A stretch of 64,000 bases of DNA. It comes from Candidatus Dormiibacterota bacterium. Its GTDB lineage: Bacteria; Chloroflexota; Dormibacteria; DASZGP01. Under the pieces are notes generated by a model. That model worked only from the letters and a program-made list of their open reading frames with translations, had not been told where the DNA came from and made no database searches. The translations under genes were made by a program, and so were the position numbers. The stretch is from the NCBI GenBank assembly GCA_049644325.1, contig JBARRR010000039.1:19867-83866 (forward strand), in the 5' to 3' direction. This document shows positions 1-64,000 of this stretch, piece after piece (positions within the stretch are counted from its first letter, which is position 1; each line of letters opens with the position of its first letter).

Positions 1-1
1 C

Positions 2-3000
2 AACCGCGACACTAACGACCCGCAGACGGAGCAGAGCATATACGGGCACTTCAACGGTGAGTCGGGTCAGATGGTCGCCCAGGCTGACAACAACTTCGGC
101 AAGGCCGGGGTCTGCCCGCTCTGCCGCTACATCCCGATCAAGGCCGGCGACGAGGCCATCGACCGGCCCGACCGCGTCGCCGAGGCGATCGTCTACGCCG
201 CCGACAACGGGGTCAAGGTGATGGACGTGACCACCGCCGCGCTGGGCATCACGCCCCAGGTCCAGGCCGCCGTCGACTATGCCTGGCACAAGGGCATGGT
301 GATGGCCTGGGCGTCGAACGACTTCGAGTCCGCCGACCATACCGACGGCATGTTCTACCCCCACACCTGGCCTGGCAACGCCCTGACGGGGGACCACTCC
401 ACCAGGGGCGCCAACATCAACTGCACCGCACTGCCCGGCAACCCACCCAGCTGCCCTGCTTTCTACGCCACCAACACCACCTTCACGTCGCGCTCCTCGC
501 TGACCTCCTACGGGCCTCACAACCTCTTCTCGGTGCCCACCAACGACGGCTCCACGTCCTCAGGCATACCCACCCAAGCCGGGGTGGCGGCGCTGGTAGC
601 GTCCGAGGGCCTCAACGCCGTCGACGCCCACGTGCTCAGCTCCCAGCTCAACGCCGACGAGATCAAGCAGGTGGTTCGCGCCACGTCGACCTACATCGCG
701 TCGCCCAGCACCAACGCCGGGCCGCCGCTGTGCCCCACCTGCTTCCAGGGGATCACAGGGGCCACCTTCAACATCCAGTACGGGTACGGGCGCCCCAACG
801 TCTTCGCCGCCGACCAGGCGGTGGCCGGGGGCCATGTGCCGCCGACGGCTGACATCCGCTCCCCGAACTGGTACCAGGAGGTCGATCCCACCAAGCAGTC
901 GAAGCTGCACGTCACCGCCGACGTGGCGGCGCCGCGCTCGCAGACCGGTGCCTATACGTATGAGCTCCAGTATGGGCTGGGGCCGCAGCCCACCGAGTCC
1001 CAGTTCCACACGTTCGCCGGCGGCAGCGGCAGCGCGCCGGCCAACGTCGGAGCCGACCTGGACCTGTCGCAGGTCCCGTCGTCGTTCTGGTCGGGGCAGT
1101 ACAGCGTCGACCCCGTCACACGGCTCTCGATCGAGCAGTACGACGTGACGATACGGGTCCAGGTGCACGCCAAGGACGGGACCAGCACCGACCAGACGGG
1201 GGAGGACCGCCGCGCCTTCCACCTGCGCCATGACGCCACCGAGCGCCCCGGCTTCCCCGTCCAAATTGGCACGTCGGGTGAGTCGTCGCCGGCGATGGCC
1301 GACATCGAGGGCCGGGGATGGCTGGACACCATCGTCTCCACCGCCGACGGCAGCGTCCACGCCATCCGTCCCGACGGCACCGAGGCGCCGGGCTTCCCCG
1401 TCCACACCGGGCCGGCCCCGGGGATGGACCCGGCCTACGACACCAACTACCTCAACGCGCCGGGATGGAAGAGCGGGCTGCCGCGCCCGCGCGATGGCGG
1501 CCTATCACCGCTGGCGGTGGGCGACCTCCGCCATGACGGTGGCCTGGAGATCGTGGTGTCGACTTTCTCCGGCCACACGTACGTCTGGGACGGCGCCGGA
1601 CGGCTGCTGCCCGGCTTCCCGGTGCTCAACGGCAACCCCGCGTTCTACCACATGTCGGTGCCGCCCCCCGACACGCCCTACTCCTTCGAGCCGGAGAACA
1701 TCACCGGCGGCTCGCCGGTGCTGGCCGACCTCAGCGGCGACGGCAGCCTTGACATCATCCAGGTCGCCGGTGACAACCGCATCTACGCCTGGCATGTGGG
1801 CGGTGGCGGTGTCAGCCAGGTCCCGGGGTGGCCGGTCTGCGACATCTTCGACCTCGACGGCAGCGGCAAGCCGGCGCCGATCTCCGGCGCCTGCGTCGAG
1901 CCGGCCCAGCACGGCAACTTCATCCACACCCACGACTCCAAGATCGTGCCCACGCCGGCGCTGGCCGACGTCAACGGCGACGGCCACCCGGACCTGGTGG
2001 TCGGCCTGGTCGACAGCACGTGGGACAAGACATCGCCGCTGGGCAGCAACAAGATCACCGGCTACCTCGAGGCCTTCAGCTCGCGTGGCACGCTCTCCAG
2101 CAACACGGGGGAGATTCCCGGGTGGCCGGTGGCCATCCCTGGCCTGATCCAGGGCTATGGGGTGGCCCAGGACTTCGTCACCCAGGGGGTCCAGTCGCCG
2201 GTAGTCTACGAGGCCGCCGCCGGGCCCCAGGCGGTGGTCAACCCCAACCTGTTCCTGCCCAGCAAGGTCGATGTGAGGACCGCGACGGTGTCTGGCAGCC
2301 CGTTCGCCGGCGGGGCCATCGCCCCGATCGCGAGCTCCAACATCTCGGTCGGTGGACCGCTGATCCAGTTCACCACCTCACCCAGTGTTGGCAACCTGCT
2401 GGGGACGCCGACGCCCCAGGTGGCCCAGTCGGGTTCGGCCGCCGCCGGGGTGGCCACGGGCATCACCCAGACGCCGGGCCTGGGAATACGCGTCGACAAC
2501 GGCATGGCCGCCTGGGACCCGGCTACTGGCGTGGCCCTGGCCCAGTACGGCCAGTACGTCCAGGGGCTCGGGTTCTTCACCGCCCCGGCCATCGCCGACG
2601 TGACCGGTGACGGCAGGCCCGACATTATCCAGTCCGCCGACTCCGCCGCGGTGATGGGCTTCGACGGGCTGACCGGGCAGCCGGCCGCGGCCTTCCCCAA
2701 GTGGAGCGGCGGGTTCAGCCTCTTCACGCCGGCGGTGGGTGACCTGGTCGGCAGCGGCAAGGTGGCGGTGGCGGCCAGCACTCGCGAGGGGTACCTGCAC
2801 GTCTGGGACACGCCAGGGCTGACCAGCGCCAACCACGAGGCATGGCACTGGCACCAGGACGATCGCAACACCGGTCACTACGGCACCGATACCAGGCCGC
2901 CGGCCGGCATCCGGGACCTGCTGGCCACGCAGGCGGCCTCGGGCGACACGCTCCATTTCACCGCGCCCGGCGATGACTGGAACTACGGCACGGCCGCCGC

Positions 3001-3355
3001 CTACCAGGTCCGCCGCAGTGACAAGCCCATCAACCAGGACAACTTCGGCGCCGCCACCGTGGTCGACGTCGGCCAGAAGCCGCAGGCCGCCGGCGCCTCG
3101 GAGTCGATCACCGTGCCCCACGTAGATGGCACCGTCTACTATGCCGTCCGGGCGGTGGACACCGCCGGCAACATCGGCCCGGTGCCGCTGGCGTCAGGGA
3201 CGGCCAACGGCGGCACGCCCGCCGGTGGTGGGCCGTTCTCCCTGCCCAACACCGCCGCCGGGTCGGGCGGACTGGCGGCGCCGGCCGGGCTCTTGCTGGC
3301 CCTGGTCGCGATTCGTGGAACCTTGACCTGGCGCCGGCGGAAACGGTCCGCCTGA
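2..3355 (+). CDS. Cell-surface subtilisin-like serine peptidase (S8). It is partial at the 5-prime end, because the frame is open back to the window edge. It carries FG-GAP/VCBS-like beta-propeller repeats, a C-terminal Fn3-like region and an LPXTG-like sorting signal.
   Basis: The S8 core is visible after the catalytic His: AIVYAADNGVKVMDV...MAWASNDFES (AGN-like) and GSTSSGIPTQAGVAALV (GTSMAAP-like Ser motif). There are at least five blades of the form ADLSGDGSLDIIQVAG, ADVNGDGHPDLVVG and ADVTGDGRPDIIQSA, with recurring PGFPV/PGWPV. The C-terminus is LPNTAAGSGG, a hydrophobic stretch, then RRRKRSA. There is no stop between nt 2 and 71 in this frame. Confidence 0.85.
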   Translation, partial: NRDTNDPQTEQSIYGHFNGESGQMVAQADNNFGKAGVCPLCRYIPIKAGDEAIDRPDRVAEAIVYAADNGVKVMDVTTAALGITPQVQAAVDYAWHKGMVMAWASNDFESADHTDGMFYPHTWPGNALTGDHSTRGANINCTALPGNPPSCPAFYATNTTFTSRSSLTSYGPHNLFSVPTNDGSTSSGIPTQAGVAALVASEGLNAVDAHVLSSQLNADEIKQVVRATSTYIASPSTNAGPPLCPTCFQGITGATFNIQYGYGRPNVFAADQAVAGGHVPPTADIRSPNWYQEVDPTKQSKLHVTADVAAPRSQTGAYTYELQYGLGPQPTESQFHTFAGGSGSAPANVGADLDLSQVPSSFWSGQYSVDPVTRLSIEQYDVTIRVQVHAKDGTSTDQTGEDRRAFHLRHDATERPGFPVQIGTSGESSPAMADIEGRGWLDTIVSTADGSVHAIRPDGTEAPGFPVHTGPAPGMDPAYDTNYLNAPGWKSGLPRPRDGGLSPLAVGDLRHDGGLEIVVSTFSGHTYVWDGAGRLLPGFPVLNGNPAFYHMSVPPPDTPYSFEPENITGGSPVLADLSGDGSLDIIQVAGDNRIYAWHVGGGGVSQVPGWPVCDIFDLDGSGKPAPISGACVEPAQHGNFIHTHDSKIVPTPALADVNGDGHPDLVVGLVDSTWDKTSPLGSNKITGYLEAFSSRGTLSSNTGEIPGWPVAIPGLIQGYGVAQDFVTQGVQSPVVYEAAAGPQAVVNPNLFLPSKVDVRTATVSGSPFAGGAIAPIASSNISVGGPLIQFTTSPSVGNLLGTPTPQVAQSGSAAAGVATGITQTPGLGIRVDNGMAAWDPATGVALAQYGQYVQGLGFFTAPAIADVTGDGRPDIIQSADSAAVMGFDGLTGQPAAAFPKWSGGFSLFTPAVGDLVGSGKVAVAASTREGYLHVWDTPGLTSANHEAWHWHQDDRNTGHYGTDTRPPAGIRDLLATQAASGDTLHFTAPGDDWNYGTAAAYQVRRSDKPINQDNFGAATVVDVGQKPQAAGASESITVPHVDGTVYYAVRAVDTAGNIGPVPLASGTANGGTPAGGGPFSLPNTAAGSGGLAAPAGLLLALVAIRGTLTWRRRKRSA

Positions 3356-3377
3356 CCGCCGGGCCGGCGCGCTGGCG

Positions 3378-4352
3378 CTAGGCCAGCAGCTTGTCCAGCG
3401 CCGCGGCGATCTCGTCGCCGCCGGTAGCGCCGGAGAACTTATAGGCCAGGTTGCCGCCGCGGTCGACCAGCATCACCCATGGCTCGGTGTCGAGCTTCCA
3501 CTCGGTGAAGGTGGGGGAGAGGGTGGCCTTGCTGAAGTCGGCGTTGTCCGGGCGTCCGCCCTTGTAGACCTCGATGTGGACGAAGTCCACGCCCCGGGCC
3601 CGGTAGGGTGCCTCCACGGCCTTGACCGCGTTGAGCTCCGGGGCGCAGGTGCGCGACTGGCAGAAGCCGGGAGTGCCCATGTAGATCGCGGTGACGTGGT
3701 GGGCCGCGATCGCCGCCGCGATCGAGGTGTAGTGCATGTCACTGGGCGGCGAGCCGGTGTCGATGGTGCCGATGTCGCTCACCTGTGAAGCCGTCGGGTT
3801 CTCGCTCCTTGGCGCCGGCGCCCCCACCGCGATCCCCGGGTCCTGGCCGAGGACCAGGTAGGAGAGATCGCTCTGCGCCTTGACCCCGTCCTTATCGGCC
3901 TGGACGGCGACGTGGTATTGGCCGGGCTTGTCGAACGTTTGGTAGATGGTGTAGACGCCCCGGTTGATGTTCTTGTCGGGGCTCTCGATGCCCTGACCGT
4001 GGTACGACCCCTTCTGCTGGGGGCCGATCGCCTGCGCCTGGCCGCCCGAGGTCGGCACCGTGAACACCTGGGCGATCACGGTGGCGCCTGAGATCACGCC
4101 GCCGCTGGGGTCGGTGACCAACAGGCCGATTCGCTGGTTGGGGCCGACCACGCCGCAGGCGACGCCACCACAGGGGCCGCTGGAGCTGGCGCTGGAGACG
4201 ATCACCGCCTGCAGCCCGGGCGCCGCCGATGCCGTCTGGGTGGCGCCTGTGCTGGAGGTGGCGTCGCATCCGGCAAGCGCCACGGTGGCAAGGGCCAGGC
4301 AGATCGCGTGGCGACGCCAGCGGGCGTGCGAGGTCCGAAGTCCGCTTATCAC
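3378..4352 (-). CDS. Secreted lipoprotein of unknown function, possibly thioredoxin-like (C-x4-C). The start is uncertain; the ORF stays open up to 4496.
   Basis: The lipobox LALATVALAGC is preceded by RWRRH. A GTG at 4352 gives a clean signal peptide (M-ISGLRTSHARWRRHAICLALATVALAGC). The motif FCQSRTC lies in the C-terminal half. The long N-terminal extension from the ATG at 4496 would overlap the divergent gene. Confidence 0.55.
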   Translation of the reverse strand: MISGLRTSHARWRRHAICLALATVALAGCDATSSTGATQTASAAPGLQAVIVSSASSSGPCGGVACGVVGPNQRIGLLVTDPSGGVISGATVIAQVFTVPTSGGQAQAIGPQQKGSYHGQGIESPDKNINRGVYTIYQTFDKPGQYHVAVQADKDGVKAQSDLSYLVLGQDPGIAVGAPAPRSENPTASQVSDIGTIDTGSPPSDMHYTSIAAAIAAHHVTAIYMGTPGFCQSRTCAPELNAVKAVEAPYRARGVDFVHIEVYKGGRPDNADFSKATLSPTFTEWKLDTEPWVMLVDRGGNLAYKFSGATGGDEIAAALDKLLA

Positions 4353-4369
4353 TGCCCCGATACTACGAA

Positions 4370-4909
4370 GTGGTGTTTCGATCGCGGTTAGGGATCCGCC
4401 GGCATCAGGCGGCCGCGCTGATCTCAGTTCTCTGCCTGGGCGTGGTCGGGTGCCAGGCTCCCTGGTCGGGGTCATCCCCGACCCCGCCGACGCCACCGAC
4501 GCCGGCCCCGGCCTTCTCCCTCACCGGGCTCGACGGCCAACCCCATGCCCTGAGCGACTACCGCGGCAAGGTGGCGCTGATCAACTTCTGGGCCACCTGG
4601 TGCATCCCCTGCCGGGCCGAGATCCCCGACCTCGAGCACGAGGCGCGGGTCCAGGACCCCGGCAAGGTCGTGATCCTGGGGATCGACTGGAAGGAGGGCG
4701 GACCCACGGCCCAGGCCTTCCTGACCGACATCGGCGCCCGCTACCCGGTGCTCCTCGACAGCGACGGCAAGGTCTACGACGCCTACGGTGTTCAGGGCCT
4801 GCCCCAGACGTTCATCGTCGACCGCGGAGGCGGGCTGTTGAGCTCAAGAACGGGCATCGCCAGCCGGGACCAGATCGAGAAGGAGCTGGCGGACGCGCTG
4901 GCGCACTAG
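4370..4909 (+). CDS. TlpA/ResA-like thiol:disulfide oxidoreductase lipoprotein (thioredoxin fold).
   Basis: It has a WCIPC CXXC motif, the motif ALINFWATWC and the lipobox LCLGVVGC. The ATG start at 4229 would overlap the divergent lipoprotein. An in-frame GTG at 4370/4373 gives MVFRSRLGIRRHQAAALISVLCLGVVGC. Confidence 0.8.
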   Translation: MVFRSRLGIRRHQAAALISVLCLGVVGCQAPWSGSSPTPPTPPTPAPAFSLTGLDGQPHALSDYRGKVALINFWATWCIPCRAEIPDLEHEARVQDPGKVVILGIDWKEGGPTAQAFLTDIGARYPVLLDSDGKVYDAYGVQGLPQTFIVDRGGGLLSSRTGIASRDQIEKELADALAH

Positions 4910-4923
4910 AGGGCCCATGACGA

Positions 4924-4943
4924 ATAGTGAATGGCTTCACTAT
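4924..4943. promoter_or_regulatory. Perfect 8-bp inverted repeat ATAGTGAA-N4-TTCACTAT; candidate MarR operator.
   Basis: Read directly from the sequence. It sits immediately upstream of the -35 of the marR-family gene promoter. Confidence 0.6.
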
Positions 4944-4944
4944 G

Positions 4945-4973
4945 TTGACATGCATAGTTACGGCTGCTAATAT
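4945..4973 (+). promoter_or_regulatory. Sigma-70-like promoter, TTGACA-17-TAATAT. It drives a leaderless or near-leaderless MarR-MFS transcript.
   Basis: TTGACA is at 4945-4950 and TAATAT at 4968-4973, with an exact 17-bp spacer. The ATG of the MarR gene is at 4980, only 7 nt after the -10, so there is no room for a Shine-Dalgarno sequence. Confidence 0.6.
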
Positions 4974-4979
4974 GCACGG

Positions 4980-5591
4980 ATGCAAAAAGTCTCCGAGAAG
5001 CAACTGGTCGACGATGAGCCGGTAGTCCCCGAGCTGCTCCAGCCCACCCGGTTCGAAACCGACTCCGACGGCTACCTTTACGATCCCCGCTTCCGCGAGG
5101 TCATGGCCAAGAAGGGCGTTCTCGGCGCCAGCGCGATGAGCGGCATCGAGGCGATCCGCTCCATGGTCATCGCCGGCAAGCTGACCTACGCCGGATTCGA
5201 GGACCAGCTGGCCGAGCTCGGCATCAGTCACCAGCAGTACCGCACCATGATGTGCATCAGCTACGCCGGCGAGGATGGGACCCAGCTGCATCCCATCGCC
5301 GAGTGGCTGGGGGTCACCCCCCGCAACGTCACCGGCCTGGTCGACGCCCTCGAGGCGCAGGGCCTGGCCGAGCGGGTGCCGGACCCCCGCGACCGCCGCG
5401 CCGTGATCGCCCGGCTGACGCCGGCGGGCGAGGCCAAGATCAAGAAGGGGCGGGCCGTCCACGAGGTTGCGCTGGAGCGCGTCATGGGAAGCCTTACCGA
5501 GGAAGAGAAGTTGCAGTTGAGGCACCTCAGCCTCAAGGTCCTGGCCGCGGCCGAGGAAGTCCTGGCCCAGAGGAGGAAGTCGAATGGCTGA
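4980..5591 (+). CDS. MarR-family transcriptional regulator.
   Basis: A winged-HTH is recognisable: LHPIAEWLGVTPRNVTGLVDALEAQGLAERVPDPRDRRAVIARLTPAGEA. The gene overlaps the downstream MFS gene by 8 nt. Confidence 0.85.
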   Translation: MQKVSEKQLVDDEPVVPELLQPTRFETDSDGYLYDPRFREVMAKKGVLGASAMSGIEAIRSMVIAGKLTYAGFEDQLAELGISHQQYRTMMCISYAGEDGTQLHPIAEWLGVTPRNVTGLVDALEAQGLAERVPDPRDRRAVIARLTPAGEAKIKKGRAVHEVALERVMGSLTEEEKLQLRHLSLKVLAAAEEVLAQRRKSNG

Positions 5592-7260
5592 AACCGCCAC
5601 CAAGCCCAAGAACACCGGTCAGCCCCCCACCGCCGAGGAGCACCACGCCATCATCAGCGGCCGGATGCTGACCTTCGTCGGCGTGATGGCGGCCATCTTC
5701 CTGAGCGCCCTTGACCAGACCATCGTCGGTACCGCGCTGCCCAAGGTTGTGGCCGAGCTCAATGGTTTCGATCGCTACACCTGGGTGACCACCGTCTACC
5801 TGCTGACCGCCACGGCGGTCGTCCCGGTGGTCGGCAAGATCTCCGAGCAGCTGGGGCGCAAGCGGGTCTTCCTCACCGGCATCGTCCTGTTCCTGCTCGG
5901 CTCGTTTGTCTGCGGCGCGGCCCAGACCATGACCCAGCTGATCATCTTCCGTGGACTGCAGGGCATCGGCGGCGGCATCCTCACCGGGACCGCGTTCGCG
6001 GTCATCGCCGACCTCTTTGCCCCGGCGGAGCGCGCCAAGTACACCGGTTTCATCGCCGCCACCTTCGGCCTGGCCAGCATCGTGGGGCCGTTCATCGGCG
6101 GCTACCTGACCGACAACCTCAGCTGGCGCTGGATCTTCTACGTCAACCTGCCGGTTGGCATCGCAGTGCTGACCCTGCTCTGGTTCACCTTCCCCCAGCT
6201 GCGCCACGGCAGCACTCACCCCAAGATCGACTTCCTGGGCGCCCTCGGACTCGGTGGTGGCGCGGCCCTGATCACCCTCGGAGCCTCGCTGGCCGGCACC
6301 CACGACTGGAGCTATGCCCCGGTCTGGTACCTGCTGGTGGGCGGCGTCCTGGCGATGGTGGCCACCATCTACTACGAGAGCCGGGTGCCCGAGGCGATCT
6401 TCCCGCCGGGCCTGTTCAAGAACTCGATCTTCTCGCTGTCGATGGTGATCACCTTCATCACCGGCCTCGCCATGTTCGGCAGCATCATCTACATCCCCCT
6501 GTTCCTGCAGGCCGTGGTCGGCGTCAAGGCGACCTACTCCGGGCTGCTGCTGCTGCCCCTGATGGTGGGCATGGTGGTCGGCAGCATCGGGGGTGGTCTC
6601 CTGATCACCCGCACCGGGCGCTACAAGGTGCAGGCGATCGTCGGAATGGCCTTCATGAGCGCGGGCGCCTACCTGCTGACCCTGCTCACGGTTGACTCCA
6701 CCCAGCTGGAGGTGGCCCGCGACGTGGTCCTCTTCGGTCTCGGCCTGGGGCTCAGCTTCTCGGTCTTCAACGTCGTCGCCCAGAACGCCGTCAAGACCGA
6801 GTACATCAGCTCCTCCACCAGCGCGATCCAGTTCGTCCGCCAGATCGGCGGCACCCTGGGCCTGGCGGTGCTGGGCTCGATCGTCAACCAGCAGCTCAAG
6901 GAGAAGATCCCCCAGGACGTGCCCGCCTCCGCGCTGGCCAAGATCCCGCCGCAGCTCCGGTCGCAGATCACCGATCCCCAGGTCCTCTTCAGCGACCAGA
7001 TCCAGAAGGCGATCAACGGGGTCGCCGACCCCCAGGCGAGGGCGGTGTTCGTCCAGACCATCGACCAGATCCAGCACGGCGTTCGCCTGGCGCTGGCGGA
7101 CTCGCTCCACGTGGCCTTCGAGGTCTCACTGGTGGCGCTGGTGGTCTCCCTGTTCCTGACCCTGTTCATAAGGGAGATCCCGCTGAAGAAAACGTCCGCG
7201 ATGCAGGACCGCGCCGCCCTTCGCGCCGAGGCGGCCGCAGCGGGTGAGATGGCCAGCTGA
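5584..7260 (+). CDS. MFS transporter, DHA2-like (14-TMS drug:H+ antiporter type).
   Basis: Motifs LDQTIVGTALP, GKISEQLGRKRVF and GLQGIGGG are present. The product is 558 aa with about 14 hydrophobic segments, in an operon with marR. Confidence 0.85.
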   Translation: MAETATKPKNTGQPPTAEEHHAIISGRMLTFVGVMAAIFLSALDQTIVGTALPKVVAELNGFDRYTWVTTVYLLTATAVVPVVGKISEQLGRKRVFLTGIVLFLLGSFVCGAAQTMTQLIIFRGLQGIGGGILTGTAFAVIADLFAPAERAKYTGFIAATFGLASIVGPFIGGYLTDNLSWRWIFYVNLPVGIAVLTLLWFTFPQLRHGSTHPKIDFLGALGLGGGAALITLGASLAGTHDWSYAPVWYLLVGGVLAMVATIYYESRVPEAIFPPGLFKNSIFSLSMVITFITGLAMFGSIIYIPLFLQAVVGVKATYSGLLLLPLMVGMVVGSIGGGLLITRTGRYKVQAIVGMAFMSAGAYLLTLLTVDSTQLEVARDVVLFGLGLGLSFSVFNVVAQNAVKTEYISSSTSAIQFVRQIGGTLGLAVLGSIVNQQLKEKIPQDVPASALAKIPPQLRSQITDPQVLFSDQIQKAINGVADPQARAVFVQTIDQIQHGVRLALADSLHVAFEVSLVALVVSLFLTLFIREIPLKKTSAMQDRAALRAEAAAAGEMAS

Positions 7261-7328
7261 CCCGCGGCAATCGGTTAACAAAACCCTCATATCGCGGTTG
7301 CATATTTAGTTCATCCCCTCCCTTCCTC

Positions 7329-7384
7329 AAGGGCTCTCTACCAATCACCGGGGGCGACCCCGGTGGCGAAGTCGAGAGCCCTTT
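7329..7384 (+). terminator. Nested GC-rich stem-loop followed by a T-rich tract; a likely intrinsic terminator for the MFS operon.
   Basis: The outer stem is AAGGGCTCTC...GAGAGCCCTT and the inner stem is CACCGGGGG-CGA-CCCCGGTG, followed by TTTACTATTTG. Confidence 0.5.
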
Positions 7385-7390
7385 TACTAT

Positions 7391-8947
7391 TTGTCAGGTG
7401 AGGGAGCAAGCAGGGTGAGGGACGTCGCCCGTCCGTTCACGACCGACGGCCGCCTCGGCAACCTGGCCGACCTCGGCGCGGCGCCGGTCGACGTGCTCGT
7501 CATCGGCGGCGGCATCACCGGCGCGGGCGTCGCGCTGGAGTCCGTTCGCCGGGGCTACAGCGTCGGCCTGGTCGAGGCGCGGGACTTCGCCGCCGGCACC
7601 TCCAGTCGCTCCAGCAAGCTGGTCCACGGTGGCTTCCGCTACCTGGCGCAGGGAGAGGTGGGCCTGGTTCGCGAGGCGCTCCAGGAGCGCAAGGCGCTGC
7701 GCAAGCTCTACCCCGACCTGGTCCACCCACTGCCCTTCCTGCTGCCCGTGCCGCGCCACCGCCGCGAGGCGCTGGTGCTCAAGACCGGCCTGATCCTGTA
7801 CGACCTGCTCGCCGCCGACGGCGGCTTCCCGAGGCACCGGCGCATCGGCCTGGCCGCCGCCCACGAGCTCGCGCCCGCGCTGCACCGCAGCGACATCCGT
7901 GGCGCCTGGCATTTCTACGACGGCCAGACCGATGACACGCGGCTGACCCTTCGCGTCCTCCGCCAGGCGGCCGAGGCTGGGGCCCGGGTGGCGAACTACG
8001 CGGCGGTCACCTCCGCCGCGCGTAAGGGCGAGGAGTGGCTGGTCGACGTCGACGACCGCAGCACCGGCGCGCGGTTGCAAGCGCGCGCCCGCTACCTGGT
8101 CAACGCCACCGGCGTGTGGGCTGAGGAGCTGGAGGGCCTCTCCGGCCGGCCGCCGCGGTTCCACATGGCGCCCAGCAAGGGGGTGCACCTGTCGCTGGCG
8201 GCCGCCGACCTGCCCATCGAGGTGGCCCTGGTCTTTCCCACCGGGGACGGGCGGGTCCTCTTCGCGGTACCCTGGCACGGCTATGTGATCGTGGGCACCA
8301 CCGACAACGAATACCATGGCGATGTCGTCAGTCCTGACTGCACCCCCGAGGAAGAGGCCGATGTCCTACGCGCCGTCAACCGCTTCTTCGGACTATCGCT
8401 GGGCCACGACTCGGTCCGCAGCCGCTGGGCCGGGGTCCGTCCCCTGGTTTCGACCGGCAAGGCCCGCGCCACCAAGGACCTCAGCCGCAAGCCCTGGATC
8501 GACATCGACGACCGGGGCCTGGTCACCATCACCGGCGGCAAGCTGACCACCTTCCGGCGCATGGCGATGGACGCCGTCGACCTGCTGCCCCGGCGCCGCG
8601 TGCCAGTGGCAGAGACCGGCGCAGCCCTGGCCGACGCCGTTGCCAGGCCGGCCATCGCCGCCGGCGAGCTGCTGCCGGGCGATGCCGGCTACACCCTCGC
8701 CGATGTCGCCCGCGCCTGCGACGAGGAGATGGCCCTGGAACTGGAGGACGCCCTCAGCCGGCGGCTGCGCCTCAGCTTTGTCGACGCCGCGGCGGCCTGG
8801 CAGGCGGCGCCGGCGGCGGCCCGGGTGATGGCGCAGAAGCTGGGTTGGACCGCGGTGGAGCCGCACCTGGAAAAGTTCCGCGAGCACCTTCAGCGGGAAT
8901 TCGGGATGGCCACCGAGGAGCTTCACCTGGCCGTCACCGGATCGTAG
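7391..8947 (+). CDS. glpD: FAD-dependent glycerol-3-phosphate dehydrogenase.
   Basis: It has VLVIGGGITGAGVALE (FAD-binding) and KLVHGGFRYLAQGEVGLVREALQER, matching the GlpD hallmark RLIHGGLRYLE..LVREAL. The TTG start at 7391 lies inside the upstream hairpin, so a GTG near 7414 may be the true start. Confidence 0.8.
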   Translation: MSGEGASRVRDVARPFTTDGRLGNLADLGAAPVDVLVIGGGITGAGVALESVRRGYSVGLVEARDFAAGTSSRSSKLVHGGFRYLAQGEVGLVREALQERKALRKLYPDLVHPLPFLLPVPRHRREALVLKTGLILYDLLAADGGFPRHRRIGLAAAHELAPALHRSDIRGAWHFYDGQTDDTRLTLRVLRQAAEAGARVANYAAVTSAARKGEEWLVDVDDRSTGARLQARARYLVNATGVWAEELEGLSGRPPRFHMAPSKGVHLSLAAADLPIEVALVFPTGDGRVLFAVPWHGYVIVGTTDNEYHGDVVSPDCTPEEEADVLRAVNRFFGLSLGHDSVRSRWAGVRPLVSTGKARATKDLSRKPWIDIDDRGLVTITGGKLTTFRRMAMDAVDLLPRRRVPVAETGAALADAVARPAIAAGELLPGDAGYTLADVARACDEEMALELEDALSRRLRLSFVDAAAAWQAAPAAARVMAQKLGWTAVEPHLEKFREHLQREFGMATEELHLAVTGS

Positions 8948-8993
8948 AGGCTATGACCTAGGCGATCTGACCCGATGCCGCTATGTTGGCGGC

Positions 8994-10289
8994 ATGGTCT
9001 CCGAGCTCCTCTCGCGCGGATTCCGGCGTGCACGTGCGCGCGCCGCCGGTTTCGCGCTGGTAACCGCGATCGGGCTCAGCCTTTTGGCGCCGGTGGGCGC
9101 ACTGGCGGCACCGAGCATCGCCGGCTGCCCCGTGTTCCCCGCCGACAACGTCTGGAACACCGACATCTCCTCCCTCCCGGTGCACGGGCTGAGCGGGGCC
9201 TGGCTCGGCAACATGGGGGGCGCGGGCCGCCACCTTCACCCCGACTTTGGCTCTTCGGGCGATCCCTCGGCGCCCTACGGCATCCCCTACATCGTGGTCA
9301 ACGGCTCCCACGCCAAGGTCTCGGTCACCTTCCAGTACGCCGGCGAAAGTGACAGGGGGCCCTACCCATTCGGCCCCGACACCCCCATCGAGGGCGGCCA
9401 GAACGCGGGCGGCGATCGCCATGCATTGATGGTGGACAGCAGCAGCTGCACCCTTTACGAGCTCTACAACGCGCGGTACAGCTCCGCTGGCTCAACCGCC
9501 GGGTCGGGCGCGGTCTTCAACCTCCGCGCCAACGGGCCCCTGCGCCCGGCGACGTGGACCTCGGCTGACGCCGCCGGTCTGCCGATATTGCCGGGCCTGT
9601 TGCGCCCCGAGGAGGTCCGCGCCGGGGTCGTCAACCACGCCATCCGCTTCACCGCCCAGAGCACCGACCGAAGCTTCATCTGGCCGGCGCGCCACCAGGC
9701 GGGGTCGGCCAGCAACGCCGCCCTGCCGCCGATGGGCGCCCGCTTCCGGCTCAAGGCGGGCTACGACATCTCGCACTTCCACGGCGCGGCGCAGGCGGTC
9801 CTCAACGCCATGAAGCGCTACGGATTGATCCTGGCCGACAACGGCTCCAACTGGTACTTCCAGGGCGCGGCCGACAACAGCTGGGACGACACCATGATCA
9901 ACGAGCTCAAGACTGTTCCGGCCGGCGCCTTCGACGCCGTGGACGAGTCGTCGCTGATGATCGACCCCAACTCCGGCCAGGCGCGGCAGCCCGGTGGGGC
10001 GACGGGACCGGTGTCGAACCGCGCCGCCACCTCATCGGCGCCGGCCGCTTCCGCGCCGGGCACTGCGGCGCCGGCGACCACCGCGACGGCAGACGCGACC
10101 CCATTGGAACAGCACGAGGTGGCCTTTGCGGACCCTGTCGTCGCCTCGACCGGTCGGGCCGCCACCGCCACCGGGGGTGCCCTGGCCGGCCAGTCGCCGC
10201 CGTGGCAGCTGGCCGTGGGGTTGGCGGCGGGCCTGCTGCTGGCGGTCGGCGTCGGTGGCGCCTGGCTCCTGCGCGGCCGGCTCCAGTAA
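8994..10289 (+). CDS. Secreted protein of unknown function, with an Ala/Thr-rich linker and a C-terminal membrane anchor.
   Basis: An N-terminal signal peptide is present (LVTAIGLSLLAPVGALAAPS). The C-terminus is GLAAGLLLAVGVGGAWLLRGRLQ, a hydrophobic helix with a basic tail and no LPXTG. Confidence 0.6.
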   Translation: MVSELLSRGFRRARARAAGFALVTAIGLSLLAPVGALAAPSIAGCPVFPADNVWNTDISSLPVHGLSGAWLGNMGGAGRHLHPDFGSSGDPSAPYGIPYIVVNGSHAKVSVTFQYAGESDRGPYPFGPDTPIEGGQNAGGDRHALMVDSSSCTLYELYNARYSSAGSTAGSGAVFNLRANGPLRPATWTSADAAGLPILPGLLRPEEVRAGVVNHAIRFTAQSTDRSFIWPARHQAGSASNAALPPMGARFRLKAGYDISHFHGAAQAVLNAMKRYGLILADNGSNWYFQGAADNSWDDTMINELKTVPAGAFDAVDESSLMIDPNSGQARQPGGATGPVSNRAATSSAPAASAPGTAAPATTATADATPLEQHEVAFADPVVASTGRAATATGGALAGQSPPWQLAVGLAAGLLLAVGVGGAWLLRGRLQ

Positions 10290-10455
10290 CGCCTTCGGGG
10301 TTACCCGACAAAGATCGCCCCGGCGCGGCGGCGGCGTTCTTGCATCCGTTTTTGCGCCGGTTTGGCAACAACTCCGTACAGCCATTGCGGGGCGGCGGCC
10401 GCACGCGGATGATTGTTTCTGGGACGAAGAAAGGCTGTCGAAAGGGAATACGAGC

Positions 10456-10686
10456 TTGGCCTACGTTGTCATCTGGCAGGGGAGTGGGGGTAACACCAGC
10501 CACTGCCGCGTGTTCAAGGAACAGGCTTCGGCCGAACAGGTAGCCGGTGCTCGCCGCTCCGAGGGGGCGGTCGTGACCGTGGTCGATACCCAGTGGGGAG
10601 GCCGCGCCGTTATCAGCTCAGATTTCCCCGGGGACGAATCCCAGCCGGGCGAACCGGTGGGGGCGCAAGCAGGCAGTCCCATCTAG
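10456..10686 (+). CDS. Possible small protein of about 76 aa (hypothetical). Low confidence.
   Basis: The TTG start is preceded by AAAGGGAATACGAGC. GC3 is about 75% and the translation (MAYVVIWQGSGGNTSHCRVFKEQASAEQ...) is not low-complexity. It sits in a 410-bp gap between convergent genes. Confidence 0.25.
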   Translation: MAYVVIWQGSGGNTSHCRVFKEQASAEQVAGARRSEGAVVTVVDTQWGGRAVISSDFPGDESQPGEPVGAQAGSPI

Positions 10687-10700
10687 AACCGCCGACGCGA

Positions 10701-12260
10701 TCAGACCGGGTAGACCCCGTGCTTGCGGTCGGCGCGGGCCCGGAAGCGGGTGGCATAGAGGTCGAACCGCTTGATCAGCTCAGCGCGCAGGTTGTCGGGC
10801 TCGACCACGTGGTCGACCACCAGCTCGCCGGCCAGCTTGTAGATGTCGACATCCCCGGCGTACTCCTGCTCCAGCTGGCGCCGGCGCACCGCCGCCTCCT
10901 CAGCGGAAAGCCCCTCCAGCTTCTTGGCGAAGACCGCGTTGACGGCGGCTTCCGGGCCCATCACGGCGATGTGGGCCGAAGGCAGGGCTAGGGTCGCATC
11001 GGGGTCGTAGGCTGGTCCGGCCATGGCGTAGAGACCGGCGCCGTAGGCCTTGCGCAGGATCACTGAGATCTTGGGCACCGACGCCTCGCTGACCGCGCTG
11101 ATCATCTTCGCCCCGTGGCGGATGATGCCAGCCCGCTCCACCGCCGTCCCGATCATGAAGCCGGGCACGTCGGCGAGGAAGAGGAGGGGAATGTTGAACG
11201 CGTCGCACAGCCATATGAAGCGGGCCGCCTTGTCGGCGGAGTCGACGAAGAGGACGCCGCCCTTCTGCATCGGCTGGTTGGCGACGACCCCCACGGCCCG
11301 GCCGCCCAGCCGTCCGAAGCCGGTGATCAGCTCCTTGGCGTAAAGCTTCTTGACCTCGAAGAAGGAGCCGGCGTCGACCAGGGCACTGATCACCTTGCGC
11401 ATGTCGTAGCCCTGGTTGGCCTGCTCGGGGATGGTCTGGTCAATCGGCGCCGCTCCTTCCACTGGCTCGGCCGGCTCGGTGGCGCTGACCTCCTCGCGGA
11501 AGCTCTGGGGCATGTAGGCGATGTAGTCCTTGAGGAGTGCGATTGCCTCCTCGTCATCCTTCACCAGGAAGTCACCGGAGCCGCTGACGGTGGCGTGCAT
11601 ACGGGCGCCGCCCATCTCCTCGAGCGTCACCTTCTCGCCGACCACGACCTCGGCCATCCGGGGCGAACCCAGGTACATGCTGGCGTTGCCCTCGACCAGG
11701 GCGACGACGTCGCAAAAGGCAGGGATGTACGCACCGCCGGCGGCCGACGGCCCAAAGAGGAGGCAGACCTGGGGTACCCGGCCGGACAGCGCCACCTCGT
11801 TGTGGAAAATGCGCCCGGCGTGGCGGCGGCCGGGGAACATCTCGACCTGGTCAGTGATGCGGGCGCCGGCGCTGTCGACGAGGTACAGCATCGGGATCAG
11901 GAGCCGCTGCGCGGTCTCCTGGATGCGCACGATCTTCTCCACCGTCCGTGATCCCCACGACCCCGCCTTCACGGTGGGGTCGTTGGCCATCACGCACACC
12001 GGCCGACCGGCGATGCGGCCGACCCCGGTGACGACACCATCGGCGGGCAGGTCCTCGGCGAGTACGTTGGCGTAGAGCCCGTCCTCGACGAAGGAGTCGG
12101 GGTCGAGGAGCAGCTCCAGCCGCCGGCGGACGGGCAGCTTGTTCTGCTCGGCCAGCTTCTCCCGGTGCTTGACCCCGCCGGCGGTGGCCTTGGCTTTGAG
12201 GCGGGTGTGCTTCCGGGCGCTGCTCTCCGGGGCGTGGGGGGTCTCGGCGGCCTCGCTCAC
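10701..12260 (-). CDS. Acyl-CoA carboxylase carboxyltransferase (beta) subunit. It is propionyl-CoA/methylcrotonyl-CoA carboxylase beta-like; the operon context suggests MCC beta.
   Basis: A carboxyltransferase domain is recognisable: VCVMANDPTVKAGSWG, VPQVCLLFGPSAAGGAYIPAFCD and AIALLKDYIAYMPQ. The Arg-rich ORF extension to 12518 is unlikely. The GTG at 12260 overlaps the upstream stop as GTGA. Confidence 0.8.
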   Translation of the reverse strand: MSEAAETPHAPESSARKHTRLKAKATAGGVKHREKLAEQNKLPVRRRLELLLDPDSFVEDGLYANVLAEDLPADGVVTGVGRIAGRPVCVMANDPTVKAGSWGSRTVEKIVRIQETAQRLLIPMLYLVDSAGARITDQVEMFPGRRHAGRIFHNEVALSGRVPQVCLLFGPSAAGGAYIPAFCDVVALVEGNASMYLGSPRMAEVVVGEKVTLEEMGGARMHATVSGSGDFLVKDDEEAIALLKDYIAYMPQSFREEVSATEPAEPVEGAAPIDQTIPEQANQGYDMRKVISALVDAGSFFEVKKLYAKELITGFGRLGGRAVGVVANQPMQKGGVLFVDSADKAARFIWLCDAFNIPLLFLADVPGFMIGTAVERAGIIRHGAKMISAVSEASVPKISVILRKAYGAGLYAMAGPAYDPDATLALPSAHIAVMGPEAAVNAVFAKKLEGLSAEEAAVRRRQLEQEYAGDVDIYKLAGELVVDHVVEPDNLRAELIKRFDLYATRFRARADRKHGVYPV

Positions 12261-13213
12261 GAGCCGGTCTCGGCGGTGGTCGGGACCAGCCAGGGGGCCG
12301 GCCCGGCCCGGTGCAGCCGGCCGGGGAGCTCCTTGCCCAGCGCGGTCTCCAGCTGGTTGGCCGCCTCGGTCAGAGCCTCGAGGTCCACTCCCGTCTCGTA
12401 GCCGGCGTCGTGGATCATCGCGATCAGGTCCTCGCTGCAGACGTTGCCCGTCGAATTGGGGGCGAAGGGGCAGCCGCCGATACCGCCGACCGAACCCTCG
12501 AAGGTCCGCACCCCGCACTCCAGCGCCACCAGGGCGTTGGCCAGCGCCATGCCCCGGGTGTCATGGAAGTGCATGGCGATGTCGACGTTGGGGAAGCGCT
12601 CCAGCGCCAGCGTGCTCACCGCCCGGACGCCCGAGGGGGTGGCGACGCCGATGGTGTCGCCGAAGGAGATCTCGGCGCAGCCGAATTCGACCAGCCGATC
12701 GGCCAGCGCGATCGCCCGCTCGGGGGTCACCGGCCCGTCATAGGGGCAGCCCCAGGTGACGCTGACCGAGGCATCGACCCGGACGTCGCGATCGATGGCG
12801 TCGAGGGTGATGTTGCGGATCTCGGTGAGCGTCTCCTCGACGCTGCGGTTCAGGTTGTGGCGGTTGAATCCGTCGGTGACGCCGACGTTCACCAGGACGT
12901 TGCGGACGCCGAGGTCGAGCGCGTCGCGGTAGCCGCGCATGTTGGGCACCAGCACCCGGACGCGGGCGGGATCCGCCGGCATCTCCGCCACCAGGTCGGT
13001 GCTGAGTCCGCGCAGGACCTCGGCCGCGTCGGCCATCTGCGGCACCCAGGTCGGCGAGACCAGGGCGGTGGCCTCGACCCGCGGCACCCCGGCGGCCAGC
13101 GCCGCCCGGATAAGGTCGAGCTTGACCGGGGTTGGGACCGGGTCGGGCCAGTTCTGGAAACCATCCCGAGGCCCGACCTCGATGAAGGCGACCCGGGTGC
13201 CGGGCTTGCTCAC
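12257..13213 (-). CDS. Hydroxymethylglutaryl-CoA lyase.
   Basis: It has the DRE/TIM-barrel motifs FIEVGPRDGFQN, HFHDTRGMALANALVALECGV and GGCPFAP. Confidence 0.85.
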   Translation of the reverse strand: MSKPGTRVAFIEVGPRDGFQNWPDPVPTPVKLDLIRAALAAGVPRVEATALVSPTWVPQMADAAEVLRGLSTDLVAEMPADPARVRVLVPNMRGYRDALDLGVRNVLVNVGVTDGFNRHNLNRSVEETLTEIRNITLDAIDRDVRVDASVSVTWGCPYDGPVTPERAIALADRLVEFGCAEISFGDTIGVATPSGVRAVSTLALERFPNVDIAMHFHDTRGMALANALVALECGVRTFEGSVGGIGGCPFAPNSTGNVCSEDLIAMIHDAGYETGVDLEALTEAANQLETALGKELPGRLHRAGPAPWLVPTTAETGS

Positions 13214-14001
13214 TTGCCCTTGAACTCCGGCTCCCGCTTCTCGAAGAAGGCCATCACCCCCTCCTTGGTGTCCTCGGTCAGGGTCACCAGCGCCAGCTGC
13301 GCCTGGAGGTACTCCAGGGCGGCCCGGAACTCCATGTCCTGCGTCCGGTAGAAGGAGTCGCGACCCAGCCTCATGATGATCGGCGACTTCTTCTCCAGCT
13401 TCTGGGTGATCTCGTCTACGGCGGCGTCGAGCTCGGCGTAGGGGACGACCCGGTTGACCAGCCCGATGCGCTGGGCCTCCTCGGCGTCGAAGCGCTCGCC
13501 CAGCAGCAGCATCTCCAGCAGCTTCTTGCGGGGCAGGTTCCGGAGCAGCACCGCCTGGATCATCATCGCCCAGACTCCGACATTGACCTCGGGAGTGCCA
13601 AAGGTGGCGTTATTGGCGGCGACTAGGATGTCGCAGCTGGCTGCCAGGCCCAGCCCGCCGGCCAGGGCGTGGCCGTTGATGCGGCCGACGATGGGCTTGC
13701 CCAGCTCCGTCATCAGGACGAAGAGGTCGACAAACAGGTGACGCCCGAGGTGGCGCTCGACCTCGCCCTCCTCGGGGTTGAAGGAGCTCAGGTCGGCCCC
13801 GGCGCAGAAGGCCTTGTCGCCGGCGCCGGTCAGCACGACGACCCGGACCTCGGGCTCATCCTTGGCCCAGCGGAAGGCCGCCAGCAGGTCGACCAGCATG
13901 CCGCCGCCCAGCGGGTTGCGCTGGTCGGGCCGGTTCAGCGTGATCGTGGCACGGTGGCCCTGGATGTGGACGAGGACGTTTTCGAGTTCGGGTACCGCCA
14001 T
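13210..14001 (-). CDS. Enoyl-CoA hydratase/isomerase (crotonase fold). In this context it is a candidate methylglutaconyl-CoA hydratase.
   Basis: Motifs ITLNRPDQRNPL, VVLTGAGDKAFCAGADL and GHALAGGLGLAASCD are present. There is a 4-nt overlap with the downstream lyase. Confidence 0.8.
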   Translation of the reverse strand: MAVPELENVLVHIQGHRATITLNRPDQRNPLGGGMLVDLLAAFRWAKDEPEVRVVVLTGAGDKAFCAGADLSSFNPEEGEVERHLGRHLFVDLFVLMTELGKPIVGRINGHALAGGLGLAASCDILVAANNATFGTPEVNVGVWAMMIQAVLLRNLPRKKLLEMLLLGERFDAEEAQRIGLVNRVVPYAELDAAVDEITQKLEKKSPIIMRLGRDSFYRTQDMEFRAALEYLQAQLALVTLTEDTKEGVMAFFEKREPEFKGK

Positions 14002-14022
14002 GTGCGGAGTATATTGCCGCGC

Positions 14023-14739
14023 ATGGCCGCCAACCGCCCGCTGATCGCCGACGTCCGCCGGGGGCTGGCCGCGCGGGCCGACCCCGTGCGGGCCGAGTAC
14101 CAGAAGGCCTACATGAAGTCAGCGCTGCCTTACTACGGCGTCAACAACGGCGACATGCGGCGCACCGCAAGGCGGGTTTTCGCGGAGCACCCGCTGCCTG
14201 ACTTCGCCGCCTGGCGCGACACCGCGCTGGAGCTTTGGCGCAGGGCGAGGCACCGCGAGGAGCGATACGCCGCCCTGGAGCTGCTGGGGTACCGAGCCTA
14301 CCGGGAGCACCAGGTCCTGGCGGCCCTACCCATGTATGAGGAGATGGTGGTCACCGGGGGATGGTGGGATTACGTCGATGACATCGCGGTCCACCGCCTT
14401 GGCCCCATGCTGCTGGCGTTCCCCAGGGAGATGGGCCGGGAGATTCGGGACTGGAGCAGGGACCCCGACATGTGGAAGCGGCGGGCGTCGATCATCTGCC
14501 AGGTTCTGGCCCGGGGCAGGACCGACACCGGCCTGCTCAGGGCCGCGATCCAACCCAACCTGGGGGACCGGGACTTCTTCATCCGCAAGGCAATCGGGTG
14601 GGCGCTGCGGGAGCACGCCAAGGTCGATGCCGCCTGGGTGGCGGCTTACGTCGCCGAGCATGAATCCCAGCTCAGCGGGCTGAGCCGGCGCGAGGCGCTC
14701 AAGCACATAAGTCGTCACAGCACCGCGGGCAATGTTTGA
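14023..14739 (+). CDS. DNA alkylation repair protein (AlkD/AlkC-like HEAT-repeat glycosylase family). Tentative.
   Basis: The product is about 238 aa and all-helical, with GWWDYVDDIAVHRLGPML and GWALRE. The ATG at 14023 is 21 bp from the divergent hydratase start. The ORF extension from 13669 overlaps the neighbour and is rejected. Confidence 0.5.
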   Translation: MAANRPLIADVRRGLAARADPVRAEYQKAYMKSALPYYGVNNGDMRRTARRVFAEHPLPDFAAWRDTALELWRRARHREERYAALELLGYRAYREHQVLAALPMYEEMVVTGGWWDYVDDIAVHRLGPMLLAFPREMGREIRDWSRDPDMWKRRASIICQVLARGRTDTGLLRAAIQPNLGDRDFFIRKAIGWALREHAKVDAAWVAAYVAEHESQLSGLSRREALKHISRHSTAGNV

Positions 14740-14901
14740 CACGGTCATCACGGATGCTGTCTACAATTAACGCCGCCCCCGGGAAGCCGGGCAGTGAATT
14801 TTGCAGGGATCCCGAAGACCCGAGTCGCAAGGATCGCAGACCTGATAGCTCTGCTTCGTAACCCAGAGGTCCCGTTACCAACCATCTAGGAGGTCCATCT
14901 A

Positions 14902-15210
14902 GTGAGCTATCAGGACAAGGTCCTGACCTGTCGTGACTGCGGTCAGCAGTTCACATTCACCGCAGGCGAACAGGAGTTTTACGCGTCCAAGGGTTTGCAG
15001 AACGAGCCCGGTCGGTGCCCCGACTGCCGCGCCATCCGGCGTGGTTCTCGTGGCGGCGCCGGCGCCGGCGGCAGCGCCTCACGTCAAATGTTTGACGTGG
15101 TCTGCAGCAGCTGCGGTCAGCCGACCCAGGTACCCTTCCAGCCGACGAGTGGCCGGCCGGTGTACTGCAGCGACTGCTTCAGCCGGCTGCCCGGACGCAG
15201 CTACCGGTAG
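14902..15210 (+). CDS. Small double zinc-ribbon protein (two CxxC...CxxC units).
   Basis: The two units are CRDCGQQFTF..FYASKGL..PGRCPDCR and a second CSSCGQP...YCSDCF. A GTG start is preceded by AGGAGG at -8. The gene is convergent with the helicase gene. Confidence 0.7.
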   Translation: MSYQDKVLTCRDCGQQFTFTAGEQEFYASKGLQNEPGRCPDCRAIRRGSRGGAGAGGSASRQMFDVVCSSCGQPTQVPFQPTSGRPVYCSDCFSRLPGRSYR

Positions 15211-15288
15211 AAACGATGCGGCCCTTGGGGCCGCCATCGCGGATCGAGAGGGCCCCTTCTGGGGCCCTCTCCTTTTTTGCCGCCCCGG

Positions 15289-18027
15289 CTACCCTTCGGC
15301 GGGTGCCGGCGGGTCTCCACTGGGTTCGCGGGGCGGCGCGACCCGCTCGGCCGGGGACGACTCGGTTGGCATCGAGGGATGCTCGACGTTTGTTGTTTGG
15401 CCACCGTCCGACGCTGCTGTGGTGTCGCCTGGCATGGCGCCGCGTCTCCGACGCCGGCGGCGACGCCTTCTCGACCGGCGCGGCGGATCCATGTCGCCGG
15501 TGCGCGGGCGCGTGTCGGAGCCTGCCACCGCGTCGGCCTCGCCGGCGGCGCCGTTCTCGGCGGCATCGGGGAGAGCTTCGCCTGGGGTCCAGTCGCGCAG
15601 GCGGGGCAGCCGCCGCGGCGTGGCGTCGGCGCCGCTGTCGCCGCCACCGCCGTTCTCCTCCGTCGGTGTGATCGACACCACCCGAGCCTGGCCCTCGCGG
15701 GGCTGGCGGGTGCGGCGCCGGCGGCGCTTCTGGCCCTTGGCGACGTGCGGCAGGCGGTTCCAGGGGATGATCGCGCCGCTGCGGCGAAAGCCCTCCAAAA
15801 CCTGGCGGAGGACGCGGTTGCTGCGCACCGTCTGGCTGTCGCCGACGATGATCAGCAGCCTCTTGGCTCGCGACATGGCCACGTTGATCCGGTTGTGAAC
15901 CTCGAGGAAGCCGACCATGCCACGCGGGTTGCTGCGGACCAGGTCGACGATGACGATGTCGGCCTCGGCGCCCTCGAAGGCGTCGACGGTGTCGGCCCGG
16001 AAGTCGCGATTGGTCCATTGCTTCCAGCCGCCGTACCGGCGCAGCTGCTCGCGGTACATCCCGATCAACGCGATGTTGAGGGACGGGTCGGTGCGCTCGC
16101 TCACCATCCGCACCAGACCGCGGCAGATGTTGACGTGGTTGAGGTTGTAGATCGATCCGTTGCCGGTACGCATCTCACGGACCTCGGCGCCCGCGGAGTC
16201 AATCCAGATCAGGGAGCGGGGCGCGCCCATGATCTTGGGGCGCTGGTACTTCTTGACCACCTCGCCATCGCGCAGCTGGCCGCGGTAGAAGCGCTGGCTA
16301 ACCAGGTGGCGGATCGCCGGGTGCATCCGGTGCTGGACCAGGAAAACCGTCTTGTTGGTCTCCGGCAGGGTCGAGCCCCACAGGATCTCGAAATAGCTGC
16401 TGCGGGCCAGGTGCCACTCCGGGGTGCCGCGGCGGAGCTCGCCGAGGTCCTCCTCCTCGACGACTGGAGGAAGCTGGTGGTGATCGCCGATGAGGACGAC
16501 CCGCTCGCCGAGGGCGATGAAGGGAAGGGTCTCCTCGGCGCGGGCCTTGTTGGCCTCGTCGAGGAAAGCGTAGGTGTACTGCTCGCCCCGCTGGCCCTCG
16601 GTCACCACCGCCTTGTTGCAGGTTGCCGCCACAACGCGCTCGTCGCCGGCGCGGTCCCAGGTGCCCACGCCGACGTCGTCGCCGGCGCGGAGGCGGAAGA
16701 TCTTGACGCCGACCTTCTGCAGGCGCTCGGTGGCGTCGTCGACGGCGCGGTTGGAGTGCGAGGAGATCAGGATCCGGGCGTGCGGCTGCGCCTCCAGGAT
16801 CTGGCGCACGGCCTCGACGATGACGGTCGTCTTGCCGGTGCCGGGCGGCCCTTGCAGCATCATCACCGAGCCCTGGGGCATCGCCACCACGCGACGTACG
16901 GCCTCCTGCTGCTCGAGGTTGTCCTCGATCATCTCGTTGAACAAGGGGTTCGGTAGCGCGTCGTCGCGGGGTTGGGGGATCTTCTCCGGCTCCGCCACCA
17001 GCTGCACCACGGTGGCCAGGTCGGGGTGACCGGAGAGCGCCATGTCCAGGGCGTGGCGCTGCGCCGCGGCCACCGCGCCACCTTCGATGGGGGAGACCTC
17101 GACGTTGTCGGGCAGAACCGCCGGGCGCTTGAAGGAGACCCGCAGCCGGTTGCGGTCCATCACCTCGAACGGCGCCTCGATCTCGCCGTACGGCGTGATC
17201 ACCTGGAGCTTCTGGAAGGAGTTGAAACGATCTGCCTGTCCGGGGCCCAGCTCCAGGGTCGCCTGGGTCGCCGCACCGGGGTTTTGGAAGCCCGAACCGA
17301 GCGGCTTGCCGCAGTTGGGGCACGCGCGCTGTGGCGGCTCCATGCGGTGGTGGCAGCCTGGGCACTCCAGCTCCGTCGACGCCACCGTGGCCTTGCGGCG
17401 CAGCTCCCGGGCGCGCTTCTCGCGCGCGGTCTGGAGCACGTCGAGGACGGTGTCGACCTGCTCCAGGAAGGTGCGGGCAGGCGAGGAAACTGGGATCGGC
17501 GTGAAGGTGCCCAGGTCCTCCCCGTCGCTGCCGGCGGCGGCGCCCGGGGTCCCGGGCACGCCGAAGTTGCGATACCACTGGGCCAGCTCCGAGCTCCATT
17601 CCTGGCCGACGGGGGCGAACGTGACCCTCGGGGCCTCGATCTTGGGCAGCAGCAGCCACTCGCTCTGGCTGACCTCGATCGGCTTCATGTCCTCGATTCG
17701 AAGCGCCGCGCGCTGCATGTTCATGTCGTTGGGCGGCGTGTCCACGTGGGTGGCGAAGGCGTGGTACTTGCCCGGCTGGGGCTGGAAGATGAGGGTCACC
17801 TCGTAGGCGCGACCCAGCATCAACCCGAAGGTCACCCCGGCGAAGAAGTCGCTGAGGTAGACGTAGGCGTCATCCTTGCCCTCTGACAGCGCGGCCAGCC
17901 AGGGCACGTTGGAGAGATCCACCTGGATGACCAGGTGTTCGAGCGAGTAGTCCCGAAGCGGTTCAACCGCAGGATTGTCGATGAGTGTGTTGTTGTGTCC
18001 GGGGTGCTCGGGTGGGGCTCGCTTCAC
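15289..18027 (-). CDS. Upf1-like (DNA2/NAM7-type) SF1B helicase, 912 aa. It has an uncharacterised N-terminal region of about 370 aa containing a C4 zinc ribbon, and an Arg-rich, poly-R disordered C-terminal tail.
   Basis: The helicase motifs are: motif I MLQGPPGTGKTT, motif II FLDEANKA, motif III GDHHQLPPV, motif V VQHRMHPAI and motif VI VAMSRAKRLLIIVGD. The zinc ribbon is ECPGCHHRMEPPQRACPNCG at about aa 221-240. The tail from aa 765 onward includes RRSRRRRRRRRRRG. Confidence 0.8.
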   Translation of the reverse strand: MKRAPPEHPGHNNTLIDNPAVEPLRDYSLEHLVIQVDLSNVPWLAALSEGKDDAYVYLSDFFAGVTFGLMLGRAYEVTLIFQPQPGKYHAFATHVDTPPNDMNMQRAALRIEDMKPIEVSQSEWLLLPKIEAPRVTFAPVGQEWSSELAQWYRNFGVPGTPGAAAGSDGEDLGTFTPIPVSSPARTFLEQVDTVLDVLQTAREKRARELRRKATVASTELECPGCHHRMEPPQRACPNCGKPLGSGFQNPGAATQATLELGPGQADRFNSFQKLQVITPYGEIEAPFEVMDRNRLRVSFKRPAVLPDNVEVSPIEGGAVAAAQRHALDMALSGHPDLATVVQLVAEPEKIPQPRDDALPNPLFNEMIEDNLEQQEAVRRVVAMPQGSVMMLQGPPGTGKTTVIVEAVRQILEAQPHARILISSHSNRAVDDATERLQKVGVKIFRLRAGDDVGVGTWDRAGDERVVAATCNKAVVTEGQRGEQYTYAFLDEANKARAEETLPFIALGERVVLIGDHHQLPPVVEEEDLGELRRGTPEWHLARSSYFEILWGSTLPETNKTVFLVQHRMHPAIRHLVSQRFYRGQLRDGEVVKKYQRPKIMGAPRSLIWIDSAGAEVREMRTGNGSIYNLNHVNICRGLVRMVSERTDPSLNIALIGMYREQLRRYGGWKQWTNRDFRADTVDAFEGAEADIVIVDLVRSNPRGMVGFLEVHNRINVAMSRAKRLLIIVGDSQTVRSNRVLRQVLEGFRRSGAIIPWNRLPHVAKGQKRRRRRTRQPREGQARVVSITPTEENGGGGDSGADATPRRLPRLRDWTPGEALPDAAENGAAGEADAVAGSDTRPRTGDMDPPRRSRRRRRRRRRRGAMPGDTTAASDGGQTTNVEHPSMPTESSPAERVAPPREPSGDPPAPAEG

Positions 18028-18325
18028 CGGATAGGGGTGGATCGCGAGTCTCAGCTGGGCACGCCCCGTGAGTCTGAAGCGCTCAGTGGAGGTGGCTAGA
18101 AGTCCTGGCAGATCAGCCGGCGTTCCAAAGCCCCCTCGTCGTGCTTGTTAAGAAGATACAACACGGGGCGGCTGAATGGTCATTCCCGCGGCCTAGGGTT
18201 CGGGCGAGATCACCTCGAGTTCGTTGCCATCAGGGTCCCAGATGTAGTCGGCCAGGGGCGAGGAAGAGGGCTCGACCACGGATCCTCGGCGGGGCAGCCT
18301 GGTCCAAGTCGTGGCGCGGCGACGC

Positions 18326-18706
18326 TCAGCCAGTTGGACGGGCCAGGTACTCGCCGGCCGCCGTCTGCAGGGCCTGCAGCGCCGACATCGGTCGGACGAA
18401 GTCGCGGAAGCTCGTGACTAGGCCGTCGCTGTTGAACGTCAAGACCTGGATACCGTCGAACTGCCGGTCGCCGATCCGACCGTGGACGAGGAGCGTCACC
18501 CCGTCGTCAGCTGTGTATTCCTTCACGTACCGGACGTCCTGGCACACGGCGGCCAGCATCCCGAAGATAACCAGCACTGCCTCCCTGCCCTCGAACGGCT
18601 TATGAGTGAGCGATCCGAACAACTGGACGTCGGGCGCAAACAGGTTGGCCACGCCTTCAGGGTTTCCAACCAAAGCCTGCATCAGTCCGATGATTGATCG
18701 CGTCAT
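18326..18706 (-). CDS. SnoaL-like / NTF2-fold protein.
   Basis: It is 126 aa with a fold-typical alternating pattern and no better homology signal. Confidence 0.55.
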   Translation of the reverse strand: MTRSIIGLMQALVGNPEGVANLFAPDVQLFGSLTHKPFEGREAVLVIFGMLAAVCQDVRYVKEYTADDGVTLLVHGRIGDRQFDGIQVLTFNSDGLVTSFRDFVRPMSALQALQTAAGEYLARPTG

Positions 18707-18737
18707 GTAGCCTCCGTGTCCCAGTTGAATCCCGACT

Positions 18738-19160
18738 TCACTCAGTAACTGATTCCGCCAACGCTATACATTCGACCTCGTTGCCGTCCGGGTCGTCTAC
18801 GTAGAACGTTCTTACCCCCTTGAGCACCGGATGAATCCCGTCGCGCACCTCGAGCCCGGCGGCGCGGCAGCGGTCAGCCAGCTCCTCGTAGCGGTCGGGG
18901 GCGACCGAGAAGGCCATGTGGTGCAGTGGTCGCCGGGGCTTCTCACCCGGGAACGGCGAATCCGGCTCAGGGTGGGGGACGAGGACGATCATCTGGGGCA
19001 CCCCGACGTCGGTCTCCGCGGCCAGCAGGAACCGTGGCGGGATGTCCTGACGCTGCTCCATCATGGTCAGGCCGAAGACGTCACGGTAGAAGCCGTAGCT
19101 CTTCTCGAGGTCGTGGCTCCAGAGCACGATCTCGGCGATGCCGGTCACCGGGCCACTCAT
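18738..19160 (-). CDS. VOC-family protein (glyoxalase / bleomycin-resistance fold).
   Basis: It has IAEIVLWSHDLEKSYGFYRDVFGL and a C-terminal FYVDDPDGNEVECI. Confidence 0.8.
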   Translation of the reverse strand: MSGPVTGIAEIVLWSHDLEKSYGFYRDVFGLTMMEQRQDIPPRFLLAAETDVGVPQMIVLVPHPEPDSPFPGEKPRRPLHHMAFSVAPDRYEELADRCRAAGLEVRDGIHPVLKGVRTFYVDDPDGNEVECIALAESVTE

Positions 19161-19206
19161 GTTTGACAGCTTAGCTTCGGCGCCGTCGCCTGACCGGAGC
19201 GCCTGG

Positions 19207-20643
19207 TCAGCTGTAGAGCGGGTCGGCCGGCACCTCGTGGGGGTGGAACTGGCCGGTGTGCTTGGCCTCCTCGATCACCGCCGCCGAGACCGCCGGCGCG
19301 ACGCGGCGATTGAACACCGACGGCACCACGTACTCGGGGCCGAGCTCGTCGGGGGAGACGATGTCGGCGATCGCCTGGGCGGCCGCCAGCTTCATGTTGT
19401 CCGTGATGTAGCGGGCGCCGCAGTCGAGCACGCCGCGGAAGATGCCGGGGAAGGCGAGCACGTTGTTGATCTGGTTGGGGTAGTCGGAACGCCCGGTGGC
19501 CATCACCGCCACCAGGCCCTCAGTAAGCTCGGGACGGATCTCGGGATCGGGGTTGGCCAGGGCGAAGACGATGGGCAGGTCGTTCATCTTGGCGACGTCG
19601 CGGGGCTGGAGCAGGCCCGGGCCGCTGACGCCCAGGAAGACGTCGGCCCCCGTCATCACCTCGGAGAGGGAGCCCTCGCGCTGGTACTGGTTGGTGCGGC
19701 CGGCGTACCACCGCTTGACGCCGGAGTCGAGAGGCTCGCGGCCTTTGAAGATGGCGCCGTGGCGGTCGACGCCGATGATGTCCATCACGCCTGCGGCCAG
19801 CAGCATCTTGGTGCACGCCACCCCGGCGGCGCCGGTGCCGGCGACCACCACCCGCAGGTCGGCCAGGTTCTTGTCGACGATCCTGAGCGCGTTGAGCAGC
19901 GCCGCCATCACCACCACCGCGGTGCCGTGCTGGTCGTCGTGGAAGACGGGGATGTCGAGGGACTCGATCAAGCGCTCCTCGACGGCAAAACAGCGCGGCG
20001 CCGAGATGTCCTCGAGGTTGATGCCGCCGAAGACCGGCGCGATCCGCTCCACCGCCTCGACGATCTCGTCGATGTCCTGGGTGTTGAGGCAGATGGGGAA
20101 GGCGTCGACGTCGCCGAACTCCTTGAACAGCATGGCCTTGCCCTCCATCACCGGGAGGGCGCCCAGCGGACCCAGGTTGCCGAGGCCGAGAACGGCGCTG
20201 CCGTCGGTGACGACTGCCACCATGTTCCGCTTGATCGTCAGCTCGCGGGCCCGAGAGGGGTCCTCGGCGATGGCCCGGCAGACGCGGGCCACGCCCGGGG
20301 TGTAGGCCATCGAGAGGTCGTCGCGGGTCTTGATCGGGACCTTGGGGACGACGCTGATCTTGCCCCCCTCGTGGAGCTTGAAGGTCCTGTCGGCATATTC
20401 GAGCACATCGACGCCCTCGACGCGCCGCATCGCCTCGACGATGGCATGGGCGTGCTCCGAGTCCCGGGCCTGCACGGTGAGCTCGCGGATGATCGATCCC
20501 GGCTCAATCTTGTCGATGTCGATGGCTCGGAGGTCGCCGTCAGCCGCGCCCACCGCCGAGGTCAGCAGACCGAGCATTCCGGGCCTGTTCTGGAGGCGGC
20601 AGCGCGCAGTGAACGCGAAACTACTAGACGGTGGCGGCAGCAC
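19207..20643 (-). CDS. NAD(P)-dependent malic enzyme with an N-terminal ACT domain.
   Basis: An ACT domain is present (NRPGMLGLLTSAVG...TVQARDSEHAHAIVEAM). The malic-enzyme core has YTPGVARVC and FNDDQHGTA-like FHDDQHGTAVV, plus an NAD-binding GTGAAG. Confidence 0.85.
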   Translation of the reverse strand: MLPPPSSSFAFTARCRLQNRPGMLGLLTSAVGAADGDLRAIDIDKIEPGSIIRELTVQARDSEHAHAIVEAMRRVEGVDVLEYADRTFKLHEGGKISVVPKVPIKTRDDLSMAYTPGVARVCRAIAEDPSRARELTIKRNMVAVVTDGSAVLGLGNLGPLGALPVMEGKAMLFKEFGDVDAFPICLNTQDIDEIVEAVERIAPVFGGINLEDISAPRCFAVEERLIESLDIPVFHDDQHGTAVVVMAALLNALRIVDKNLADLRVVVAGTGAAGVACTKMLLAAGVMDIIGVDRHGAIFKGREPLDSGVKRWYAGRTNQYQREGSLSEVMTGADVFLGVSGPGLLQPRDVAKMNDLPIVFALANPDPEIRPELTEGLVAVMATGRSDYPNQINNVLAFPGIFRGVLDCGARYITDNMKLAAAQAIADIVSPDELGPEYVVPSVFNRRVAPAVSAAVIEEAKHTGQFHPHEVPADPLYS

Positions 20644-20679
20644 CCAAGAATCCTACCTGTCGTTTAGACTCCATCCTCG

Positions 20680-21480
20680 ATGGGAAACCGGGCTCTCCAG
20701 CTCGTAACACTCATCGTCGCCGTGGCTGTCGGCGTCGGTGCGGCCTTCGGTGTGCGCGCAGTTCGAAACGTCTCCCCACAGCAGGCGTCCTCGAATACGT
20801 CAACCAGCTCCTCAACCTCGCCTTCGCCGAGCGCTAGCCCATCGATTTCGGCCTCGCCGACGCCCGCGGAATCCGCCTCGCCGGCCCCCGCGGCGTCGCC
20901 GGCGGCCCCCAGCCGGACAGGCGCCGCTTACCCGCAGCAGATCCAGGCCGGGAGCGTATACCAGTACTCCGGAAGCAGCAGCCTAGCTGCAGTAGCGAGC
21001 GACAGTTCGGACGGCGGGTCATCGGTGTGCGCCGGGATCAATACCACCAGCCAAGTTATCCCGCCTGGTTATCTGGCCGCCTACTTCGTGTCGGTGACGT
21101 TCCGGGACGGCCAGGTTATCTCATCCGGATACCTGCGCCAGGGAAGCGCCTCCAATGACTGGGGGCAGCTGCAAAACAACTCCACCAAGGATGCTAAACA
21201 GGAGTCGTCGCCGACCCCGGCTGGTACTCATACCTACTGCGTCACCAGGAGTGGTGGTGCCTGGATCACGACCGCGGACGGCGCCACTATCTACAGCACC
21301 ACGGCCGAGCCAGCCACATCGTTCGGCGGAACAACACTTAACTTCGAGTCCACCATCCAGCGCAAGGCCGACAACAGCGGTCCCGTCAAGGCGCTCAGCT
21401 TTTTTGTCCCGGGGTTCAAAGCCCTTGCCATCGACGGCCAGCCGCCGACCCAGCTCAAGGGCGCAACCAAGACCTTTTAA
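20680..21480 (+). CDS. Membrane-anchored Ser/Pro-rich extracytoplasmic protein (hypothetical).
   Basis: It has an N-terminal TM (LVTLIVAVAVGVGAAFG), a PSAS-rich linker and a globular C-terminal domain. Confidence 0.5.
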   Translation: MGNRALQLVTLIVAVAVGVGAAFGVRAVRNVSPQQASSNTSTSSSTSPSPSASPSISASPTPAESASPAPAASPAAPSRTGAAYPQQIQAGSVYQYSGSSSLAAVASDSSDGGSSVCAGINTTSQVIPPGYLAAYFVSVTFRDGQVISSGYLRQGSASNDWGQLQNNSTKDAKQESSPTPAGTHTYCVTRSGGAWITTADGATIYSTTAEPATSFGGTTLNFESTIQRKADNSGPVKALSFFVPGFKALAIDGQPPTQLKGATKTF

Positions 21481-21484
21481 CAAC

Positions 21485-22666
21485 GTGGGGCATCTCGACC
21501 TCGCCCCCCTTGCCGACCAGCTATTCGACAGCGCCGTCGACACGCGTCGCCATATTCACACCTACCCGGAGCTGGGATTCGAGGAGAAGGCCACCACCGC
21601 GCTGGTGCAGGAGCGGCTCTCGGCCCTGGGCCTGGAGGAGCTGGCCGCCGGCACCGAGACCGGCGCCGTCTTTCGCCTTAAGGGAGGTCGGCCCGGGCGC
21701 GGGGTGCTGCTCCGCGCCGACATCGATGCCCTGCCGGTGGCCGAAGAGGTGGACGTGCCGTTCCGCTCCAAGGTGGAGGGCGTCATGCATGCCTGCGGCC
21801 ACGACGCGCACGTCGCCATCCTCCTGGCCACCGCCGAGATTTTCTCGACCCTGGCGGAGGAACTGCCAGGCAGCTACGTCTTCCTATTTCAGCCGGCCGA
21901 GGAGCTGCTGGCGGGAGCCAGCCGGATGATCGAGGGCGGCGTCCTCGACGGACTCGGCGCCGAGCGGGTCCTGAGCCTCCACGTATCCAGCCCGCTCCCG
22001 CCCGGGCTGGTGGCGGTCCGCAGCGGCATCATGATGAGCCAGGCGCAGCCGATCACCGCCCGGCTGCGCGGCAGCGGCGGCCATGGCGCCCAGGCCCAGG
22101 CCGAGGGCAACGTGATCCTTGCGGTCTCGAGGCTGGCCTCGCGCCTTCCCGAGGTGGTGGAGGGGATGGAGTACGAGTGGGCGGCGTGCGCCTGCAGCAC
22201 CGGGGCCATCCGCGCCGGCACCGCCGCCAACGTCATCCCTCGCGACGCGGTACTACGGGGGTCGCTGCGCACGTATACCGCGGACCAGTACGGCGAGGCC
22301 CTGAAGCGGCTTGACGCGGTGGCCGCCGATGTCGCCTCCGAGTTCGGCGTCTCGGTCGACCTCGACCTGCCAACGCCGGTTCCGCCGGTGGAGAACCAGG
22401 CCGAGGCGGTCAGCACCTGGAGCGCGGCGGCGGCTGAGATGATCGGCGCCGCCAACGTGATCGCGATCCCGCCGGTGCCCATGAGCGACGACATCAGCGA
22501 GTTCCTCCGCCGCATCCCGGGGGTGCACTTCTTTGTCGGCGCCCGCCCCGGGACGGGCGAGCCGGCGCAGCACCACTCGTCCGAGTTCACCATCGACGAG
22601 GAGTCGATCAGGGTCGGGATCAAGACCATGGCGGCCGGGGCGGTGGCGCTGGCGGGGCGGGGGTGA
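21485..22666 (+). CDS. M20D-family amidohydrolase (hippurate hydrolase / N-acyl-amino-acid amidohydrolase-like).
   Basis: Motifs VMHACGHDAHVAILLA and RTHIHTYPELGFEE are present. The GTG start at 21485 avoids the 325-nt overlap implied by the ATG at 21155. Confidence 0.75.
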   Translation: MGHLDLAPLADQLFDSAVDTRRHIHTYPELGFEEKATTALVQERLSALGLEELAAGTETGAVFRLKGGRPGRGVLLRADIDALPVAEEVDVPFRSKVEGVMHACGHDAHVAILLATAEIFSTLAEELPGSYVFLFQPAEELLAGASRMIEGGVLDGLGAERVLSLHVSSPLPPGLVAVRSGIMMSQAQPITARLRGSGGHGAQAQAEGNVILAVSRLASRLPEVVEGMEYEWAACACSTGAIRAGTAANVIPRDAVLRGSLRTYTADQYGEALKRLDAVAADVASEFGVSVDLDLPTPVPPVENQAEAVSTWSAAAAEMIGAANVIAIPPVPMSDDISEFLRRIPGVHFFVGARPGTGEPAQHHSSEFTIDEESIRVGIKTMAAGAVALAGRG

Positions 22667-23607
22667 TGCCGGACTCGTCCGCGGAGCCGCCGGTCGGGGG
22701 CGAGCGGACGCGGGTCGGCTTCGTCGGCCTCGGCGTCATGGGCCTGCCCATGGCGCGCAACCTCAAGCAGGCCGGCTTCGACGTAACCGGTTGGGCCCGC
22801 CGGGAGGAGACGGCCGCGCGCGCTGGGGCCGAGGGCATCGAGACCCAGCCGACGCTGATCGATCTGGCCCGCGACCGCGAGTTCCTGGTGACCATGGTCA
22901 CGACCTCGCGGGACGTCGCCGACGTCGCCCTGGGCGAGGGAGGCCTGGTGGCCGCCGCCCCGGATGGCTCGGTCCTCATCGACATGAGCACGATCGCGCC
23001 GGCGACCAGCCGCCAGGTGGCGGCGGCCTGCGCCGCCCGCGGCATCGCGTTCCTCGACGCCCCCGTCAGCGGCGGCTCTTTCGGGGCCGAGGCGGGGACC
23101 CTGACGATCATGGCCGGCGGCGACGCCAGTGTCCTGGAGCGGGCGCGGCCGCTGTTCGAAGCGATGGGCGACCCGGGGCGCATCTTTCATGCCGGGCCGG
23201 TGGGCAGCGGCGAGATCATCAAGCTGGTCAACAACATGCTGGTCGGCTCGATCTCGGCCGCCACCCTTGAGGCGCTGATGGTCGGCGTCCGCGCCGGCGC
23301 CGACCTCAACACCCTGGTCGAGGTGCTCGAGGTCAGCAGCGGCGGCAGCACCCAGCTCTCCGGCCAGCTCAAGCTCCGGGCCCTCGCCGGGGAGTTCGAT
23401 CCGGGCTTCATGACCCGGCTGCTGGTCAAGGACATGAACCTGGCCGCGGACCTGGCTCGTGAGTCGGACCAGGCCACGCCGCTCACCGACCTGGCCCGCG
23501 CCCTGTTCCAGTCAGCCGTCGAGGCCGGCCACGCCGACCAGGACTACTCGGCGCTCCTCCAGGAGATGGAGCAAGCCTCGGGCACCCGCCTCCGTCTTAA
23601 CGGTTAG
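22663..23607 (+). CDS. NAD(P)-dependent oxidoreductase of the 3-hydroxyisobutyrate dehydrogenase (HIBADH) family.
   Basis: It has VGFVGLGVMGLPMARNL and GSGEIIKLVNNML. There is an ATGA overlap with the upstream gene. Confidence 0.8.
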   Translation: MMPDSSAEPPVGGERTRVGFVGLGVMGLPMARNLKQAGFDVTGWARREETAARAGAEGIETQPTLIDLARDREFLVTMVTTSRDVADVALGEGGLVAAAPDGSVLIDMSTIAPATSRQVAAACAARGIAFLDAPVSGGSFGAEAGTLTIMAGGDASVLERARPLFEAMGDPGRIFHAGPVGSGEIIKLVNNMLVGSISAATLEALMVGVRAGADLNTLVEVLEVSSGGSTQLSGQLKLRALAGEFDPGFMTRLLVKDMNLAADLARESDQATPLTDLARALFQSAVEAGHADQDYSALLQEMEQASGTRLRLNG

Positions 23608-23649
23608 TCGCAGCCACGCGGCACCCGCGCCATAGAATTCAGGGAGAGG

Positions 23650-24750
23650 ATGCGTTTACTCCACGTCGCTGACCTGCATCTCGATCGAGCCTTTGGGGGT
23701 ATGGCCTTCGCCGGGTGCGATGGCGCCCGCCGGCGCAGCCTCCTGCGCCAGGGGCTGGAATGGGCCGTCGACACCGCCATCGAGGGCAGGGCCGACGCCG
23801 TGACGATCGGCGGCGACCTCTTTGAGATCGAGCACATCACCAGTGACACTGCGGCGTTTATCGCCCGGCAACTGGGCCGGCTGGACTGTCCCGTGGTGCT
23901 GGCGGCGGGTAACCACGACCCCGCCACGGCGGCGTCGCCCTACCGGACCCTGGAGTGGGCCGCCAACGTCACCCTGGCCCTTGACCCCGTCCCTGTGCGC
24001 GTGGAGACGCCGGACGCCGTGATCTGGGCGCTGGGCTATGCCAGTCGCGAGATCGACGGCGCCGCCTTGAGGTCCTTCCATGTTCCTCCGAACGACGGTC
24101 GCGCCCAGCTGCTGGTGGTCCACGCCGTGGACCTGACCCGGATGGGGACCGACCGAGATTGGGGCAGCCTGGGCCTGCTGCAGCCGGATGTGCGGGCGAT
24201 GGGCATCGACCACGCCCTCCTCGGCCATATCCACTCCGGCCAGGCCGGCGAGCTGATGTCCTGGCCGGGCTCGCCGGTGCCGCTGGATCCCAGCGAGACC
24301 AGCGGCAACCATGGCGCCCTCTGGGTGGACGCGACCCCGGAGCGCGTGGCGGTGGAGGCGGTCGCAGCCGGCCTCAGCCGCTTCGGGGCGGTCAGCGTCG
24401 ACGTCGCCGAGGTGGCCGACTCGTCGGAGCTGGGCAGCCGGGTTCGCGAGAGGCTGGAGGCGAGCCCCGAGCGCGAACGGGCGCTGGTCAGCATCAGGCT
24501 TTACGGCCGCCGCGCCAAGAGCCTGGCGATCGAGCCGGCAGCGCTGGCGGCGGCCGCCTCCGAGTCGGTGATGGGCGCCCTGGTGGCCGACGCCACCGAG
24601 CCCGAGGTCGACCTGGCCCAGCTGGCCCAGGAGCCCAACGCCCGCGGCAGGGCGGTGGCGCGTCTACTCGAGGATGGCGGGGACGTCGGGTTGCGGGCGG
24701 CCCAGCTGGTGGTCGACGCATTCGAAGGCGACATCAGGGTCCCGGCGTGA
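23650..24750 (+). CDS. SbcD/Mre11-like metallophosphoesterase (YhaO-like DNA repair exonuclease).
   Basis: The N-terminus is MRLLHVADLHLD, with GGDLFE and AAGNHD calcineurin-like motifs. Confidence 0.75.
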   Translation: MRLLHVADLHLDRAFGGMAFAGCDGARRRSLLRQGLEWAVDTAIEGRADAVTIGGDLFEIEHITSDTAAFIARQLGRLDCPVVLAAGNHDPATAASPYRTLEWAANVTLALDPVPVRVETPDAVIWALGYASREIDGAALRSFHVPPNDGRAQLLVVHAVDLTRMGTDRDWGSLGLLQPDVRAMGIDHALLGHIHSGQAGELMSWPGSPVPLDPSETSGNHGALWVDATPERVAVEAVAAGLSRFGAVSVDVAEVADSSELGSRVRERLEASPERERALVSIRLYGRRAKSLAIEPAALAAAASESVMGALVADATEPEVDLAQLAQEPNARGRAVARLLEDGGDVGLRAAQLVVDAFEGDIRVPA

Positions 24751-24766
24751 CCATGGGAGCGGCGCG

Positions 24767-26734
24767 ATGAGACTGGTGTCGCTCCGGGTGCGGGGCTACC
24801 GAAGGTTCCACGACATCCTGGTCGACTGCGACCACGACCGGCTGCTGGTAGTCGGTCCCAACGAGGCCGGCAAGTCGACGCTGATGGAGTGCCTGCTGGC
24901 CGGGCTCTTCGGGCTGGCGCCCAGCAAGCGGGGCGGTGGCCACCAGGGAGCGCTGCGCGACGCATCACCCTGGAATGGCGAGCCCTGCGGCCTGAGCCTC
25001 GCATACCGGCTCGACAGCGGGCGCATGGTCGAGGTCGACTGGGACTTCAGCGGCGAGCGCACCCAGGTCATCGACCACACCGGGGGTGACGACATCAGCG
25101 CGGAGTTCACCGGCGGCACCCACGGCTGGCTCGACGTCGGCCAGGCGATGCTGGGTGTGTCTTCGACGGTCTTCCGCCAGTTCACCTGCGTGGGGGAGGG
25201 GGAGCTGGCGGTGATCAGCGACGATGCCGAGATCCGCGAGAGCCTGCTCCGCCTCAGCGATTCCGGGGTTGACGTGCTGGTGGAGCAGGCAATCACCCGC
25301 TTGGAGGACGCTGCCCGCCAGTCGACCATCCCCAAGGCCAACTCCGCCACCCGCCGCAACCAGCTGGAGCGCGACCTGGTCGCCGCCCAGAGGGAGCTGG
25401 ACCGGGTCACCGCGGCGCGGGCCGAGCTCGACTCCGACGTCCACGCGATTGCCCGGACCGAGTCGGCGATCGAGCGCGCCCGCGACGAGGTCGCCGGGAT
25501 GATGGCCGAGGACGACCGCCGCCAGGAGGAGCAGCGGCGCCTGAGCGCGGAGATCGAGCGGGCCTACGGCCGGCTGGCCGAGGCCGAGCTGCGCCGGGCG
25601 TCACTGAGCGCCGACGCGGATGTCCCCAAGGAGGGCCCGCCCTGGAGCGACGCCGACATCGAGACCGCCCGCCAGCTGCTGGTCAGTCCCGAGGAGGCGG
25701 GGAAGCGCCCGGGTCTGCTGCCGCTGATCGTCGGGCTGCTGCTCATCCTGGCGGGCATCGGCGGCCTCGCCGGTGGCCTGGTCGCCCAACTGGGGCCGAT
25801 GCTGGCCGCATCCGCCGCGGTGGCGGCCATTGGGGTCCTGCTCGTGACCCGAGGCGGCATGGGGGCCGCGCGGGCGCGGCTGAGAGTCGGTGCCATGACC
25901 TTCCCTGACAGGGCAGCGCTGATGATCGCCCTCGACCACCAGCGAGCGCGGCGCGAGCTGGCGCAACAGCAGAAGGCGGTTGACGACATCCAGGCGCGGC
26001 TCGACCAGCTGCTCCAGCCGGCTGCGGACATCGATGGCGGCGCGCCCCGCGAGGCCCAGGCCCGCCTCAGCGCCGCCAAGGTGCGACAGACCGAGCTGCG
26101 GCTGCAGCTGGAGCGGCAGCGCACGTCGTTGTCGGTTCGCACCAGCCAGGTCGGGGACGTCGCCGCACTCGAGGAGCAGGTGGCCGGGCTCGGAGCGCAG
26201 ATCGGCGAGCTGGAGGCGTTCGGTGAGTCGGCGCGTCTGGCGGCCCAGCACCTGAAGCAGGCGTCGGAGGAGATCCGACGCGCCTACGCGCCCAAGCTCC
26301 AGGCCTACCTTTCCCGTGACCTGCCACGGATCACGTCGGGACGCTATTCCGAGGCGGTGGTCAACGACAAGTTCGAGGTCATGGTCAGGGCTCCCGAAAC
26401 CAAACAGATGGTGGACCTGGGCCGCCTCAGCCGGGGCACCCAACAGCAGATCTACCTGCTGCTCCGTCTGGGCCTCCTCGACATCGTCGGCTCCAAGGCC
26501 GAACGGCTGCCACTGTTCCTTGACGACGCCCTCGCCCTGAGCGACGAGGACCGCCGCTCCGAGCTGCTCGCGGTGCTGGAGTCCGAGGACCGCCAGGTGA
26601 TCTACTTCACCGCGCAGGAGACCACCGCGGCATCCGCGTTCGCGGATGCGTGGCACCGCGTTCTTCTGCCCGGCCCCAGTGCCGCCGGCAGCGCGCCGCC
26701 CGAGCTCAAGGTTCTCGACTCGCCCCGGGGTTAG
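24767..26734 (+). CDS. SbcC/Rad50-like SMC-type ATPase (YhaN-like) with internal transmembrane segments.
   Basis: Walker A is VVGPNEAGKSTL, the signature-like motif is LSRGTQQQI and the Walker B/D-loop is LPLFLDDAL. There is a coiled-coil middle. Two hydrophobic helices are present: LLPLIVGLLLILAGIGGLAGGLV and LAASAAVAAIGVLLV. Confidence 0.75.
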   Translation: MRLVSLRVRGYRRFHDILVDCDHDRLLVVGPNEAGKSTLMECLLAGLFGLAPSKRGGGHQGALRDASPWNGEPCGLSLAYRLDSGRMVEVDWDFSGERTQVIDHTGGDDISAEFTGGTHGWLDVGQAMLGVSSTVFRQFTCVGEGELAVISDDAEIRESLLRLSDSGVDVLVEQAITRLEDAARQSTIPKANSATRRNQLERDLVAAQRELDRVTAARAELDSDVHAIARTESAIERARDEVAGMMAEDDRRQEEQRRLSAEIERAYGRLAEAELRRASLSADADVPKEGPPWSDADIETARQLLVSPEEAGKRPGLLPLIVGLLLILAGIGGLAGGLVAQLGPMLAASAAVAAIGVLLVTRGGMGAARARLRVGAMTFPDRAALMIALDHQRARRELAQQQKAVDDIQARLDQLLQPAADIDGGAPREAQARLSAAKVRQTELRLQLERQRTSLSVRTSQVGDVAALEEQVAGLGAQIGELEAFGESARLAAQHLKQASEEIRRAYAPKLQAYLSRDLPRITSGRYSEAVVNDKFEVMVRAPETKQMVDLGRLSRGTQQQIYLLLRLGLLDIVGSKAERLPLFLDDALALSDEDRRSELLAVLESEDRQVIYFTAQETTAASAFADAWHRVLLPGPSAAGSAPPELKVLDSPRG

Positions 26735-27900
26735 GCGCTCGCCCCGCCTCCCGGTCGGCGCTCGAGGATCCCGACCCGGGGGATGTCCTCATCGGCCCCG
26801 GACAGCGGCCACTCCGAACCAGGATTGCGGGTCAGCCACTCCAGGCCCTCGGCTGTGACCAGGTAGGTGTCCTCTGACTTGGCGCCGGGGATGGTGGGGT
26901 TCCAGGCGGTGGCCATGCCCGCCTCCAGCGTGTAGGTCTCCTCCGGCTTGGCGAAGACCTCGCGGCCGGCATAGCCGGTGGTGCCGCCCTGGTGATGCTC
27001 CTTCCAGTCGTCGTAGAAGCCGCCCGAGGCGTACGCCTGCTCACCGCCGCGGAAGGCGTCACCCAGGGTTATGCCGGGGCGGCTGCCGGCCAGGTAGGCG
27101 CGGTCGACGGCCACCACGGTGGCGTGCTTTTCCAGCAGCTCCGCCGGGGGGGCGCCGAAGCTGAGGCAGCGGGTGACGGAGGCGTGGAGGCCATGGCGTT
27201 CGGCCGTCACCGACGCGATCAGCCCGCCCTCGACCGTGGCCGGGGTAGGAACCAGGTGGCGGAAGCGCTCGGCCCGTGCCCGGGTGCCGACGAGGACCAC
27301 GCCGGCCTCGATGTCCCGGGCCTTGTGCGCGGCGGCGACCGTGCCGGCCACCTCGAGCTCGGACCAGCCTTCGCGGGCCTCCAGCAGGGCGGTCTCGAGG
27401 GCCTCGGTGGCGTCCAGGCCGAGCGCCCGGTAGCGGGAGACATCGGCCTCGCCCAGCCGCTGGCGGTCGGAGGCCAGCAGCGGCTCGGCCGCGCCCCAGC
27501 CGGGGACCGCGACGTCGCTGGCCCAGCGCGTGGCCGATGGCACCGCGGCGAGGGCCGACTGCCAGAGGGGTAGCTGGTACCAGGGCCGCACAACCACCGG
27601 CAGAGGCAGGTCGGCGAAGGGCTCGGCTCGGACCCGCGCCTCCTCGTTGTTGGGGACCAGCAGCCAGGCGCCGCTGTCGGTGACCAGCAGGCCGCAGAGC
27701 CCACGCGGGGAGTCGAGGACTACACGGTTGCCTCGGCCGCCGGTCAACCAGGCGACGTTGGCCCAGCCCTCGAGGTAGACGGCTTCGACCTCGGCCGCGC
27801 CCATGGCCGCCCGCAGCTTTGAGAGCTTGGCCCTGACCTCGGCCTGGTCGCCATGGGCCCGGGTTGCGGGGCCGGCCTCGACCAGCCCCCAGTCCGCCAT
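26731..27900 (-). CDS. M24-family metallopeptidase (Xaa-Pro aminopeptidase / creatinase-like).
   Basis: A pita-bread C-terminal domain is recognisable (HHQGGTTGYAGRE, EAGMATAWNP, SEDTYLVT). The start is taken at MADWGL (27900) to avoid overlapping the upstream gene. Confidence 0.6.
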   Translation of the reverse strand: MADWGLVEAGPATRAHGDQAEVRAKLSKLRAAMGAAEVEAVYLEGWANVAWLTGGRGNRVVLDSPRGLCGLLVTDSGAWLLVPNNEEARVRAEPFADLPLPVVVRPWYQLPLWQSALAAVPSATRWASDVAVPGWGAAEPLLASDRQRLGEADVSRYRALGLDATEALETALLEAREGWSELEVAGTVAAAHKARDIEAGVVLVGTRARAERFRHLVPTPATVEGGLIASVTAERHGLHASVTRCLSFGAPPAELLEKHATVVAVDRAYLAGSRPGITLGDAFRGGEQAYASGGFYDDWKEHHQGGTTGYAGREVFAKPEETYTLEAGMATAWNPTIPGAKSEDTYLVTAEGLEWLTRNPGSEWPLSGADEDIPRVGILERRPGGGASA

Positions 27901-27904
27901 CCGC

Positions 27905-28432
27905 CTAGCCTTGCGGGCTGGGGTTGAAGGCGACGTTGCCGGGGTCGAGCTTGCGGAAGTCCCAGCTGACGATCTTCTCGGGCTGCAGCCGCAGCCAGGC
28001 GTGGCGGCCGTCGTGGAAGACAACGTCACCGCCCATGTACCGGCGCGCAAGGATCAGCTCAGCTGTCTCCAGCTCGGGGTTCGGCTCCCCGGTTCGAGGC
28101 TGCTCGCCGATGGGCTCAACCCGGCCGATGAACTCGATGCCTCGGAGCTCGAAGTAATCGTCGCCGGTATCGACCACCACCGAAACCCGTGGGTCGCGCA
28201 TCAGGTTGGTCCACCGCTGGCTCTTGAGGATGGAGTAGAGCCAGATGCTGGCGCCATCCCACGCGTACCACATGGGCGTGACGTGGGGGCGGCCGTCGAA
28301 GCCGATCGAGCCAACCCGGCAGGTTCGCTGCTCGGCTAGCAGCTGCTCCATCTCCTCGGGCGTCAGGGCAATCCGGCGGGCCCGCCGCTGCTGCTGGGGT
28401 AGGTTGGGGGTGCTGCCCTCGGGCTCGGTCAT
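27905..28432 (-). CDS. Pyridoxamine 5-prime-phosphate oxidase family protein (PPOX class, probably F420-dependent).
   Basis: It has CRVGSIGFDGRPHVTPMWYAWDG and EKIVSWD. Confidence 0.7.
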   Translation of the reverse strand: MTEPEGSTPNLPQQQRRARRIALTPEEMEQLLAEQRTCRVGSIGFDGRPHVTPMWYAWDGASIWLYSILKSQRWTNLMRDPRVSVVVDTGDDYFELRGIEFIGRVEPIGEQPRTGEPNPELETAELILARRYMGGDVVFHDGRHAWLRLQPEKIVSWDFRKLDPGNVAFNPSPQG

Positions 28433-28690
28433 CGAGGCGGATTATGCCCGACCCGGGGCCGAGCCGCCTCCACTTCCTCGGCGTCGGGGTGGCCTATCGT
28501 GGGCATGTGTCAACGTTCCATGGCACACGATTTCGAGTTGACTTTTTGGTGCGACTGGGGGTACTGTCCCGTACAACGCACCGCGTCATGACTGATGTGT
28601 CATATTCTATGATCCGTCGGACGGACGCAGGCTTGAATCATTGTCCGGCCGGGGGTCTCTCGAACCCCCGGAGGACTACCGAGGTACCCC

Positions 28691-29896
28691 ATGATCAGCT
28701 TTGAACTGAGCGCTGAGCAGCTCGAGATGAAGCAGTGGATCCACGAGTTCGCGGAGAAGAAGATTCGCCCGGCGGCCGCGGAGTGGGACGAGAAGGAAGA
28801 GATGCCCTGGCCCATCATCCAGGAGGCGGCCGAGGTCGGCATCTACTCGGTTGACTTCCTGCAGCAGACCTTCGCTGGCGACCCCACCGGGCTGCTCGGC
28901 CCGATCGCCCAGGAGGAGCTCTTCTGGGGCGACGCCGGTATCGGGCTAGCGATCATGGGCTCCAGCCTGGCCGCCGCCGGCATCTTCGCCAGCGGGACCC
29001 CCGACCAGGTGATGCAGTGGATCCCCGAGTGCTACGGAACTCCCACCGACATCAAGCTGGGCGCTTTCGCCGTCACCGAGCCCAACGCCGGCTCCGACGT
29101 CCGCAGCCTCAAGACCACTGCCAAGCGCGACGGTGACGACTGGGTGCTGAACGGCACCAAGGTCTTCATCACCAACGGCGGCATCGCCGACACCCACGTG
29201 GTGGTGGCCTCCGTCGACCCCGAGCTGGGCGCCAAGGGCCAGGCTACCTTCGTGGTCCCCAAGGGCACCAAGGGCATCAGCCAGGGCCAGAAGCACAAGA
29301 AGCTGGGCATCCGCGCCTCCCATACGGCCGAGGTGGTCCTCGAGGAGTGCCGCATCCCGGCGGATAACCTGCTCGGCGGCGAGGAGAAGCTCGAGGCCCG
29401 GCTGGCCAAGGCCAAGGAGGGCCACGTAAGCAAGGGCTCGGGGGCGCTGCGCACCTTCGAGATGACCCGCCCGCTGGTGGGCGCTCAGGCGGTCGGCATC
29501 GCCCGCGCCGCCTACGAGTACGCGCTGGACTACGCCAAGGAGCGCGAGGCATTCGGCCGCCCCATCATCGAGAACCAGGCGATCGCCTTCAAGCTGGCTG
29601 ACATGTGCACCGAGATCGAGGCGTCTCGGATGCTGGTCTGGCACGCGGCCTGGATGGCGGCTCAGCAGAAGGACTTCGACAAGGGCCAGGGCTCGATGTC
29701 CAAGCTCAAGGCCGGCGAGACCGCGGTCTGGGTCACCGAGCAGGCCATCCAGATCCTGGGGGGTTACGGCTACATCCGCGATTACCCCGTGGAGCGCTGG
29801 TATCGCGACTCCAAGATCTACACCATTTTCGAGGGCACCTCGGAGATCCAGCGGCTGGTTATCAGCCGCGCCATCTCCGGCAACCGGGCGATGTAG
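28691..29896 (+). CDS. Acyl-CoA dehydrogenase.
   Basis: An ACAD fold is recognisable (AFAVTEPNAGSDV, YGGYGY-like GGYGYIRDYPVERWYRD). The product is 401 aa. Confidence 0.85.
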   Translation: MISFELSAEQLEMKQWIHEFAEKKIRPAAAEWDEKEEMPWPIIQEAAEVGIYSVDFLQQTFAGDPTGLLGPIAQEELFWGDAGIGLAIMGSSLAAAGIFASGTPDQVMQWIPECYGTPTDIKLGAFAVTEPNAGSDVRSLKTTAKRDGDDWVLNGTKVFITNGGIADTHVVVASVDPELGAKGQATFVVPKGTKGISQGQKHKKLGIRASHTAEVVLEECRIPADNLLGGEEKLEARLAKAKEGHVSKGSGALRTFEMTRPLVGAQAVGIARAAYEYALDYAKEREAFGRPIIENQAIAFKLADMCTEIEASRMLVWHAAWMAAQQKDFDKGQGSMSKLKAGETAVWVTEQAIQILGGYGYIRDYPVERWYRDSKIYTIFEGTSEIQRLVISRAISGNRAM

Positions 29897-29929
29897 CCGG
29901 CGGGGGTCCGCTCCCGCCCCCTGGTGGCG

Positions 29930-30760
29930 CTACGGCCTGCGGGCCCGGATCGAGAAGCTCAGCGGGATCCGCGGCCGGCCCGGTGGCATCCGGTACCAGC
30001 GGCCGGGCTCGTCGGGATCGTCTTCGTCCAGCTCCAGGATCGGCAGCATCTGGAACGGGATGCGGTCGTGCTCGTGCACAAACTCGATCACCAGGCCGGC
30101 GCCGGCGAGGGCGCTGACGACCTGGCCCAGGGTCCAGGTCCACTCGTACGTGCGCCGGTTGACGACGGCCTCCTCGCGGTCGGCATAGCTCCCCTGGCTC
30201 TCGAACTGCTGTGGGAAATGGCCGGGGAAGTAGTCGTACCTGACCTTCAGGTCGGCGAGGTCGGAGCTCTCGTCGTCGAAGGTCCAGGCGACGGGATGGC
30301 CCTCGGCGATGTAGAACGCGCCACCCGGTTCCAGGAAGTGGGCCACCACCTCGGCCCAGTGGCCGAGATCCGGCAGCCAGCCGATCACGCCCCACGAGGT
30401 GAAGACGATGTCGAAGGTCCCATCGAGGTTGTTGGGCAGGTCGTCGATCGAGGAGAGGACGAAGGTGGCGTCGACCCCGCAGGCCGCGGCCAGCCGGCGG
30501 GCCTCGTCGATCGCGGCCTCGGCAAAGTCCACGCCCGTGACCAGGGCTCCGAGGCGCGCCCAGGAGACGGTCTCGGTCCCGATGTGGCATTGCAGGTGCA
30601 GCAGTCGCCGCCCCTCAACCGGGCCCACCTCGTCGATCTCCAGGCGGTGCAGCGAGCTGCCGCCGCCGCGCAGCCGGTCGAGGTCGTAGAAGGCGGTGCC
30701 GGGGTGAAGGCGGGCCAGCTCGTTCCAGCGACGCTTGTTGACCTCCAGGTACTCGCTCAT
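29930..30760 (-). CDS. Class I SAM-dependent methyltransferase.
   Basis: Motif I is LLHLQCHIGTETVSWARLGALVTGVDF. Confidence 0.75.
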   Translation of the reverse strand: MSEYLEVNKRRWNELARLHPGTAFYDLDRLRGGGSSLHRLEIDEVGPVEGRRLLHLQCHIGTETVSWARLGALVTGVDFAEAAIDEARRLAAACGVDATFVLSSIDDLPNNLDGTFDIVFTSWGVIGWLPDLGHWAEVVAHFLEPGGAFYIAEGHPVAWTFDDESSDLADLKVRYDYFPGHFPQQFESQGSYADREEAVVNRRTYEWTWTLGQVVSALAGAGLVIEFVHEHDRIPFQMLPILELDEDDPDEPGRWYRMPPGRPRIPLSFSIRARRP

Positions 30761-30786
30761 CGGCTATCGGGCGAAGACGATCACGC

Positions 30787-31713
30787 CTACTGCACCACGA
30801 CAGTCACGGTGTAGGCGTTGCCGTTGGCGATGCCGATGCCCAGGTCGGTCCGACCGCTGGCGAGGCCTTGATATGTGGTCACGAAGCCGCTGTCGGTGCC
30901 GCCGACCTTGTCGCAGGCGACCTGCCGTAGCACCTGGGGGTTGGAAACCTCGGGGCAGCCCTCGGCGCCCCGAAAGAGGATGGGTGAGCTGGTCTGGCCG
31001 ATGGAGAGTGTGGCGATGATGTTGTGACTCTGCGAAGGCGTCACCACGACACAGCCGCGGGCACAGGGGTTGTTCTGGCCCTGGGCCGCCCCGGTGGCCC
31101 CCGCGAAGAGAGCGGGGAGGAAACGGAGCCCGAAGAAGAGGCCGACCACGATCAGCAGGACGGCGGTCCCGCTGAGCCCGGCGGCTCGCGCGCGCCGGCC
31201 ACGGCCATACATCAGGTTGCGCTCGACGTAGTCGACCTGGCCGATGCCGGGCGCCGCCTCGCCGCGCTCCAGGCGCTTGACGACGTCGCGGACCAGGCCG
31301 GCCGAGGGACTTCCCGGCGGCCGTCCCCTGGCTTCGACCACACCCCCCGGAGCGATGGTCCAGACCGCCGAGCTGACCGCCGCGCCGTCCACCGGTCCGG
31401 CCCGGGCGCTGCCGTCGACGGCGATCACCAACACCCCGGGGGCGACCCGTCGCTGGATGGCGTTGGGGGTGAGGTTCTCTGCCGCCCATACCGCCGCCGC
31501 TCGGGCAGCCTCCTGGGGGTCGACGCCGGGCTCGGTGAAGCCGATCAGCGAGGGCCGCGGCCCCAGGTGCTTGAGGGCCAGGCGGACGAAGCGGTCGCGG
31601 ATGCCGGTGAAGCGCTCGTCACTGGCGTCGATCAACCGATATCCCGAGGGCACGATACGCAGCAGCGCCGCCCGGGCCAGGTCATCGGCGGTGTAGGGCT
31701 GGTTATCCTCCAT
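30787..31713 (-). CDS. Hypothetical single-pass membrane protein with a Cys-containing extracytoplasmic C-terminal domain.
   Basis: It has one central TM (VLLIVVGLFFGLRFLPALFAG). It lies upstream of, and on the same strand as, the methyltransferase. Confidence 0.45.
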   Translation of the reverse strand: MEDNQPYTADDLARAALLRIVPSGYRLIDASDERFTGIRDRFVRLALKHLGPRPSLIGFTEPGVDPQEAARAAAVWAAENLTPNAIQRRVAPGVLVIAVDGSARAGPVDGAAVSSAVWTIAPGGVVEARGRPPGSPSAGLVRDVVKRLERGEAAPGIGQVDYVERNLMYGRGRRARAAGLSGTAVLLIVVGLFFGLRFLPALFAGATGAAQGQNNPCARGCVVVTPSQSHNIIATLSIGQTSSPILFRGAEGCPEVSNPQVLRQVACDKVGGTDSGFVTTYQGLASGRTDLGIGIANGNAYTVTVVVQ

Positions 31714-31751
31714 GTGGATACGATAGGGCGCATTCGCGAGGAGGTCTGGAC

Positions 31752-32279
31752 GTGGGCAACACGGTTGAGAACAGCATCGAGATCGACAGTCCCATCGGCG
31801 ACGTGTTCGCGTTCGTCGACGACTACCAGAACGTGACCAAGTACATCGTGGGCATGACCGAGTACAAGCCGCTGACCAAGCAGACCAGCGGCCAGGGCTC
31901 GCAATTTCGGTTCGTCAAGAAGACCACCGGGCTGCCGGACATCAAGTCAGACGTCGAGATCACCGACTGGGCCAAGGACAAGAAGATCAGCTTCAAATCG
32001 TTCGCCGGCTTTGACAACGGCGGCACCTACACGTTCTCGACCAAGGGCGGGGCGACGGTGGTCAAGCTGAGCAACTCCTACGACCTCGCCAGCCTGATGG
32101 GGGGCGGCCGCGGTGGGATCTTTGGCGGCATCGGTAAGGCCGTCGGGGGCGTCGCCTCCAAGGCGGCGGAGGGCCAGGTGCGCAAGGACCTGACCAGGTC
32201 GCTGGAGAACCTCCGCGACAAGGTGGAGGCGACAGCCAAGAAGCCCGCGGCCAAGAAAGCGGCGGCCCGAAAGGCATAG
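31752..32279 (+). CDS. SRPBCC-family (START / polyketide-cyclase-like) protein with a Lys/Ala-rich tail.
   Basis: It has SIEIDSPIGDVFAFVDDYQNVTKY. The GTG start is preceded by AGGAGG. GC is locally lower. Confidence 0.7.
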   Translation: MGNTVENSIEIDSPIGDVFAFVDDYQNVTKYIVGMTEYKPLTKQTSGQGSQFRFVKKTTGLPDIKSDVEITDWAKDKKISFKSFAGFDNGGTYTFSTKGGATVVKLSNSYDLASLMGGGRGGIFGGIGKAVGGVASKAAEGQVRKDLTRSLENLRDKVEATAKKPAAKKAAARKA

Positions 32280-32287
32280 GACAGACG

Positions 32288-33187
32288 GTGAGCCCCCGCC
32301 GGCCGGGCGGCGCCGCCGGCAAGCTCAACGCTGCTCCGACGGCGCCGGACAACGCGCCCGTCGAGCTGGAGCCCCAGTATGCCCAGGTGGGGCCGGCCAG
32401 CGTCTACCACTACGACGTGGGCACCGGCCCGGCGGTGCTGTTGCTGCACGGCTGGAACCACCACGCCGAGGCGTGGATCCGAAACGTCGGGCCGCTGTCG
32501 AAGGCCGGGTACCGCGTGGTGGTCCCCGACCTGCCCGGCTTTGGCCGGTCGGGCATGCCTCGGATCGACTACTCGCTGAAGGGCTACGCCCGCTTCGTCA
32601 CCCGCTTCCTCGACGAGCTGGGCATCGACCGGGCGACGATCGCGGGCAGCTCGATGGGCGGCGCCATTGCGCTGAAGACCGCCGCCGACCACCCTGAACG
32701 GGTCAGCGCCGTCGTCGGCGTCGACCCGGCGGGGATGTTCACCAGCGCGCCCAAGCTGTGGTCGTTGCTGGCGTCGCCGCTCCTGAGGGCTGCGGTCCGG
32801 CCCTTCGTGGGTCACCGTCGCATCCTCGAGGAGTCGCACAAGAACGCCTACTACGACCGGGCGCTGTCGTCACCTCAGCAGGTCGACGTGATGGCCGAGG
32901 CCCACCTGCAGCCGGGGTACAAGGAGCACTTCATGCGGATGGCCGAGCGCCTGACCGACTCCGAGCAGGAGCTGCTCTGGGATGTGCTGCCGCAGCTGAA
33001 GATGCCGGTGCTGGTGACCTGGGGACGCCAGGACCGGACCCTGCCGGTGCAGCACGCCTACCGGGCCGCGCAACGTATGCCCGACGCCGAGCTGATCCTC
33101 TACGACCACTGCGGGCACCTGCCGATGTACGAGAAGGCCGAGGACTTCAACCGCGACCTGGTCGACTTCCTGCGCCGGCGTCTCTGA
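32288..33187 (+). CDS. Alpha/beta hydrolase.
   Basis: It has the HGWNHH oxyanion region and a GSSMGG nucleophile elbow. Confidence 0.8.
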   Translation: MSPRRPGGAAGKLNAAPTAPDNAPVELEPQYAQVGPASVYHYDVGTGPAVLLLHGWNHHAEAWIRNVGPLSKAGYRVVVPDLPGFGRSGMPRIDYSLKGYARFVTRFLDELGIDRATIAGSSMGGAIALKTAADHPERVSAVVGVDPAGMFTSAPKLWSLLASPLLRAAVRPFVGHRRILEESHKNAYYDRALSSPQQVDVMAEAHLQPGYKEHFMRMAERLTDSEQELLWDVLPQLKMPVLVTWGRQDRTLPVQHAYRAAQRMPDAELILYDHCGHLPMYEKAEDFNRDLVDFLRRRL

Positions 33188-33226
33188 GCCGCGAGTCCAA
33201 CACCGCCTCCGCGGAGGCGGCGCCGG

Positions 33227-33619
33227 CTAAGCCCGGAGCTGCCTGAGCCGCAGCCCGGCGGCGACTAGGAGGGCCAGCGCCAGCAGGCTGAGCAGGGGGA
33301 TGTCGGTCTGGGGGTTGCCGCCGAGGTCGCGATCGATGACGTGGCTGATGACGTGGACCGTGGCGGCGATGCCACCGGCGGTGAGGCTCACGAGCAGGGC
33401 ATCGCTCCACGCCAGGGCGAGGAACAGCGCCATGCCCAGCCCCAGCTGGAACGCGCCGACGTCGTGGATGAAGTGCTGGTTGTACGGCGGGAAGACCGCA
33501 AGCCGGGCGAAGAACGACTGCGGGTCGAGGAGGGCCCAGAAACCGATGCCGAGGTTGAAGAGGCCCACAACCACCACAACCACGCGTGTGGCCAAGGTGG
33601 CCGGCTTCCCACCCCTCAT
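33227..33619 (-). CDS. Small four-TM membrane protein (hypothetical).
   Basis: The start is taken at MRGGKPATLA. It has four hydrophobic helices and lies just downstream of mmpL on the same strand. Confidence 0.45.
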   Translation of the reverse strand: MRGGKPATLATRVVVVVVGLFNLGIGFWALLDPQSFFARLAVFPPYNQHFIHDVGAFQLGLGMALFLALAWSDALLVSLTAGGIAATVHVISHVIDRDLGGNPQTDIPLLSLLALALLVAAGLRLRQLRA

Positions 33620-33654
33620 CGTTTCGCCTCCTTCGTCGATTGGCAAGCCAGGAC

Positions 33655-36600
33655 CTACTTCGCCGGCTGCATCCGGGGCCGGCCGCCGGCCTTGGCGGAG
33701 CCGCCGGTGGCTTCCAGGGCCTCGACCCGGGCCCGGCTCATGCCGAAGTGCGGCCACCAGTTCCATTTGCCGAGGAGCACCGCCACCGCGGGGACCACGA
33801 AGCTGCGCACCACAAAGGTGTCCAGCAGCAGCCCGAAGGTGATGGCGAAGCCGGTTTCGGCGATGTTGAGCACGGGCGACGTGACCATCGCCGCGAACGT
33901 TCCGGCGAAGATGATCCCTGCCGATGTGATGATTGCGCCGGTTCGGCGGATGGCGCGTCCAATGCCCTCCTTGGGATCCGCGAGAACCTCCTCGCGGACG
34001 CGCGACATCAGGAAGATGTTGTAGTCGGCGCCCACCGCCACCAGCATGACGAAGGCGAAGATGGGCACCGTCCAGTCAATCGCCCCCTTGTGCAGGAGGT
34101 ACTGCCAGACGACGGTGGTAAAGCCCATGGCGGCGGCGTACGAGACCAGCACCGACGCCAGCAGGTAGACCGGTGCCACCAGGCTGCGAAGCAGCAGGAT
34201 CAGGACCAACAGCACACCGACCAGCACCGCGATCGCCACCACCAGGAAGTCGCGGGTGAAGAGGGTGCGGAGGTTGTCGTTCTGGGGCGCGAACCCGGCG
34301 GCCAGGACGTGGGCGCTGCCCAGACGGGTCCCGGACAGGGTGGTCGAGGCGGCTGACTTCTCCTTCTGCACCCGGTCCATCGCCGCTGTGCTGAAAGGGT
34401 CGTCCTTGCCCAACACCACGATCCGGGCGGTGGTGCCGTCGCTGGAGATGAAGTAGTAGCGGGCCAGCGCCAGCTGCGGGTTGTTGAGCTGGTCGGGCGG
34501 GATGAAGAAGCTGTCGCTGCCATTGGCGGCGACGGAGTTGAGATAGTCGGCGGCCTGGCCCAGGCCGGTCTTGAGCTGTTCGGTCCCTGAGGCGATCTGG
34601 CCCACGCCGCCACTGACCTGGCTGGCGCCGCCGCTCACCTGGCTGGCGCCACCGGCCAGCTGGCCCAACTTGTCCTTGAACGTCTGCTCACCCGCCTCCA
34701 GCTGCTGCACCCCCGCCTGCGCCTGGACCAGGCCGGCGTGGAGTTGGCCGAGGCCGTCGGCAAGGCTGCCGTTGCCGGTGGCGATCTTGTCGGCGCCGGC
34801 CTTCATGCCTCGCAGGCCCGGCAGCAGCTGGTTGGTCTCGGCGTCGTACACCCCCTGGACGTGGGCCTTGGCGGTGGCGCAGTTGACGCTGATGGCGCAG
34901 GTGGGGTCGGTGTTGAGCAGGATCAGGGCGGTGTTCAAATGCTCCGTGGCCAGCTGCACGCCCCCAATGGACGCGTCCAGCCCGGCTGAGAGCTGCTTGG
35001 CGCCGTCGCGGAGCTGGGCCGAGCCAGCCTGGGCCGACGCCGAGCCTGACACCGCCTGCCCCAACCCGGAGTTCTCCTGTTGCAGGCCGGCGATGAAGGG
35101 GTCGACGCTGTTCTGCGCCTGCTGGGCGCCGCCGGCGACCTGGCCGGCGCCGTTGGCCACCTGCCCGCTGCCGTCCTTGAGCTGCTGCACGCCGCCGCTA
35201 CCCGCCTGCAGCTGGTCGCGGGCCTGCTGCAGGCCCTGGCCCACCTGGCCGGCCTGGTAGGGGATCGAGGCCTGGGGGATGCGGTCGCCACCCGGCTGGG
35301 TGAAGCTGCGCACCGACGTCACGCCGGGGACCCTGGTCTCGGACTTGGTGACGCTGTCGAGGAGGGCCAGGTCCTGGGGGTTGCGGAGGTCGTGGTCCGA
35401 CTGCACCAGGATGTAGTCGGGCAGGATCTCGCCGGCGGTGTAGTGATGGTCGAGGGTGTAGAGCCCCTGGATGCTTTCGTTGCCCTGCGGCTGGGGCGTG
35501 CGCTCGTCGTAGGTCAGCTTCATCAGCGGGTAGAGCCCGGCCAGCGCCAGCAGCGGGATCAGGGCCATGACCAGCACCTGGCGGGGCCGCGACACGATCA
35601 GCCGGGAGGCGCCACTCCAGAAGCGGCTGCTCTTCTCGTTCTCGATCTTCTGGGGCCAGAAGAAGCGCTTGCCCCCGATCGCGATCAGCGCCGGCGTCAG
35701 CGTCAGGCCCGCCACCAGGGTAATCGCCACCGACACCGCGATCGCCGGCCCGGTGGTGTTGAACAGCGACACGTTGGCCTGGGTCATGGCCAGGCCGCCG
35801 ATGACCACGGTGGCGGCGGCGGTGGCGATCGCCTCACCGACCCGCCGGGTCGCGGTCTTGAGGGCTTTGGGCTTGTCCTCCCCGCGCGACATCTGCTCTT
35901 TGAAGCGGCTGATCAGGAAGATGCAGTAGTCCGTGCCCGCGCCGAAGACGATGGCCAGTAAGAACGTCTCGGTGAACGACGCCACCTTGATGTAGTGGAG
36001 CCCGAGGAGGGCGACGATAGGCCGCACCACCAGGATCGCCAGCACGATCGTGGTCAACGGGATCAGCGGCGTCACCGGCGACCGATAGATCACCAGCAGG
36101 ATCACGATCAGCAAGATCAATGTGATGACCGTGGTCTGGCTGACGCTCGATTCGATGCTCTTCTGGAAGTCGGCGATGATCGCGGTGTCGCCGGTGACGT
36201 AGGTGGTCAGGTCGGCGGGCCGATCCTGCTTGACCAGGTCGCGGAGGAAGAACGCGTCGCCATCGGCGCTCGGGGTGCCCACCGCGGCCTTGAGCCCTAC
36301 GGGAATGTAGAGCGCCTTGCCGTCCTTGCTCTCAACCGCCGATTTGAACTCGGGGTGGGAAATGTAGTCCTGGACGAAGGCGACCCGGTCAGGATGCTGG
36401 TTGAGGCGGCCCACCACCATGGCGTAGTAGTCCCTGTCCGTCTGGGAGATGCCGTCCTTGTTCTCCAGGACCAGGATCGCGTAGCCCCCCGCGTCGGAGC
36501 CGGCGAACTTCTCGCCCATAACCTTGTAGGCCTGCATGACGTCGGCGCTGGCCGGTAGGAATGGCGTGGCGTCGCGCTTGACGACCTCCTCGAGCTGGGG

Positions 36601-36696
36601 GATGAAGATGTTGAGCAGCACGGCGGCCAGCACCCAGGCCCCGATGATTGGGTACCGAAAGCGGGTGGCGAACTCGCCGAGCCTGCGGAAGACCAT
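33655..36696 (-). CDS. MMPL-family RND transporter.
   Basis: It is 1013 aa with two 6-TM bundles and a Gly/Gln-rich repeat-containing periplasmic insert. There is an ATGA overlap with the upstream TetR gene. Confidence 0.85.
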   Translation of the reverse strand: MVFRRLGEFATRFRYPIIGAWVLAAVLLNIFIPQLEEVVKRDATPFLPASADVMQAYKVMGEKFAGSDAGGYAILVLENKDGISQTDRDYYAMVVGRLNQHPDRVAFVQDYISHPEFKSAVESKDGKALYIPVGLKAAVGTPSADGDAFFLRDLVKQDRPADLTTYVTGDTAIIADFQKSIESSVSQTTVITLILLIVILLVIYRSPVTPLIPLTTIVLAILVVRPIVALLGLHYIKVASFTETFLLAIVFGAGTDYCIFLISRFKEQMSRGEDKPKALKTATRRVGEAIATAAATVVIGGLAMTQANVSLFNTTGPAIAVSVAITLVAGLTLTPALIAIGGKRFFWPQKIENEKSSRFWSGASRLIVSRPRQVLVMALIPLLALAGLYPLMKLTYDERTPQPQGNESIQGLYTLDHHYTAGEILPDYILVQSDHDLRNPQDLALLDSVTKSETRVPGVTSVRSFTQPGGDRIPQASIPYQAGQVGQGLQQARDQLQAGSGGVQQLKDGSGQVANGAGQVAGGAQQAQNSVDPFIAGLQQENSGLGQAVSGSASAQAGSAQLRDGAKQLSAGLDASIGGVQLATEHLNTALILLNTDPTCAISVNCATAKAHVQGVYDAETNQLLPGLRGMKAGADKIATGNGSLADGLGQLHAGLVQAQAGVQQLEAGEQTFKDKLGQLAGGASQVSGGASQVSGGVGQIASGTEQLKTGLGQAADYLNSVAANGSDSFFIPPDQLNNPQLALARYYFISSDGTTARIVVLGKDDPFSTAAMDRVQKEKSAASTTLSGTRLGSAHVLAAGFAPQNDNLRTLFTRDFLVVAIAVLVGVLLVLILLLRSLVAPVYLLASVLVSYAAAMGFTTVVWQYLLHKGAIDWTVPIFAFVMLVAVGADYNIFLMSRVREEVLADPKEGIGRAIRRTGAIITSAGIIFAGTFAAMVTSPVLNIAETGFAITFGLLLDTFVVRSFVVPAVAVLLGKWNWWPHFGMSRARVEALEATGGSAKAGGRPRMQPAK

Positions 36697-37448
36697 CAGC
36701 CGGGTTTGGCCTCCGGGTCGATCGCCCTGGCCGGGGCCTGGCCGAACGGTGACGGCGTGGCAGGTGTGTCGGCCGAGTTCAGGATGTCCTCGAAGACCTC
36801 AAGCGGAGGCGTCTCTCCCGCCCACGCGTAGCTGGCGGCGGCGCTGCTCGCCCATAGGAAACCGAGACCCCGGAAGAGCCGGTCCTTGCCAAACTCGGGT
36901 TCCAGCACGTTCCGCAGCAGGACTCCATCGATGGTCGCCAGCAGGATGGCGGCGAACTCCTCCTCCGGGATGGGGGGCGCCAGTGGCAAGTCTTCGGACA
37001 GCCGGTGCACCATCGCGGTCGTCTCCGCGGTGAGGTCGCGGTACAGCTCGGCGACCTCCTTGCGCAGCCGCTCATTGGTGAAGCTGAGGCTGATCAGGTC
37101 AAAGAACAGGCGGCAGGAGTCGGATTGTGTCGCGTACTCGTCGCGGATCACCCTGAGGCTGGTCCACATCTGGGTCAGGGGATCGCCACTGACCTCTGCC
37201 ATCCCAGCCTTGATGTTGGTCAGCATCTGGTCGTTGAGGTTGCGGACCACGGCAACGAGGAGGTCCTCCTTGGTACCGAAGTAGTAGTGGATCAGACCCT
37301 GGGCCACGCCGGCCTCGGCGGCGATGTCCTTCATCGAGGTATTGCCGTAACCCTGGCGGCTCATGGCCGCGCTGGCGGCTTCGATGATGTGGCGGGCGCG
37401 CTCCTGGGCGGCGGGGCTTTGTACGGTGGCGGGGAGTGCGACGTTCAA
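36696..37448 (-). CDS. TetR/AcrR-family transcriptional regulator.
   Basis: It has an N-terminal HTH: YGNTSMKDIAAEAGVAQGLIHYYFGTKEDLL. Confidence 0.85.
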   Translation of the reverse strand: MNVALPATVQSPAAQERARHIIEAASAAMSRQGYGNTSMKDIAAEAGVAQGLIHYYFGTKEDLLVAVVRNLNDQMLTNIKAGMAEVSGDPLTQMWTSLRVIRDEYATQSDSCRLFFDLISLSFTNERLRKEVAELYRDLTAETTAMVHRLSEDLPLAPPIPEEEFAAILLATIDGVLLRNVLEPEFGKDRLFRGLGFLWASSAAASYAWAGETPPLEVFEDILNSADTPATPSPFGQAPARAIDPEAKPG

Positions 37449-37464
37449 CTTAGAAACCTCTGCT

Positions 37465-37503
37465 AGTTGATCGATCAGTCAACATTGTTTGATCATTCAA
37501 TCA
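37465..37503. promoter_or_regulatory. Two palindromes upstream of tetR; candidate TetR operators.
   Basis: The first is GTTGATCGATCAGTCAAC, which contains the palindrome TGATCGATCA. The second is TTGATCATTCAATCAA. Confidence 0.45.
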
Positions 37504-37703
37504 AGGTCGTAAACGGATGTCAAGGCCGCGGTCCCCACTGGCACAACCTACCGTGGCAAAGCTTCTAGCCCATAGGCAAAAGGACACATTCGACCGAGGC
37601 GGAGATTGAGAGTCGCGGGCCGCGCTTGACACCAACCGGCGCCGGTGCCAGCCTTCCCCGCTGGAGCGGCGCTTGGCCGCCGAGGTTCGCAGGAGGAGCG
37701 CAA

Positions 37704-38102
37704 ATGGGAGCAGCAGAGTACGCAGAGGCGGCGAGGCGCGGCTACAAGGCCTTCCAGGAGAACGACGTCGAGACCCTGCAGCAGGTGCTCGCGCCAGACG
37801 TCAAGTGGCATGGCACCGGCCGCAACCAGACGGCAGGCGACTTCGACGGCCTCGACGCCACCCTGGGCAGCTTCCTCAACCTGGCCCAGCTGACAAACGG
37901 CACCTTCGGCGTCGAGGTCCACGATGTCCTCGCCAGCGACGACCATGCGGTAGTGCTGGCCACGTCGAAAGGCGAGCGCAACGGCAAGACTCTGGAGTCG
38001 AACTACTGCCACATCTTTCACTTCAACGACAGCGGCCAGGTCAGCGAGGCCTGGGTGGTGCCGGTTGACCCGTACGCCGGGGACGATTTCTTCGCCGACT
38101 GA
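37704..38102 (+). CDS. SnoaL-like / NTF2-fold protein.
   Basis: An AGGAGGAG SD precedes the ATG. It has YKAFQENDVETLQQVLAPDVKWHG. The exact start coordinate is approximate by ±2 nt. Confidence 0.6.
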   Translation: MGAAEYAEAARRGYKAFQENDVETLQQVLAPDVKWHGTGRNQTAGDFDGLDATLGSFLNLAQLTNGTFGVEVHDVLASDDHAVVLATSKGERNGKTLESNYCHIFHFNDSGQVSEAWVVPVDPYAGDDFFAD

Positions 38103-38110
38103 GCCGACGG

Positions 38111-39031
38111 TCAGGTGACTATCGGCACCTCCGCCTCGGCTTCCACCGGGGGGCTGGTCAGCGTCACCCCCACGGAGGCGCCGACGACGAGGGCGAAGCC
38201 GACCGCCTCCAGGGGGTGCACGCCCTGGCTGAGCACGATCGCGCCGACCAGGGCGCCCATCAGCGGGTGGAGGCTGAGGAGCACGCCGAAGACGTAGGAG
38301 GGGATCCTCTTCATCGCCAGCAGCTCGACGCTGTACGGCACCGCCGAGCTGAGGATGCCGACCAGGACCCCCATCAGCAGGACCACCGGGTTGGTCAGCG
38401 TGCCGCCACCCTGCCACAGTGCGGGCGCGGTCAGCAGGATTGCGGCCACCACCATCGCCATCGCCAGGGTGTCCGCCTGCCGCCCGCCGGTCGCCACCCG
38501 CCGCCCCACCAGGACATAGAACGCCCAGCAGGCGCCGGCCGCCAGCACCCAGGCCAGGCCCACATAGTTGAGGTGGTCGGGGCCCGGCTTGCTGATGGCG
38601 ATGACGCCCGCCGCCGCCATCGCCACCCACATCAGGTCGCGCCGGCGCGGCGACAGGATGCCGGCGATCACGATCGGCCCGGTGAACTCCACCGCCACTG
38701 CGTCGCCCAGCGGCAGCAGCGCGATGCCGTAGTAGAAGGCGGTGTTCATCAGGCCCAGGACCAGGCCCAGCGCCAAGGCGTACCCCGGCCTGATGCCCCG
38801 CAGCGACCCTCGCCGTGCCAGCAGCAGCAGCAACAGCGCCCCGGCGCTGACGACGTTGCGGATCCAGCTGGCGGTCACCGGCGGGGTGAGCAGGAAGAGA
38901 CGGGTGGCATAGGCCGCGCCCAGCTGGGCCGATACCGTGCTCAGCACCACCAGGCTGGCGGCGACCAGCTTGTGTCGCGACGCCCCCACGGGCAGCGGCC
39001 GGCTATGGGTCTCTGCGGTTTCCCTAGCCAC
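38111..39031 (-). CDS. EamA/DMT-family transporter (10 TMS).
   Basis: Two EamA repeats are present. A GTG start 2 nt after the upstream stop removes the implausible Arg/Pro-rich extension. Confidence 0.7.
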   Translation of the reverse strand: MARETAETHSRPLPVGASRHKLVAASLVVLSTVSAQLGAAYATRLFLLTPPVTASWIRNVVSAGALLLLLLARRGSLRGIRPGYALALGLVLGLMNTAFYYGIALLPLGDAVAVEFTGPIVIAGILSPRRRDLMWVAMAAAGVIAISKPGPDHLNYVGLAWVLAAGACWAFYVLVGRRVATGGRQADTLAMAMVVAAILLTAPALWQGGGTLTNPVVLLMGVLVGILSSAVPYSVELLAMKRIPSYVFGVLLSLHPLMGALVGAIVLSQGVHPLEAVGFALVVGASVGVTLTSPPVEAEAEVPIVT

Positions 39032-39512
39032 GGGCGGCGGCCAGGGCTCGGTCCACGGCGTCGGCCACCGTGGGGCAAGCCTCCAGCAGCGGCTCGCCGT
39101 CGCCGGGCCTGGACGCCGACCAGGTCTCGAAGCCGAACACCGGCACCCCCAGCTTGCGAGCGATGGCGATCTCGCTGAGGGTTCCGTAACCCCCGCCGAT
39201 GGCGACCACGGCGTCCGCCGAGCGAACCAGGATGACGTTGCGGGCTTCACCGGCCCCGGTGGCGATGCGGACCTGCGCCGGCGCGATGGCCGAGGCCGTG
39301 CTCGCCGCGGGCAGCACGGCGCAGGCAAGTCCGCCGGCGGCGCGGGCGGCCTCGGTCGCCGCCAGCATCACGCCGGTCATTCCGCCGGTCAGCAGCACGG
39401 CTCCCGCCTCCGCGATGCGCGTGCCGGCTTCGGCGGCCGCGCCGTTGTATGGCGTGTCGGGGTCACCGTCGCCGCAGACGGCGACCTGCAGGGGCAGGGG
39501 ATTGGCGGACAT
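39024..39512 (-). CDS. LOG/TIGR00725-family Rossmann protein (SLOG fold).
   Basis: It has GGMTGVM and IGGGYGTLSEIA, the LOG signatures GGGxGxMG and PGGxGTxxE. Confidence 0.7.
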   Translation of the reverse strand: MSANPLPLQVAVCGDGDPDTPYNGAAAEAGTRIAEAGAVLLTGGMTGVMLAATEAARAAGGLACAVLPAASTASAIAPAQVRIATGAGEARNVILVRSADAVVAIGGGYGTLSEIAIARKLGVPVFGFETWSASRPGDGEPLLEACPTVADAVDRALAAARG

Positions 39513-39609
39513 GGACCTGGACCGAGGCTAGCATCGGGGGGTGGAGGCGGCCTGGCCGCCGGTCCCGGTGGGCAGGCCTTGAATGTAGTCCTAGAATCCG
39601 GCCATTCGC

Positions 39610-39692
39610 GTCGGCGTGGTGGAACGGTAGACACGCCAGCTTTAGGAGCTGGTCCCCGCGAGGGGGTGGAGGTTCGAGTCCTCTCGCCGACA
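39610..39692 (+). tRNA. tRNA-Leu (anticodon UAG), class II with a long variable arm.
   Basis: The acceptor stem is 7 bp, GTCGGCG/CGCCGAC. The anticodon stem is CCAGC/GCTGG with loop TTTAGGA. The variable arm is a hairpin, TCCCCGCGAGGGGGT. The T-loop is TTCGAGT with stem GGAGG/CCTCT. The discriminator is A and CCA is not encoded. Confidence 0.85.
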
Positions 39693-39779
39693 GTCTTCAC
39701 CAGCCGCGGCGCCCGCGCAGATTTCTGACGCCCTCGTCAGAAACTGTGGTACTTTGGCCACTGGCGGAAGGTTTCGGAG

Positions 39780-40703
39780 GTGCCCATGGCAACTACCACT
39801 AGCGACGTCGAGCAGGCGAGCCTGGTTCAGCTCGGCAACACCCACATCGACGAAGTCCTGACCCTGCTCGACCACGGGTTGGAGCGGCTCCCCAGCTACC
39901 GCGAGCTCTACCTCCGGTGGGAGCGCCAGCAGTGGAAGACCCAGGACCTCGACTTCACCCAGGACAGGATCGACAACGAGCGCCAGAAGGCCGAGGGCAA
40001 CACCCGCCAGCTGGAGGAGTCGGAGCGGACCTACGCCTCCTTCTGGATCGGCGAGCACCAGGTCACCGTCGACCTGCTGCCCTTCGTGATCGCCGCCCCC
40101 GACACCGAGCAGAAGCTCTTCCTCACCACCCAGGTGGTCGACGAGGCCCGCCACATGGTCTTCTTCGACCGCTTCTACTCCGAGGTCCTGGGGGTCGAGG
40201 AGGCCACCCTCCACGACCGGATCTGGGCGCAGAAGCCCCACGTCTACCGGGCCTATGACGACATCTTCTTCGGCACCCTGGCCAAACTCGCCGACGACCT
40301 CCGCCGGGAGCCCGAGAACTTCGACACCCTGGTCCGCGGCGTGACCGTGTACCACATCATCATCGAGGGCTTCCTGGCGCTCACCGGGCAGCGCTTCACC
40401 CTCGACTACCTTCGCCGCGAAGACCAGCTACCCGGCTTCCGAGCGGGGTTCACCGCGATCATGCGCGACGAGTCCCGGCACATCACCTTCGGGACCAAGT
40501 TCCTGTACGACGCGGTGCACCAGGACCCCAGGTGGGTCGGAGTGATCCAGGACCAGCTGAACCAGACGCTGCCGCTGAGCATGACGTTGCTCGAGGATTC
40601 CGATCCCACCGTCTCCGGCTACACCCAGGACGAGGTCACCACCTGGGGGATGCGTTCGCTGGAAAAGCGCCTCAAGGTCATCGGCGTCCCCTTCGGCCTG
40701 TAG
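39780..40703 (+). CDS. R2-like ligand-binding oxidase (ferritin-like, RNR small-subunit-like Mn/Fe protein).
   Basis: Diiron-carboxylate motifs are present: VDEARHMVFF, IIEGFLALTG and RDESRHITFG. The product is 307 aa. Confidence 0.75.
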   Translation: MPMATTTSDVEQASLVQLGNTHIDEVLTLLDHGLERLPSYRELYLRWERQQWKTQDLDFTQDRIDNERQKAEGNTRQLEESERTYASFWIGEHQVTVDLLPFVIAAPDTEQKLFLTTQVVDEARHMVFFDRFYSEVLGVEEATLHDRIWAQKPHVYRAYDDIFFGTLAKLADDLRREPENFDTLVRGVTVYHIIIEGFLALTGQRFTLDYLRREDQLPGFRAGFTAIMRDESRHITFGTKFLYDAVHQDPRWVGVIQDQLNQTLPLSMTLLEDSDPTVSGYTQDEVTTWGMRSLEKRLKVIGVPFGL

Positions 40704-40806
40704 GACCCCGAGCCGGCCAAGAGGCCGGTACACAACGTTTTACTGAAACTTAACAGTCACAGTGCACTTCTACCTATTCTGAGGCGTCCCGCGAACATAC
40801 ACTCAG

Positions 40807-41541
40807 GTGGCCATGGGACTCAGCGGGATCGCGGTGGCATCACACGGGTTGAGGTACTACCTCGACCAGGTCCCTGGTGGCCAGGCGATCACCCAGCAGA
40901 TCTACGCCCACAAGGCGATTGCGGTATTCGGCGTGATCGCCTTGGAGGAGGTGGGGATCCCGGTCCCGCTCCCCGGCGATGCGTTCATCGCCTTTGCCGG
41001 CCACCTGGTGGCGCGCCAGGCGCTGGACCCGGTTTCGGCTTTCCTGGCCGTGGTCCTCGGGGCGATGATCGGCTCCAGCGTCCTCTACTGGCTGGCCCGG
41101 ATCTACGGGAAGCCGTTCGTCAAGCGATACGGCCCCTACATGCACGTCAAGCAGTCGCGGATCGACCGGTTGGAGCGCTGGTTCAAGCGTTGGGGTCCGC
41201 TGGCTGTGATCTTCGGGCGCCACGTCCCCGGGTTCCGGATCGTGCTCTCGGTGTGCGCCGGGCTTTTCGGCGTCAGCTACCCGGTGTTCGTGAGCTCGGT
41301 GGCGGTCTCCGCCAGCCTCTGGGCGGGGATGTTCCTGGTCATCGGCTTCTTCCTCAGCCGCCAGATCGGCCCGTACATGGACATCACACCCCTGCACCTC
41401 CTGCCCAGCACCATCGTGATCAGCAGCAGCATCATCTACGCGCTCATCGTCAAGCGTCGGGCGACCCGCGCCGAGGCCCTGGCCGACGCGCCACTGGTGG
41501 TCAGCGACCCGCTGGTCGCCACCAGCCGGGCCCCTTTCTAA
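40807..41541 (+). CDS. DedA/SNARE-associated family membrane protein.
   Basis: It has VPLPGDAFI...RYGPY...FGRHVPGFR. Confidence 0.75.
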   Translation: MAMGLSGIAVASHGLRYYLDQVPGGQAITQQIYAHKAIAVFGVIALEEVGIPVPLPGDAFIAFAGHLVARQALDPVSAFLAVVLGAMIGSSVLYWLARIYGKPFVKRYGPYMHVKQSRIDRLERWFKRWGPLAVIFGRHVPGFRIVLSVCAGLFGVSYPVFVSSVAVSASLWAGMFLVIGFFLSRQIGPYMDITPLHLLPSTIVISSSIIYALIVKRRATRAEALADAPLVVSDPLVATSRAPF

Positions 41542-41611
41542 ACCGCAGGCCGCCCCGCTGACCTCCTCGCCGCCGCCCCCGGATTGGGGCGAACGCGAGA
41601 CCAGCGACCTG

Positions 41612-42094
41612 ATGTCCGAGCTGGAGCGGCTGGAGAAAGCTGCCGTACCCCTTCGGGCTGAGCTCGACCGACTGCGAAAGGAGGTGGACCTGGTCCGCAG
41701 CGAGCTCCGGCGCCGGGAGCGGGCAGAGCGGCTGCGCCAGCGACAGGAGGCCCGGGCGGAGATGGCCGCGGGCCAGGTGCCGAGCCTCGAAGACGCGATC
41801 TCGGGGGCGGCCGCCGGGTTCGACGACGCGGTCCTGGACGATCTCCGCTTCCTCCGTGAAAGCGCCACCGAGGTCCGCCTGGGGTACGCCTCGGCGTCAC
41901 GCCAGAGCCTCAGCTTCACCGACGGCGCCGCCACCGAGGAGGCTTTCGACGTCGGCACAGCCCGCGAGCTCTGGAAGCGCGGCTGGGAGTGGGGCACCCC
42001 TGCCGCGTCGGGGGTCCGGGTCTACCCGGTCGGCAGCCGGGCGGAGCGGGTGGTGCCCGCGGCTGAGGTCCACGTCGAGCCGCGCCAGGCCTGA
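41612..42094 (+). CDS. Hypothetical protein with an N-terminal coiled coil.
   Basis: It starts ELERLEKAAVPLRAELDRLRKEVDLVRSELRRRERAERLRQRQ. Confidence 0.45.
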   Translation: MSELERLEKAAVPLRAELDRLRKEVDLVRSELRRRERAERLRQRQEARAEMAAGQVPSLEDAISGAAAGFDDAVLDDLRFLRESATEVRLGYASASRQSLSFTDGAATEEAFDVGTARELWKRGWEWGTPAASGVRVYPVGSRAERVVPAAEVHVEPRQA

Positions 42095-42177
42095 TCGCCG
42101 CCCAGCATCGCCTCCCGGGTGGGTTGGGATAGAATCCCTAGCAGATTAGTCGGGTATTGTCCGGAAGGAGGTTCGGC

Positions 42178-42633
42178 ATGGCTGTCCAGGCATTCGACCG
42201 CACCGTCCTCAAGGTGGGCCAGGTGTTCATCATCGGCATCAACGTGGTCGCCTTTACGCTGGGGTTCGTGCTCCAGGTGAACTACGCCTGGCTGCTGGTG
42301 CCGTTGGTGGGCGTGATCATGGCCCTGGGCGTGGTCAACCCCCAGCTCAACCTCTTCCGGCAGTTCTACCTGCGGGTGCTCAAGCCCAGCGGCATCGTCA
42401 AGCCCAACGTCGCCCAGGAGGACCCGACTCCCCACCAGTTCGCCCAGGGCGTGGGCGCCAGCTTCCTCGGGTTCAGCACCGTCGCCTTCCTGCTGGGCGC
42501 CACCGGGGCCGGCTGGGTCCTGGCCTGGATCGTCATCGTCCTGGCCTTCGTCAACTTCGCCTTCGACTTCTGCGTCGGCTGCCAGGTCTACTTCCAGCTT
42601 GACCGCATGCACCTCCTGCCCCGCCGGGGGTAG
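42178..42633 (+). CDS. DUF4395-family integral membrane protein.
   Basis: It has four TMs and the C-terminal motif FAFDFCVGCQVYF. Confidence 0.65.
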   Translation: MAVQAFDRTVLKVGQVFIIGINVVAFTLGFVLQVNYAWLLVPLVGVIMALGVVNPQLNLFRQFYLRVLKPSGIVKPNVAQEDPTPHQFAQGVGASFLGFSTVAFLLGATGAGWVLAWIVIVLAFVNFAFDFCVGCQVYFQLDRMHLLPRRG

Positions 42634-42654
42634 GCGACCCCGACCCCACCGATC

Positions 42655-43059
42655 GTGATTGAGCGCCTCGGGCTCCTTGCCGTCCTCCTCCTGGGGCTGG
42701 CCGTGCTCTTTTTGGCGGTCAGGCTGGCGGCGGTCTACCGGCGTGGCAAGCGGGTCAACCGCGTGGTCGACCCCGCCTTGAGCCAAGGGCGGCCCACGGT
42801 CCTCTTCTTCACCGCGGACTACTGCACCGTCTGCCGCTACCGCCAAAAGCCGGCGCTTGACGAGCTCAAGAGCGCCCTCGACGGCGACCTCCGGGTGGTC
42901 GAGGTCGACGCCCCGGCCGAAGAGCCGCTGGTCCGTCGGTTCGGGGTCCTGACCCTGCCCAGCACGGTGGTGCTTGCCGCCGACGGCCGCGTCTCCGCCG
43001 TCAACTACGGCTTCGCACCCAGCGACCAGCTCCGCGCCCAGGTGGCCAGCGTCGGCTGA
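42655..43059 (+). CDS. Membrane-anchored thioredoxin-family protein.
   Basis: It has an N-terminal TM, the CXXC motif YCTVC and the motif LVRRFGVLTLPSTVVL. Confidence 0.7.
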   Translation: MIERLGLLAVLLLGLAVLFLAVRLAAVYRRGKRVNRVVDPALSQGRPTVLFFTADYCTVCRYRQKPALDELKSALDGDLRVVEVDAPAEEPLVRRFGVLTLPSTVVLAADGRVSAVNYGFAPSDQLRAQVASVG

Positions 43060-43087
43060 GGCCGCGGGTCCGGGGCCCGGAGCCCCG

Positions 43088-43897
43088 GTGGGGGCGTCCT
43101 TCAGCAGCCTGGCGCTGTACCACGCCTGTCCGCTCAAGTACCGCTACCTGGAGGTCGACCACCTCGATGAGCCGGCCACGCCCCCAGAGTGGCGGCGTGC
43201 GCCGGCGCGGATCGCGGAGACGGTGGCGTCGGAGCTCGACCGCCGGCTGGGGGCCGGAGTGCACGCCGCCCTTCTGCGCTGGCAGCGCCGGGTCGATGGC
43301 GGGGCGCCGCCCCGGGCCGCCGACCTGCTGGCCGTGGTGCGAGAGGAGGCCGATGGGCGGGGCCTGGCAGGGAAGGAGTTCGACGGCGCGATGACCCGGA
43401 TGGCCGCCGGCCTGGGCGCCTATGCCGAGGGGCCCTGGCCGAAACGGACGACCCTGTTCCTGGAGCAGGCGGTTCGCCACGTGATCCAGGACGCGGACGG
43501 CTTCGCCATCGAGCTCAAGCTGAGGGTCGACCGCGTCGTCCGCTACCAGCGCCGGGTGGCCATCCTCGACTTCAAGACGGTCACGCCGCACGCCTTCGAG
43601 ATGGCCATCGACGAGTGGCAGCTGCGGACCTACGTGATGGCGGCGCCGGAGCTGCTCGGGCTCGATCCGTCGCAGGTGCGGCTGTTCCTCATCGACCTGC
43701 GATCGGGCGCGGAGGCCCCGGTCGCCTCGGGCCTTGCCGCACTTGCTGGCGCGCGGCGCGAGCTGCTTCGCGCCGGGAGGGGTATCGTCGCTGGCGCCTT
43801 CGGTGTCGACGGTGTCCCCGAGCGTCCCTGCTGGGACTGTGGCTTCCGGCTGGCGTGCCCGTCGTCGCTGGCGCCCGACCCTCCTCACGCCCACTAG
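43088..43897 (+). CDS. PD-(D/E)xK nuclease with a Cas4/AddB-like 4-Cys Fe-S arrangement. It is stand-alone, with no cas context.
   Basis: There is an N-terminal Cys in YHACPLKY, the core VDRVV...ILDFKT (D...D-x-K) and EWQLRTY (QxxxY), and a C-terminal CWDCGFRLAC. The GTG start is at 43088. Confidence 0.65.
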   Translation: MGASFSSLALYHACPLKYRYLEVDHLDEPATPPEWRRAPARIAETVASELDRRLGAGVHAALLRWQRRVDGGAPPRAADLLAVVREEADGRGLAGKEFDGAMTRMAAGLGAYAEGPWPKRTTLFLEQAVRHVIQDADGFAIELKLRVDRVVRYQRRVAILDFKTVTPHAFEMAIDEWQLRTYVMAAPELLGLDPSQVRLFLIDLRSGAEAPVASGLAALAGARRELLRAGRGIVAGAFGVDGVPERPCWDCGFRLACPSSLAPDPPHAH

Positions 43898-43907
43898 ACT
43901 CGGCCCC

Positions 43908-44162
43908 ATGCCCCAGTGGGAGATAGTGGAGGAGATGCGGGAGGTGCCACCCGGCAGGGCGGGCACCCTGATCCCATCGTGGAACACCGGCTTCCCGCTG
44001 CGATCGGAGCCCCATGGCGGGCCCACCGGCGGGGTGGTGCGACCGGGTCAGAAGCTCCACGTGCTGGAGGCCCGCGACGGCCACCTGCTCGTGCAACAGG
44101 AGGCCGCCGGCCTCCACGGCTGGATACCGCGGCACATCGTCGCCCCCTGGCCCGAGCCCTAG
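43908..44162 (+). CDS. Small SH3-like domain protein (85 aa).
   Basis: It has GQKLHVLEARDGHLLVQQEAAGLHGWIPRHIV, a bacterial SH3-like pattern. It starts 10 nt after the nuclease stop. Confidence 0.45.
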   Translation: MPQWEIVEEMREVPPGRAGTLIPSWNTGFPLRSEPHGGPTGGVVRPGQKLHVLEARDGHLLVQQEAAGLHGWIPRHIVAPWPEP

Positions 44163-44178
44163 CTCGCCTGACGCACGT

Positions 44179-44883
44179 TCAGAGGAGGTGAGTCAGGCGC
44201 TTCCTCAGGAGCCGCGGTCCCGCGGGCGCCTCGTACACCGGCAGCAGCGCCGACATGGCCGCCCGGGCTTCAGCCATCACCGTGTCGACCTCCTTGCCCT
44301 CGGGTGAGATCGGGCTGCCGATGATGATCCGGACGGTCTTGCGCAGCCAGAGGTCCTGCGTCCCCGAGAGCGCCACCGGCACCACCGGGACTTGGTTGTC
44401 GACGGCGAAGTGAGCGAAGCCCGAGTGGAAGTCCTGGATCGCGCCCTCCCGGTCGCCGTAGTGCCCTTCTGGAAACAGCCCCACGGCGCCGCCTCGGTGC
44501 AGGCAGAGGTCGACGTAGTGGTACAGGGTCCGGTCACCGTGCCGCGACTGGTCGACCGCGATGTAGCCGCCAACGCTGCGCACCACGCGCCACTGGAAAC
44601 GGTGGGTGACAAGGCCCTCGGGGTTGCCCAGGAAGTGCACCCGGGGGACGACGGGCAGGGCGTAGAGCAGGACGAACGGGTCGAGCCAGTTGAGGTGGTT
44701 GGCGATGGCGATGTAGGCGCCCCCATGCGCTCCGTCGCGCGGCAGGTTCTCACGACCCTCGACTCGGAGGCGGAACACGGCTCGGAAGATGGGCAGCAGG
44801 ATGGCTCGCGCGGCGCGATACCCGGCCGTCGCCTCGCGCTGAACCGGCAGCAGGTCGGCCGAAGGTAGCCCGGCGGCCGGCAT
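44179..44883 (-). CDS. 1-acyl-sn-glycerol-3-phosphate acyltransferase (LPLAT/PlsC family).
   Basis: It has the HX4D motif in IANHLNWLDP and an FPEGH motif. Confidence 0.8.
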   Translation of the reverse strand: MPAAGLPSADLLPVQREATAGYRAARAILLPIFRAVFRLRVEGRENLPRDGAHGGAYIAIANHLNWLDPFVLLYALPVVPRVHFLGNPEGLVTHRFQWRVVRSVGGYIAVDQSRHGDRTLYHYVDLCLHRGGAVGLFPEGHYGDREGAIQDFHSGFAHFAVDNQVPVVPVALSGTQDLWLRKTVRIIIGSPISPEGKEVDTVMAEARAAMSALLPVYEAPAGPRLLRKRLTHLL

Positions 44884-44889
44884 CGCGGC

Positions 44890-45726
44890 CTAGGTCGCGG
44901 CGGTGAGAGCCTCGCTCCCCGGCGCACCAACCGACGGCGCCGCGCCGGCGGCGGCAAGGAAGTGCTCGGCGATCAGCCGGTAGACCTCGTCATGGTCGAT
45001 GTCCACCGACATCGCGTGGCCGCTGCGTTCGAAGAGTCGCACTTCGGCGGACGGGCCGATGGCCTCGGCGATGAGCGCGGCGTTGGCATACGGCACCACG
45101 CCGTCGCGCTTGCCGTGGAGGAGGAGCGCCGGCACCTTGATCGCAGGTGCCTCTTTGAGGGCCAGCCGGTACAGCGACACCAGGTCCGCGTGCGACTTCA
45201 GGGACCGCCGGTTGTAGCTGCGCAGCTGCTTCACCGCCTCCTTGTCCCAGAGGTCGACGCTACTGCGGTCCGGGTAGTGCCAGCGGAGGATGCGCCGGCC
45301 CAGGCTGATCTGCAGCTCCGCCCATCGGCCCAGGTTCACCAGGGCGGCGGTGGTGGCGACCGCGACCACGTCGGGGTTGCGTGCCGCCAGCACCAGGCTC
45401 AGGGTGCCGCCCATTGACTGGCCTCCCACGCAGACCACGCGGCACTCGCGCTTGAGGGCGTCGAGCTCCGCCTGGGCGCTGTCGATCCAGTCCTGCCATG
45501 AGGTCAGCTCCAGCTCCTCGGGGGTACGCCCATGCCCGGCGAGGAGGGCCCCGCGGACCCGGAAGCCGCGGCCAGCGAGGTATCCGCCAACGCCCCGGAC
45601 CTCCGGCGGCGTGCCGCAGAACCCGTGGATCAGGAGTGCGCCGATGTCCCCTGATCCCAGCTGGAAGGCCTCGAGGTCGCCGGGCTGCGGCGGATGGCTC
45701 CAGATCTGGTCCTTGACCCGCTCCAT
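44890..45726 (-). CDS. Alpha/beta hydrolase (esterase/lipase-like).
   Basis: It has LLIHGFCG and GGQSMGG. The start is taken at MERVKDQ. The longer ORF reaching 46242 would overlap trpD. Confidence 0.7.
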   Translation of the reverse strand: MERVKDQIWSHPPQPGDLEAFQLGSGDIGALLIHGFCGTPPEVRGVGGYLAGRGFRVRGALLAGHGRTPEELELTSWQDWIDSAQAELDALKRECRVVCVGGQSMGGTLSLVLAARNPDVVAVATTAALVNLGRWAELQISLGRRILRWHYPDRSSVDLWDKEAVKQLRSYNRRSLKSHADLVSLYRLALKEAPAIKVPALLLHGKRDGVVPYANAALIAEAIGPSAEVRLFERSGHAMSVDIDHDEVYRLIAEHFLAAAGAAPSVGAPGSEALTAAT

Positions 45727-45784
45727 TTCCCGGATAGTATCGCCCCGCCGGGGCGCCTGACTGGGTCTGCTATACAGTCTGGCC

Positions 45785-46807
45785 ATGATCCGCGACGCCA
45801 TCGCCCGGCTGATCAACGGCGACGACCTGGACCGCGCCCAGGCCGAGGCGACGATGGACGACATCATGAACGGCGATGCCACCGAGTCCCAGATCGCCGG
45901 CCTGCTGGTGGCGCTCCGGCTCAAGGGTGAGACCGTCGATGAGATCGTCGGCCTGGTCTCGTCGATGCGCTCCCACGCGCGCACCCTGACCGCGCCCGAT
46001 GGCGCCGTCGACACCTGCGGCACCGGCGGCGATGGCGCCGGCACATTCAATATCTCGACCGCCGCCGCCATCGTCGTCCGAGGCGCCGGCGCGCCGGTCG
46101 CCAAGCACGGAAATCGCTCCTCCTCCAGCCTCTGCGGCAGCGCCGACGTGCTTGAGGCGCTGGGCGTGCCGATGTCGCTGACGGCCGACCAGGTCCAGGC
46201 CTGCCTCGACGCTACCGGGATCTGCTTCATGCTGGCGCCCACCTTTCACCCCGCGATGCGGCACGCGGGGGTCCCGCGCAAGGACCTCGGCATCCGTACC
46301 GTCTTCAACATCCTCGGACCCCTGGCCAACCCGGCCATGGTCCGGCGCCAATCATTGGGCGTGGCCAGCGCCCAGATGGCGCCCCTGATGGCGAGCGTCC
46401 TCAAGGAGCTGGGCCACGAGCGAGCGCTGGTCTTCTGCGGCAATGACGGCCTCGACGAGCTGAGCGTGGCGGCGCCGTCCCGGGTCTGGGAGCTGCGCGA
46501 CGGGGAGGTTCGCGAGTACGACATCGACGGCGCGTCATTGGGACTGGCGGTGGCGCAGCCCGGCGACCTCAAGGGCGGGGACGCCGCCGCCAACGCGGTC
46601 ATCCTCAACGCCGTCCTGGACGGCGAGACGGGCTCCCGTCGCGATGTCGTGCTGCTCAACGCCGCCGCCGCCCTGGTGGCCGCGGGTGTGGCTGAGGACC
46701 TCCCCCGGGGCATCGAGAAAGCGCGCGGGTCAATCGACAGCGGCGCAGCCCGGCAGGCGCTCGCCGACCTGCGCGACACCGCCCAGTCCCTGGCCTCGGT
46801 TTCCTAG
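45785..46807 (+). CDS. trpD: Anthranilate phosphoribosyltransferase.
   Basis: It has CGTGGDGAGTFNISTAAAIV and KHGNRSSSS. Confidence 0.9.
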   Translation: MIRDAIARLINGDDLDRAQAEATMDDIMNGDATESQIAGLLVALRLKGETVDEIVGLVSSMRSHARTLTAPDGAVDTCGTGGDGAGTFNISTAAAIVVRGAGAPVAKHGNRSSSSLCGSADVLEALGVPMSLTADQVQACLDATGICFMLAPTFHPAMRHAGVPRKDLGIRTVFNILGPLANPAMVRRQSLGVASAQMAPLMASVLKELGHERALVFCGNDGLDELSVAAPSRVWELRDGEVREYDIDGASLGLAVAQPGDLKGGDAAANAVILNAVLDGETGSRRDVVLLNAAAALVAAGVAEDLPRGIEKARGSIDSGAARQALADLRDTAQSLASVS

Positions 46808-46817
46808 TCCAAGCCCC

Positions 46818-48194
46818 GTGACCGAGGACCTGGCATTCCGCTTCCCGGACGGCTTCCTCTGGGGCGCGGCCACCGCCGCCCACCACGTAGAGGGCCACAA
46901 CGACAACTGCGACTGGTGGGAGTGGGAGCTGGAGGGCGGCCATATCAAGGACGGCAGCGTCAGCGGCGCCGCCTGCGAGCACTACACCCGCTACCAGCAG
47001 GACTTCGAGATGCTCCACTCCATGGGCCACAATGCCCACCGCATCTCGATCGAATGGAGCCGGATCGAGCGCTCCCCGGGCGAGATCGACGGCCAGGCGG
47101 TGGCCCACTACCGCGACGTGCTCGAGACCCTGCGCGGGCTCGGCATCACGCCGTTGGTCAGTCTCCACCACTTCACCAGCCCCACCTGGTTCGCCCAGGC
47201 GGGCGGTTTCGAGGCCGACACCTCGGTGCGGGCCTTCCGCCGTTTCGCCCGCCTCTGCGCCCAGGAGTACGGCGACCTGGTCGACATCTGGACGACCTTC
47301 AACGAGCCCAACGTCTACGCCTACCAGGGCTATGCCATCGGCGAGTGGCCGCCGCAGAAGCAGGACCTGGGCGCCGCCTCCCGGGTCCAGCGCAACATGG
47401 TCCGCGCCCACGCCGCCGCCTTCGACGAGCTCAAGTCCGGCCCCCACGGAGGCAGTGCCCGGGTCGGTATCGCCCAGCACATGCGAGTGTTCGCGCCCAA
47501 CCGGCCCTGGCTCCCTCTCGACCGGCTGGCCGCCCGGTTACCGCACCTCGGCTTCAACCACTGGTTCCTGCGCGCCTGCACCGACGGCTACGCCGGCTTC
47601 CCGCTGGGGTTCCGCGAGCGCATACCCGAGGCGGCAGGCACCATGGACTACGTCGGCCTCAACTACTACAGCCGCGACATGGTCGCCTTCGACCCCACCC
47701 GGCCGACGTCACTCTTCTCGCACAACTTCGCCAGGCCCGGCGCCGAGCTGTCGGACTTCCAGATGGAGGTCTACCCGGAGGGCATCCACACAGTGTTGCT
47801 CGACGCCTGGCGGACCTATGGCAAGCCGATCTATATCACCGAGAACGGCGTCGCCGACGCCACCGACCGGCTGCGACCGCGGGCGCTGGTCTCGCATCTG
47901 GCGGAATGCGGCAGGGCGATGCTGGACGGCGTCGACCTGCGCGGCTACCTGCATTGGTCGACGATGGACAACTTCGAGTGGGCCGAGGGCTACCGCATGC
48001 GCTTCGGCTTGGTCGAGGTCGACTTCGAGACCCAGGAGCGGATCCCTCGACCCAGCGCCGCGCTCTACAGTCGCCTCATTGCCCAGCACGGGCTGGTCTG
48101 GAGCGACCTCCAGGATTACTACCCGCGGGCGTTACCCTACTTCGTCGGTGCCGGCAGCAGGCTCAGCCGCTCCAGGCGGAGAAGCCCCTCGTAA
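46818..48194 (+). CDS. GH1-family beta-glucosidase.
   Basis: It has TFNEPN (acid/base) and ITENG (nucleophile), with an N-terminal FLWGAATAAHHVEG. The GTG start is 11 nt after the trpD stop. Confidence 0.85.
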   Translation: MTEDLAFRFPDGFLWGAATAAHHVEGHNDNCDWWEWELEGGHIKDGSVSGAACEHYTRYQQDFEMLHSMGHNAHRISIEWSRIERSPGEIDGQAVAHYRDVLETLRGLGITPLVSLHHFTSPTWFAQAGGFEADTSVRAFRRFARLCAQEYGDLVDIWTTFNEPNVYAYQGYAIGEWPPQKQDLGAASRVQRNMVRAHAAAFDELKSGPHGGSARVGIAQHMRVFAPNRPWLPLDRLAARLPHLGFNHWFLRACTDGYAGFPLGFRERIPEAAGTMDYVGLNYYSRDMVAFDPTRPTSLFSHNFARPGAELSDFQMEVYPEGIHTVLLDAWRTYGKPIYITENGVADATDRLRPRALVSHLAECGRAMLDGVDLRGYLHWSTMDNFEWAEGYRMRFGLVEVDFETQERIPRPSAALYSRLIAQHGLVWSDLQDYYPRALPYFVGAGSRLSRSRRRSPS

Positions 48195-48769
48195 GACCGG
48201 AGCGCCCCCGAGGGATCGAAGGTCAGCCGGGCGGCGTGGCCGGTGTCGATGGCGCGGCTGAGAAGGTCGGGGGTCGCGCCCTCAGTAGCGACCGCGGTCA
48301 GCTCCCGCGCCACGACCTGGAGGATGAGGTCCTCGGCGCCGATATAGATAGTCTCCAGCCGGCGCGACTCCCCCGCGCTCAGCTCGGTTCGGGCCGCCAT
48401 CACCATCGGGAAGGCGGCCGACAGGTGGTCCAGCTCGGCCTGCGGTCCCCAGCCGAGCTCGACCTGGGTGGGGCCGTCGGGCGCCACCCGGTGGGCCAGG
48501 AGCCCGTTCCCGGTGACGGTCAGCTCCAGCTCGCACTGATCGCCCCACCCGGTGCGGCTGTGCATCAGCAGGCGCCGGGTGACCAGCCTGGCGTCGAGCT
48601 CCCAGTCCAGGGTCGTGGTGAGCGTCACCGGGTAGTCGGTCCGCATACGGCTGGTCACGCGCAGCCCGGCGCCAAAGGCGTTCACCGTCAGCGCCTCGCT
48701 GCCGGCGTCGGCGCCTGCCTGGTCGAGGATCCTATAGCTGGCCTGGTGTGGCAGGGGTAGCTGGGCCAT
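48137..48769 (-). CDS. Hypothetical protein (210 aa).
   Basis: It is a non-repetitive ORF whose 3-prime end overlaps the GH1 tail by 58 nt. It is divergent from the trmK-like gene. Confidence 0.4.
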   Translation of the reverse strand: MAQLPLPHQASYRILDQAGADAGSEALTVNAFGAGLRVTSRMRTDYPVTLTTTLDWELDARLVTRRLLMHSRTGWGDQCELELTVTGNGLLAHRVAPDGPTQVELGWGPQAELDHLSAAFPMVMAARTELSAGESRRLETIYIGAEDLILQVVARELTAVATEGATPDLLSRAIDTGHAARLTFDPSGALRSYEGLLRLERLSLLPAPTK

Positions 48770-48880
48770 GGCGCTGGGATTATGGCTACTCTTGCGCCAA
48801 AGGAGATCGCCAATGCCAGAAGCAGACGTGCCCCGGGCTCACCACATCGGCTTCCAGCCCGACCCCGAAGAGCCCAAGAA

Positions 48881-49417
48881 GTGATCCTGCTGCCGGCCCG
48901 GCTGGAGGGCGTGCTCCGGCTGGTCCCCATGACCGGCGCGGTGGCCGACATCGGTAGTGGTCACGGCGGCCTGGCGCTGGCGCTGGCGGCCAGGGGGCAG
49001 CGGGTGGTGGCCACCGAGCGCACCCCACGCACGGTAGCGGGCCTGGCCGGCGAGATCGCGCGCCGCTTGGAGGCGATTGGCAGCGACGGGGGGCCGCCGC
49101 GCCTGGGCGGTGCCACCCTCGCTACGCCGACGGTGCGGATGGGGGAGGGGCTGACGCCGCTGGCCGCGGGGGAGGTGGCCACGGTGGTGATCGCCGGCAT
49201 GGGGGCGCGGAGCATCGCGCGCATCCTGGACTCGGCAGCATGGCTGCCCCGCTGGCTGGTGCTCCAGCCGATCCAGGAGCCCGAATTGGTGGCAGCCTGG
49301 ATCGAGAGCAAGGGCTGGCCGTTCACGGTGACAGAGACACGGCAAGGCCGCCGAACGTACCGGGCCTGGCGGATCGAGGTCCCCGCCGCGGTTCGTCGTG
49401 CCCAGGCCGCCGCTTGA
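48881..49417 (+). CDS. trmK: TrmK-like tRNA (adenine-N1)-methyltransferase (class I SAM MTase).
   Basis: It has VADIGSGHGGLALALAARGQRVVATE, matching B. subtilis TrmK VMADIGSDHAYLP. Confidence 0.6.
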   Translation: MILLPARLEGVLRLVPMTGAVADIGSGHGGLALALAARGQRVVATERTPRTVAGLAGEIARRLEAIGSDGGPPRLGGATLATPTVRMGEGLTPLAAGEVATVVIAGMGARSIARILDSAAWLPRWLVLQPIQEPELVAAWIESKGWPFTVTETRQGRRTYRAWRIEVPAAVRRAQAAA

Positions 49418-49836
49418 CCCACGTCGTCATCCATACCGATGGCGGGTCGCGCGGTAACCCCGGCCCTGCGGCCATTGGCGTCGTCATCGAGGTCGAAAAG
49501 GGCGGCCAGTCGGAGGTCATCCAGGAGATCGCCGAACCGATCGGCGTGGCCAGCAACAACGTCGCCGAGTACCGTGCCATCATCCGTGGCCTGGAGGCGG
49601 CCAGGCAGCTTGGCGCTGATAGCGTCACCTCGCTGCTCGACAGCCAGCTGGTGGTGGAGCAGCTGAACGGCAACTACCGGGTCAAGCACGACGACCTGAA
49701 GCCGCTGCACGCGAGGGTCAAGCAGCTCGCCGCCGAGTTTCCCCTGGTCACCTTCCAGCACGTCAGGCGGGAGCAGAACACGGAGGCCGACCGCCTCGTC
49801 AACGCCGCCCTCGACGGCAACCCAACCTCGCCGTAG
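49414..49836 (+). CDS. rnhA: Ribonuclease HI.
   Basis: It has VVIHTDGGSRGNPGPAAIG and NNVAEYRAIIRGLEAA. The TTG start overlaps the trmK stop as TTGA. Confidence 0.75.
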   Translation: MTHVVIHTDGGSRGNPGPAAIGVVIEVEKGGQSEVIQEIAEPIGVASNNVAEYRAIIRGLEAARQLGADSVTSLLDSQLVVEQLNGNYRVKHDDLKPLHARVKQLAAEFPLVTFQHVRREQNTEADRLVNAALDGNPTSP

Positions 49837-49893
49837 CCGTCCCCGGGCCGGGGCCATCACCTACAATGCGGCGCACATGAGAGGGATGGACCG

Positions 49894-50850
49894 GTGACCT
49901 ACGGCACGATCAAGTGCCCCAACTGCGGGGCGCCCATCCCGGTCAACAGCGAGGCGTGTCAGTACTGCGGCGAGGCCCTGCCCAAGGCCGCGCCCCCACC
50001 GCCGCAGGCGACGCCTTCGGTCATGCTCAACTTCAACCAGGAGGCCTTCGACCAGGTGGCGGTCGCAAGCGCTCGCAGCTTCCTGTGGGCCTTCATCGCC
50101 ATCCCCATCGTGCTGGTGGTGATCGGGATCATCGTCGCCGTTACGGTGTTCTCGAGCCTGGGACGCAGCACCTCCAGCGGCCTGTCTCTCGGCACCTCCA
50201 GCAACGTCTCCCAGCTGCAGTCCAAGAAGTGCGAGAACTGCAGCCTGCCCAACACCACCGCCAACAACACCGACCTCTCCGGGGGCAAGTTCAGGGGCAT
50301 CAGCCTGGTCAACGGCAGCTTCCGGGGCAGCAACTTCAAGAACGCAGACCTGTCCCGGGCCGACCTCAGCAACGCCAAGATGTCCAATGCCGACCTGTCG
50401 GGGGCCGACCTCACCGGGGCGAAGCTCAGCAACGTAGACCTCAGCGGCGCCAACCTCTCTGGCGCCAAGCTGGACTCGGTCACCGCCGCCAACACCGACT
50501 TCAGCCAGGCCAACCTGAAGGAGGTGAGCATCACGGGGACGCCGGCGCTGGTCAACGCCGTCCTCAACGGGGCCGACCTGACCGGCGCCACGCTGCAGAA
50601 CGCGGACCTGACCAATGGCAAGCTCGACCACGCCAAGCTCCGCAGCGCCAGCCTGACCGACGTCAAGCTGATCAACGGCATTCTCACCGGGGCCGACCTC
50701 ACCAGCGCCAAGCTGACCCGCATCAATTTCATCAACGCCAACCTGACCGGGGCCACGACCGCCGGGGTGACGTCCACCGGGACCAGCACGTGGACCAACG
50801 CCCACTGCGTCGACGGCGGCGTGGTGCCGTTCGGCGGCAAGTGCTTCTGA
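49894..50850 (+). CDS. Pentapeptide-repeat protein with an N-terminal C4 zinc ribbon and one TM.
   Basis: The zinc ribbon is CPNCG...CQYCG and the TM is LWAFIAIPIVLVVIGIIVAV. About 30 A(D/N)LSG-type pentapeptide units follow. Confidence 0.8.
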   Translation: MTYGTIKCPNCGAPIPVNSEACQYCGEALPKAAPPPPQATPSVMLNFNQEAFDQVAVASARSFLWAFIAIPIVLVVIGIIVAVTVFSSLGRSTSSGLSLGTSSNVSQLQSKKCENCSLPNTTANNTDLSGGKFRGISLVNGSFRGSNFKNADLSRADLSNAKMSNADLSGADLTGAKLSNVDLSGANLSGAKLDSVTAANTDFSQANLKEVSITGTPALVNAVLNGADLTGATLQNADLTNGKLDHAKLRSASLTDVKLINGILTGADLTSAKLTRINFINANLTGATTAGVTSTGTSTWTNAHCVDGGVVPFGGKCF

Positions 50851-50887
50851 ACTCGGTTTAGGCGCACTCCTGGCGGGTTAAGATCTG

Positions 50888-51273
50888 GTGTTGCGTGACG
50901 AGTCGGCAAGGTGACCGCGGCGGGAGCGATCCCGTCGAGGAAAGTCCGAGCTCCGTAGAGCAGAGTGCCGGGTAACACCCGGCGGGCGTGAGCCCAGGGA
51001 AAGTGCCACAGAAAATACACAGCCTCGGCGTAAGCCGGGGTGAAGGTGAAATGGTGGAGGTAAGAGCCCACCGGCGACCGGGAGACCGGCCGGCCTGGTA
51101 AACCCCACTCGGAGCAAGACCTAAAGGAGGACGCCAAGGCTGCTCGCCAAGTCCTCGGGTTGGTCGCTGGAGGCGCCGGGTAACCGGCGCCGTAGATAGA
51201 TGGTCACCACCCCAAGGCCTTTACCGCCTAGGGGTACAGAACTCGGCTTACCGCCGGTCTCGCCACGCAACAC
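50888..51273 (+). ncRNA. rnpB: RNase P RNA, bacterial type A.
   Basis: Conserved blocks are present: GGAAAGTCCGAGCTCC, CACAGAAAATACA, GGTGAAATGGTGGAGGTAAGAGCCCACC, GGTAAACCCCACTCGGAGCAAGACC and ACAGAACTCGGCTTA. The P1 helix pairs 5-prime GTGTTGCGTGACGAG with 3-prime CTCGCCACGCAACAC. Confidence 0.9.
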
Positions 51274-51442
51274 TCCCCACCAGCCCCACCGCAAACCGGC
51301 CATTTGGTGGCCGAATCCTCAATCTGGGCCTGGGGCCTCACCCAGCGCTACATCTAGGGCTGACCGGCAGCCAGGACACACCATCTAGCGATCACGCCGG
51401 CTTCGACGGGGGCCCTAACCCAACATCTTGATGCCAATTGTG

Positions 51443-51506
51443 TTGACAGGGTGCGTTCCCAGTGCTACGTTTCGCGGCGAAGTGGTAGCAGGTGGTGAAA
51501 AGTGGG
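51443..51506 (+). promoter_or_regulatory. dcw-cluster promoter (TTGACA-17-TACGTT) followed by three GTGGN direct repeats at 10-bp spacing; these are MraZ boxes.
   Basis: TTGACA is at 51443-48 and TACGTT at 51466-71. The repeats GTGGT, GTGGT and GTGGG lie at 51482, 51492 and 51502. A second TTGACA is at 51578. Confidence 0.6.
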
Positions 51507-51620
51507 GAACGATCAGTCTTCTCTTCGTCCCCCCTCGATTGGATTCCCACTTTTCGCCCCTGCGTCCCTTCGGCACATTGACAGGGGGGCCAGCGGTCCC
51601 ATCAGACGCCCGATGAGCCG

Positions 51621-52067
51621 ATGTTCGTCGGCCAATATCGACACTCGATCGACGCCAAGGGACGGCTGGCCATCCCGGCCAAGCACCGGGAGCAGCTGCC
51701 CACGGGGTCGATCATGACCATCGCCCCAGAGAACTGCCTCCGGGTGTACCCACCACAGGAGTGGGAGCGGGTCAGCGGGGAGATGCGGCTGGGCGCCGCC
51801 AGCGACCCGATGGAGACCAACCTGGCGCGGCGGATGTTCAGCCAGGCGCACGAGATCGAGTTCGACAAGCAGGGTCGGGTCCTGATCCCGGCCTGGCTCC
51901 GGGAGGCGGCGGGCCTGGGCGCCAGTGCCCAGGTAATCGGCGTCGCCAACGTCGTCGAGATCTGGAGCGACGCGAACTGGACGGCCTTCGTCGAGCAGAC
52001 CGGCGACTTCACCGGGCTGGCCAACGCCGTTGCCGAAAAGCGGCAGGGCAGCCCCGGAAATCCCTAG
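51621..52067 (+). CDS. mraZ: Transcriptional regulator MraZ.
   Basis: It starts MFVGQYRHSIDAKGRLAIPAKHR and has a duplicated SpoVT/AbrB fold. Confidence 0.9.
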   Translation: MFVGQYRHSIDAKGRLAIPAKHREQLPTGSIMTIAPENCLRVYPPQEWERVSGEMRLGAASDPMETNLARRMFSQAHEIEFDKQGRVLIPAWLREAAGLGASAQVIGVANVVEIWSDANWTAFVEQTGDFTGLANAVAEKRQGSPGNP

Positions 52068-53100
52068 ACCGACCGGGCCAGGGGGCTCGACGCGCCACCA
52101 ACCTGTTCTTTTACACGAATCAATAGAGATCCTCCAGCCCCGGCCGGGCGCCGTCTTCTTCGACGGCACCTTTGGCGGGGGAGGGCACTCCCGGGAGATC
52201 CTCAAGCGGATCAGCCCGGGGGGAATCCTCCTGGCCATGGACCGCGACCCCGAGGCCGCAGCCCGGGCCGAGCAGCTGAAGGCGGAGCACGGTGACGCGT
52301 TCCGCTTTGTCCAAGGGAACTTTGCGGATGCCAGCGACCCACTCGAGGCGCTGGGTACGGGGCAGGCGCCGCTCGACGGCGCCTTCCTCGACCTCGGGCT
52401 CTCATCGTTCCAGCTGGACGACCCCGAACGGGGCTTCAGCTTCATGGCCGACGGCCCCCTGGACATGCGCATGGACCCCGACCAGGGCCCCAGCGCCGCC
52501 GAGGTCGTCAACCGCTACCGCGAGGCGCGGCTGAAGGCCGTGATCCGGGAGCTCGGCGACGAGCCCTGGGCCGGCCCCATCGCCGCCGCGATCGTCCGCC
52601 GCCGCCGGCGCCAGCCCTTCCAAACCACGCGGGACCTCGCCGAGCTCATCGGCGGCGTCATCCCCCGGGCCCGGTGGCCAAGGCGCATCGACCCCGCAAC
52701 CAAGACCTTCCAGGCGATCCGCATGGAGGTCAACGACGAGCTTGGTTCACTGCGCGGGGGGCTGGAGGTAATCGTCAAGCACCTGAAACCAGGTGGCCGG
52801 CTTGGGGTCGTCTCATTCCACTCTCTCGAGGACAAGGTAGTAAAGGACTTTCTCAACGTCGAAGCAAAGGACTGCATCTGTCCGCCCCAACAGCCGGTTT
52901 GCACGTGCAACCACCTGGCGAGTCTCATCATCCATCCCCCCCATCCCCTAAGGCCGGGCGAGAGCGAGATCGAGGGTAATCCTCGGTCTCGTTCTGCCCG
53001 GCTGAGGGGCGCCATCCGGCTTCCCTACAGCGGGGCCATGCCGGCAACCAGGAAAGGTCGTAGCAGAAAACGAAGAAATGATCGCTCTCAGACTGAATAA
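52030..53100 (+). CDS. rsmH: 16S rRNA (cytosine1402-N4)-methyltransferase RsmH.
   Basis: It has HQPVLLHESIEIL and FDGTFGGGGHSREIL. The only canonical start upstream of the conserved N-terminus is the TTG at 52030, which overlaps mraZ by 38 nt. Confidence 0.8.
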   Translation: MPKSGRAAPEIPRPTGPGGSTRHQPVLLHESIEILQPRPGAVFFDGTFGGGGHSREILKRISPGGILLAMDRDPEAAARAEQLKAEHGDAFRFVQGNFADASDPLEALGTGQAPLDGAFLDLGLSSFQLDDPERGFSFMADGPLDMRMDPDQGPSAAEVVNRYREARLKAVIRELGDEPWAGPIAAAIVRRRRRQPFQTTRDLAELIGGVIPRARWPRRIDPATKTFQAIRMEVNDELGSLRGGLEVIVKHLKPGGRLGVVSFHSLEDKVVKDFLNVEAKDCICPPQQPVCTCNHLASLIIHPPHPLRPGESEIEGNPRSRSARLRGAIRLPYSGAMPATRKGRSRKRRNDRSQTE

Positions 53101-53563
53101 CGCTCCCGCCCGCCGGGCGCTGAGCCCTGACTCCAGGGTTAAGCGCTCGCGTGGCCTGGTGCGTATGCGCCGCCCGCGGTCCGCGGCCAGCTTGACTGCG
53201 GTCCTGCTCGGGATCCTGCTGCTTGGCGCCTTCGGCCTGCTCTACGTTGCCGCCACCGCGTCGGCCACCCAGGCCAGCTACCAGATCAACATGCTCAAGG
53301 GTGACCAGCAGAAGCTGATCGCCCAGCAGCAGTCGACCCGCTACCAGATCTCGATGGCGACCTCCGCCGGCCGCCTCGACGGCGACGCCTCGAGGATGGG
53401 AATGGTCCCCCAGAACCAGATCCAGTACCTGCCCGGCAGCCACAACCCGGTGGCGCTGGCGGGACCGCAGCAGGCCACCCCGACCGAGCCCAAGGGCTCC
53501 TTGCTGCAGCAGCTGGCCACCATCCTGGGGCGGCCCACCGAGGCACAGGCGAAGGGGCAGTGA
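53078..53563 (+). CDS. ftsL: FtsL-like cell-division protein.
   Basis: It has a single TM (LTAVLLGILLLGAFGLLYVAA) followed by a coiled coil (QINMLKGDQQKLIAQQQ). It is in the conserved position. Confidence 0.6.
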   Translation: MIALRLNNAPARRALSPDSRVKRSRGLVRMRRPRSAASLTAVLLGILLLGAFGLLYVAATASATQASYQINMLKGDQQKLIAQQQSTRYQISMATSAGRLDGDASRMGMVPQNQIQYLPGSHNPVALAGPQQATPTEPKGSLLQQLATILGRPTEAQAKGQ

Positions 53564-53640
53564 TGAGCTGGTACCGGCCCCACCCGCCCCCGATGCGCAG
53601 CTGATGCGCCGGGGATGGGGTAAATGGGAGTCGTAACCAG

Positions 53641-55455
53641 TTGAGCGAATCGTCGCGCGGGCGCCTGCGCGTCCTCTGGTTGATGGCCGGGGCCGCCCTG
53701 CTGGCCGCGATCCTGGTTTTCCGCCTGCTCTACTGGCAGGTTGCGGAGCACCAGCGCATCTCGGCATTGGCCGCCGACCAGCACCAGGTCACGTTCAAGC
53801 TGCCGGCCCACCGTGGCCGCATCCTCGACCGCAACGGCCAGCTGCTGGCGACCGACACCCCCGTCTTCAACGTCGTCGCCGCCCCCAACCTGATCCCCCC
53901 CGACCAGCGCCCCGCCATCGCCGGGCGGCTCTCGGTGCCCCTGGGGATGGAGCCACAGGAGGTCCTCAAGCAGATCTCCCAGCCGCTCAAATTCACCTAC
54001 ATCAAGCGCAAGGTGCCCAAGGCCGTCGGTGACCGCATCGATGCGATGCACCTCACCGGCATCGCCCTGGAGGCGGACTCCCAGCGTTCCTACCTGACCA
54101 GCGTCGACGCCCCGCCGACCACCCCCGGGCCGGTAGTGCTGCAGCCCTCGCCACTGCCGCTGGCGTCGCCTTCGCCGAGTCCTTCGCCAGGGGCGCCCGC
54201 GCCGCCGCCGATCCTGCCCCACTCGCTGGCCAGCAACCTGCTTGGCTTCGTCAACAATGACGGCGCCGGCCAGTACGGGCTGGAGCAGTACTACAACAAG
54301 CAGCTGAGCGGCACCGACGGCTTCGAGGCCAGCCTCAAGACCGGCGCCAACCAGACCATCACGCTCAGCGACGAACAGCGCAAGGATCCCCAGAACGGCC
54401 TCGACCTGCAGCTGGGCATCGACAGCCAGGTCCAGTTCTTCGCCGAGAAGGCCCTAGCGGATGGGGTGCGTAAGACCGGCGCCGAGTCGGGCTCGGTGAT
54501 CGTGATGGAGCCATCTACCGGCAACATCGTCGCCTGGGCCGACTATCCCAGCTTCGACGCCAACAACTTCGGCGGCACCGACGCCAAGCTCTTCACCGAC
54601 CCGATGGTCAGCGGCCTCTACGAGCCCGGCTCGGTGATGAAGCTGGTGACCATGTCCGGAGCCCTCGACAGCGGCTCGGTGACCCCGACCACCACCTTCA
54701 ACGAGACCGGCTCCGTCAACGTCGGCGGCTTCAGCATCCGCAACTGGGACGGCAAGGCCCACGGCAACATCACCATGACCCGCGTCATCGAGCAATCACT
54801 CAACGTGGGTGCCGTCAAAGCCCAACAGATGCAGGGCACCGACAACTTCCTCAACTACCTCACCCGCTTTGGCATCGGCAAGGGCACCGGTGTCGACCTC
54901 TCCGGCGAGGTCAACCAGCAGCTGCCGGCCAAGGCCGACTGGCACGCCTCCGAGCTGGCCACCGCCAGCTTCGGGCAGGGCGTGGTGGTGACGCCGATCG
55001 AGATGGTCGACGCCGTCAACACCATCGCCAGTGGCGGCCGCCTGGTGAAGCCGCGGGTGGTCACCGCCACGATCGACGGCAGCGGCCGGCGCACCGACCT
55101 CGCCCCCGACCCGGGCACCCAGGCCGTCAGCCCGCAGACCGCCGGCCAGATGCGCGACATGATGACCAGCGTGGTCGAGCACGGCTCAGGCTGGACCGCG
55201 AAGATGCCAGGTTGGACGGGGCGGGTGGCGGGCAAGACCGGCACGGCCAACATCCCCGAGAACGGCAAGTACACCGACAAAGTGGTGGCCAGCTTCGTCG
55301 GCTTCATGCCCGCGGAGAACCCGCGCTTCACGATGATCGTGATCATGCGCAAGCCCCAGGGCGGCGGGTTCCAGCAGGAGGGCACCTTCGCCGCGGCCCC
55401 GGTCTGGAAGACGATCGCCCAGCAGATCCTCGCGCAATGGCACATCACGCCGTAG
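53641..55455 (+). CDS. ftsI: Class B penicillin-binding protein (FtsI/PBP2-like transpeptidase).
   Basis: It has an N-terminal TM, SVMK (SxxK), SLN and KTG motifs. Confidence 0.85.
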   Translation: MSESSRGRLRVLWLMAGAALLAAILVFRLLYWQVAEHQRISALAADQHQVTFKLPAHRGRILDRNGQLLATDTPVFNVVAAPNLIPPDQRPAIAGRLSVPLGMEPQEVLKQISQPLKFTYIKRKVPKAVGDRIDAMHLTGIALEADSQRSYLTSVDAPPTTPGPVVLQPSPLPLASPSPSPSPGAPAPPPILPHSLASNLLGFVNNDGAGQYGLEQYYNKQLSGTDGFEASLKTGANQTITLSDEQRKDPQNGLDLQLGIDSQVQFFAEKALADGVRKTGAESGSVIVMEPSTGNIVAWADYPSFDANNFGGTDAKLFTDPMVSGLYEPGSVMKLVTMSGALDSGSVTPTTTFNETGSVNVGGFSIRNWDGKAHGNITMTRVIEQSLNVGAVKAQQMQGTDNFLNYLTRFGIGKGTGVDLSGEVNQQLPAKADWHASELATASFGQGVVVTPIEMVDAVNTIASGGRLVKPRVVTATIDGSGRRTDLAPDPGTQAVSPQTAGQMRDMMTSVVEHGSGWTAKMPGWTGRVAGKTGTANIPENGKYTDKVVASFVGFMPAENPRFTMIVIMRKPQGGGFQQEGTFAAAPVWKTIAQQILAQWHITP

Positions 55456-55466
55456 GCTTGCGGGCG

Positions 55467-56864
55467 ATGAGCTTTCGCCTCAGTGACCTCGTGGAGGCCA
55501 CCGGTGGGCGGCTGGTCGGCGGTGACCCCGCGATCACGCTGGAGCGCCTGGTCACCGACTCGCGACAGGCAGGCCCAGGCGCCCTCTTCGTGGCCCTCGC
55601 CGGCGAGACCACCGACGGCCACCGCTTCATCCCCGCCGCCGCCGGATCCGGTGCCTCCGCCCTGCTGGCCCAGTCGCTGCCCGAGGGCACCAGCACGCCG
55701 GCGGTGCTGGTGCCTGACACCAAGCAGGCCCTGGTCGACTTCACCCGGCACCAGCTGGCCCGGCAGCCGATCAAGGTGGTGGCGGTCACCGGCAGCGCCG
55801 GCAAGACCACCACCAAGGAGATGATCGCGGCGGTTCTCTCCCGCGCGTATGAGGTGCTGAAGACCGAGGGCAACCTCAATACCTACACAGGCGTGCCGAT
55901 GAGCATTGCCCTCCTGGAGCCGCGCCACCAGGTTTTCGTGGCCGAGTACGCCATGTCCGCCCCGGGCGAGATCGTTTTCCTTTCGCACATGGCGCCGCCG
56001 GACATCGCGGTCGTCCTCAACGTCGGGTTGGCCCACGCCGGCATGCCCGGGCTGGGCAGCATTGACGCCGTCGCCGCAGCCAAGCGCGAGCTGGTCGAGG
56101 CCCTGACCGACGACGGCACCGCGGTGCTCAACGCCGACGACCCCCGGGTTCGCGCGATGGCATCCGCGACCGGCGGCGAGATCGTCTTCTTCGGCGCCGG
56201 AGCGGCGCGAGACGACAGTCCTGCCGCGCCGCAGGTTCGGGCCCAGAGCATCAGCCTCCGCGGGCTAGACGGCAGCGACTTCGAGCTGGTGCTGCCCAGT
56301 GGCCGGGCGCCGGTGCGCCTGCAGGTCCCGGGCGAGCACGCCATCAATAACGCCCTCGCCGCCGCGGCCACGGGCTTCGCCATGGATGTGCCGGTCACCG
56401 ACATCGCGGCCGCCCTGGGCGCCTTCGCGCCGTTGGCGGGGCGCATGGTCCTGCGTCCCGGACGGAAGGGCTCGACCGTCATCGACGACACATACAACGC
56501 CAGCCCTGCCGCGGTTGAGGCCGCGCTGGCGGTGCTGCTGGCCGAGCGGGGGAGGCCGCGGCTGGCGGTGCTGGGCGACATGCTGGAGCTGGGAGACACG
56601 GCCGTCGAGGCGCATCGCCGCATCGGCGCCGCCGCCGCGGGCGCCGACCTCCTGGTCGTGGTTGGCGAGATGGCGGGCGAGATCCGAGCCGGCGCAATCG
56701 GGGCGGGGATGCCGGCGGACCACGTCGCCGAGGCCGCCGTTGATGACGTCGCTGCGCTGGTCGAGCCCCGGCTCGATGACGCGCTGGTGCTGGTCAAGGC
56801 CTCCCGCGGGGTCGCCCTGGAGAAGGTGGTCGCGGCGCTGGTCGAGCCCGAGGCCGGCCGATGA
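55467..56864 (+). CDS. murF: UDP-N-acetylmuramoyl-tripeptide--D-alanyl-D-alanine ligase.
   Basis: It has TDSRQAGPGALFVAL, VTGSAGKTTTKEM, DDTYNASP and KASRG, matching E. coli MurF blocks. Confidence 0.85.
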   Translation: MSFRLSDLVEATGGRLVGGDPAITLERLVTDSRQAGPGALFVALAGETTDGHRFIPAAAGSGASALLAQSLPEGTSTPAVLVPDTKQALVDFTRHQLARQPIKVVAVTGSAGKTTTKEMIAAVLSRAYEVLKTEGNLNTYTGVPMSIALLEPRHQVFVAEYAMSAPGEIVFLSHMAPPDIAVVLNVGLAHAGMPGLGSIDAVAAAKRELVEALTDDGTAVLNADDPRVRAMASATGGEIVFFGAGAARDDSPAAPQVRAQSISLRGLDGSDFELVLPSGRAPVRLQVPGEHAINNALAAAATGFAMDVPVTDIAAALGAFAPLAGRMVLRPGRKGSTVIDDTYNASPAAVEAALAVLLAERGRPRLAVLGDMLELGDTAVEAHRRIGAAAAGADLLVVVGEMAGEIRAGAIGAGMPADHVAEAAVDDVAALVEPRLDDALVLVKASRGVALEKVVAALVEPEAGR

Positions 56865-57871
56865 AGCTGGACTTTCTGGCCCACGGTCGCGACCGGGCGG
56901 TTGACTTCTTCACCCATTTCTCGCCCTGGCCGCCGGCCGCAGCGCTGCTGCTGCCGTTGGTGGTGGGCCTGCTGCTGATGCCGCTGGGCATCGGGCTCCT
57001 GGCACGCCTGGGCTTGGGCCAGCGGGTCCGGGTTGGCGGCCCCGATGAGCACCACACCAAGGAGGGGACACCCACCGCCGGGGGCCTGATCATCGTCGCC
57101 CTGGTCCTGCTCGCGGTGCTCTTCGTCGACCGTCGGCGGGAGGTCGTGCCGGTGCTGGTGGCCATGATCCTGGGCGGCGGACTGGGCCTGGTCGACGACA
57201 TCGCTACCGTCCGTGGCGCCACCCGCGGGCTCCTCGCCCGGCAGCGGATCGTGCTCCAGGGCCTCATCAGCCTGGCCCTGGCCATCTGGTTCTTCTCGAT
57301 GGGCATGGACAGCCAGGTGGTGCCCCTGGTGGGGACATGGCACATGGGCTGGCTGATCGTGCCGGTGGCCGCGGTGGCCCTGGTGTCGGCGGCCAATGCC
57401 TTCAACCTCACCGACGGCAGCGACGGGCTGGCTGCCGGCGTGATGGTGCTGGTGGCGCTGGTGCTGGCCCTGATCGTGCGCAACCGCCACGACATTGCCC
57501 AGGTGCGGCTCCTGCTCGCCACTGCCGGGGCGCTGCTCGCCTTCCTGGTCTACAACCTGCCGCCGGCGCGCGTCTTCATGGGCGGGGTGGGCTCCGAGGG
57601 TATCGGCATGCTGCTGGCAGCCGCCAGCATCGCCGGCGGCCTGGTCTGGTTCCTGCCGCTGCTGGCGCTGGTGCCGGCGATCGAGACGCTGTCGGTGATC
57701 GTTCAAGTGGTCAGCTTCAAGACCCGGGGCAAGCGCGTGTTCAAGATGGCGCCGCTGCACCACCACTTCCAGGTCAGCGGCTGGGGGGAGTGGACGGTGG
57801 CGCTGGCAGGCTGGGCCGCGACCAGTGCGGTGGGGACCCTGGGCCTGCTGCTGGCAAAGCGGGCGGTCTGA
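56861..57871 (+). CDS. mraY: Phospho-N-acetylmuramoyl-pentapeptide transferase.
   Basis: It has NAFNLTDGSDGLAAG and ten TMs. There is an ATGA overlap with murF. Confidence 0.9.
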   Translation: MKLDFLAHGRDRAVDFFTHFSPWPPAAALLLPLVVGLLLMPLGIGLLARLGLGQRVRVGGPDEHHTKEGTPTAGGLIIVALVLLAVLFVDRRREVVPVLVAMILGGGLGLVDDIATVRGATRGLLARQRIVLQGLISLALAIWFFSMGMDSQVVPLVGTWHMGWLIVPVAAVALVSAANAFNLTDGSDGLAAGVMVLVALVLALIVRNRHDIAQVRLLLATAGALLAFLVYNLPPARVFMGGVGSEGIGMLLAAASIAGGLVWFLPLLALVPAIETLSVIVQVVSFKTRGKRVFKMAPLHHHFQVSGWGEWTVALAGWAATSAVGTLGLLLAKRAV

Positions 57872-59061
57872 TGCGTTCCAACGCGACCTCGGTGGACAAG
57901 TGGCTGCTGGCCACGGTGGCGGCGCTGTGTGCCTTCGGCCTGGTGATGGTCTTCAGCAGCTCCGAGGTTTCCGGGTACCTGGAGTACGGCAACGCCAGCT
58001 ACTACTTCCAGCGCCAGATCCTCTGGCTGGTGCTGGGAGCGGTCCTGGGCCTGCTGGCCCTGGGTTTCGACTACCACCGCCTGCGCGGCCTGGCGCCAAT
58101 CGGGGCGGTTGTAGTGGTGGCGCTCCTGGTCCTGGTCCTGGTCCCGCACATCGGCGTCGTCCGCAACGGCGCTCGTCGCTGGTTCGGGGTGGGCTCGTTC
58201 ACCTTCCAGCCGGCGGAGGCGGCCAAGATCGTGGCCATCGTCTACCTCGCTCGCTGGCTGGAGAAGTCGACCGAGCGCGTCCGCTCCTTCCGCAAAGGCC
58301 TGGTCCCGTTCCTGGTGATGCTCAGCCTGCTGCTGGGCCTGGTGCTGCTGGAGAAGGACCTGGGCACGTCTGCGATCCTGGCCGTGATCGCGGTCTCGAT
58401 GTTCCTGGTGGCGGGGGCGCGCTGGACCCACCTGGCCGGGGTGCTGGCGGTGGCGATCGGGGCGATGGCGGTCCTGATCAAGCTCGAGCCTTACCGCTAC
58501 AGCCGGATGCTCTCCTACCTCAACCCGTGGTCGGACGCCCTCAACACCGGCTTCCAGGGCGTGCAGTCGGTCCTCGCCCTGGGCTCGGGCGGCCTGTTTG
58601 GCGTCGGCCTGGGCAACAGCATCCAGAAGTACCAGTGGCTGCCCGAGGCTCACACCGACTTCATCTTCGCTATCATCGGCGAGGAACTGGGGCTGGTCGG
58701 CACCGTTCTGGTTCTGCTCCTGTTCTGCGTCCTTGCCTACCGGGGTTACCGAGCCGCCCTGCGGGCGCCAGACACCTTCGGGCTCCTGCTCGCAACGGGA
58801 ATAACGACCTGGCTTATCTTCCAGGCCTTCGTCAACATGGCGGCGGTCACACTCACCCTCCCGACCACCGGGATCCCGCTGCCCTTCATCTCCTTCGGCG
58901 GGTCCTCGCTCTCCGTTTCGCTGGCGGCGGTGGGCCTGCTGCTCAACATCTCCGCGCAGGGCGTCAAGCCCGCGGTTGGTCGACGTGCGGGTATTGATAT
59001 CGGGCGGCGGCACCGGGGGGCACATCTACCCCGCACTGGCCGTAGCGCAAGCCCTATCTGA
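57871..59061 (+). CDS. ftsW: SEDS-family peptidoglycan glycosyltransferase FtsW.
   Basis: It starts MRSNATSVDKWLL and has a SEDS core. The ATG overlaps the mraY stop by 1 nt. The C-terminal tail runs into murG. Confidence 0.85.
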   Translation: MRSNATSVDKWLLATVAALCAFGLVMVFSSSEVSGYLEYGNASYYFQRQILWLVLGAVLGLLALGFDYHRLRGLAPIGAVVVVALLVLVLVPHIGVVRNGARRWFGVGSFTFQPAEAAKIVAIVYLARWLEKSTERVRSFRKGLVPFLVMLSLLLGLVLLEKDLGTSAILAVIAVSMFLVAGARWTHLAGVLAVAIGAMAVLIKLEPYRYSRMLSYLNPWSDALNTGFQGVQSVLALGSGGLFGVGLGNSIQKYQWLPEAHTDFIFAIIGEELGLVGTVLVLLLFCVLAYRGYRAALRAPDTFGLLLATGITTWLIFQAFVNMAAVTLTLPTTGIPLPFISFGGSSLSVSLAAVGLLLNISAQGVKPAVGRRAGIDIGRRHRGAHLPRTGRSASPI

Positions 59062-60064
59062 GATCGACCCCGGCGGCGAGGTCCTCTACGTCGGCCGCAA
59101 GGGTGGTATCGAGGAGGAGATCGCGTCTGGCTGGCCGGTGACCATGGAAGGGCTGGCCATCCGTGGTGTCGAGGAAGAGGCCTGGCGGAACCTGCCCCTG
59201 GCCTACGCGCTGCCGGCGGCGGTGGTGCGGACCCGGGGCCTGATCCGGCGCTTCAAGCCGGACGCCGTGCTGGGCACCGGCGGCTACGTCACTGCGCCGG
59301 TGGGGATCGCCGCGGCCAGCAGCCGGGTACCGTTCTTTCTCCAGGAGCAGAACGCCGAGCCGGGCCGGACCACGAAGCTGCTCGCCCGGCGGGCGCGCAT
59401 GGTGGCGTCGGCCTACGACGAAACCGCCGGTCACCTGCCGGGCACCACCGTCGTGCGCACCGGCACCCCGGTCCGTCCCGAGTTCAGGCCGCCGGCGCGT
59501 GACATCTCCGCGCTTCGCCACCTCGTCGTCTTCGGGGGGAGCCAGGGGGCGCACCGCATCAACCTGGCCCTCGTCGAGAGCCTCAAGCCGGTCCTCGAGG
59601 AGCACGCCGACATGACCGTCGACCACGTCTGCGGGGCTCGCGACCACGATTGGCTCCACAGCTTCCGATCCGGGCTACCCGCCGACCTCGCCGACCGCTA
59701 CGTCCTCCAGCCCTTCGTTGAGCGCATCGACCGGCTGTTGGGCTCCGCCGACCTGGTGCTGGCGCGGGCCGGCGGCAGTGGCATCGCCGAGATGACGGCC
59801 ATGGGTCTGCCCATGATCCTGGTGCCTTTCCCGTTCGCCGGCGAGCACCAGCGGCACAACGCCGAGCCGCTGGTGGCCACCGGGGCGGCCGTCATGGTCC
59901 GTGACCGGGAGCTGAGTGGGGCCCAGGTGACGTCGATCATCAAGAGCTTCCGCAAGCCCGATGGCGGCGAGCGGCTGAGCCGGATGGCCGCCGCCAGTCG
60001 TGCCTTCGGCCGGCCCGACGCCGCCCGCGACGTTGCCCGCCTCCTCCTGGAGCGCGCTGCATGA
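58976..60064 (+). CDS. murG: UDP-GlcNAc:undecaprenyl-PP-MurNAc-pentapeptide GlcNAc transferase.
   Basis: It has VLISGGGTGGHIYPALAVA. The start is ambiguous among TTG 58976, GTG 58985 and TTG 58994. Confidence 0.85.
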   Translation: MVDVRVLISGGGTGGHIYPALAVAQALSEIDPGGEVLYVGRKGGIEEEIASGWPVTMEGLAIRGVEEEAWRNLPLAYALPAAVVRTRGLIRRFKPDAVLGTGGYVTAPVGIAAASSRVPFFLQEQNAEPGRTTKLLARRARMVASAYDETAGHLPGTTVVRTGTPVRPEFRPPARDISALRHLVVFGGSQGAHRINLALVESLKPVLEEHADMTVDHVCGARDHDWLHSFRSGLPADLADRYVLQPFVERIDRLLGSADLVLARAGGSGIAEMTAMGLPMILVPFPFAGEHQRHNAEPLVATGAAVMVRDRELSGAQVTSIIKSFRKPDGGERLSRMAAASRAFGRPDAARDVARLLLERAA

Positions 60065-61398
60065 ACGTGCACCTGGTGGGCATCGGCGGTTCGGGCATGA
60101 GCGCGCTGGCGCACCTCTACCTCGAGGCGGGTGACAGCGTCAGCGGGTCGGACGCGCAGTCGTCGACCGTCACCGACGCACTCGCCGCCGCCGGCGCGCG
60201 CGTCGCCATCGGACACGACAGTGGCAACCTCGAGGGCGCTGAGACGGTGATCGTCTCCACTGCGATTCCCGACGACAACCCCGAGCTGGTGGAGGCCCGG
60301 CGTCGGGGCCTGCGCGTGGTCAGCCGGGGGCAGGCCGCCTCGGAAGTCGCCCGCGGTCGTCGCCAGGTCGCGGTCGCCGGCACCCATGGCAAGACCACGA
60401 CCACGACGATGGTGGCGACGGCGCTGGGCGCGCTCGACCCGCTGGTCCTCAGCGGCGGCCGGCTGCCGGGCAGCCAGTACAACTCGCGCTACGGCCGCGG
60501 CAAGGTGGCGGTGATCGAGGCGGACGAGAGCGACGGCTCCTTTCTCGAGCTCACGCCCGAGCTGGCGGTGGTCACCGGCGTCGAGGCTGACCACCTCGAC
60601 CACTACCCCGACATCGCCGCCATCCGCCGCGCCTTCGAGCTCTTCGCCAGCCGCGTCACCGGCGCGCTGGTGGCCTGCGTCGACGATGCCGGCGCCGCGG
60701 CGCTGGTGGCCGCCGCGCCTGGCGACGTGATCACGTACGGGTTCGGTCCGGCGGCCCAGGTGCGCGCCGAGCAGTACGAGGCGGTCGACGGCGGCTCCAG
60801 CTTCGACGTGTCCTCGCCCTGGGGCTACGAGAAGGTCCGGCTGCCGGTCCCGGGCAGGCACAACGCCAGCAATGCGCTGGCGGCGCTGGCGGTGGCGGTG
60901 AAAATGGGGCGATCGATGGCGGAGGCGGTGAAGGCGCTGGGCAGCCTGGAGCTGCCGGGCCGCCGGCTGGAGCTGGTGGCAGAGGTCGACGGCGCCCGCG
61001 TCTACGATGACTACGGCCACCACCCCACCGAGGTGGTGGTGACCCTGGCGGCGGCGCGGGAGCTGACCCCCGGCCGCCTGGTCTGCGCCTTCCAGCCCCA
61101 CCGCTACTCGCGCCTCAGCGCCATGCTCGAGGAATTCGCCGGCTCCTTCGGCGGCGCCGACGAGCTGGTCCTGGTGCCGGTCTACAGCGCCGGCGAGGCG
61201 CCCATCGACGGCGCTACCTCCGAGGCGCTGGCAGCCGCCGTCGCCCGCAAACTCCCGGACCTGCCCGTCACCGTGCTGCCGTCGCTTGACGACCTGCCGG
61301 CCGACCTCCGGCGGCGGCTCAAGCGCGGCGACGTTGCCGTCTGCATGGGCGCCGGCGACATCTACCGCGCCAGCCGGCGACTCAGGGACGCGGCTTGA
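60061..61398 (+). CDS. murC: UDP-N-acetylmuramate--L-alanine ligase.
   Basis: It has HLVGIGGSGMSALA and GTHGKTTTT. There is an ATGA overlap with the upstream gene. Confidence 0.9.
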   Translation: MNVHLVGIGGSGMSALAHLYLEAGDSVSGSDAQSSTVTDALAAAGARVAIGHDSGNLEGAETVIVSTAIPDDNPELVEARRRGLRVVSRGQAASEVARGRRQVAVAGTHGKTTTTTMVATALGALDPLVLSGGRLPGSQYNSRYGRGKVAVIEADESDGSFLELTPELAVVTGVEADHLDHYPDIAAIRRAFELFASRVTGALVACVDDAGAAALVAAAPGDVITYGFGPAAQVRAEQYEAVDGGSSFDVSSPWGYEKVRLPVPGRHNASNALAALAVAVKMGRSMAEAVKALGSLELPGRRLELVAEVDGARVYDDYGHHPTEVVVTLAAARELTPGRLVCAFQPHRYSRLSAMLEEFAGSFGGADELVLVPVYSAGEAPIDGATSEALAAAVARKLPDLPVTVLPSLDDLPADLRRRLKRGDVAVCMGAGDIYRASRRLRDAA

Positions 61399-62342
61399 GC
61401 TCGCCGCTCTCGAGCACGATCGAATGGCTCCAGCGGGGCGCCAACCCGAACCATTCGCTGGCGCCGCATACGACCTATCGCATCGGTGGCGCCGCCGACT
61501 GGTACCTGGAGGTGGGCTCGGGGTGGTCGAGGTTGATCCGGGAGACCCGGGAGCGCGGTATCCCAGTCACCCTGCTGGGCAACGGCAGCAACGTCCTGGT
61601 CGCCGACGAGGGCGTGGAGGGACTGGTGGTCCACCCCACCGACGCCTCCATTGAGGTCCGCGGGGAGACCGTTTACGCCGGCGCCGGGGCTCGGATGGTG
61701 AAGGTTGCCCAGGCCGCCGCCGCCGCCGGGCTCACGGGCATGGAATGGGCGCTGGGCATCCCCGGCATGGTCGGTGGATCGGTCCGCAACAACGCCGGTT
61801 GCTTCGGTTCCGACATCGTCTCCACCGTGGTTGCAATCCACGGCCACGACCCGGCTGGTGAGGAACGCACCTGGACCACCGAAGAGCTGGCCTTCGTATA
61901 TCGCGGCTCGGCACTTCGCGACGGCGACCTCGCCGGGGCGGTCGTCACCGCGGCGGAGTTCGGCCTGGCGCCGGCCGACCCTGCCGGCATCAAGAGTCGA
62001 ATGGACGAAATCCAGCGCCAGCGCCGGCTGACGCAGCCGGTCAGCAAACGCAGCACCGGCAGCGTCTTCAAGAACCCTCCGGGCGACGCCGCCGCACGGC
62101 TGATCGACGCCGCCGGGCTCAAGGGCCGGACCGTCGGCGGCGCCATGGTCAGCCCCGAGCACGCCAACTTCATCGTCAACGCCGCCAACGCGCGGGCGGC
62201 CGACGTGGCCGAGCTGGTGCGGATCGTCCAGGCGACGATCGAGGACCAGAGCGGTATCCACCTAGAGCCTGAGATCGAGGCGCTGGGACGATGGCCCGGG
62301 GGTATCCCCGACGCCTTCGCGGGCCCTGCGGAGAAGACGTGA
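61395..62342 (+). CDS. murB: UDP-N-acetylenolpyruvoylglucosamine reductase.
   Basis: It has HTTYRIGGAADWYLEV and LLGNGSNVLV. The TTG start overlaps the murC stop. Confidence 0.85.
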   Translation: MSSPLSSTIEWLQRGANPNHSLAPHTTYRIGGAADWYLEVGSGWSRLIRETRERGIPVTLLGNGSNVLVADEGVEGLVVHPTDASIEVRGETVYAGAGARMVKVAQAAAAAGLTGMEWALGIPGMVGGSVRNNAGCFGSDIVSTVVAIHGHDPAGEERTWTTEELAFVYRGSALRDGDLAGAVVTAAEFGLAPADPAGIKSRMDEIQRQRRLTQPVSKRSTGSVFKNPPGDAAARLIDAAGLKGRTVGGAMVSPEHANFIVNAANARAADVAELVRIVQATIEDQSGIHLEPEIEALGRWPGGIPDAFAGPAEKT

Positions 62343-63268
62343 AGGTCGTGGTCCTGGCCGGCGGCGTGTCCGGCGAGCGCGAGGTCTCGCTGCGCTCCGG
62401 CGGGCAGGTGCTGAATGCACTGCGCAGCCTCGGCCATGAGGCCGAGATGGTGGACTTCGGCCCCGAGTGCGGCGAGGCGCTGCGCCGCATCGACCCAGAC
62501 CTCGTTTTCCCGACGCTCCATGGGCCGCTCGGAGAGGACGGCACCGCGGCCGCTGTCCTGGAGCTGCTTGACCTGCCCTACGTCGGCTCGGGCGTACTGG
62601 CAGGGGCGCTGGCGATGAACAAGGCGGCCGCCAAACGGGTGATGATCGCGGAGGGGCTGCCGACACCGGAGTTCGAGCTGGTCGAGAGCGTCGCCGATCC
62701 CCGGGTCCAGGCGGGCCACCTGGCTGCCCACCTCGGCCTGCCCCTGGCGATCAAGCCCAACTCGGGTGGTTCCAGCCTCGGCTTCAGCATCGCCCGGGAC
62801 GAGGACGCCGTCCTCGATGGTGTGGCCCTCGCCCTGGACAGCTCCGGGCCCGACGGCGCCGCCCTGGTGGAGAGCTTCAAACCGGGGATGGAGGTGACCA
62901 TTGGCGTCCTCGGCGTCCACGACCCCCAGGCCCTGCCCACCCTCGAGATCCTCGCCACCAGCGGCACATACGACTACGAAGCCAAGTACACCGCCGGCAT
63001 GAGCCAGCACGTCATCCCCGCCCGGATCCCGCCGGCCCAGGCAGAGGAGGCGCAGCGGCTGGCGCTGCGGGCTCACCACCTCGTCGGCGCTCGGGGTTTG
63101 AGCCGGGTCGACGTCATCTGTCCGCCCACCGGCGAGGTCTGGATCCTGGAGGTCAACACCATGCCGGGGATGACCGAGCTCAGCCTCTTCCCCGACGCCG
63201 CTCGCGCCGCGGGGCTGGAGTTCCCGGAGCTGATCGCCAGGCTGGTCGAGGAGGCACTGCCGGCGTGA
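62339..63268 (+). CDS. ddl: D-alanine--D-alanine ligase.
   Basis: It has VKVVVLAGGVSGEREVSLRSG and an ATP-grasp domain. The GTG overlaps the murB stop as GTGA. Confidence 0.85.
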   Translation: MKVVVLAGGVSGEREVSLRSGGQVLNALRSLGHEAEMVDFGPECGEALRRIDPDLVFPTLHGPLGEDGTAAAVLELLDLPYVGSGVLAGALAMNKAAAKRVMIAEGLPTPEFELVESVADPRVQAGHLAAHLGLPLAIKPNSGGSSLGFSIARDEDAVLDGVALALDSSGPDGAALVESFKPGMEVTIGVLGVHDPQALPTLEILATSGTYDYEAKYTAGMSQHVIPARIPPAQAEEAQRLALRAHHLVGARGLSRVDVICPPTGEVWILEVNTMPGMTELSLFPDAARAAGLEFPELIARLVEEALPA

Positions 63269-64000
63269 GCACGGGCGGAGGCCGGCGCCGCAGCCCAGCC
63301 GGCAGGAGAAGCGCGGGCGGCAGCCGTGACCTGGCGCCGCCCAGTGAGCACCGCCGGGGCCGTGGCGCCACGCGACGGTCGCGGTCCAGCGGGGCGGGCG
63401 CCGCAGGCCTCAGCCTGCCCACGATCACGCTCTCGCCAAGGCCGGTGCTGCGAGCCGCGATCCTGCTGCTGGAATTGGTCGGCCTCTTCGTCCTGGTCAA
63501 CCAGCCGGTCTTCGCCTCGACCCGGGTGGACGTCAGTGGCGCCAAGCACCTGAGCCGCCAGCACATCCTCGACCGGGCCGGCCTGAGCCCGGGGACGTCA
63601 ATCTTCCTGGTCTCGACCAGCGCGGCGCAGTCGGACCTGGCCGGCGACCCGTATGTCCGCTCGGCGACGGTCCGCACCCAGCTGCCCAACCAGGTGCGGA
63701 TTGAGGTGACGGAGTGGGAACCGCTGGCCCTGGTCACCCGCGGCAACGCCCGTTACCTCCTCAACGAGCAGGGCAACGTCCTCACCGCCACCACCGACGC
63801 CGGTCTCGGCCGCAACCCCGGCCAGCCCCGGGTGCCCATCACCGAGGAGGACACCGCCGCCCTGGCGCCGGGTCAGAGCGCGATCAACAGCCGGCTGGTG
63901 GTGGACCTCGACCAGATGCAGTCGACCTTCCCCTCGGCCTATGGCCTGACCGTCGCCAGGTTCCTGATCCAGTCCGGCGGGCAGCTGGTTGTGGAGACCA
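63265..64000 (+). CDS. ftsQ: Cell-division protein FtsQ/DivIB, partial at the 3-prime end (it runs off the window).
   Basis: A hand-translated frame from the GTG at 63265 gives an Arg-rich cytoplasmic N-terminus, the TM AAILLLELVGLFVLV and a POTRA region TRVDVSGAKHLSRQHILDRAGLSPGTSIFLV. It is not in the ORF track because no stop is reached. Confidence 0.7.
   Translation, partial: MSTGGGRRRSPAGRRSAGGSRDLAPPSEHRRGRGATRRSRSSGAGAAGLSLPTITLSPRPVLRAAILLLELVGLFVLVNQPVFASTRVDVSGAKHLSRQHILDRAGLSPGTSIFLVSTSAAQSDLAGDPYVRSATVRTQLPNQVRIEVTEWEPLALVTRGNARYLLNEQGNVLTATTDAGLGRNPGQPRVPITEEDTAALAPGQSAINSRLVVDLDQMQSTFPSAYGLTVARFLIQSGGQLVVET

Follow-up and report, generated by a model that had tools for sequence, protein, structure and literature searches.

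The four closely spaced genes at positions 42178-44162 of a 64-kb stretch of a Candidatus Dormibacterota chromosome (the whole of which we call the window) most probably constitute two independent two-gene units, placed side by side within a vertically inherited housekeeping block. The first unit, a membrane protein of the DUF4395 family followed by a membrane-anchored thioredoxin, is widespread; the second, a putative stand-alone Fe-S nuclease followed by an SH3-like protein, is lineage-specific. A first-pass annotation had treated the four genes as one compact module. What emerges instead is two pairs, the redox pair recurring in distant loci that carry neither the nuclease nor the SH3 gene.

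Organization of the locus

All four open reading frames were confirmed on the plus strand. The DUF4395 membrane protein (151 aa, positions 42178-42633; PF14340, E 8e-29) opens with an ATG, upstream of which the sequence reads GGAAGGAGG. It is followed by a thioredoxin-fold protein of 134 aa (42655-43059, GTG start; PF00085, E 3.6e-9), a stand-alone PD-(D/E)XK nuclease of 269 aa (43088-43897, GTG start; PF12705, E 1.4e-22) and an SH3-like protein of 84 aa (43908-44162) with weak matches to SH3_16 and SH3_3. Pfam matches, motifs and the nuclease fold agree with the four identities given in the first-pass annotation, and the intervening gaps, reported there as 10-28 nt, were read from the sequence as 21, 28 and 10 nt in gene order.

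Upstream of these genes, and outside both pairs, the plus strand carries a ferritin-like/R2-like protein (39780-40703) and a DedA/VTT membrane protein (40807-41541), both assigned by Pfam, and a conserved 160-aa hypothetical protein (hyp160; 41612-42094). Downstream lies a PlsC-type acyltransferase (44179-44883, minus strand; Pfam), followed by genes assigned through the Pfam annotation of their orthologues and phmmer: an alpha/beta hydrolase (44890 to about 45720, minus strand), TrpD (45785-46807, plus strand) and a GH1 glycosidase (about 46850-48194, plus strand). GC content is even across the region.

Because the gaps are short, the four genes are likely to be co-transcribed and hence co-regulated, as far as the sequence allows this to be judged. 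A wider reading takes all seven same-strand genes from the R2-like gene to the SH3 gene (39780-44162) as one stress operon, for instance for oxidative stress or desiccation, whose products would maintain the membrane redox state and process DNA ends under shared regulation, with no physical interaction between them. These genes are separated by gaps of 10-103 nt and their order is conserved in the clade; consensus scans predicted no terminator-like site between 39400 and 44500, and the sole promoter-like site, at 39569, lies upstream of the run. Furthermore, an experiment in which Deinococcus was UV-irradiated listed DUF4395 as differentially expressed, with a log2FC of 0.9 (PMC6886795). Consensus scans, however, carry little weight in a phylum with uncharacterised promoters, some loci (L002 and L019) lack DedA, and inserted genes displace the SH3 gene from the nuclease gene in others (L010 and L014); we consider a single stress operon unlikely.

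The DUF4395-thioredoxin pair

The DUF4395 protein covers positions 2-130 of the 130-position PF14340 profile with a score of 101 bits against a cut-off of 24.5. Its AF2 model is a four-helix bundle (pLDDT 89.2; helices 8-31, 37-53, 84-105 and 109-129), and two of its motifs are invariant, EDPxPH (82-86) and FCxGC (131-135), the latter reading FCVGC in the window protein and corresponding to the CxGC motif recognized in the first-pass annotation. From the K/R distribution and the positive-inside rule, we infer that FCxGC lies at the cytoplasmic end of TM4. The residues of FCxGC, together with D82, P85 and H86, are candidates for a functional role. A tblastn search of DUF4395 against plasmids gave no match.

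The thioredoxin-fold protein scores 37 bits against the PF00085 cut-off of 23.5 and is built of one N-terminal TM helix, a K/R-rich stretch and then a CTVC active-site motif; the distribution of K/R residues suggests that the thioredoxin domain is cytoplasmic. Assignment as a TrxA equivalog was rejected on its sub-cut-off score against TIGR01068 (37.5 bits against 96.8) and its N-terminal TM anchor; it likewise falls below the TrxC equivalog (29.2 against 125). An NCBIfam match to MauD (E 0.018) was far under the cut-off. The protein is 42% identical to the thioredoxin partner found at locus L015, where the genes run DUF4395, thioredoxin, GT87.

The association of the two genes is without exception in the loci sampled. 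In 56 of 56 distant loci (46-57% identity, GC 0.48-0.73) and 9 of 9 close metagenomic loci, the gene immediately after DUF4395 on the same strand encodes a thioredoxin homologue, such that an anchored CxxC thioredoxin adjoins DUF4395 in all 65 informative loci. Gaps between the two genes mostly range from -25 to +55 nt, with a maximum of 165 nt, and each of the 83 loci with a thioredoxin homologue (within L001-L101) encodes a partner possessing both a TM anchor and CxxC. The thioredoxin is thus an obligate partner of DUF4395, and the pair is self-contained, strictly paired and widely distributed.

The nuclease and the SH3-like protein

The nuclease carries the full signature ascribed to it in the first-pass annotation (an N-terminal cysteine, CxxC-x5-C, D / DxK and QxxxY), in the form of the motifs YHACPLKY, CWDCGFRLAC, VDRVV, ILDFKT and EWQLRTY. 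Invariant in 16 orthologues, whose identity to the window protein is 49-64%, are the RecB-type catalytic set (D148, D161-x-K163 and Q178-xxx-Y182) and one N-terminal and three C-terminal cysteines (C14 and C248xxC251x5C257), the putative cluster ligands. PF12705 was matched with 81.3 bits against a cut-off of 22, over profile positions 3-247 of 247. This was the only Pfam match at E<=0.01; the Cas4 family profiles (PF01930 and TIGR00372) gave no match, NCBIfam gave none at E<=0.1, and neither single-sequence nor profile searches of PDB sequences returned a meaningful match. Likeness to solved structures is visible at the fold level only, where the protein has the AdnA/AddB nuclease-domain fold, cluster subdomain included, and Argonaute-associated ACE1 as its top Foldseek match. 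Judged by motifs and fold, the protein is a predicted stand-alone Fe-S nuclease of the Cas4/AddB/AdnA type. It falls in a class that has already been described, namely the Cas4-like proteins of pfam12705 found outside CRISPR and related to AdnA/AddB domains; such pfam12705 proteins are not CRISPR-associated (PMC5704561).

A CRISPR association was rejected for the window nuclease too: repeat scans of the full 64 kb revealed no spaced-repeat array, and the ORFs scanned, a subset of those in the window, were of housekeeping type and included no cas gene. The earlier statement that the window holds neither CRISPR repeats nor cas genes therefore stands for repeats throughout the 64 kb and for cas genes among the scanned ORFs only.

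The nuclease orthogroup is narrow. An exhaustive profile search yielded only 9 representative clusters at E<=1e-30, after which scores dropped sharply to the C-terminal domains of ~1000-aa proteins composed of UvrD-helicase, UvrD_C and PDDEXK_1, and the orthologues occur only in one Dormibacteria clade. A genome-collection scan with the nuclease alignment, whose patterns (RPCWxCGFR and [LI]DFKTV[PTS]PH) are too specific to reach beyond the clade, recovered 10 loci, all in Dormibacterota-type MAGs (some labelled Chloroflexota or Solibacter). A second, word-indexed homologue search with the alignment added one distant match (P0206), situated among PAC2 and Zincin_2 genes, with no DUF4395, thioredoxin or SH3 gene in its context. 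The likely ancestor of the nuclease is the corresponding domain of a UvrD-type helicase-nuclease.

The SH3-like protein of the window matches SH3_16 weakly (E 0.005, 17 bits against a cut-off of 25.8), and its orthologue at locus L001 passes the same cut-off with 28.1 bits. The family shares an invariant TLIPSWNTGxPL motif and aligns with 74% mean column identity; no TM segment or signal peptide is visible in the sequence, features by which the protein is predicted to be cytoplasmic. Its gene directly follows that of the nuclease in most loci, and it is absent from the 12-kb L007 contig.

One could envisage the nuclease and SH3-like protein as an anti-phage or anti-plasmid unit, centred on an immune nuclease of the 'solo-Cas4' type rather than a repair enzyme, and lying beside the redox pair by chance. 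Links to defence contexts have been described for solo-Cas4 and Cas4-like proteins of pfam12705, and plasmid immunity was lower in a solo-Cas4 mutant (PMC5704561; PMC12094033). The structural match to ACE1 would be in keeping with such a role, as would weak PHROG 'exonuclease' matches and the faster evolution of the nuclease (44-65% identity) than of the neighbouring DUF4395 (62-88%) within the same clade. However, PADLOC assigned no significant family to any of the four proteins (best matches E 0.023-0.036, about 11-12 bits, the first being DruK at E 0.023), the surroundings of the nuclease gene showed no Argonaute, cas, restriction-modification or mobile-element genes, and its position is fixed and vertically inherited in a housekeeping block of uniform GC. 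A defence island was accordingly rejected on the PADLOC result, the lack of mobile-element signs and the uniform GC, and an immune function for the pair appears improbable.

Conservation of gene order

In the 25 nuclease-bearing loci the order LOG, R2-like, (DedA), hyp160, DUF4395, thioredoxin, nuclease, SH3, (PlsC), hydrolase, TrpD, GH1 is kept, forming a collinear block of about 12 genes conserved in the Dormibacteria clade. Every nuclease orthologue of these loci directly follows the thioredoxin gene, with some tens of nt between the two; where the four genes co-occur, at least eight unrelated flanking genes are as syntenic as the four themselves. Because this block of about 12 genes keeps its order in the clade, the adjacency of nuclease and redox pair can be attributed to common descent.

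Beyond the clade, the two units separate. Neither a nuclease nor an SH3 gene is present in any of the 34 distant loci whose downstream sequence extends for 1.5 kb or more, or of the 19 with 3 kb or more on each side; these loci are metagenomic contigs with flanks of at most 4 kb, and the absence applies to the stretch so covered. A nuclease orthologue elsewhere in these genomes is made less likely by the small number of clusters that the exhaustive profile search yielded. Pfam scans of selected flanking genes, used as all-vs-all BLAST clustering was swamped by spurious low-complexity, high-GC ORFs, revealed that the neighbours of the pair vary (NYN/GT87, acyl-CoA dehydrogenase/DUF3501, PAPS reductase, DUF1385/HAD, CofD/CofC, an AMP-binding enzyme). 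Indeed, no other window gene recurs in 73 distant DUF4395 loci, from which the R2-like, DedA/VTT and hyp160 genes are absent. Co-occurrence of the four genes in relatives, proposed earlier as a measure of the module, thus amounts to synteny in one Dormibacteria clade and to none in the distant loci. With its conserved but unrelated neighbours, this is the outcome that the first-pass annotation itself had named as telling against the module.

The first-pass annotation had suggested redox-gated nuclease activity or Fe-S cluster delivery. On such a model, DUF4395 and the thioredoxin would gate the nuclease according to redox state, either by reducing its cysteines or by inserting or repairing its cluster. 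Consistent with this are the short gaps on one strand, the adjacency of nuclease and thioredoxin genes in all 25 loci that carry the nuclease, the predicted cytoplasmic position of both the thioredoxin domain and the DUF4395 CxGC, and the four invariant cysteines of the nuclease; the thioredoxin domain, if cytoplasmic, may be able to contact a cytoplasmic nuclease. Yet the redox pair lacks the nuclease in all 34 distant loci with sufficient downstream sequence, and the two units adjoin only in a clade where TrpD, GH1, the hydrolase and the R2-like gene are equally fixed in position. Moreover, the Fe-S cluster of this nuclease class is described as stapling the structure, and no thioredoxin dedicated to it is known (PMC12094033); the related helicase-nuclease domains share the cysteine pattern with no such partner known. 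Coupling of the redox pair to the nuclease finds no comparative support, and we judge a single redox-gated module to be very unlikely. A restricted version, whereby in Dormibacteria the nuclease and SH3 genes were inserted into the thioredoxin/DUF4395 operon and their products became clients of the redox pair, is in our estimation a slim prospect. Probable co-transcription leaves coupling within Dormibacteria conceivable, but no sign was seen of the pair acting on the nuclease. Were it true, the redox state of the membrane or the cell would act as a switch for DNA-end processing, either by reducing the cysteines that ligate the cluster or by way of cluster repair.

Discussion

Taken together, our findings leave the four-gene module with little significance of its own, its adjacency being explained by inherited gene order, and direct attention to the strictly conserved, uncharacterised pairing of DUF4395 with thioredoxin. 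An uncharacterised family gains a clear partner, an anchored CxxC thioredoxin, and with it a way into a domain of unknown function. Both cysteine motifs of the pair would lie at the cytoplasmic face of the membrane, where the tethered thioredoxin could exchange electrons with the cysteines of FCxGC in the DUF4395 four-helix bundle, or keep them reduced. Alternatively, these cysteines may form a metal site with the invariant D82 and H86. That DUF4395 and its anchored thioredoxin constitute an undescribed, widespread thiol- or metal-handling system at the inner face of the membrane is much more likely than that the nuclease is their client.

Within the two-unit reading that we favor, the second unit is of interest in its own right. 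The phylum of the Dormibacteria comprises uncultured, desiccation-tolerant soil bacteria. The Dormibacteria carry a lineage-specific, free-standing copy of a helicase-nuclease's Fe-S nuclease domain, usually together with a highly conserved 84-aa SH3-like protein, and the two represent a small candidate system for DNA repair. The nuclease would depend on Mg and cut single-stranded DNA or DNA ends during repair or recombination, with the SH3-like protein as a possible accessory binding partner. ACE1 is an ssDNA endonuclease, and the 'iron staple' of Cas4-family proteins and of the AddAB/AdnAB nuclease domains is built from the four cysteines (PMC12094033); the four-cysteine cluster of the window nuclease may likewise be such a structural staple.

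Each unit can be set against known systems. Membrane thiol-redox pairs, in which a membrane protein works with a thioredoxin-fold partner, include DsbB/DsbA, VKOR-Trx, CcdA/ResA and MauE/MauD. As in these pairs, a small polytopic protein with a conserved cysteine pair, here DUF4395, is encoded next to a thioredoxin-fold CxxC protein, and for DUF4395 the adjacency is strict. Unlike in them, the only cysteine pair of DUF4395 is its single CxGC, and both cysteine motifs are predicted to be cytoplasmic rather than on the outer side.

The window nuclease resembles the known non-CRISPR stand-alone Fe-S PD-(D/E)XK nuclease (~270 aa) in being solo and outside CRISPR loci, but it has no Argonaute gene nearby, lies in a housekeeping block and not a defence context, shows only 14-17% identity and matches no Cas4 model. 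With CRISPR-associated Cas4 (SSO0001, Pcal_0546 and type I-C Cas4) it has the catalytic and cysteine motifs in common; in contrast to them, it is accompanied neither by cas1 or cas2, as far as ORFs were scanned, nor by a CRISPR array in 64 kb, and it is longer, with extra helices, and structurally nearer to AdnA. Its closest relatives are the nuclease domains of AdnA/AdnB and AddB type (UvrD-Cas4-like fusions, pfam12705), which bear the same D...DxK, QxxxY and 1+3 cysteine signature; the C-terminal domains of Dormibacteraeota-type UvrD helicase-nucleases are 30-32% identical to it end to end. Unlike AddAB/AdnAB subunits, however, it is a protein of 269 aa without a helicase domain or an adjoining helicase gene, and unlike AdnA/AddB it is encoded ahead of a small SH3-like gene and has orthologues in one Dormibacteria clade only. 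The nuclease is therefore a member of the AddAB/AdnAB domain family, yet not an AddAB/AdnAB subunit.

Results

Four open reading frames lie where the first-pass annotation had placed them, all on the plus strand and separated by 21, 28 and 10 nt, and Pfam backs three of the four identities. The DUF4395 gene (42178-42633, +) has an ATG start after GGAAGGAGG (Pfam E 8e-29), whilst the genes for a thioredoxin-fold protein (Trx; 42655-43059, +; Pfam Thioredoxin E 3.6e-9, above cut-off) and a PD-(D/E)XK nuclease (43088-43897, +; PDDEXK_1 E 1.4e-22) both have GTG starts. The fourth, an ATG-initiated SH3-like ORF of 84 aa (43908-44162, +), matches SH3_16 and SH3_3 weakly; its orthologue at L001, one of the loci compared with the window, passes the SH3_16 cut-off, and ten orthologues show 74% identity per column with an invariant TLIPSWNTGxPL. 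Across 39400-44500 no terminator-like site was predicted, and the sole promoter-like site, a sigma-70-like match at 39569-39597, lies just 5' of a tRNA gene (39610-39692, +; Rfam, 56.5 bits) which is itself just upstream of an R2-like gene. Judging from these signals, it is plausible that several of these genes are co-transcribed. Window GC is ~70%.

All of the nuclease motifs in the first-pass annotation are present in the window protein, and C14, C248-x2-C251-x5-C257, D148, D161-x-K163 and Q178-x3-Y182 are invariant in 16 orthologues of 49-64% identity to it; P0001, an NCBI protein of a Candidatus Dormiibacterota MAG, is 100% identical. By sequence alone the nuclease found no match in the PDB, and neither NCBIfam nor PADLOC returned a significant family. 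An AlphaFold2 model built from 41 homologues was confident (pLDDT 92.7, pTM 0.87), its best Foldseek matches in the PDB being ACE1 (E 2.7e-8), AdnA, AddB, SSO0001 Cas4, Dna2, RecE and Exo5. When 1.84 billion representative proteins were searched exhaustively with a profile, just 9 clusters reached E<=1e-30, the traceable ones being orthologues or orthologue fragments already found. Below these, scores fall to E ~1e-26 or weaker, and most of the next-ranked matches lie in the C-terminal part of ~950-1100 aa proteins carrying UvrD-helicase, UvrD_C and PDDEXK_1 domains, some from Dormibacteraeota. Residues 4-259/260 of the nuclease align end to end with these UvrD-type proteins at 30-32% identity, spanning both the N-terminal SFSxLxxxxxCP and the C-terminal RPCxxCxxxxxC.

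Cas4-like proteins of pfam12705 are without CRISPR association, and UvrD fusions form their largest branch (Hudaiberdiev et al., PMC5704561). The nuclease belongs among them; hence its earlier label of stand-alone Cas4-like Fe-S nuclease was apt, and for such a protein a CRISPR-free setting is normal. Repeat scans of the 64-kb window agreed with the first reading in finding no CRISPR-like array, the sole sizeable repeat family being a pentapeptide-repeat protein gene (49837-50850, +) with 15/45-nt periodic direct repeats at 50341-50748. The nuclease is a new, lineage-restricted protein within an already known class.

The four genes stand together, with the same flanking genes, at loci of nuclease homologues down to 44% identity. 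The order across 25 nuclease-bearing loci is LOG, R2-like ferritin-fold, (DedA), 160-aa hypothetical, DUF4395, Trx, nuclease, SH3, (PlsC), alpha/beta hydrolase, TrpD and GH1. Since the flanks are equally kept within the clade, adjacency of nuclease and Trx is no more informative than adjacency of nuclease and TrpD. The link between the nuclease and SH3 genes is looser: they are ~550 nt apart in L010, three ORFs (~1.6-1.9 kb) separate them in L014, and L007 has the downstream block in the reverse orientation to other loci, starting directly after the nuclease, with the SH3 gene absent from this 12-kb contig. The gene directly after the L007 nuclease encodes RNase P RNA (6603-6952, minus strand); the window carries a bacterial class A RNase P RNA at 50899-51266 (+; Rfam RF00010, 272 bits).

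In all Dormibacteria loci the same-strand run opens with the ferritin-like gene (39780-40703, +). Its product stays below the gathering score for the ribonucleotide reductase small chain (29.2 vs 33.6 bits) and could be an R2-like ligand-binding oxidase instead of a true RNR subunit. The conserved 160-aa hypothetical (41612-42094, +), whose N-terminal part resembles a charged coiled coil, matched nothing in Pfam, NCBIfam or PHROG. Where the upstream sequence is long enough, nuclease-bearing loci nearly always have it immediately 5' of DUF4395; DUF4395 loci outside the clade lack it.

Scanning metagenome contigs with a DUF4395 alignment gave 80 loci (46-83% identity, GC 0.48-0.73), whose six-frame ORFs were searched with HMMs for the four proteins. 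Given at least 450 nt downstream, Trx lay directly 3' of DUF4395 on the same strand at 9/9 close loci and 56/56 distant ones, making 65/65 informative loci across GC 0.48-0.73. All Trx partners carry CxxC plus a hydrophobic N-terminal helix with K/R residues directly behind it. Nuclease and SH3 were both present at 6/6 close loci with at least 1.5 kb downstream; neither was found by HMM at any of 34 distant loci with at least 1.5 kb downstream, or at any of 19 with 3 kb or more on each flank. No further window gene recurs at the distant loci, where neighbours range from NYN and GT87, flanking DUF4395 and a 42% identical Trx (CSDC) in the L015-type lineage, to acyl-CoA dehydrogenase/DUF3501, PAPS reductase, DUF1385/HAD, CofD/CofC and an AMP-binding enzyme. 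The strict pairing, the absence of nuclease and SH3 and the varied neighbours therefore define DUF4395-Trx as a self-contained, widely conserved pair, with nuclease and SH3 as neighbours specific to the clade. The PAPS reductase, a member of a thioredoxin-dependent enzyme family, is a single case in one lower-GC lineage (L037, 5180-5983, +), ~290 nt after the Trx gene on the same strand.

Discussion

The four genes and their identities are borne out. The proposal that a redox pair is functionally coupled to the nuclease is not supported, given the distant DUF4395-Trx loci without nuclease or SH3. Nor is a four-gene module supported, since the observations that the first-pass annotation had itself named as telling against one were made: genes with no relation to the four keep their places just as well, and synteny of the four is lost in more distant relatives. 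We leave a slim residual chance that the redox pair is wired to the nuclease in Dormibacteria.

That DUF4395 is so strictly paired with an anchored Trx is the most useful by-product of this analysis. It yields a concrete hypothesis for a domain whose function is unknown and on which just two papers in the literature searched touch, both briefly. DUF4395 was modelled (pLDDT 89.2) as a bundle of four membrane helices plus a helix in a loop, and its K/R residues cluster at the N-terminus, TM2-TM3 loop and C-terminus. Under the positive-inside rule this pattern predicts a cytoplasmic position for both the invariant EDPxPH loop and the invariant FCxGC where TM4 ends; the invariant D82, P85, H86 and C132xGC135 could form a metal site, not a redox CxxC. 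In Trx, five to seven K/R residues directly follow the anchor and hardly any precede it, which predicts a membrane-tethered cytoplasmic thioredoxin domain. The most economical model is that the two would act as a thiol-disulfide or metal-handling pair at the inner membrane face.

By analogy with AdnA, AddB and ACE1, the nuclease would be a Mg-dependent, Fe-S-stabilised ssDNA or DNA-end nuclease, with the small SH3-like protein as its putative accessory partner. We favour housekeeping repair or recombination rather than defence for the two, because they are inherited vertically within a housekeeping block, GC is uniform and no defence model matched. The window holds a further DNA-end processing system, in which a probable SbcD-like gene (23608-24750, +) comes before an SbcC-like ATPase (AAA_23; 24572-26734, +). 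It also encodes a 952-aa Upf1-like SF1 helicase (AAA_11/AAA_12; 15289-18147, -), whose ~400-aa N-terminal region has no Pfam match, and, truncated by the window start, a large protein with FG-GAP repeats (2-3355, +; at least 1117 aa).

Both halves of the locus can be set against known systems. ResA/TlpA-type proteins have the opposite orientation, their domain lying across the membrane from the predicted cytoplasmic domain of this Trx. The nuclease shares its free-standing form with ACE1, an ssDNA endonuclease of the same class, a class in which the four Cys are described as holding an Fe-S "iron staple" (PMC12094033).

Follow-up and report, generated by a model that had tools for sequence, protein, structure and literature searches.

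How is the dcw operon controlled in the Dormiibacterota, and what part does the spacer between the RNase P RNA gene (rnpB) and mraZ play in that control? MraZ, the first product of the operon, is among the most conserved bacterial regulators and its physiological role is still poorly understood; to our knowledge, the Dormiibacterota have no representative in which dcw regulation has been studied. The stretch of DNA analysed here (64 kb, hereafter the window) comes from an uncultured soil bacterium of this phylum. A preliminary description had placed MraZ-box repeats and two TTGACA promoters in the rnpB-mraZ spacer. Based on the comparisons below, we consider it probable that the dcw operon is controlled from this spacer, in which a single predicted sigma-70-type promoter with an extended -10 would drive the operon, a MraZ operator lies at the predicted start and the transcribed operator folds into a leader hairpin, the parts being judged jointly.

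The locus and its relatives

The 148-aa product of mraZ is identical to P0001, named by NCBI as the MraZ repressor of a Dormiibacterota metagenome-assembled genome (MAG). Both DXXXR motifs are present, residues D11, K13 and R15 together with D82 and R86 are invariant among 59 homologues, and the base-contacting residues K13, R15 and R86 are kept locally. The gene order that follows (mraZ, rsmH, an ftsL-like ORF, a PBP and a Mur ligase) is repeated in the relatives L089-L111. No Shine-Dalgarno sequence is present ahead of mraZ; a conserved motif takes in the start codon and reads GATGATCAGATG in most relatives. An ORF in the leader (51502-51717) was dismissed, being neither in the mraZ frame nor conserved. 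Footprinting was based on 25 Dormiibacterota loci, which yielded 15 distinct upstream sequences with MraZ proteins 54-100% identical. The mraZ loci of other phyla, obtained by a metagenome scan with a MraZ alignment (34-46% identity), served as the outgroup and were excluded from footprinting.

Table 1 Features of the rnpB-mraZ spacer and the genes on either side, in window coordinates
Feature	Position	Strand	Remarks
Candidate -10 (TAAGAT) of rnpB's own promoter	50879-50884	+	~15 nt before mature 5′ end; proposed from sequence only
rnpB, bacterial RNase P RNA class A	50899-51266	+	Rfam RF00010, 272.2 bits (gathering score 100); model 1-367, full length
Upstream motif, distal copy CATCTAGG	51351-51358	+	-92 from -35 hexamer
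Upstream motif, middle copy CATCTAGC	51382-51389	+	-61 from -35 hexamer
Upstream motif, proximal copy CATCTTGA	51424-51431	+	-19/-18 from -35; copy at that offset in every lineage
-35 hexamer TTGACA, dcw (mra) promoter	51443-51448	+	Invariant in 15 distinct sequences; adjacent spacer free to vary
Extended -10, TGC + TACGTT (TGn-TAnnnT)	51463-51471	+	TG, TA and final T invariant in 15 sequences; hexamer TACGTT at 51466-51471
Predicted transcription start	51477-51479	+	7±1 nt after -10, from promoter geometry
Operator block CGAAGTGGTAGCAGGTGGTGAAAAGTGGGGAA	51478-51509	+	32 nt, near-invariant; boxes 51482-85, 51492-95, 51502-05
Predicted leader RNA hairpin	51478-51572	+	95 nt; inverted repeat, fold, covariance model
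Hairpin 5′ arm (operator)	51479-51508	+	
Apical helix	51510-51514 paired with 51537-51541	+	
CU-rich loop	51515-51536	+	22 nt
Hairpin 3′ arm	51544-51571	+	C-rich, conserved
Second TTGACA	51578-51583	+	Maybe part of a clade-specific hairpin ending just before the ATG
Pre-start motif GATGAGCCGATG	51612-51623	+	Conserved; takes in mraZ start codon
mraZ	51621-52067	+	Pfam PF02381 (MraZ), 1.2e-33
rsmH (mraW)	52030-53100	+	Pfam Methyltransf_5, 4e-99; start codon uncertain
ftsL-like ORF	53078-53563	+	
Class B PBP, ftsI-like	53641-55455	+	
Mur ligase, after ftsI-like PBP	ends 56864	+	

A conserved promoter and a MraZ operator

The arrangement TTGACA-N14-TGn-TAnnnT was found in all 15 distinct sequences with a spacer of exactly 17 nt, amid 14 spacer and 7-8 discriminator bases that differ from sequence to sequence, so that the TTGACA-17-TACGTT pair of the preliminary description (51443-51471) carries an exact phylogenetic footprint. 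A consensus promoter scanner reported no promoter at the locus because its thresholds exclude a -10 element agreeing with TATAAT at three of six positions, and bare TTGACA is not enriched in the window (10 observed versus 10.0 expected). The evidence for the promoter is therefore its conservation and not the window alone. Promoter geometry suggests that transcription would begin at about 51478, giving a structured leader with a predicted length of ~143 nt; in every sequence, 7-8 nt separate the -10 from GAAGTGG.

Immediately beyond, 11 nt after the conserved -10 and 139-116 nt before the ATG, the coding strand carries three GTGG boxes starting at 51482, 51492 and 51502, with the 10-bp period that had been described for them and 6-nt spacers. 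The pattern GTGG-N6-GTGG-N6-GTGG occurs once on the two strands of the window (0.06 expected from shuffles) and was not found in control sequence (~296 kb) taken from other mraZ loci. The comparison of the repeat consensus among relatives, proposed earlier as a check, gave a 24-nt core identical in all 25 Dormiibacterota loci (15 distinct upstream sequences) at MraZ identities down to 54%, and the 32-nt block varies only at its first base and at three 3′ flanking positions. Of 83 loci from other phyla, 28 have the same triple box in the 250 nt that precede mraZ.

MraZ boxes have been described as GTG(G/T) with 6-nt spacers, typically in threes, and MraZ residues K13, R15 and R86 contact bases; in Mycoplasma genitalium the transcription start lies inside box 1 (PMC12957436). 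Three copies of GTGG[A/T]G are needed for repression in B. subtilis (preprint). The box match, the conservation and, by sequence comparison, the K13/R15/R86 set support the reading of the three repeats as a canonical MraZ operator, in agreement with the earlier proposal that they form the arrangement bound by MraZ homologues. This operator would span approximately +5 to +28, directly at the predicted start. By analogy with the systems above, a MraZ oligomer most likely binds the boxes cooperatively and represses the operon that encodes it, by blocking either RNA polymerase or promoter escape. Two inverted arrangements were set aside as candidate sites: CCAC-N6-CCAC, which has a constant position (-152) only in the L096/97/98/107/111 subclade, and CCCCAC-N3-CCCCAC in the window (51275-51289, period 9), for which no site is claimed.

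A predicted hairpin built on the operator

Once transcribed, the 30 nt of the operator would pair with a C-rich arm located 40-70 nt further on, the two making up a long imperfect hairpin that has the operator as its G-rich 5′ side and begins 0-2 nt from the predicted 5′ end of the mRNA. The hairpin contains a 13-nt inverted repeat, the predicted fold has an energy of -63 kcal/mol (z = -3.2), and the duplex between operator and 3′ arm was estimated at -33 to -47 kcal/mol in 10 of 10 lineages (z -3.3 to -6.7). The same duplex test in other phyla gave z mostly close to 0, L002 and L050 being possible exceptions, and a post-box hairpin as a general feature of mraZ loci was rejected on this basis. 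A covariance model (R1) was built, and the sequences were realigned to it, because the MAFFT alignment split the apical helix. R1 matches all 14 lineages, at 52-113 bits on the + strand versus 24-35 bits on the - strand, and had no matches at E≤1 in 87 outgroup mraZ loci.

In the resulting alignment, which is fitted to the model and comprises 14 sequences, paired cells amount to 92.9% compared to 46-60% with partners slid, double-change cells number 16 versus 5.3±2.9 in shuffles (0 of 500 reach 16), and three of the five apical pairs have compensatory changes, for example CG:7 with UA:7. RNAalifold returned no compensatory pairs on the plain MAFFT alignment. When apical strands were swapped among eight lineages, the observed stability was reached in 11 of 5000 permutations. 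The loop is held to 21-23 nt across lineages, and because many of the pairs are G-U, the fold is sense-strand-specific. Within the main stem, 17 of 26 pairs never vary, and a frozen 5′ arm leaves none of the 26 free to covary; two lineages (L093/L099 and L095) have a 3′ arm with a mismatch or deletion. Rfam 15, searched at E≤10 over 51267-52120, returned only eukaryotic snoRNA and miRNA matches (E 0.3-8, far below gathering scores), and over the spacer and mraZ it had no match to any mraZ/mraW-associated motif. A pseudoknot between the loop and the start region (CGUCC with GGACG) was rejected, since it is possible in only some lineages and is absent in L094 and L097. The folding and covariance models support the hairpin as a predicted structure.

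Main-stem conservation would be equally expected were the 3′ arm a DNA site, and an unlikely alternative is that this arm acts as a fourth, inverted MraZ site (AAAAGTGGG, minus strand) for looping or wrapping by a MraZ oligomer, with the RNA hairpin as a by-product. The reverse complement of the arm does hold a perfect box and A-tract (GAAAAGTGGG), one subclade has the further inverted pair at -152 from box 1, and in M. genitalium a MraZ octamer can bind a single box, MraZ also tolerating altered spacing (PMC12957436). However, two of the three mirrored boxes lack GTGG, the mirror image has a period of 9 instead of 10, and the inverted box lies 45 or 70 bp from box 3, which is no whole number of helical turns. 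The box is also lost in L093/L099 (CCCTC) and L095 (CCCCC), where pairing is largely kept, and a DNA site leaves the apical covariation, the fixed loop length and the strand-specific G-U pairs unexplained.

As for what the hairpin may do, our guess is that it serves as a 5′-terminal stabiliser or a post-transcriptional control element of the dcw mRNA.

rnpB as a neighbour of the operon

The RNase P RNA gene, placed at 50888 to ~51273 by the preliminary description, is present, with ends that differ by 7-11 nt from those of the RF00010 match, and rnpB of the relatives scores 223-294 bits with the same model. At the place of the candidate rnpB -10, L001 has TAGAAT. The reported rnpB-mraZ synteny is real and extends across the phylum, rnpB adjoining mraZ in 13 of 14 lineages. 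Co-transcription is not implied by this synteny because L096 and L098 have rnpB inverted and L107 lacks it; the promoter, operator and hairpin are unchanged in all three. On the favoured reading, rnpB is a conserved neighbour outside the dcw transcription unit.

Outside the Dormiibacterota, the adjacency was seen in Propionivibrio dicarboxylicus (L002) and a further MAG (L008), and rnpB also stands upstream of mraZ in 'Candidatus Pelagibacter ubique' (table in PMC2704228). The linkage is patchy, given that among 59 mraZ loci from other phyla that have 1 kb or more of upstream sequence, none carries rnpB there. The adjacency thus recurs in distant phyla, and no discussion of it was found in the literature searched.

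A coupling of the two units is conceivable and, in our judgement, improbable: read-through from a strong rnpB promoter would link rnpB with dcw, processing or attenuation would take place in the spacer, with the hairpin as attenuator or RNase III site, in a manner resembling UpsM. The adjacency in 13 lineages and its recurrence in Proteobacteria fit this scheme, as does the lack of an intrinsic terminator on the + strand between rnpB and mraZ (none was found over 50500-52500). The predicted helix of ~28 bp is also of sufficient length for RNase III. Structured dcw leaders are known in the Rhodobacteraceae (PMC5089854). Against read-through stand the lineages with an inverted or absent rnpB and intact dcw control elements, the hairpin's lack of a U-tract (in none of the lineages is the 3′ arm followed by a U-run) and the absence of any Rfam match to a leader family.

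The second TTGACA

The preliminary description proposed a second promoter, based on a TTGACA 40 nt before the mraZ ATG, and with it a very short or leaderless mRNA. The hexamer exists, at a distance of 37 nt from the ATG at 51621 (43 nt start to start), but its reading as a promoter is not supported: no TAnnnT -10 lies 16-18 nt after it (the hexamers there are CATCAG, ATCAGA and TCAGAC), and it is limited to the window and its closest relatives (L001, L089/L090), being absent in the 11 other distinct sequences. A two-promoter model, in which this element drives a mraZ mRNA that escapes the operator, is accordingly given very little credence. The hexamer is a perfect TTGACA within an exactly repeated 9-mer (TTGACAGGG), the segment TTCGGCACATTGACAG is common to the window, L001 and L089 with divergent sequence beyond, and mraZ is without a Shine-Dalgarno sequence, all of which speak for the model. 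It is contradicted by the missing -10, by L091-L111, which have no such hexamer and whose leaders of 109-145 nt are unrelated in sequence at this place, by the chance frequency of TTGACA in the window, and by the minimum-free-energy fold, in which the segment is base-paired with the bases just before the ATG.

Least probable of all is that the G-rich repeat is mainly a DNA or RNA G-quadruplex (G4) instead of a protein operator: a G4 downstream of S. aureus PmraZ is said to be conserved in other bacteria (PMC11796246) and the block does have four G-runs (GG, GG, GG, GGGG), but three of these comprise only two G, which would allow no more than a weak G4 of two tetrads. The exact 10-bp periodicity and the unvarying T and A-tract positions fit MraZ boxes and not G4s, and in the RNA the C-rich arm is predicted to sequester the G-runs.

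Upstream motifs and implications

Ahead of the -35 lie three phased copies of a motif with the approximate consensus NATNTNG(G). Its density is 2.2 per 135 nt upstream versus 0.09 in controls, and the distal copy is position-locked in 12 of 14 lineages. If this holds, the position-locked triple motif predicts a second regulator of cell division.

The operator and promoter are already known in kind, and that they reach the Dormiibacterota unchanged is the ordinary part of the result; the leader hairpin and the upstream triple motif are new here. The wider reading, on which our opinion is evenly divided, is that of a dual-use sequence, which would act as an operator in DNA and, in RNA, as one arm of a previously undescribed, phylum-specific leader element with a post-transcriptional layer (stability, processing, or recruitment of a factor or the ribosome), supplemented by three phased upstream sites for a further factor. 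If true, locking of the operator transcript in RNA structure would explain the frozen spacer bases, the locus would be a compact case of one sequence under both DNA-level and RNA-level selection, and the Dormiibacterota dcw promoter would be much more elaborate than the textbook MraZ-only model.

Comparison with known systems

Stem-loops at the 5′ end, such as that of the ompA 5′ UTR, stabilise bacterial mRNAs. The Dormiibacterota hairpin resembles these in placing a stable helix within 0-2 nt of the (here predicted) 5′ end; it differs in being much longer, in having a conserved loop and in overlapping a repressor operator, and a stabilising effect would be purely conjectural. Another parallel is UpsM, the dcw leader of the Rhodobacteraceae, which is likewise a lineage-specific, long and structured 5′ UTR before mraZ (PMC5089854). 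In UpsM, a leader of 268 nt, a strong Rho-independent terminator leads to release of an sRNA (PMC5089854), whereas the Dormiibacterota leader has one 95-nt hairpin built on the operator, without a U-tract, a terminator, or sequence or Rfam similarity to UpsM. With the S. aureus G4 (PMC11796246) the locus shares a G-rich repeat region downstream of PmraZ; its G-runs are mostly 2 nt long and its RNA is predicted to be base-paired, unlike the S. aureus case.

In the proteobacterial cases (Pelagibacter, L002 and L008), mraZ is directly preceded by a co-oriented RNase P RNA gene; these belong to other phyla, and among the Dormiibacterota the orientation varies.

The locus also resembles the MraZ-binding repeats of E. 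coli, B. subtilis and M. genitalium. There too, the coding strand carries three direct GTGG boxes with a period of 10 bp, shortly before mraZ and either at the promoter or directly behind it, and the cognate MraZ has two DXXXR motifs and K13/R15/R86. The predicted Dormiibacterota operator differs from these in that its core and spacers are identical phylum-wide and are mirrored by a conserved downstream arm, and in the length of its predicted leader (~143 nt), E. coli having a dcw leader of 38 nt and most species one of ≤70 nt (PMC5089854).

Comparative data set

A Candidatus Dormiibacterota MAG has an annotated protein identical to the MraZ encoded in the window, and a 98%-identical locus is present on DASZHA010000113.1 (L001; comparison loci carry L numbers). 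Exact-protein look-ups yielded a Dormiibacterota set of 25 mraZ loci, representing 15 distinct upstream sequences with MraZ proteins 54-100% identical. The outgroup consisted of 87 mraZ loci of other phyla. NCBI assigns the MraZ of one locus (L094; GCA_035569605.1, DATMMS010000005.1) to 'Candidatus Solibacter sp.', yet the locus has the full Dormiibacterota-type order of DUF3467, TrmK, RNase H, rnpB, operator, hairpin and mraZ; this bin is probably mislabelled or chimeric.

Features of the rnpB-mraZ region in window coordinates
Feature	Position	Strand	Remarks
Class A RNase P RNA (rnpB)	50899-51266	+	Rfam, full-length, 272 bits (gathering score 100)
Second motif, three copies	51351-51358, 51382-51389, 51424-51431		Possibly also 51321-51328
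Predicted -35, TTGACA	51443-51448		
Predicted -10, TACGTT	51466-51471		17 bases after TTGACA
Conserved 32-nt block	51478-51509		
Operator part of predicted main stem	51479-51508		
GTGG boxes 1, 2 and 3	51482, 51492, 51502		
3' arm of predicted main stem	51544-51571		
Second TTGACA	51578-51583		
mraZ	ATG at 51621		Pfam MraZ, 1.2e-33

Promoter and MraZ operator

All 15 distinct Dormiibacterota sequences have the same order of elements, namely TTGACA, 14 variable bases, TGn, TAnnnT, 7-8 variable bases and GAAGTGG, with exactly 17 nt between TTGACA and TAnnnT in each. This constitutes a clean footprint of a predicted sigma-70-type promoter with an extended -10 element, the geometry of which places the predicted transcription start at ~51477-51479. 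Within the window the triple GTGG-N6 pattern occurs once, both strands counted, against 0.06 expected, whereas bare TTGACA is found at chance frequency (10 observed, 10.0 expected) and a generic promoter scanner reported no site in this region; taken alone, the window therefore supports the repeats and not the promoters. The preliminary description had read TTGACA-17-TACGTT as a promoter and the three GTGG repeats as an MraZ-type arrangement. All parts of both are in the sequence, and the comparison upholds them.

The 24-nt core GTGGTAGCAGGTGGTGAAAAGTGG, spacers included, is identical in every Dormiibacterota locus compared, and in the 32-nt block CGAAGTGGTAGCAGGTGGTGAAAAGTGGGGAA variation is limited to the first base and three flanking positions 3' of box 3. 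This layout agrees with published MraZ sites: repression in B. subtilis needs three GTGG[A/T]G motifs set 4 nt apart (bioRxiv 10.1101/2022.02.09.479790), in M. genitalium the transcription start falls within box 1, and base recognition by MraZ is through Lys13, Arg15 and Arg86 (PMC12957436). Across 59 homologues of the local MraZ, K13, R15, R86 and the two DXXXR motifs never vary. Of 83 outgroup loci, 28 have a strict triple box in the 250 nt preceding mraZ, with no match in 296 kb of control sequence. Core identity, published layout, invariant residues and outgroup boxes thus provide good support for a predicted MraZ operator at approximately +5 to +28.

One subclade (L096, L097, L098, L107, L111) has an inverted MraZ-like pair, CCAC-N6-CCAC, at a constant -152 from box 1 (0.007 expected per region). 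The window carries CCCCAC-N3-CCCCAC right after rnpB (51275-51289), but with a 9-nt period. Such upstream inverted boxes may form an auxiliary operator.

A second motif, approximately CC..A(C/G)AT.T(T/G)G.G, occurs in almost all Dormiibacterota lineages, with ~25-fold enrichment relative to controls. Relative to the -35 hexamer its copies are fixed at -92, -61 and -18, with the same offsets in L001 and L090-L111, and their spacings of 31 and 43 bp place them on the same helix face; they are probably sites for a factor regulating the dcw promoter. Separately, an A/T-rich stretch (e.g. TTTTATAATC, TTTTGATAATTG) lies amid GC-rich spacers at ~-125 to -110 from the -35 in L091, L092, L096-L098, L107 and L111, and is missing from the clade to which the window belongs. 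It may act as an upstream promoter or as a bending element.

A further TTGACA, close to mraZ, had been proposed to drive a short or leaderless mRNA. The hexamer is there, but the positions 16-18 nt past it read CATCAG, ATCAGA and TCAGAC, so it has no TAnnnT; it is confined to the window, L001 and L089/L090, and the other 11 of the 15 distinct sequences have unrelated sequence in its place. We rejected both this promoter and a leaderless mRNA as highly improbable. In the predicted fold the same segment pairs with bases just before the mraZ ATG. The mraZ start itself is marked by a conserved GATGATCAGATG (GATGAGCCGATG in the window, 51612-51623), seen just before the ATG in L091-L111, and no Shine-Dalgarno sequence was found there in the window or in L091-L111.

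Predicted leader hairpin

A repeat search identified an inverted repeat of GGTGAAAAGTGGG with CCCACTTTTCGCC, which when extended pairs nearly the whole operator transcript with a 3' arm. This structure formed no part of the preliminary description. The main stem comprises GAAG/CUUC, GG/CC, GCAGG/CCUGC and GGUGAAAAGUGGGGA/UUCCCACUUUUCGCC, with a bulged U in two GUGG boxes, and the leader fold is predicted at -63 kcal/mol (z = -3.2). The 3' arm, CCCACTTTTC(G)CCCCTGCG...CTTC, is kept in every lineage, and the operator/3'-arm duplex reaches -33 to -47 kcal/mol (z -3.3 to -6.7) in each of 10 lineages, compared with z near 0 in most outgroup loci, L002 and L050 excepted. L002 has a 10-bp hairpin immediately 3' of box 3 (duplex z = -4.0). 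Above the main stem, an apical helix of 4-5 bp differs in sequence by lineage (CGAUC/GAUUG, CGCCC/GGG..CG, UCUCC/GGA.GA, GGACC/GGUCC, CGGUC/GACCG, GGCC/GGCC) and closes a 21-23 nt loop with a conserved CU-rich A(G/A)UCUUCU.AACGUCC... sequence.

When apical-helix strands were swapped among eight lineages, the observed stability was reached in 11 of 5000 permutations. R1, a covariance model of the hairpin built from six sequences, matched all 14 distinct loci searched at 52-113 bits on the plus strand versus only 24-35 bits on the minus strand, and none of the 87 outgroup loci gave a match at E<=1. In the R1 alignment, which was fitted to the model, 92.9% of cells are paired versus 46-60% with slid partners, and three of five apical pairs show compensatory changes (e.g. 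CG:7 with UA:7); double changes in this small, model-fitted sample occupy 16 cells versus 5.3±2.9 in shuffles (0/500 reach 16). The frequent G-U pairs are compatible with sense RNA only. Plain MAFFT/RNAalifold detected no covariation in the hairpin. Covariation is impossible in the main stem because its 5' arm, the operator, is frozen. No Rfam family matches the leader region.

The main rival explanation regards the 3' arm as a fourth, inverted MraZ box working as DNA. The minus strand of the arm does contain a perfect AAAAGTGGG, but this box is lost in L093, L099 and L095, the mirrored boxes have a period of 9 nt, the spacings between boxes (45 or 70 bp) lack helical phasing, and the covarying apical helix is left unaccounted for. 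The data support a conserved RNA hairpin, specific to one strand, in which the operator sequence is used a second time.

Genomic context of rnpB

Downstream of mraZ are rsmH, an ftsL-like ORF, a class B PBP and a Mur ligase in that order; the run from mraZ onwards is the head of the dcw cluster. The synteny of rnpB with mraZ noted at the outset is present in the window; among the 14 distinct Dormiibacterota lineages reaching far enough upstream it holds in 13, where rnpB is flanked by an RNase H-like gene and mraZ. Two loci have rnpB inverted in an unchanged slot (L096 1739-2090, L098 1774-2123, minus strand), and the MraZ protein lineage P0056 (L107-L110) has no rnpB within 757 nt upstream of mraZ; promoter, operator and hairpin are unaltered in both cases. 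Same-strand rnpB directly upstream of mraZ is also found in Propionivibrio dicarboxylicus (L002, 2010-2384) and a proteobacterial MAG (L008, 2257-2658), a 'Ca. Pelagibacter ubique' table shows the same adjacency (PMC2704228), and no rnpB was present in any of the 59 outgroup loci that extend 1 kb or more upstream. Since rnpB is inverted or missing in some lineages and scattered among phyla, the linkage is a recurrent but patchy neighbourhood and not a transcription unit. Our literature search found no paper discussing it.

Four independent P0056 assemblies all end 700-757 nt upstream of mraZ, which suggests a repeat or variable region there. The interval separating rnpB from the RNase H-like gene is a variable insertion site: in the window it encodes a 318-aa protein (49894-50850) with pentapeptide repeats, a membrane segment and, at the N-terminus, a zinc ribbon; in relatives it is empty or contains an ORF of 74 aa or an unrelated one of 221 aa. 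In the rsmH start region (52030-52100), a TTG at 52030, within the mraZ 3' end, is followed by no ATG or GTG before the conserved N-terminal HQPVLL motif, and the rsmH start is therefore the overlapping TTG or non-canonical. A tRNA gene in the window (39610-39692) and, in the Ferrimonas locus L005, an upstream c-di-GMP-I-GGC riboswitch (649-734) have no relation to the mraZ finding.

Discussion

The data support one conserved promoter with a canonical operator at the start site. By homology with other systems, MraZ would repress its own operon by occupying the initial transcribed region. The hairpin would start 0-2 nt from the predicted mRNA 5' end, a placement shared with 5'-terminal stabilisers, and might act as one. 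Its ~28 bp helix could conceivably serve as an RNase III substrate, and the CU-rich loop could, speculatively, bring in a factor or the ribosome where the mRNA has no Shine-Dalgarno sequence. A double constraint on DNA and RNA would explain why the operator spacers never change.

The promoter and operator core are textbook; judged from sequence, the RNA element and upstream motif are plausibly new features in an uncultured phylum. The structured Dormiibacterota leader is unlike the short leaders of most bacteria, and differs from the UpsM leader of Rhodobacteraceae, which contains a terminator (PMC5089854).

Follow-up and report, generated by a model that had tools for sequence, protein, structure and literature searches.

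The window, that is, the whole stretch of 64,000 nucleotides that was analysed, ends in a dcw cluster. Open reading frames together with NCBIfam and Pfam matches place the genes between positions 51621 and 64000, all on the + strand, in the order mraZ-rsmH-ftsL-ftsI-murF-mraY-ftsW-murG-murC-murB-ddl-ftsQ (Table 1), which is the order given in the first-pass annotation. The cluster opens with mraZ and rsmH, which share their strand with the remaining genes, and ftsL through ddl are collinear with the canonical order except for two missing genes. The canonical form carries murC, murD, murE and murF inside the cluster, and here only murF and murC are found. The locus thereby departs from the canonical form while remaining a dcw cluster, as some of the mur genes are missing from many of the clusters accepted under that name (PMC8871954, and the survey of 80 loci below).

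Table 1. Positions of the cluster genes, the two closed ligase slots and the upstream elements in the window.
Feature	Position	Strand	Evidence or description
rnpB (RNase P RNA, class A)	50899-51266	+	Rfam RF00010, 272 bits (gathering score 100)
Candidate sigma-70-type promoter	51443-51471	+	TTGACA 51443-51448, 17-nt spacer, extended -10 TGcTACGTT (hexamer 51466-51471)
Candidate MraZ operator, three direct repeats AGTGGT / GGTGGT / AGTGGG	51481-51508	+	
mraZ	51621-52067	+	TIGR00242, 115.8 bits (cut-off 98)
rsmH (mraW)	52030-53100	+	TIGR00006, 318 bits (cut-off 154); TTG start
ftsL-like small membrane protein	53078-53563	+	Slot between rsmH and ftsI
ftsI (class B penicillin-binding protein)	53641-55455	+	Best NCBIfam models SpoVD, PBP2 and FtsI, all below cut-off
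ftsI-murF junction (canonical murE slot)	55453-55469	+	ftsI stop TAG, 11-nt spacer, murF ATG
murF (UDP-MurNAc-tripeptide--D-Ala-D-Ala ligase)	55467-56864	+	TIGR01143, 371.9 bits (cut-off 288.6)
mraY	56861-57871	+	TIGR00445, 217.5 bits (cut-off 192)
mraY-ftsW junction (canonical murD slot)	57869-57873	+	TGATG, 1-nt overlap
ftsW (SEDS family)	57871-59061	+	TIGR02614, 395 bits (cut-off 337.5); Pfam FTSW_RODA_SPOVE
murG	58976-60064	+	TIGR01133, 248.3 bits, slightly below cut-off (250.25); GGGTGGH at residues 10-16
murC	60061-61398	+	TIGR01082, 430 bits (cut-off 335)
murB	61395-62342	+	NF010480, 310 bits (cut-off 259)
ddl (D-Ala--D-Ala ligase)	62339-63268	+	Pfam Dala_Dala_lig_N and Dala_Dala_lig_C
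ftsQ, 5′ part, cut by window end	63265-64000	+	Pfam POTRA_1, 61.5 bits

The TIGR00006 alignment of the rsmH product begins at residue 21, and no alternative start codon lies between the TTG and that residue. The product of the gene in the ftsL slot gave a weak match to FtsL_Actino (45.8 bits, where the cut-off is 55) and no Pfam match, and the ftsI products of relatives carry PBP_dimer and Transpeptidase domains. The likely start of ddl is the GTG at 62339, which gives a GTGA overlap with murB (the longest open reading frame runs from an ATG at 62291); the 4-nt murB/ddl overlap is also found in relatives. In three relatives (contigs L081, L082 and L084), the genes beyond ftsQ are a DUF1290 gene, ftsA and ftsZ.

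We also looked at the region 5′ of mraZ. The rnpB gene, which lies outside the operon, is a conserved neighbour of mraZ and has the same place in L081-L084 and L090. The cluster probably starts at a conserved promoter upstream of mraZ; its -35 hexamer and most of its -10 element show no variation among six aligned Dormibacterota upstream regions. As the -10 fits the consensus at only three of six positions, this promoter escaped a generic scan. Next to it, GTGG occurs at 51482, 51492 and 51502, an exact 10-nt period, and these columns are invariant in the six aligned Dormibacterota sequences. PMC8475190, which summarises Fisunov 2016 and Eraso 2014, describes MraZ boxes as AAAGTG[T/G] direct repeats. 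With GTG-containing direct repeats at about 10-bp spacing 5′ of mraZ, the GTGG repeats resemble such boxes and represent a putative MraZ operator.

The cluster genes are tightly packed, as the first-pass annotation had stated from the junctions. Read from the sequence, ATGA overlaps join murF to mraY and murG to murC, a TTGA overlap joins murC to murB, and GTGA overlaps join murB to ddl and ddl to ftsQ. Longer overlaps are found between mraZ and rsmH (38 nt), rsmH and ftsL (23 nt) and ftsW and murG (86 nt), the last of these being conserved across the window's clade, and the sole real gap in the cluster is the 77 nt between ftsL and ftsI. These mostly overlapping stop and start codons suggest that the cluster genes are translationally coupled.

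We then examined whether the gene that follows ftsI is murF or murE. It is a true murF, and its product, a predicted UDP-MurNAc-tripeptide--D-Ala-D-Ala ligase, has the three-domain architecture of Pfam Mur_ligase, Mur_ligase_M and Mur_ligase_C. A mis-called murE is ruled out, as already argued in the first-pass annotation: the protein scores 372 bits on the MurF model TIGR01143, above the cut-off, and 108 bits on the MurE model TIGR01085, below the cut-off of 257. It also falls short on TIGR01087 (67 vs 212 bits) and TIGR01082 (68.5 vs 335 bits). Its closest homologues (94%, 87% and lower identity) are named Ca. Dormibacteraeota or Dormibacteria and are annotated as MurF, which places this soil bacterium in Candidatus Dormibacterota. 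Neither the window's MurF nor its MurC has an exact match in the assembly collection. MurC as an Mpl-type tripeptide ligase is likewise ruled out, with 157 bits on the Mpl model (cut-off 389) compared to 430 bits on the MurC model. When all six-frame segments of the 64 kb were searched by phmmer, with MurF and MurC of the window as queries, those two genes alone were returned, and Pfam scans of 40 upstream open reading frames of the window found no Mur ligase. Hence, neither murE nor murD is in its canonical slot or anywhere else in the 64 kb.

The order found in the window is identical on four independent metagenome contigs from different samples (L081, 2.75 Mb; L082, 737 kb; L084, 221 kb; L090, 149 kb). 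These contigs span the window's clade, as defined by a neighbour-joining tree of one protein, MurF, in which L090 is basal; their MurF proteins are 53-75% identical. The recurrence of the order in different samples excludes a local mis-assembly, and the earlier argument against an assembly gap holds. The P-loop sequence is near-identical among Mur ligases and can mislead assemblers, and one contig (L139) may be such a chimera. However, with the same order on four other contigs, clean overlapping stop and start codons at the junctions and the MurF scores given above, there is hardly any chance that a mis-assembled or collapsed region removed genes here or that murF is really murE.

To place the two empty slots among other lineages, we compared the ftsI-murF and mraY-ftsW junctions. 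ftsI is directly followed by murF on the four contigs of the window's clade, on L083 and L086, on 20 soil contigs and in the Anaerolineae MAG L009, where the gene right after ftsI is a bona fide murF. The soil contigs come from a metagenome scan with a guessed MurD motif (GGNIG[EQ]T.LDR), chosen to leave out the abundant sister clade, which gave 69 contigs; the ftsI-murF junction is visible on 20 of them, and murE is on none of the 69. MurD is encoded on 67 of the 69, always adjoining mraY and/or ftsW where the flank is present, and some of the related soil lineages (L133, L137, L144 and L159) are additionally without murF. The sister clade (L083) has the order ftsI-murF-mraY-murD-ftsW, and the relatives of its MurD are named Ca. 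Dormibacteraeota. Direct mraY-ftsW adjacency is found in the window's clade (L081, L082, L084 and L090), and among the Dormibacterota-like contigs examined, only this clade has no murD between mraY and ftsW. In summary, the absence of murE is old, being common to all the Dormibacterota-like contigs examined and to the Anaerolineae MAG, and the absence of murD is younger, being restricted to the window's clade among the contigs examined.

This difference in depth does not fit the first-pass suggestion that both ligases were excised, taken as one event. The other suggestion, that they never resided here, is unlikely. In a genome-collection scan with MurF, which listed 80 loci from distant phyla (33-43% identity), the canonical order ftsI-murE-murF-mraY-murD-ftsW is seen in 36 of these diverse loci, from many phyla, and published histories of the dcw cluster start from a complete ancestor, with gene loss or delocalisation as the main process (PMC8871954). 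Very probably, then, the window has the normal inherited dcw layout of one Ca. Dormibacterota clade, reached in two separate steps, with the MurD and MurE genes elsewhere. In the first step, murE would have left its place between ftsI and murF in an ancestor common to this clade and at least the other Dormibacterota lineages, a similar murE-less state being present in Anaerolineae. In the second and later step, at the base of the window's clade, a clean removal of murD would have brought mraY and ftsW together, their junction then being re-sealed as an overlapping stop and start. The resulting compact, same-strand operon would encode MurC, MurF, MurB, Ddl, MraY, MurG, FtsW, FtsI and FtsQ and not MurD or MurE, which would be made from other loci, outside the operon and MraZ control.

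The E. coli-type dcw cluster has the order mraZ-rsmH-ftsL-ftsI-murE-murF-mraY-murD-ftsW-murG-murC-ddlB-ftsQ-ftsA-ftsZ. The window shares with it the boundary genes, the strand, the order of shared genes, the tight packing and the first position of mraZ, with MraZ-box-like repeats 5′ of it, and the window's relatives also share ftsQ-ftsA-ftsZ at the far end. In contrast to the E. coli type, the murE and murD slots are empty in the window, and its relatives have a DUF1290 gene separating ftsQ from ftsA. The window also has murB, located after murC and before ddl, a gene that is missing from the E. coli cluster (PMC8871954). In having the SEDS gene right after mraY, without murD, the window is like the Clostridia/Bacillota type (murE-murF-mraY-ftsW/spoVE-murG), and SpoVE and SpoVD are the best-scoring models for its FtsW and FtsI. 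Among the 80 loci listed, 17 have ftsW directly after mraY, at spacings from -96 to +59 nt; most of these are Clostridia or Bacillota. Unlike the window, however, these clusters keep murE ahead of murF, and since their phylum is not related to that of the window, murD was lost convergently. The sister clade (L083 type), the related soil lineages and L009 resemble the window in their overall order and in having no murE between ftsI and murF, but they keep murD between mraY and ftsW, and their MurC is only 33% identical to that of the window.

The Chloroflexi ancestor had several dcw sub-clusters (PMC8871954), and bacteria other than rod-shaped Gram-negatives show weaker conservation of gene order (PMC10214165). 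As in the fragmented clusters of Chloroflexi and non-rods, where single mur genes are delocalised and synteny is kept in the remaining sub-cluster (PMC8871954, PMC10214165), the window has lost single mur genes from the cluster; unlike them, it retains one compact block minus two genes. In L068 (Ktedonosporobacter), murF-ddl lies apart from the other dcw genes. A literature search for Dormibacterota cell-wall genes found nothing specific.

We next looked for murE and murD in other places. Homologue, representative and fusion searches and cluster look-ups found no MurD or MurE on a contig of the window's clade among the top 120-150 matches listed, and the metagenome scan with the guessed motif found no MurD on such a contig. 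A homologue search with the MurD of the sister clade listed 120 matches, all from the sister clade. The nearest MurD representatives among the matches listed (P0241, P0243, P0244 and P0253) are all in a mraY-murD(-ftsW) context, so none of them is a relocated copy. Look-ups of 20 further G+C-rich MurD representatives led to Planctomycetota, Clostridia, Thermaerobacter, Nitrospinota and Chloroflexota and to no entry named Dormibacterota. Since they cover only the top 120-150 matches or use a guessed motif, these searches are uninformative rather than negative. From pathway logic only, we infer that the genome has murE and murD at other loci, from which both would be expressed, since the remaining steps of stem-peptide synthesis are intact and canonical.

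A joint move of murE and murD, to a second locus or into a single fused gene, is improbable. Genuine MurE-MurD fusions exist as proteins of 901-988 aa (P0286 and P0400-P0404), with TIGR01085 at 540 bits on residues 18-484 and TIGR01087 at 516 bits on residues 499-934, and on L088 and L089 the fusion gene is solitary and far from any dcw gene. However, the fusion family comprises only six sequence clusters, compared to about 54 MurF clusters of the window's clade; among the matches listed, no fusion is on the known contigs of the clade (2,747,021, 737,444, 499,318, 221,627 and 149,269 bp); L088, at 64% G+C, is not syntenic with the window; and the different ages of the two absences disfavour a joint move.

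MurF needs UDP-MurNAc-tripeptide, the product of MurD and MurE, and no peptidoglycan-making bacterium is known without these two enzymes. About 75 Dormibacterota-like contigs show no MurE, and among the matches listed, no search gave a MurD for the window's clade. A clade without canonical MurD and/or MurE, in which D-Glu and the diamino acid were added by a non-orthologous or fused ligase, by a broadened MurC or MurF or by salvage, would mean that the otherwise universal Mur pathway has a variant so far unrecognised. Against this very improbable reading, the window encodes MurC, MurF, Ddl, MurB, MraY and MurG, each with the score of a canonical enzyme, MurC not being Mpl-like. Moreover, what the contigs examined show is limited to about 20 kb around the cluster, and absence from that part is silent on the rest of the genome, which is about 2.8 Mb in size (PMC10608941).

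Departure of both ligase genes from the cluster, in two separate steps, is the most probable reading. The layout is a fixed, lineage-specific gene order that arose by two ancient relocations or losses, an ordinary kind of dcw variation. Since Firmicutes, Chloroflexi and cocci are known to show similar departures, it adds one more data point and no new principle. The mraY-ftsW junction is a clean synapomorphy of one Dormibacterota clade. The conservation of dcw order is often put down to the co-translational assembly of a Mur complex and to balanced expression, so-called 'genomic channeling' (PMC10214165). The window offers a small natural counter-example, a very compact coupled operon out of which both middle ligases, MurD and MurE, have probably moved: MurC and MurF have kept their linkage to MraY and MurG, and the enzymes that act between MurC and MurF have not.

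We first assigned the twelve genes of the dcw cluster, all on one strand, with curated profile models (mraZ, rsmH, an ftsL-like gene, ftsI, murF, mraY, ftsW, murG, murC, murB, ddl and the 5′ part of ftsQ). The first-pass annotation had described a cluster lacking murE and murD, in which the ligase following ftsI was murF and not murE. The MurF call is unambiguous, with 371.9 bits on TIGR01143 (cut-off 288.6), whereas the MurE model (cut-off 257) gives 108 bits, the MurD model 67 and the MurC model 68.5. The MurC of the window is canonical (430 bits on the MurC model), and its identification as an Mpl-type tripeptide ligase was ruled out (157 bits, cut-off 389). A phmmer search of all six-frame segments of the 64-kb window with MurF and MurC as queries revealed no further Mur ligase, and Pfam scans of 40 upstream ORFs showed housekeeping genes of an ordinary kind and no peptidoglycan-related gene; hence, the absence of murE and murD is confirmed and holds for the entire 64 kb. 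The 51 kb upstream of the cluster hold unremarkable genes for metabolism, transport and repair, among them those for an MMPL transporter accompanied by a TetR regulator, for an SbcCD-like pair, for an acyl-CoA carboxyltransferase and for a malic enzyme, and the window contains a single tRNA gene (Table).

Inspection of the junctions bears out the tight spacing noted in the first-pass annotation. Only 11 nt separate the ftsI stop from the murF ATG, and stops and starts overlap as ATGA (murF/mraY and murG/murC), TGATG (mraY/ftsW), TTGA (murC/murB) or GTGA (murB/ddl and ddl/ftsQ). Longer, out-of-frame overlaps are found at mraZ/rsmH (38 nt), rsmH/ftsL (23 nt) and ftsW/murG (86 nt), and the sole true spacer is that between ftsL and ftsI (77 nt). 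Both reading frames of the ftsW/murG overlap are conserved throughout the window's clade, the FtsW tail RRAGIDIGRRHRGAH being encoded over the MurG segment LISGGGTGGHI. In public contigs, murG is called about 38 residues short, cutting off the GGGTGGH motif; gene callers have shortened it to avoid the overlap with ftsW.

We then examined whether this order is found in relatives. The window has a G+C content of about 70%, and the closest MurF proteins (94%, 87%, 78%, 75% identity and lower) come from sources with names such as Candidatus Dormibacteraeota and Dormibacteria bacterium. Four contigs of the same clade, L081 (MurF 75% identical, 2,747,021 bp), L082 (61%, 737 kb), L084 (57%, 221 kb) and L090 (53%, 149 kb), all carry mraZ-rsmH-ftsL-ftsI-murF-mraY-ftsW-murG-murC-murB-ddl-ftsQ. 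In a neighbour-joining tree of MurF, L090 branches at the base of the clade, and the L081 contig is near the median Dormibacterota genome size of 2.87 Mb (PMC10608941). A DUF1290 gene, ftsA and ftsZ follow ftsQ in the first three; in L090, a reverse-strand gene (PF18306/PF03641) separates the DUF1290 gene from ftsA, within which the locus stops. Since these contigs derive from different samples, a mis-assembly or a strain-specific deletion is excluded, which bears out the earlier argument against an assembly gap.

The two absences differ in age. The sister clade, which is very abundant in soil metagenomes, is represented by contig L083 (MurF 53% identical; the name Ca. Dormibacteraeota is attached to relatives of its MurD) and has the order ftsI-murF-mraY-murD-ftsW, with murD present and murE absent. 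A representative search with the L083 MurD gave four nearest lineages (P0241, P0243, P0244 and P0253), in each of which murD adjoins mraY and/or ftsW. In L086, a further Dormibacterota-like contig, murF directly follows the FtsI C-terminus. A scan of metagenome contigs with the MurD motif GGNIG[EQ]T.LDR, back-translated to DNA, yielded 69 contigs (65-77% G+C), 67 of them with MurD and none with MurE; mraY-murD occurs in 55, murD-ftsW in 47, ftsI followed by a MurF-type ligase in 20 (one checked, TIGR01143 374 bits) and ftsI leading straight to mraY in four. In an Anaerolineae MAG (L009), a bona fide murF lies 42 nt after ftsI. Since murE is missing in the sister clade, the soil contigs and L009, whereas murD is kept there, the joining of ftsI to murF is old and widely distributed in this region of the tree, and mraY-ftsW adjacency is derived, characterising the window's clade from its deepest sampled branch onwards. 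Within this radiation, the set of ligase genes in the cluster varies as a mosaic. L133, L137, L144 and L159, from related high-G+C soil lineages, pass from ftsI directly to mraY-murD-ftsW, without murE and murF. On the 2.3-kb contig L139, a truncated ligase after ftsI has a MurE-type N-terminal domain that passes at the P-loop into a MurD-type segment (GITGTNGKTTTTAL...GGNIGETVLDRL), the alternatives being a recombinant gene and a chimera created in assembly via near-identical P-loop sequence.

An arbitrary cross-phylum sample of 80 loci, listed by a MurF genome scan, shows how unusual the arrangement is. Both murE and murD are in place in 36 loci, murD is kept without murE in one (L009), and none of the 80 listed lacks both. 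In a further 17, which are chiefly MAGs of Clostridia and other Bacillota but also include Limnochordia and one Atribacteria, mraY leads directly to ftsW, as in the window's cluster, but murE is kept. Other departures are murF-ddl pairs off the cluster (including that of Ktedonosporobacter, L068) and murE-murF-ftsW without mraY. The full order is kept in rod-shaped Gram-negatives, with rearrangements in other groups (PMC10214165), and the Chloroflexi ancestor has been reconstructed with several dcw sub-clusters (PMC8871954). The double absence from a block that is otherwise intact and tightly coupled is a combination seen nowhere else in this analysis, each component being a familiar variation.

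The first-pass interpretation was therefore partly correct: its observation stands, but the proposed joint excision of both ligases is not supported, as the sister clade keeps murD and yet has no murE. Its alternative, that they never resided here, is improbable: the canonical order prevails across phyla (36 of the 80 loci), and a complete ancestral dcw cluster with later loss or delocalisation has been reconstructed in the literature (PMC8871954). In summary, the cluster is an inherited, lineage-specific dcw variant of one Dormibacterota clade, reached via two separate delocalisation or loss events.

The two clades also differ further downstream. Between the window and L083, identity is only 33% for MurC and 40% each for MurB and Ddl, and 50-59% for FtsI, MurF and FtsW; the sister-clade MurC scores just over the MurC cut-off (339.5 vs 335.1) and reaches 280 on the Mpl model. 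These values suggest that the murC-murB-ddl part was replaced, or has evolved rapidly, in one clade.

Upstream of mraZ, linkage to rnpB is conserved in both Dormibacterota clades, with two genes (Abi_alpha and DUF445) inserted between them in L090. An alignment of six Dormibacterota sequences from both clades showed a conserved region, missed by a generic promoter scan, with an invariant TTGACA, the element TGcTACGTT 17 nt further on and, right after it, three GTGG repeats (AGTGGT, GGTGGT, AGTGGG) with an exact 10-nt period. From its sequence, this looks like a candidate sigma-70-type promoter with a candidate MraZ operator. Eraso and colleagues reportedly described in 2014 an E. coli MraZ operator built from GTGGG-type repeats spaced 10 bp apart. 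Direct repeats make up MraZ boxes, the motif in Mollicutes being AAAGTG[T/G] (PMC8475190).

Coordinates of the cluster and associated features
Feature	Locus	Position	Strand	Remark
tRNA-Leu (anticodon TAG)	window	39610-39692	+	
long ORF, probably spurious	window	49959-51137	-	overlaps rnpB
rnpB (RNase P RNA class A)	window	50899-51266	+	272 bits; ~350 nt upstream of mraZ
rnpB	L081	5412-5775		
rnpB	L082	5582-5934		
rnpB	L083	5284-5664		
rnpB	L084	5588-5938		
rnpB	L090	3012-3386		
candidate promoter and MraZ operator	window	51443-51508		
TTGACA	window	51443-51448		
TGcTACGTT	window	51463-51471		
GTGG repeats	window	51482, 51492, 51502		
dcw cluster	window	51621-64000	+	
ftsW 3′ end/murG 5′ end overlap	window	58976-59061		out of frame, ~86 nt; same junction in L081, L082, L084, L090
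murC-murB-ddl	window	60061-63268		
murC-murB-ddl	L083	15919-19335		
truncated ligase	L139	3-521	-	
MurE-MurD fusion gene	L088	7968-10793		~940 aa
MurE-MurD fusion gene	L089	6147-8972		~940 aa
probable MurE-MurF fusion	L007	8351-11395		

The block would be transcribed from the candidate promoter and may be repressed by MraZ, and the overlapping stops and starts could couple its translation. In the stem-peptide pathway, which to our knowledge is universal, the steps of MurD and MurE fall between those of MurC and MurF. Since canonical MurC, MurF, Ddl, MurB, MraY and MurG are present, MurD and MurE must come from elsewhere, and we infer from this pathway logic, not from located genes, that both are encoded outside the cluster; they would be supplied from other loci, outside the MraZ regulon. 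A homologue search with the sister-clade MurD gave no MurD of the window's clade among the best 120 matches listed, which were filled by the sister clade, and 30 candidate representatives included no murD or murE of the clade, cluster look-ups leading to other phyla or to no entry. That the clade lacks one or both enzymes is highly improbable.

Among Mur fusion proteins, P0286 is a real MurE-MurD fusion (MurE 540 bits on residues 18-484, MurD 516 bits on residues 499-934). Its family (P0286 and P0400-P0404) has only six clusters, with both halves over the curated cut-offs and a lineage G+C of 64%, and the gene stands alone, away from any dcw cluster. Shirakawa et al. 2023 (PMC10214165) do not list this type of chimera. 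The fusion is an unlikely source of the missing ligases, no family member lying on any of the known contigs of the window's clade. P0344 (761 aa) is a glutamate racemase (MurI)-MurD fusion, and P0447 (1169 aa), with PBP_dimer, Transpeptidase and MurE domains, an FtsI-MurE fusion; in L007, a Desulfobacterales MAG, a stop-to-stop frame of 1015 aa is a probable MurE-MurF fusion, judged by length and MurF score only.

In summary, the variant marks one Dormibacterota clade, through its mraY-ftsW junction without murD, and is a mild natural counter-example to arguments that infer Mur complex assembly from gene order. The interest is modest overall, and the finding gives reason to look for murD and murE in complete genomes of the clade.
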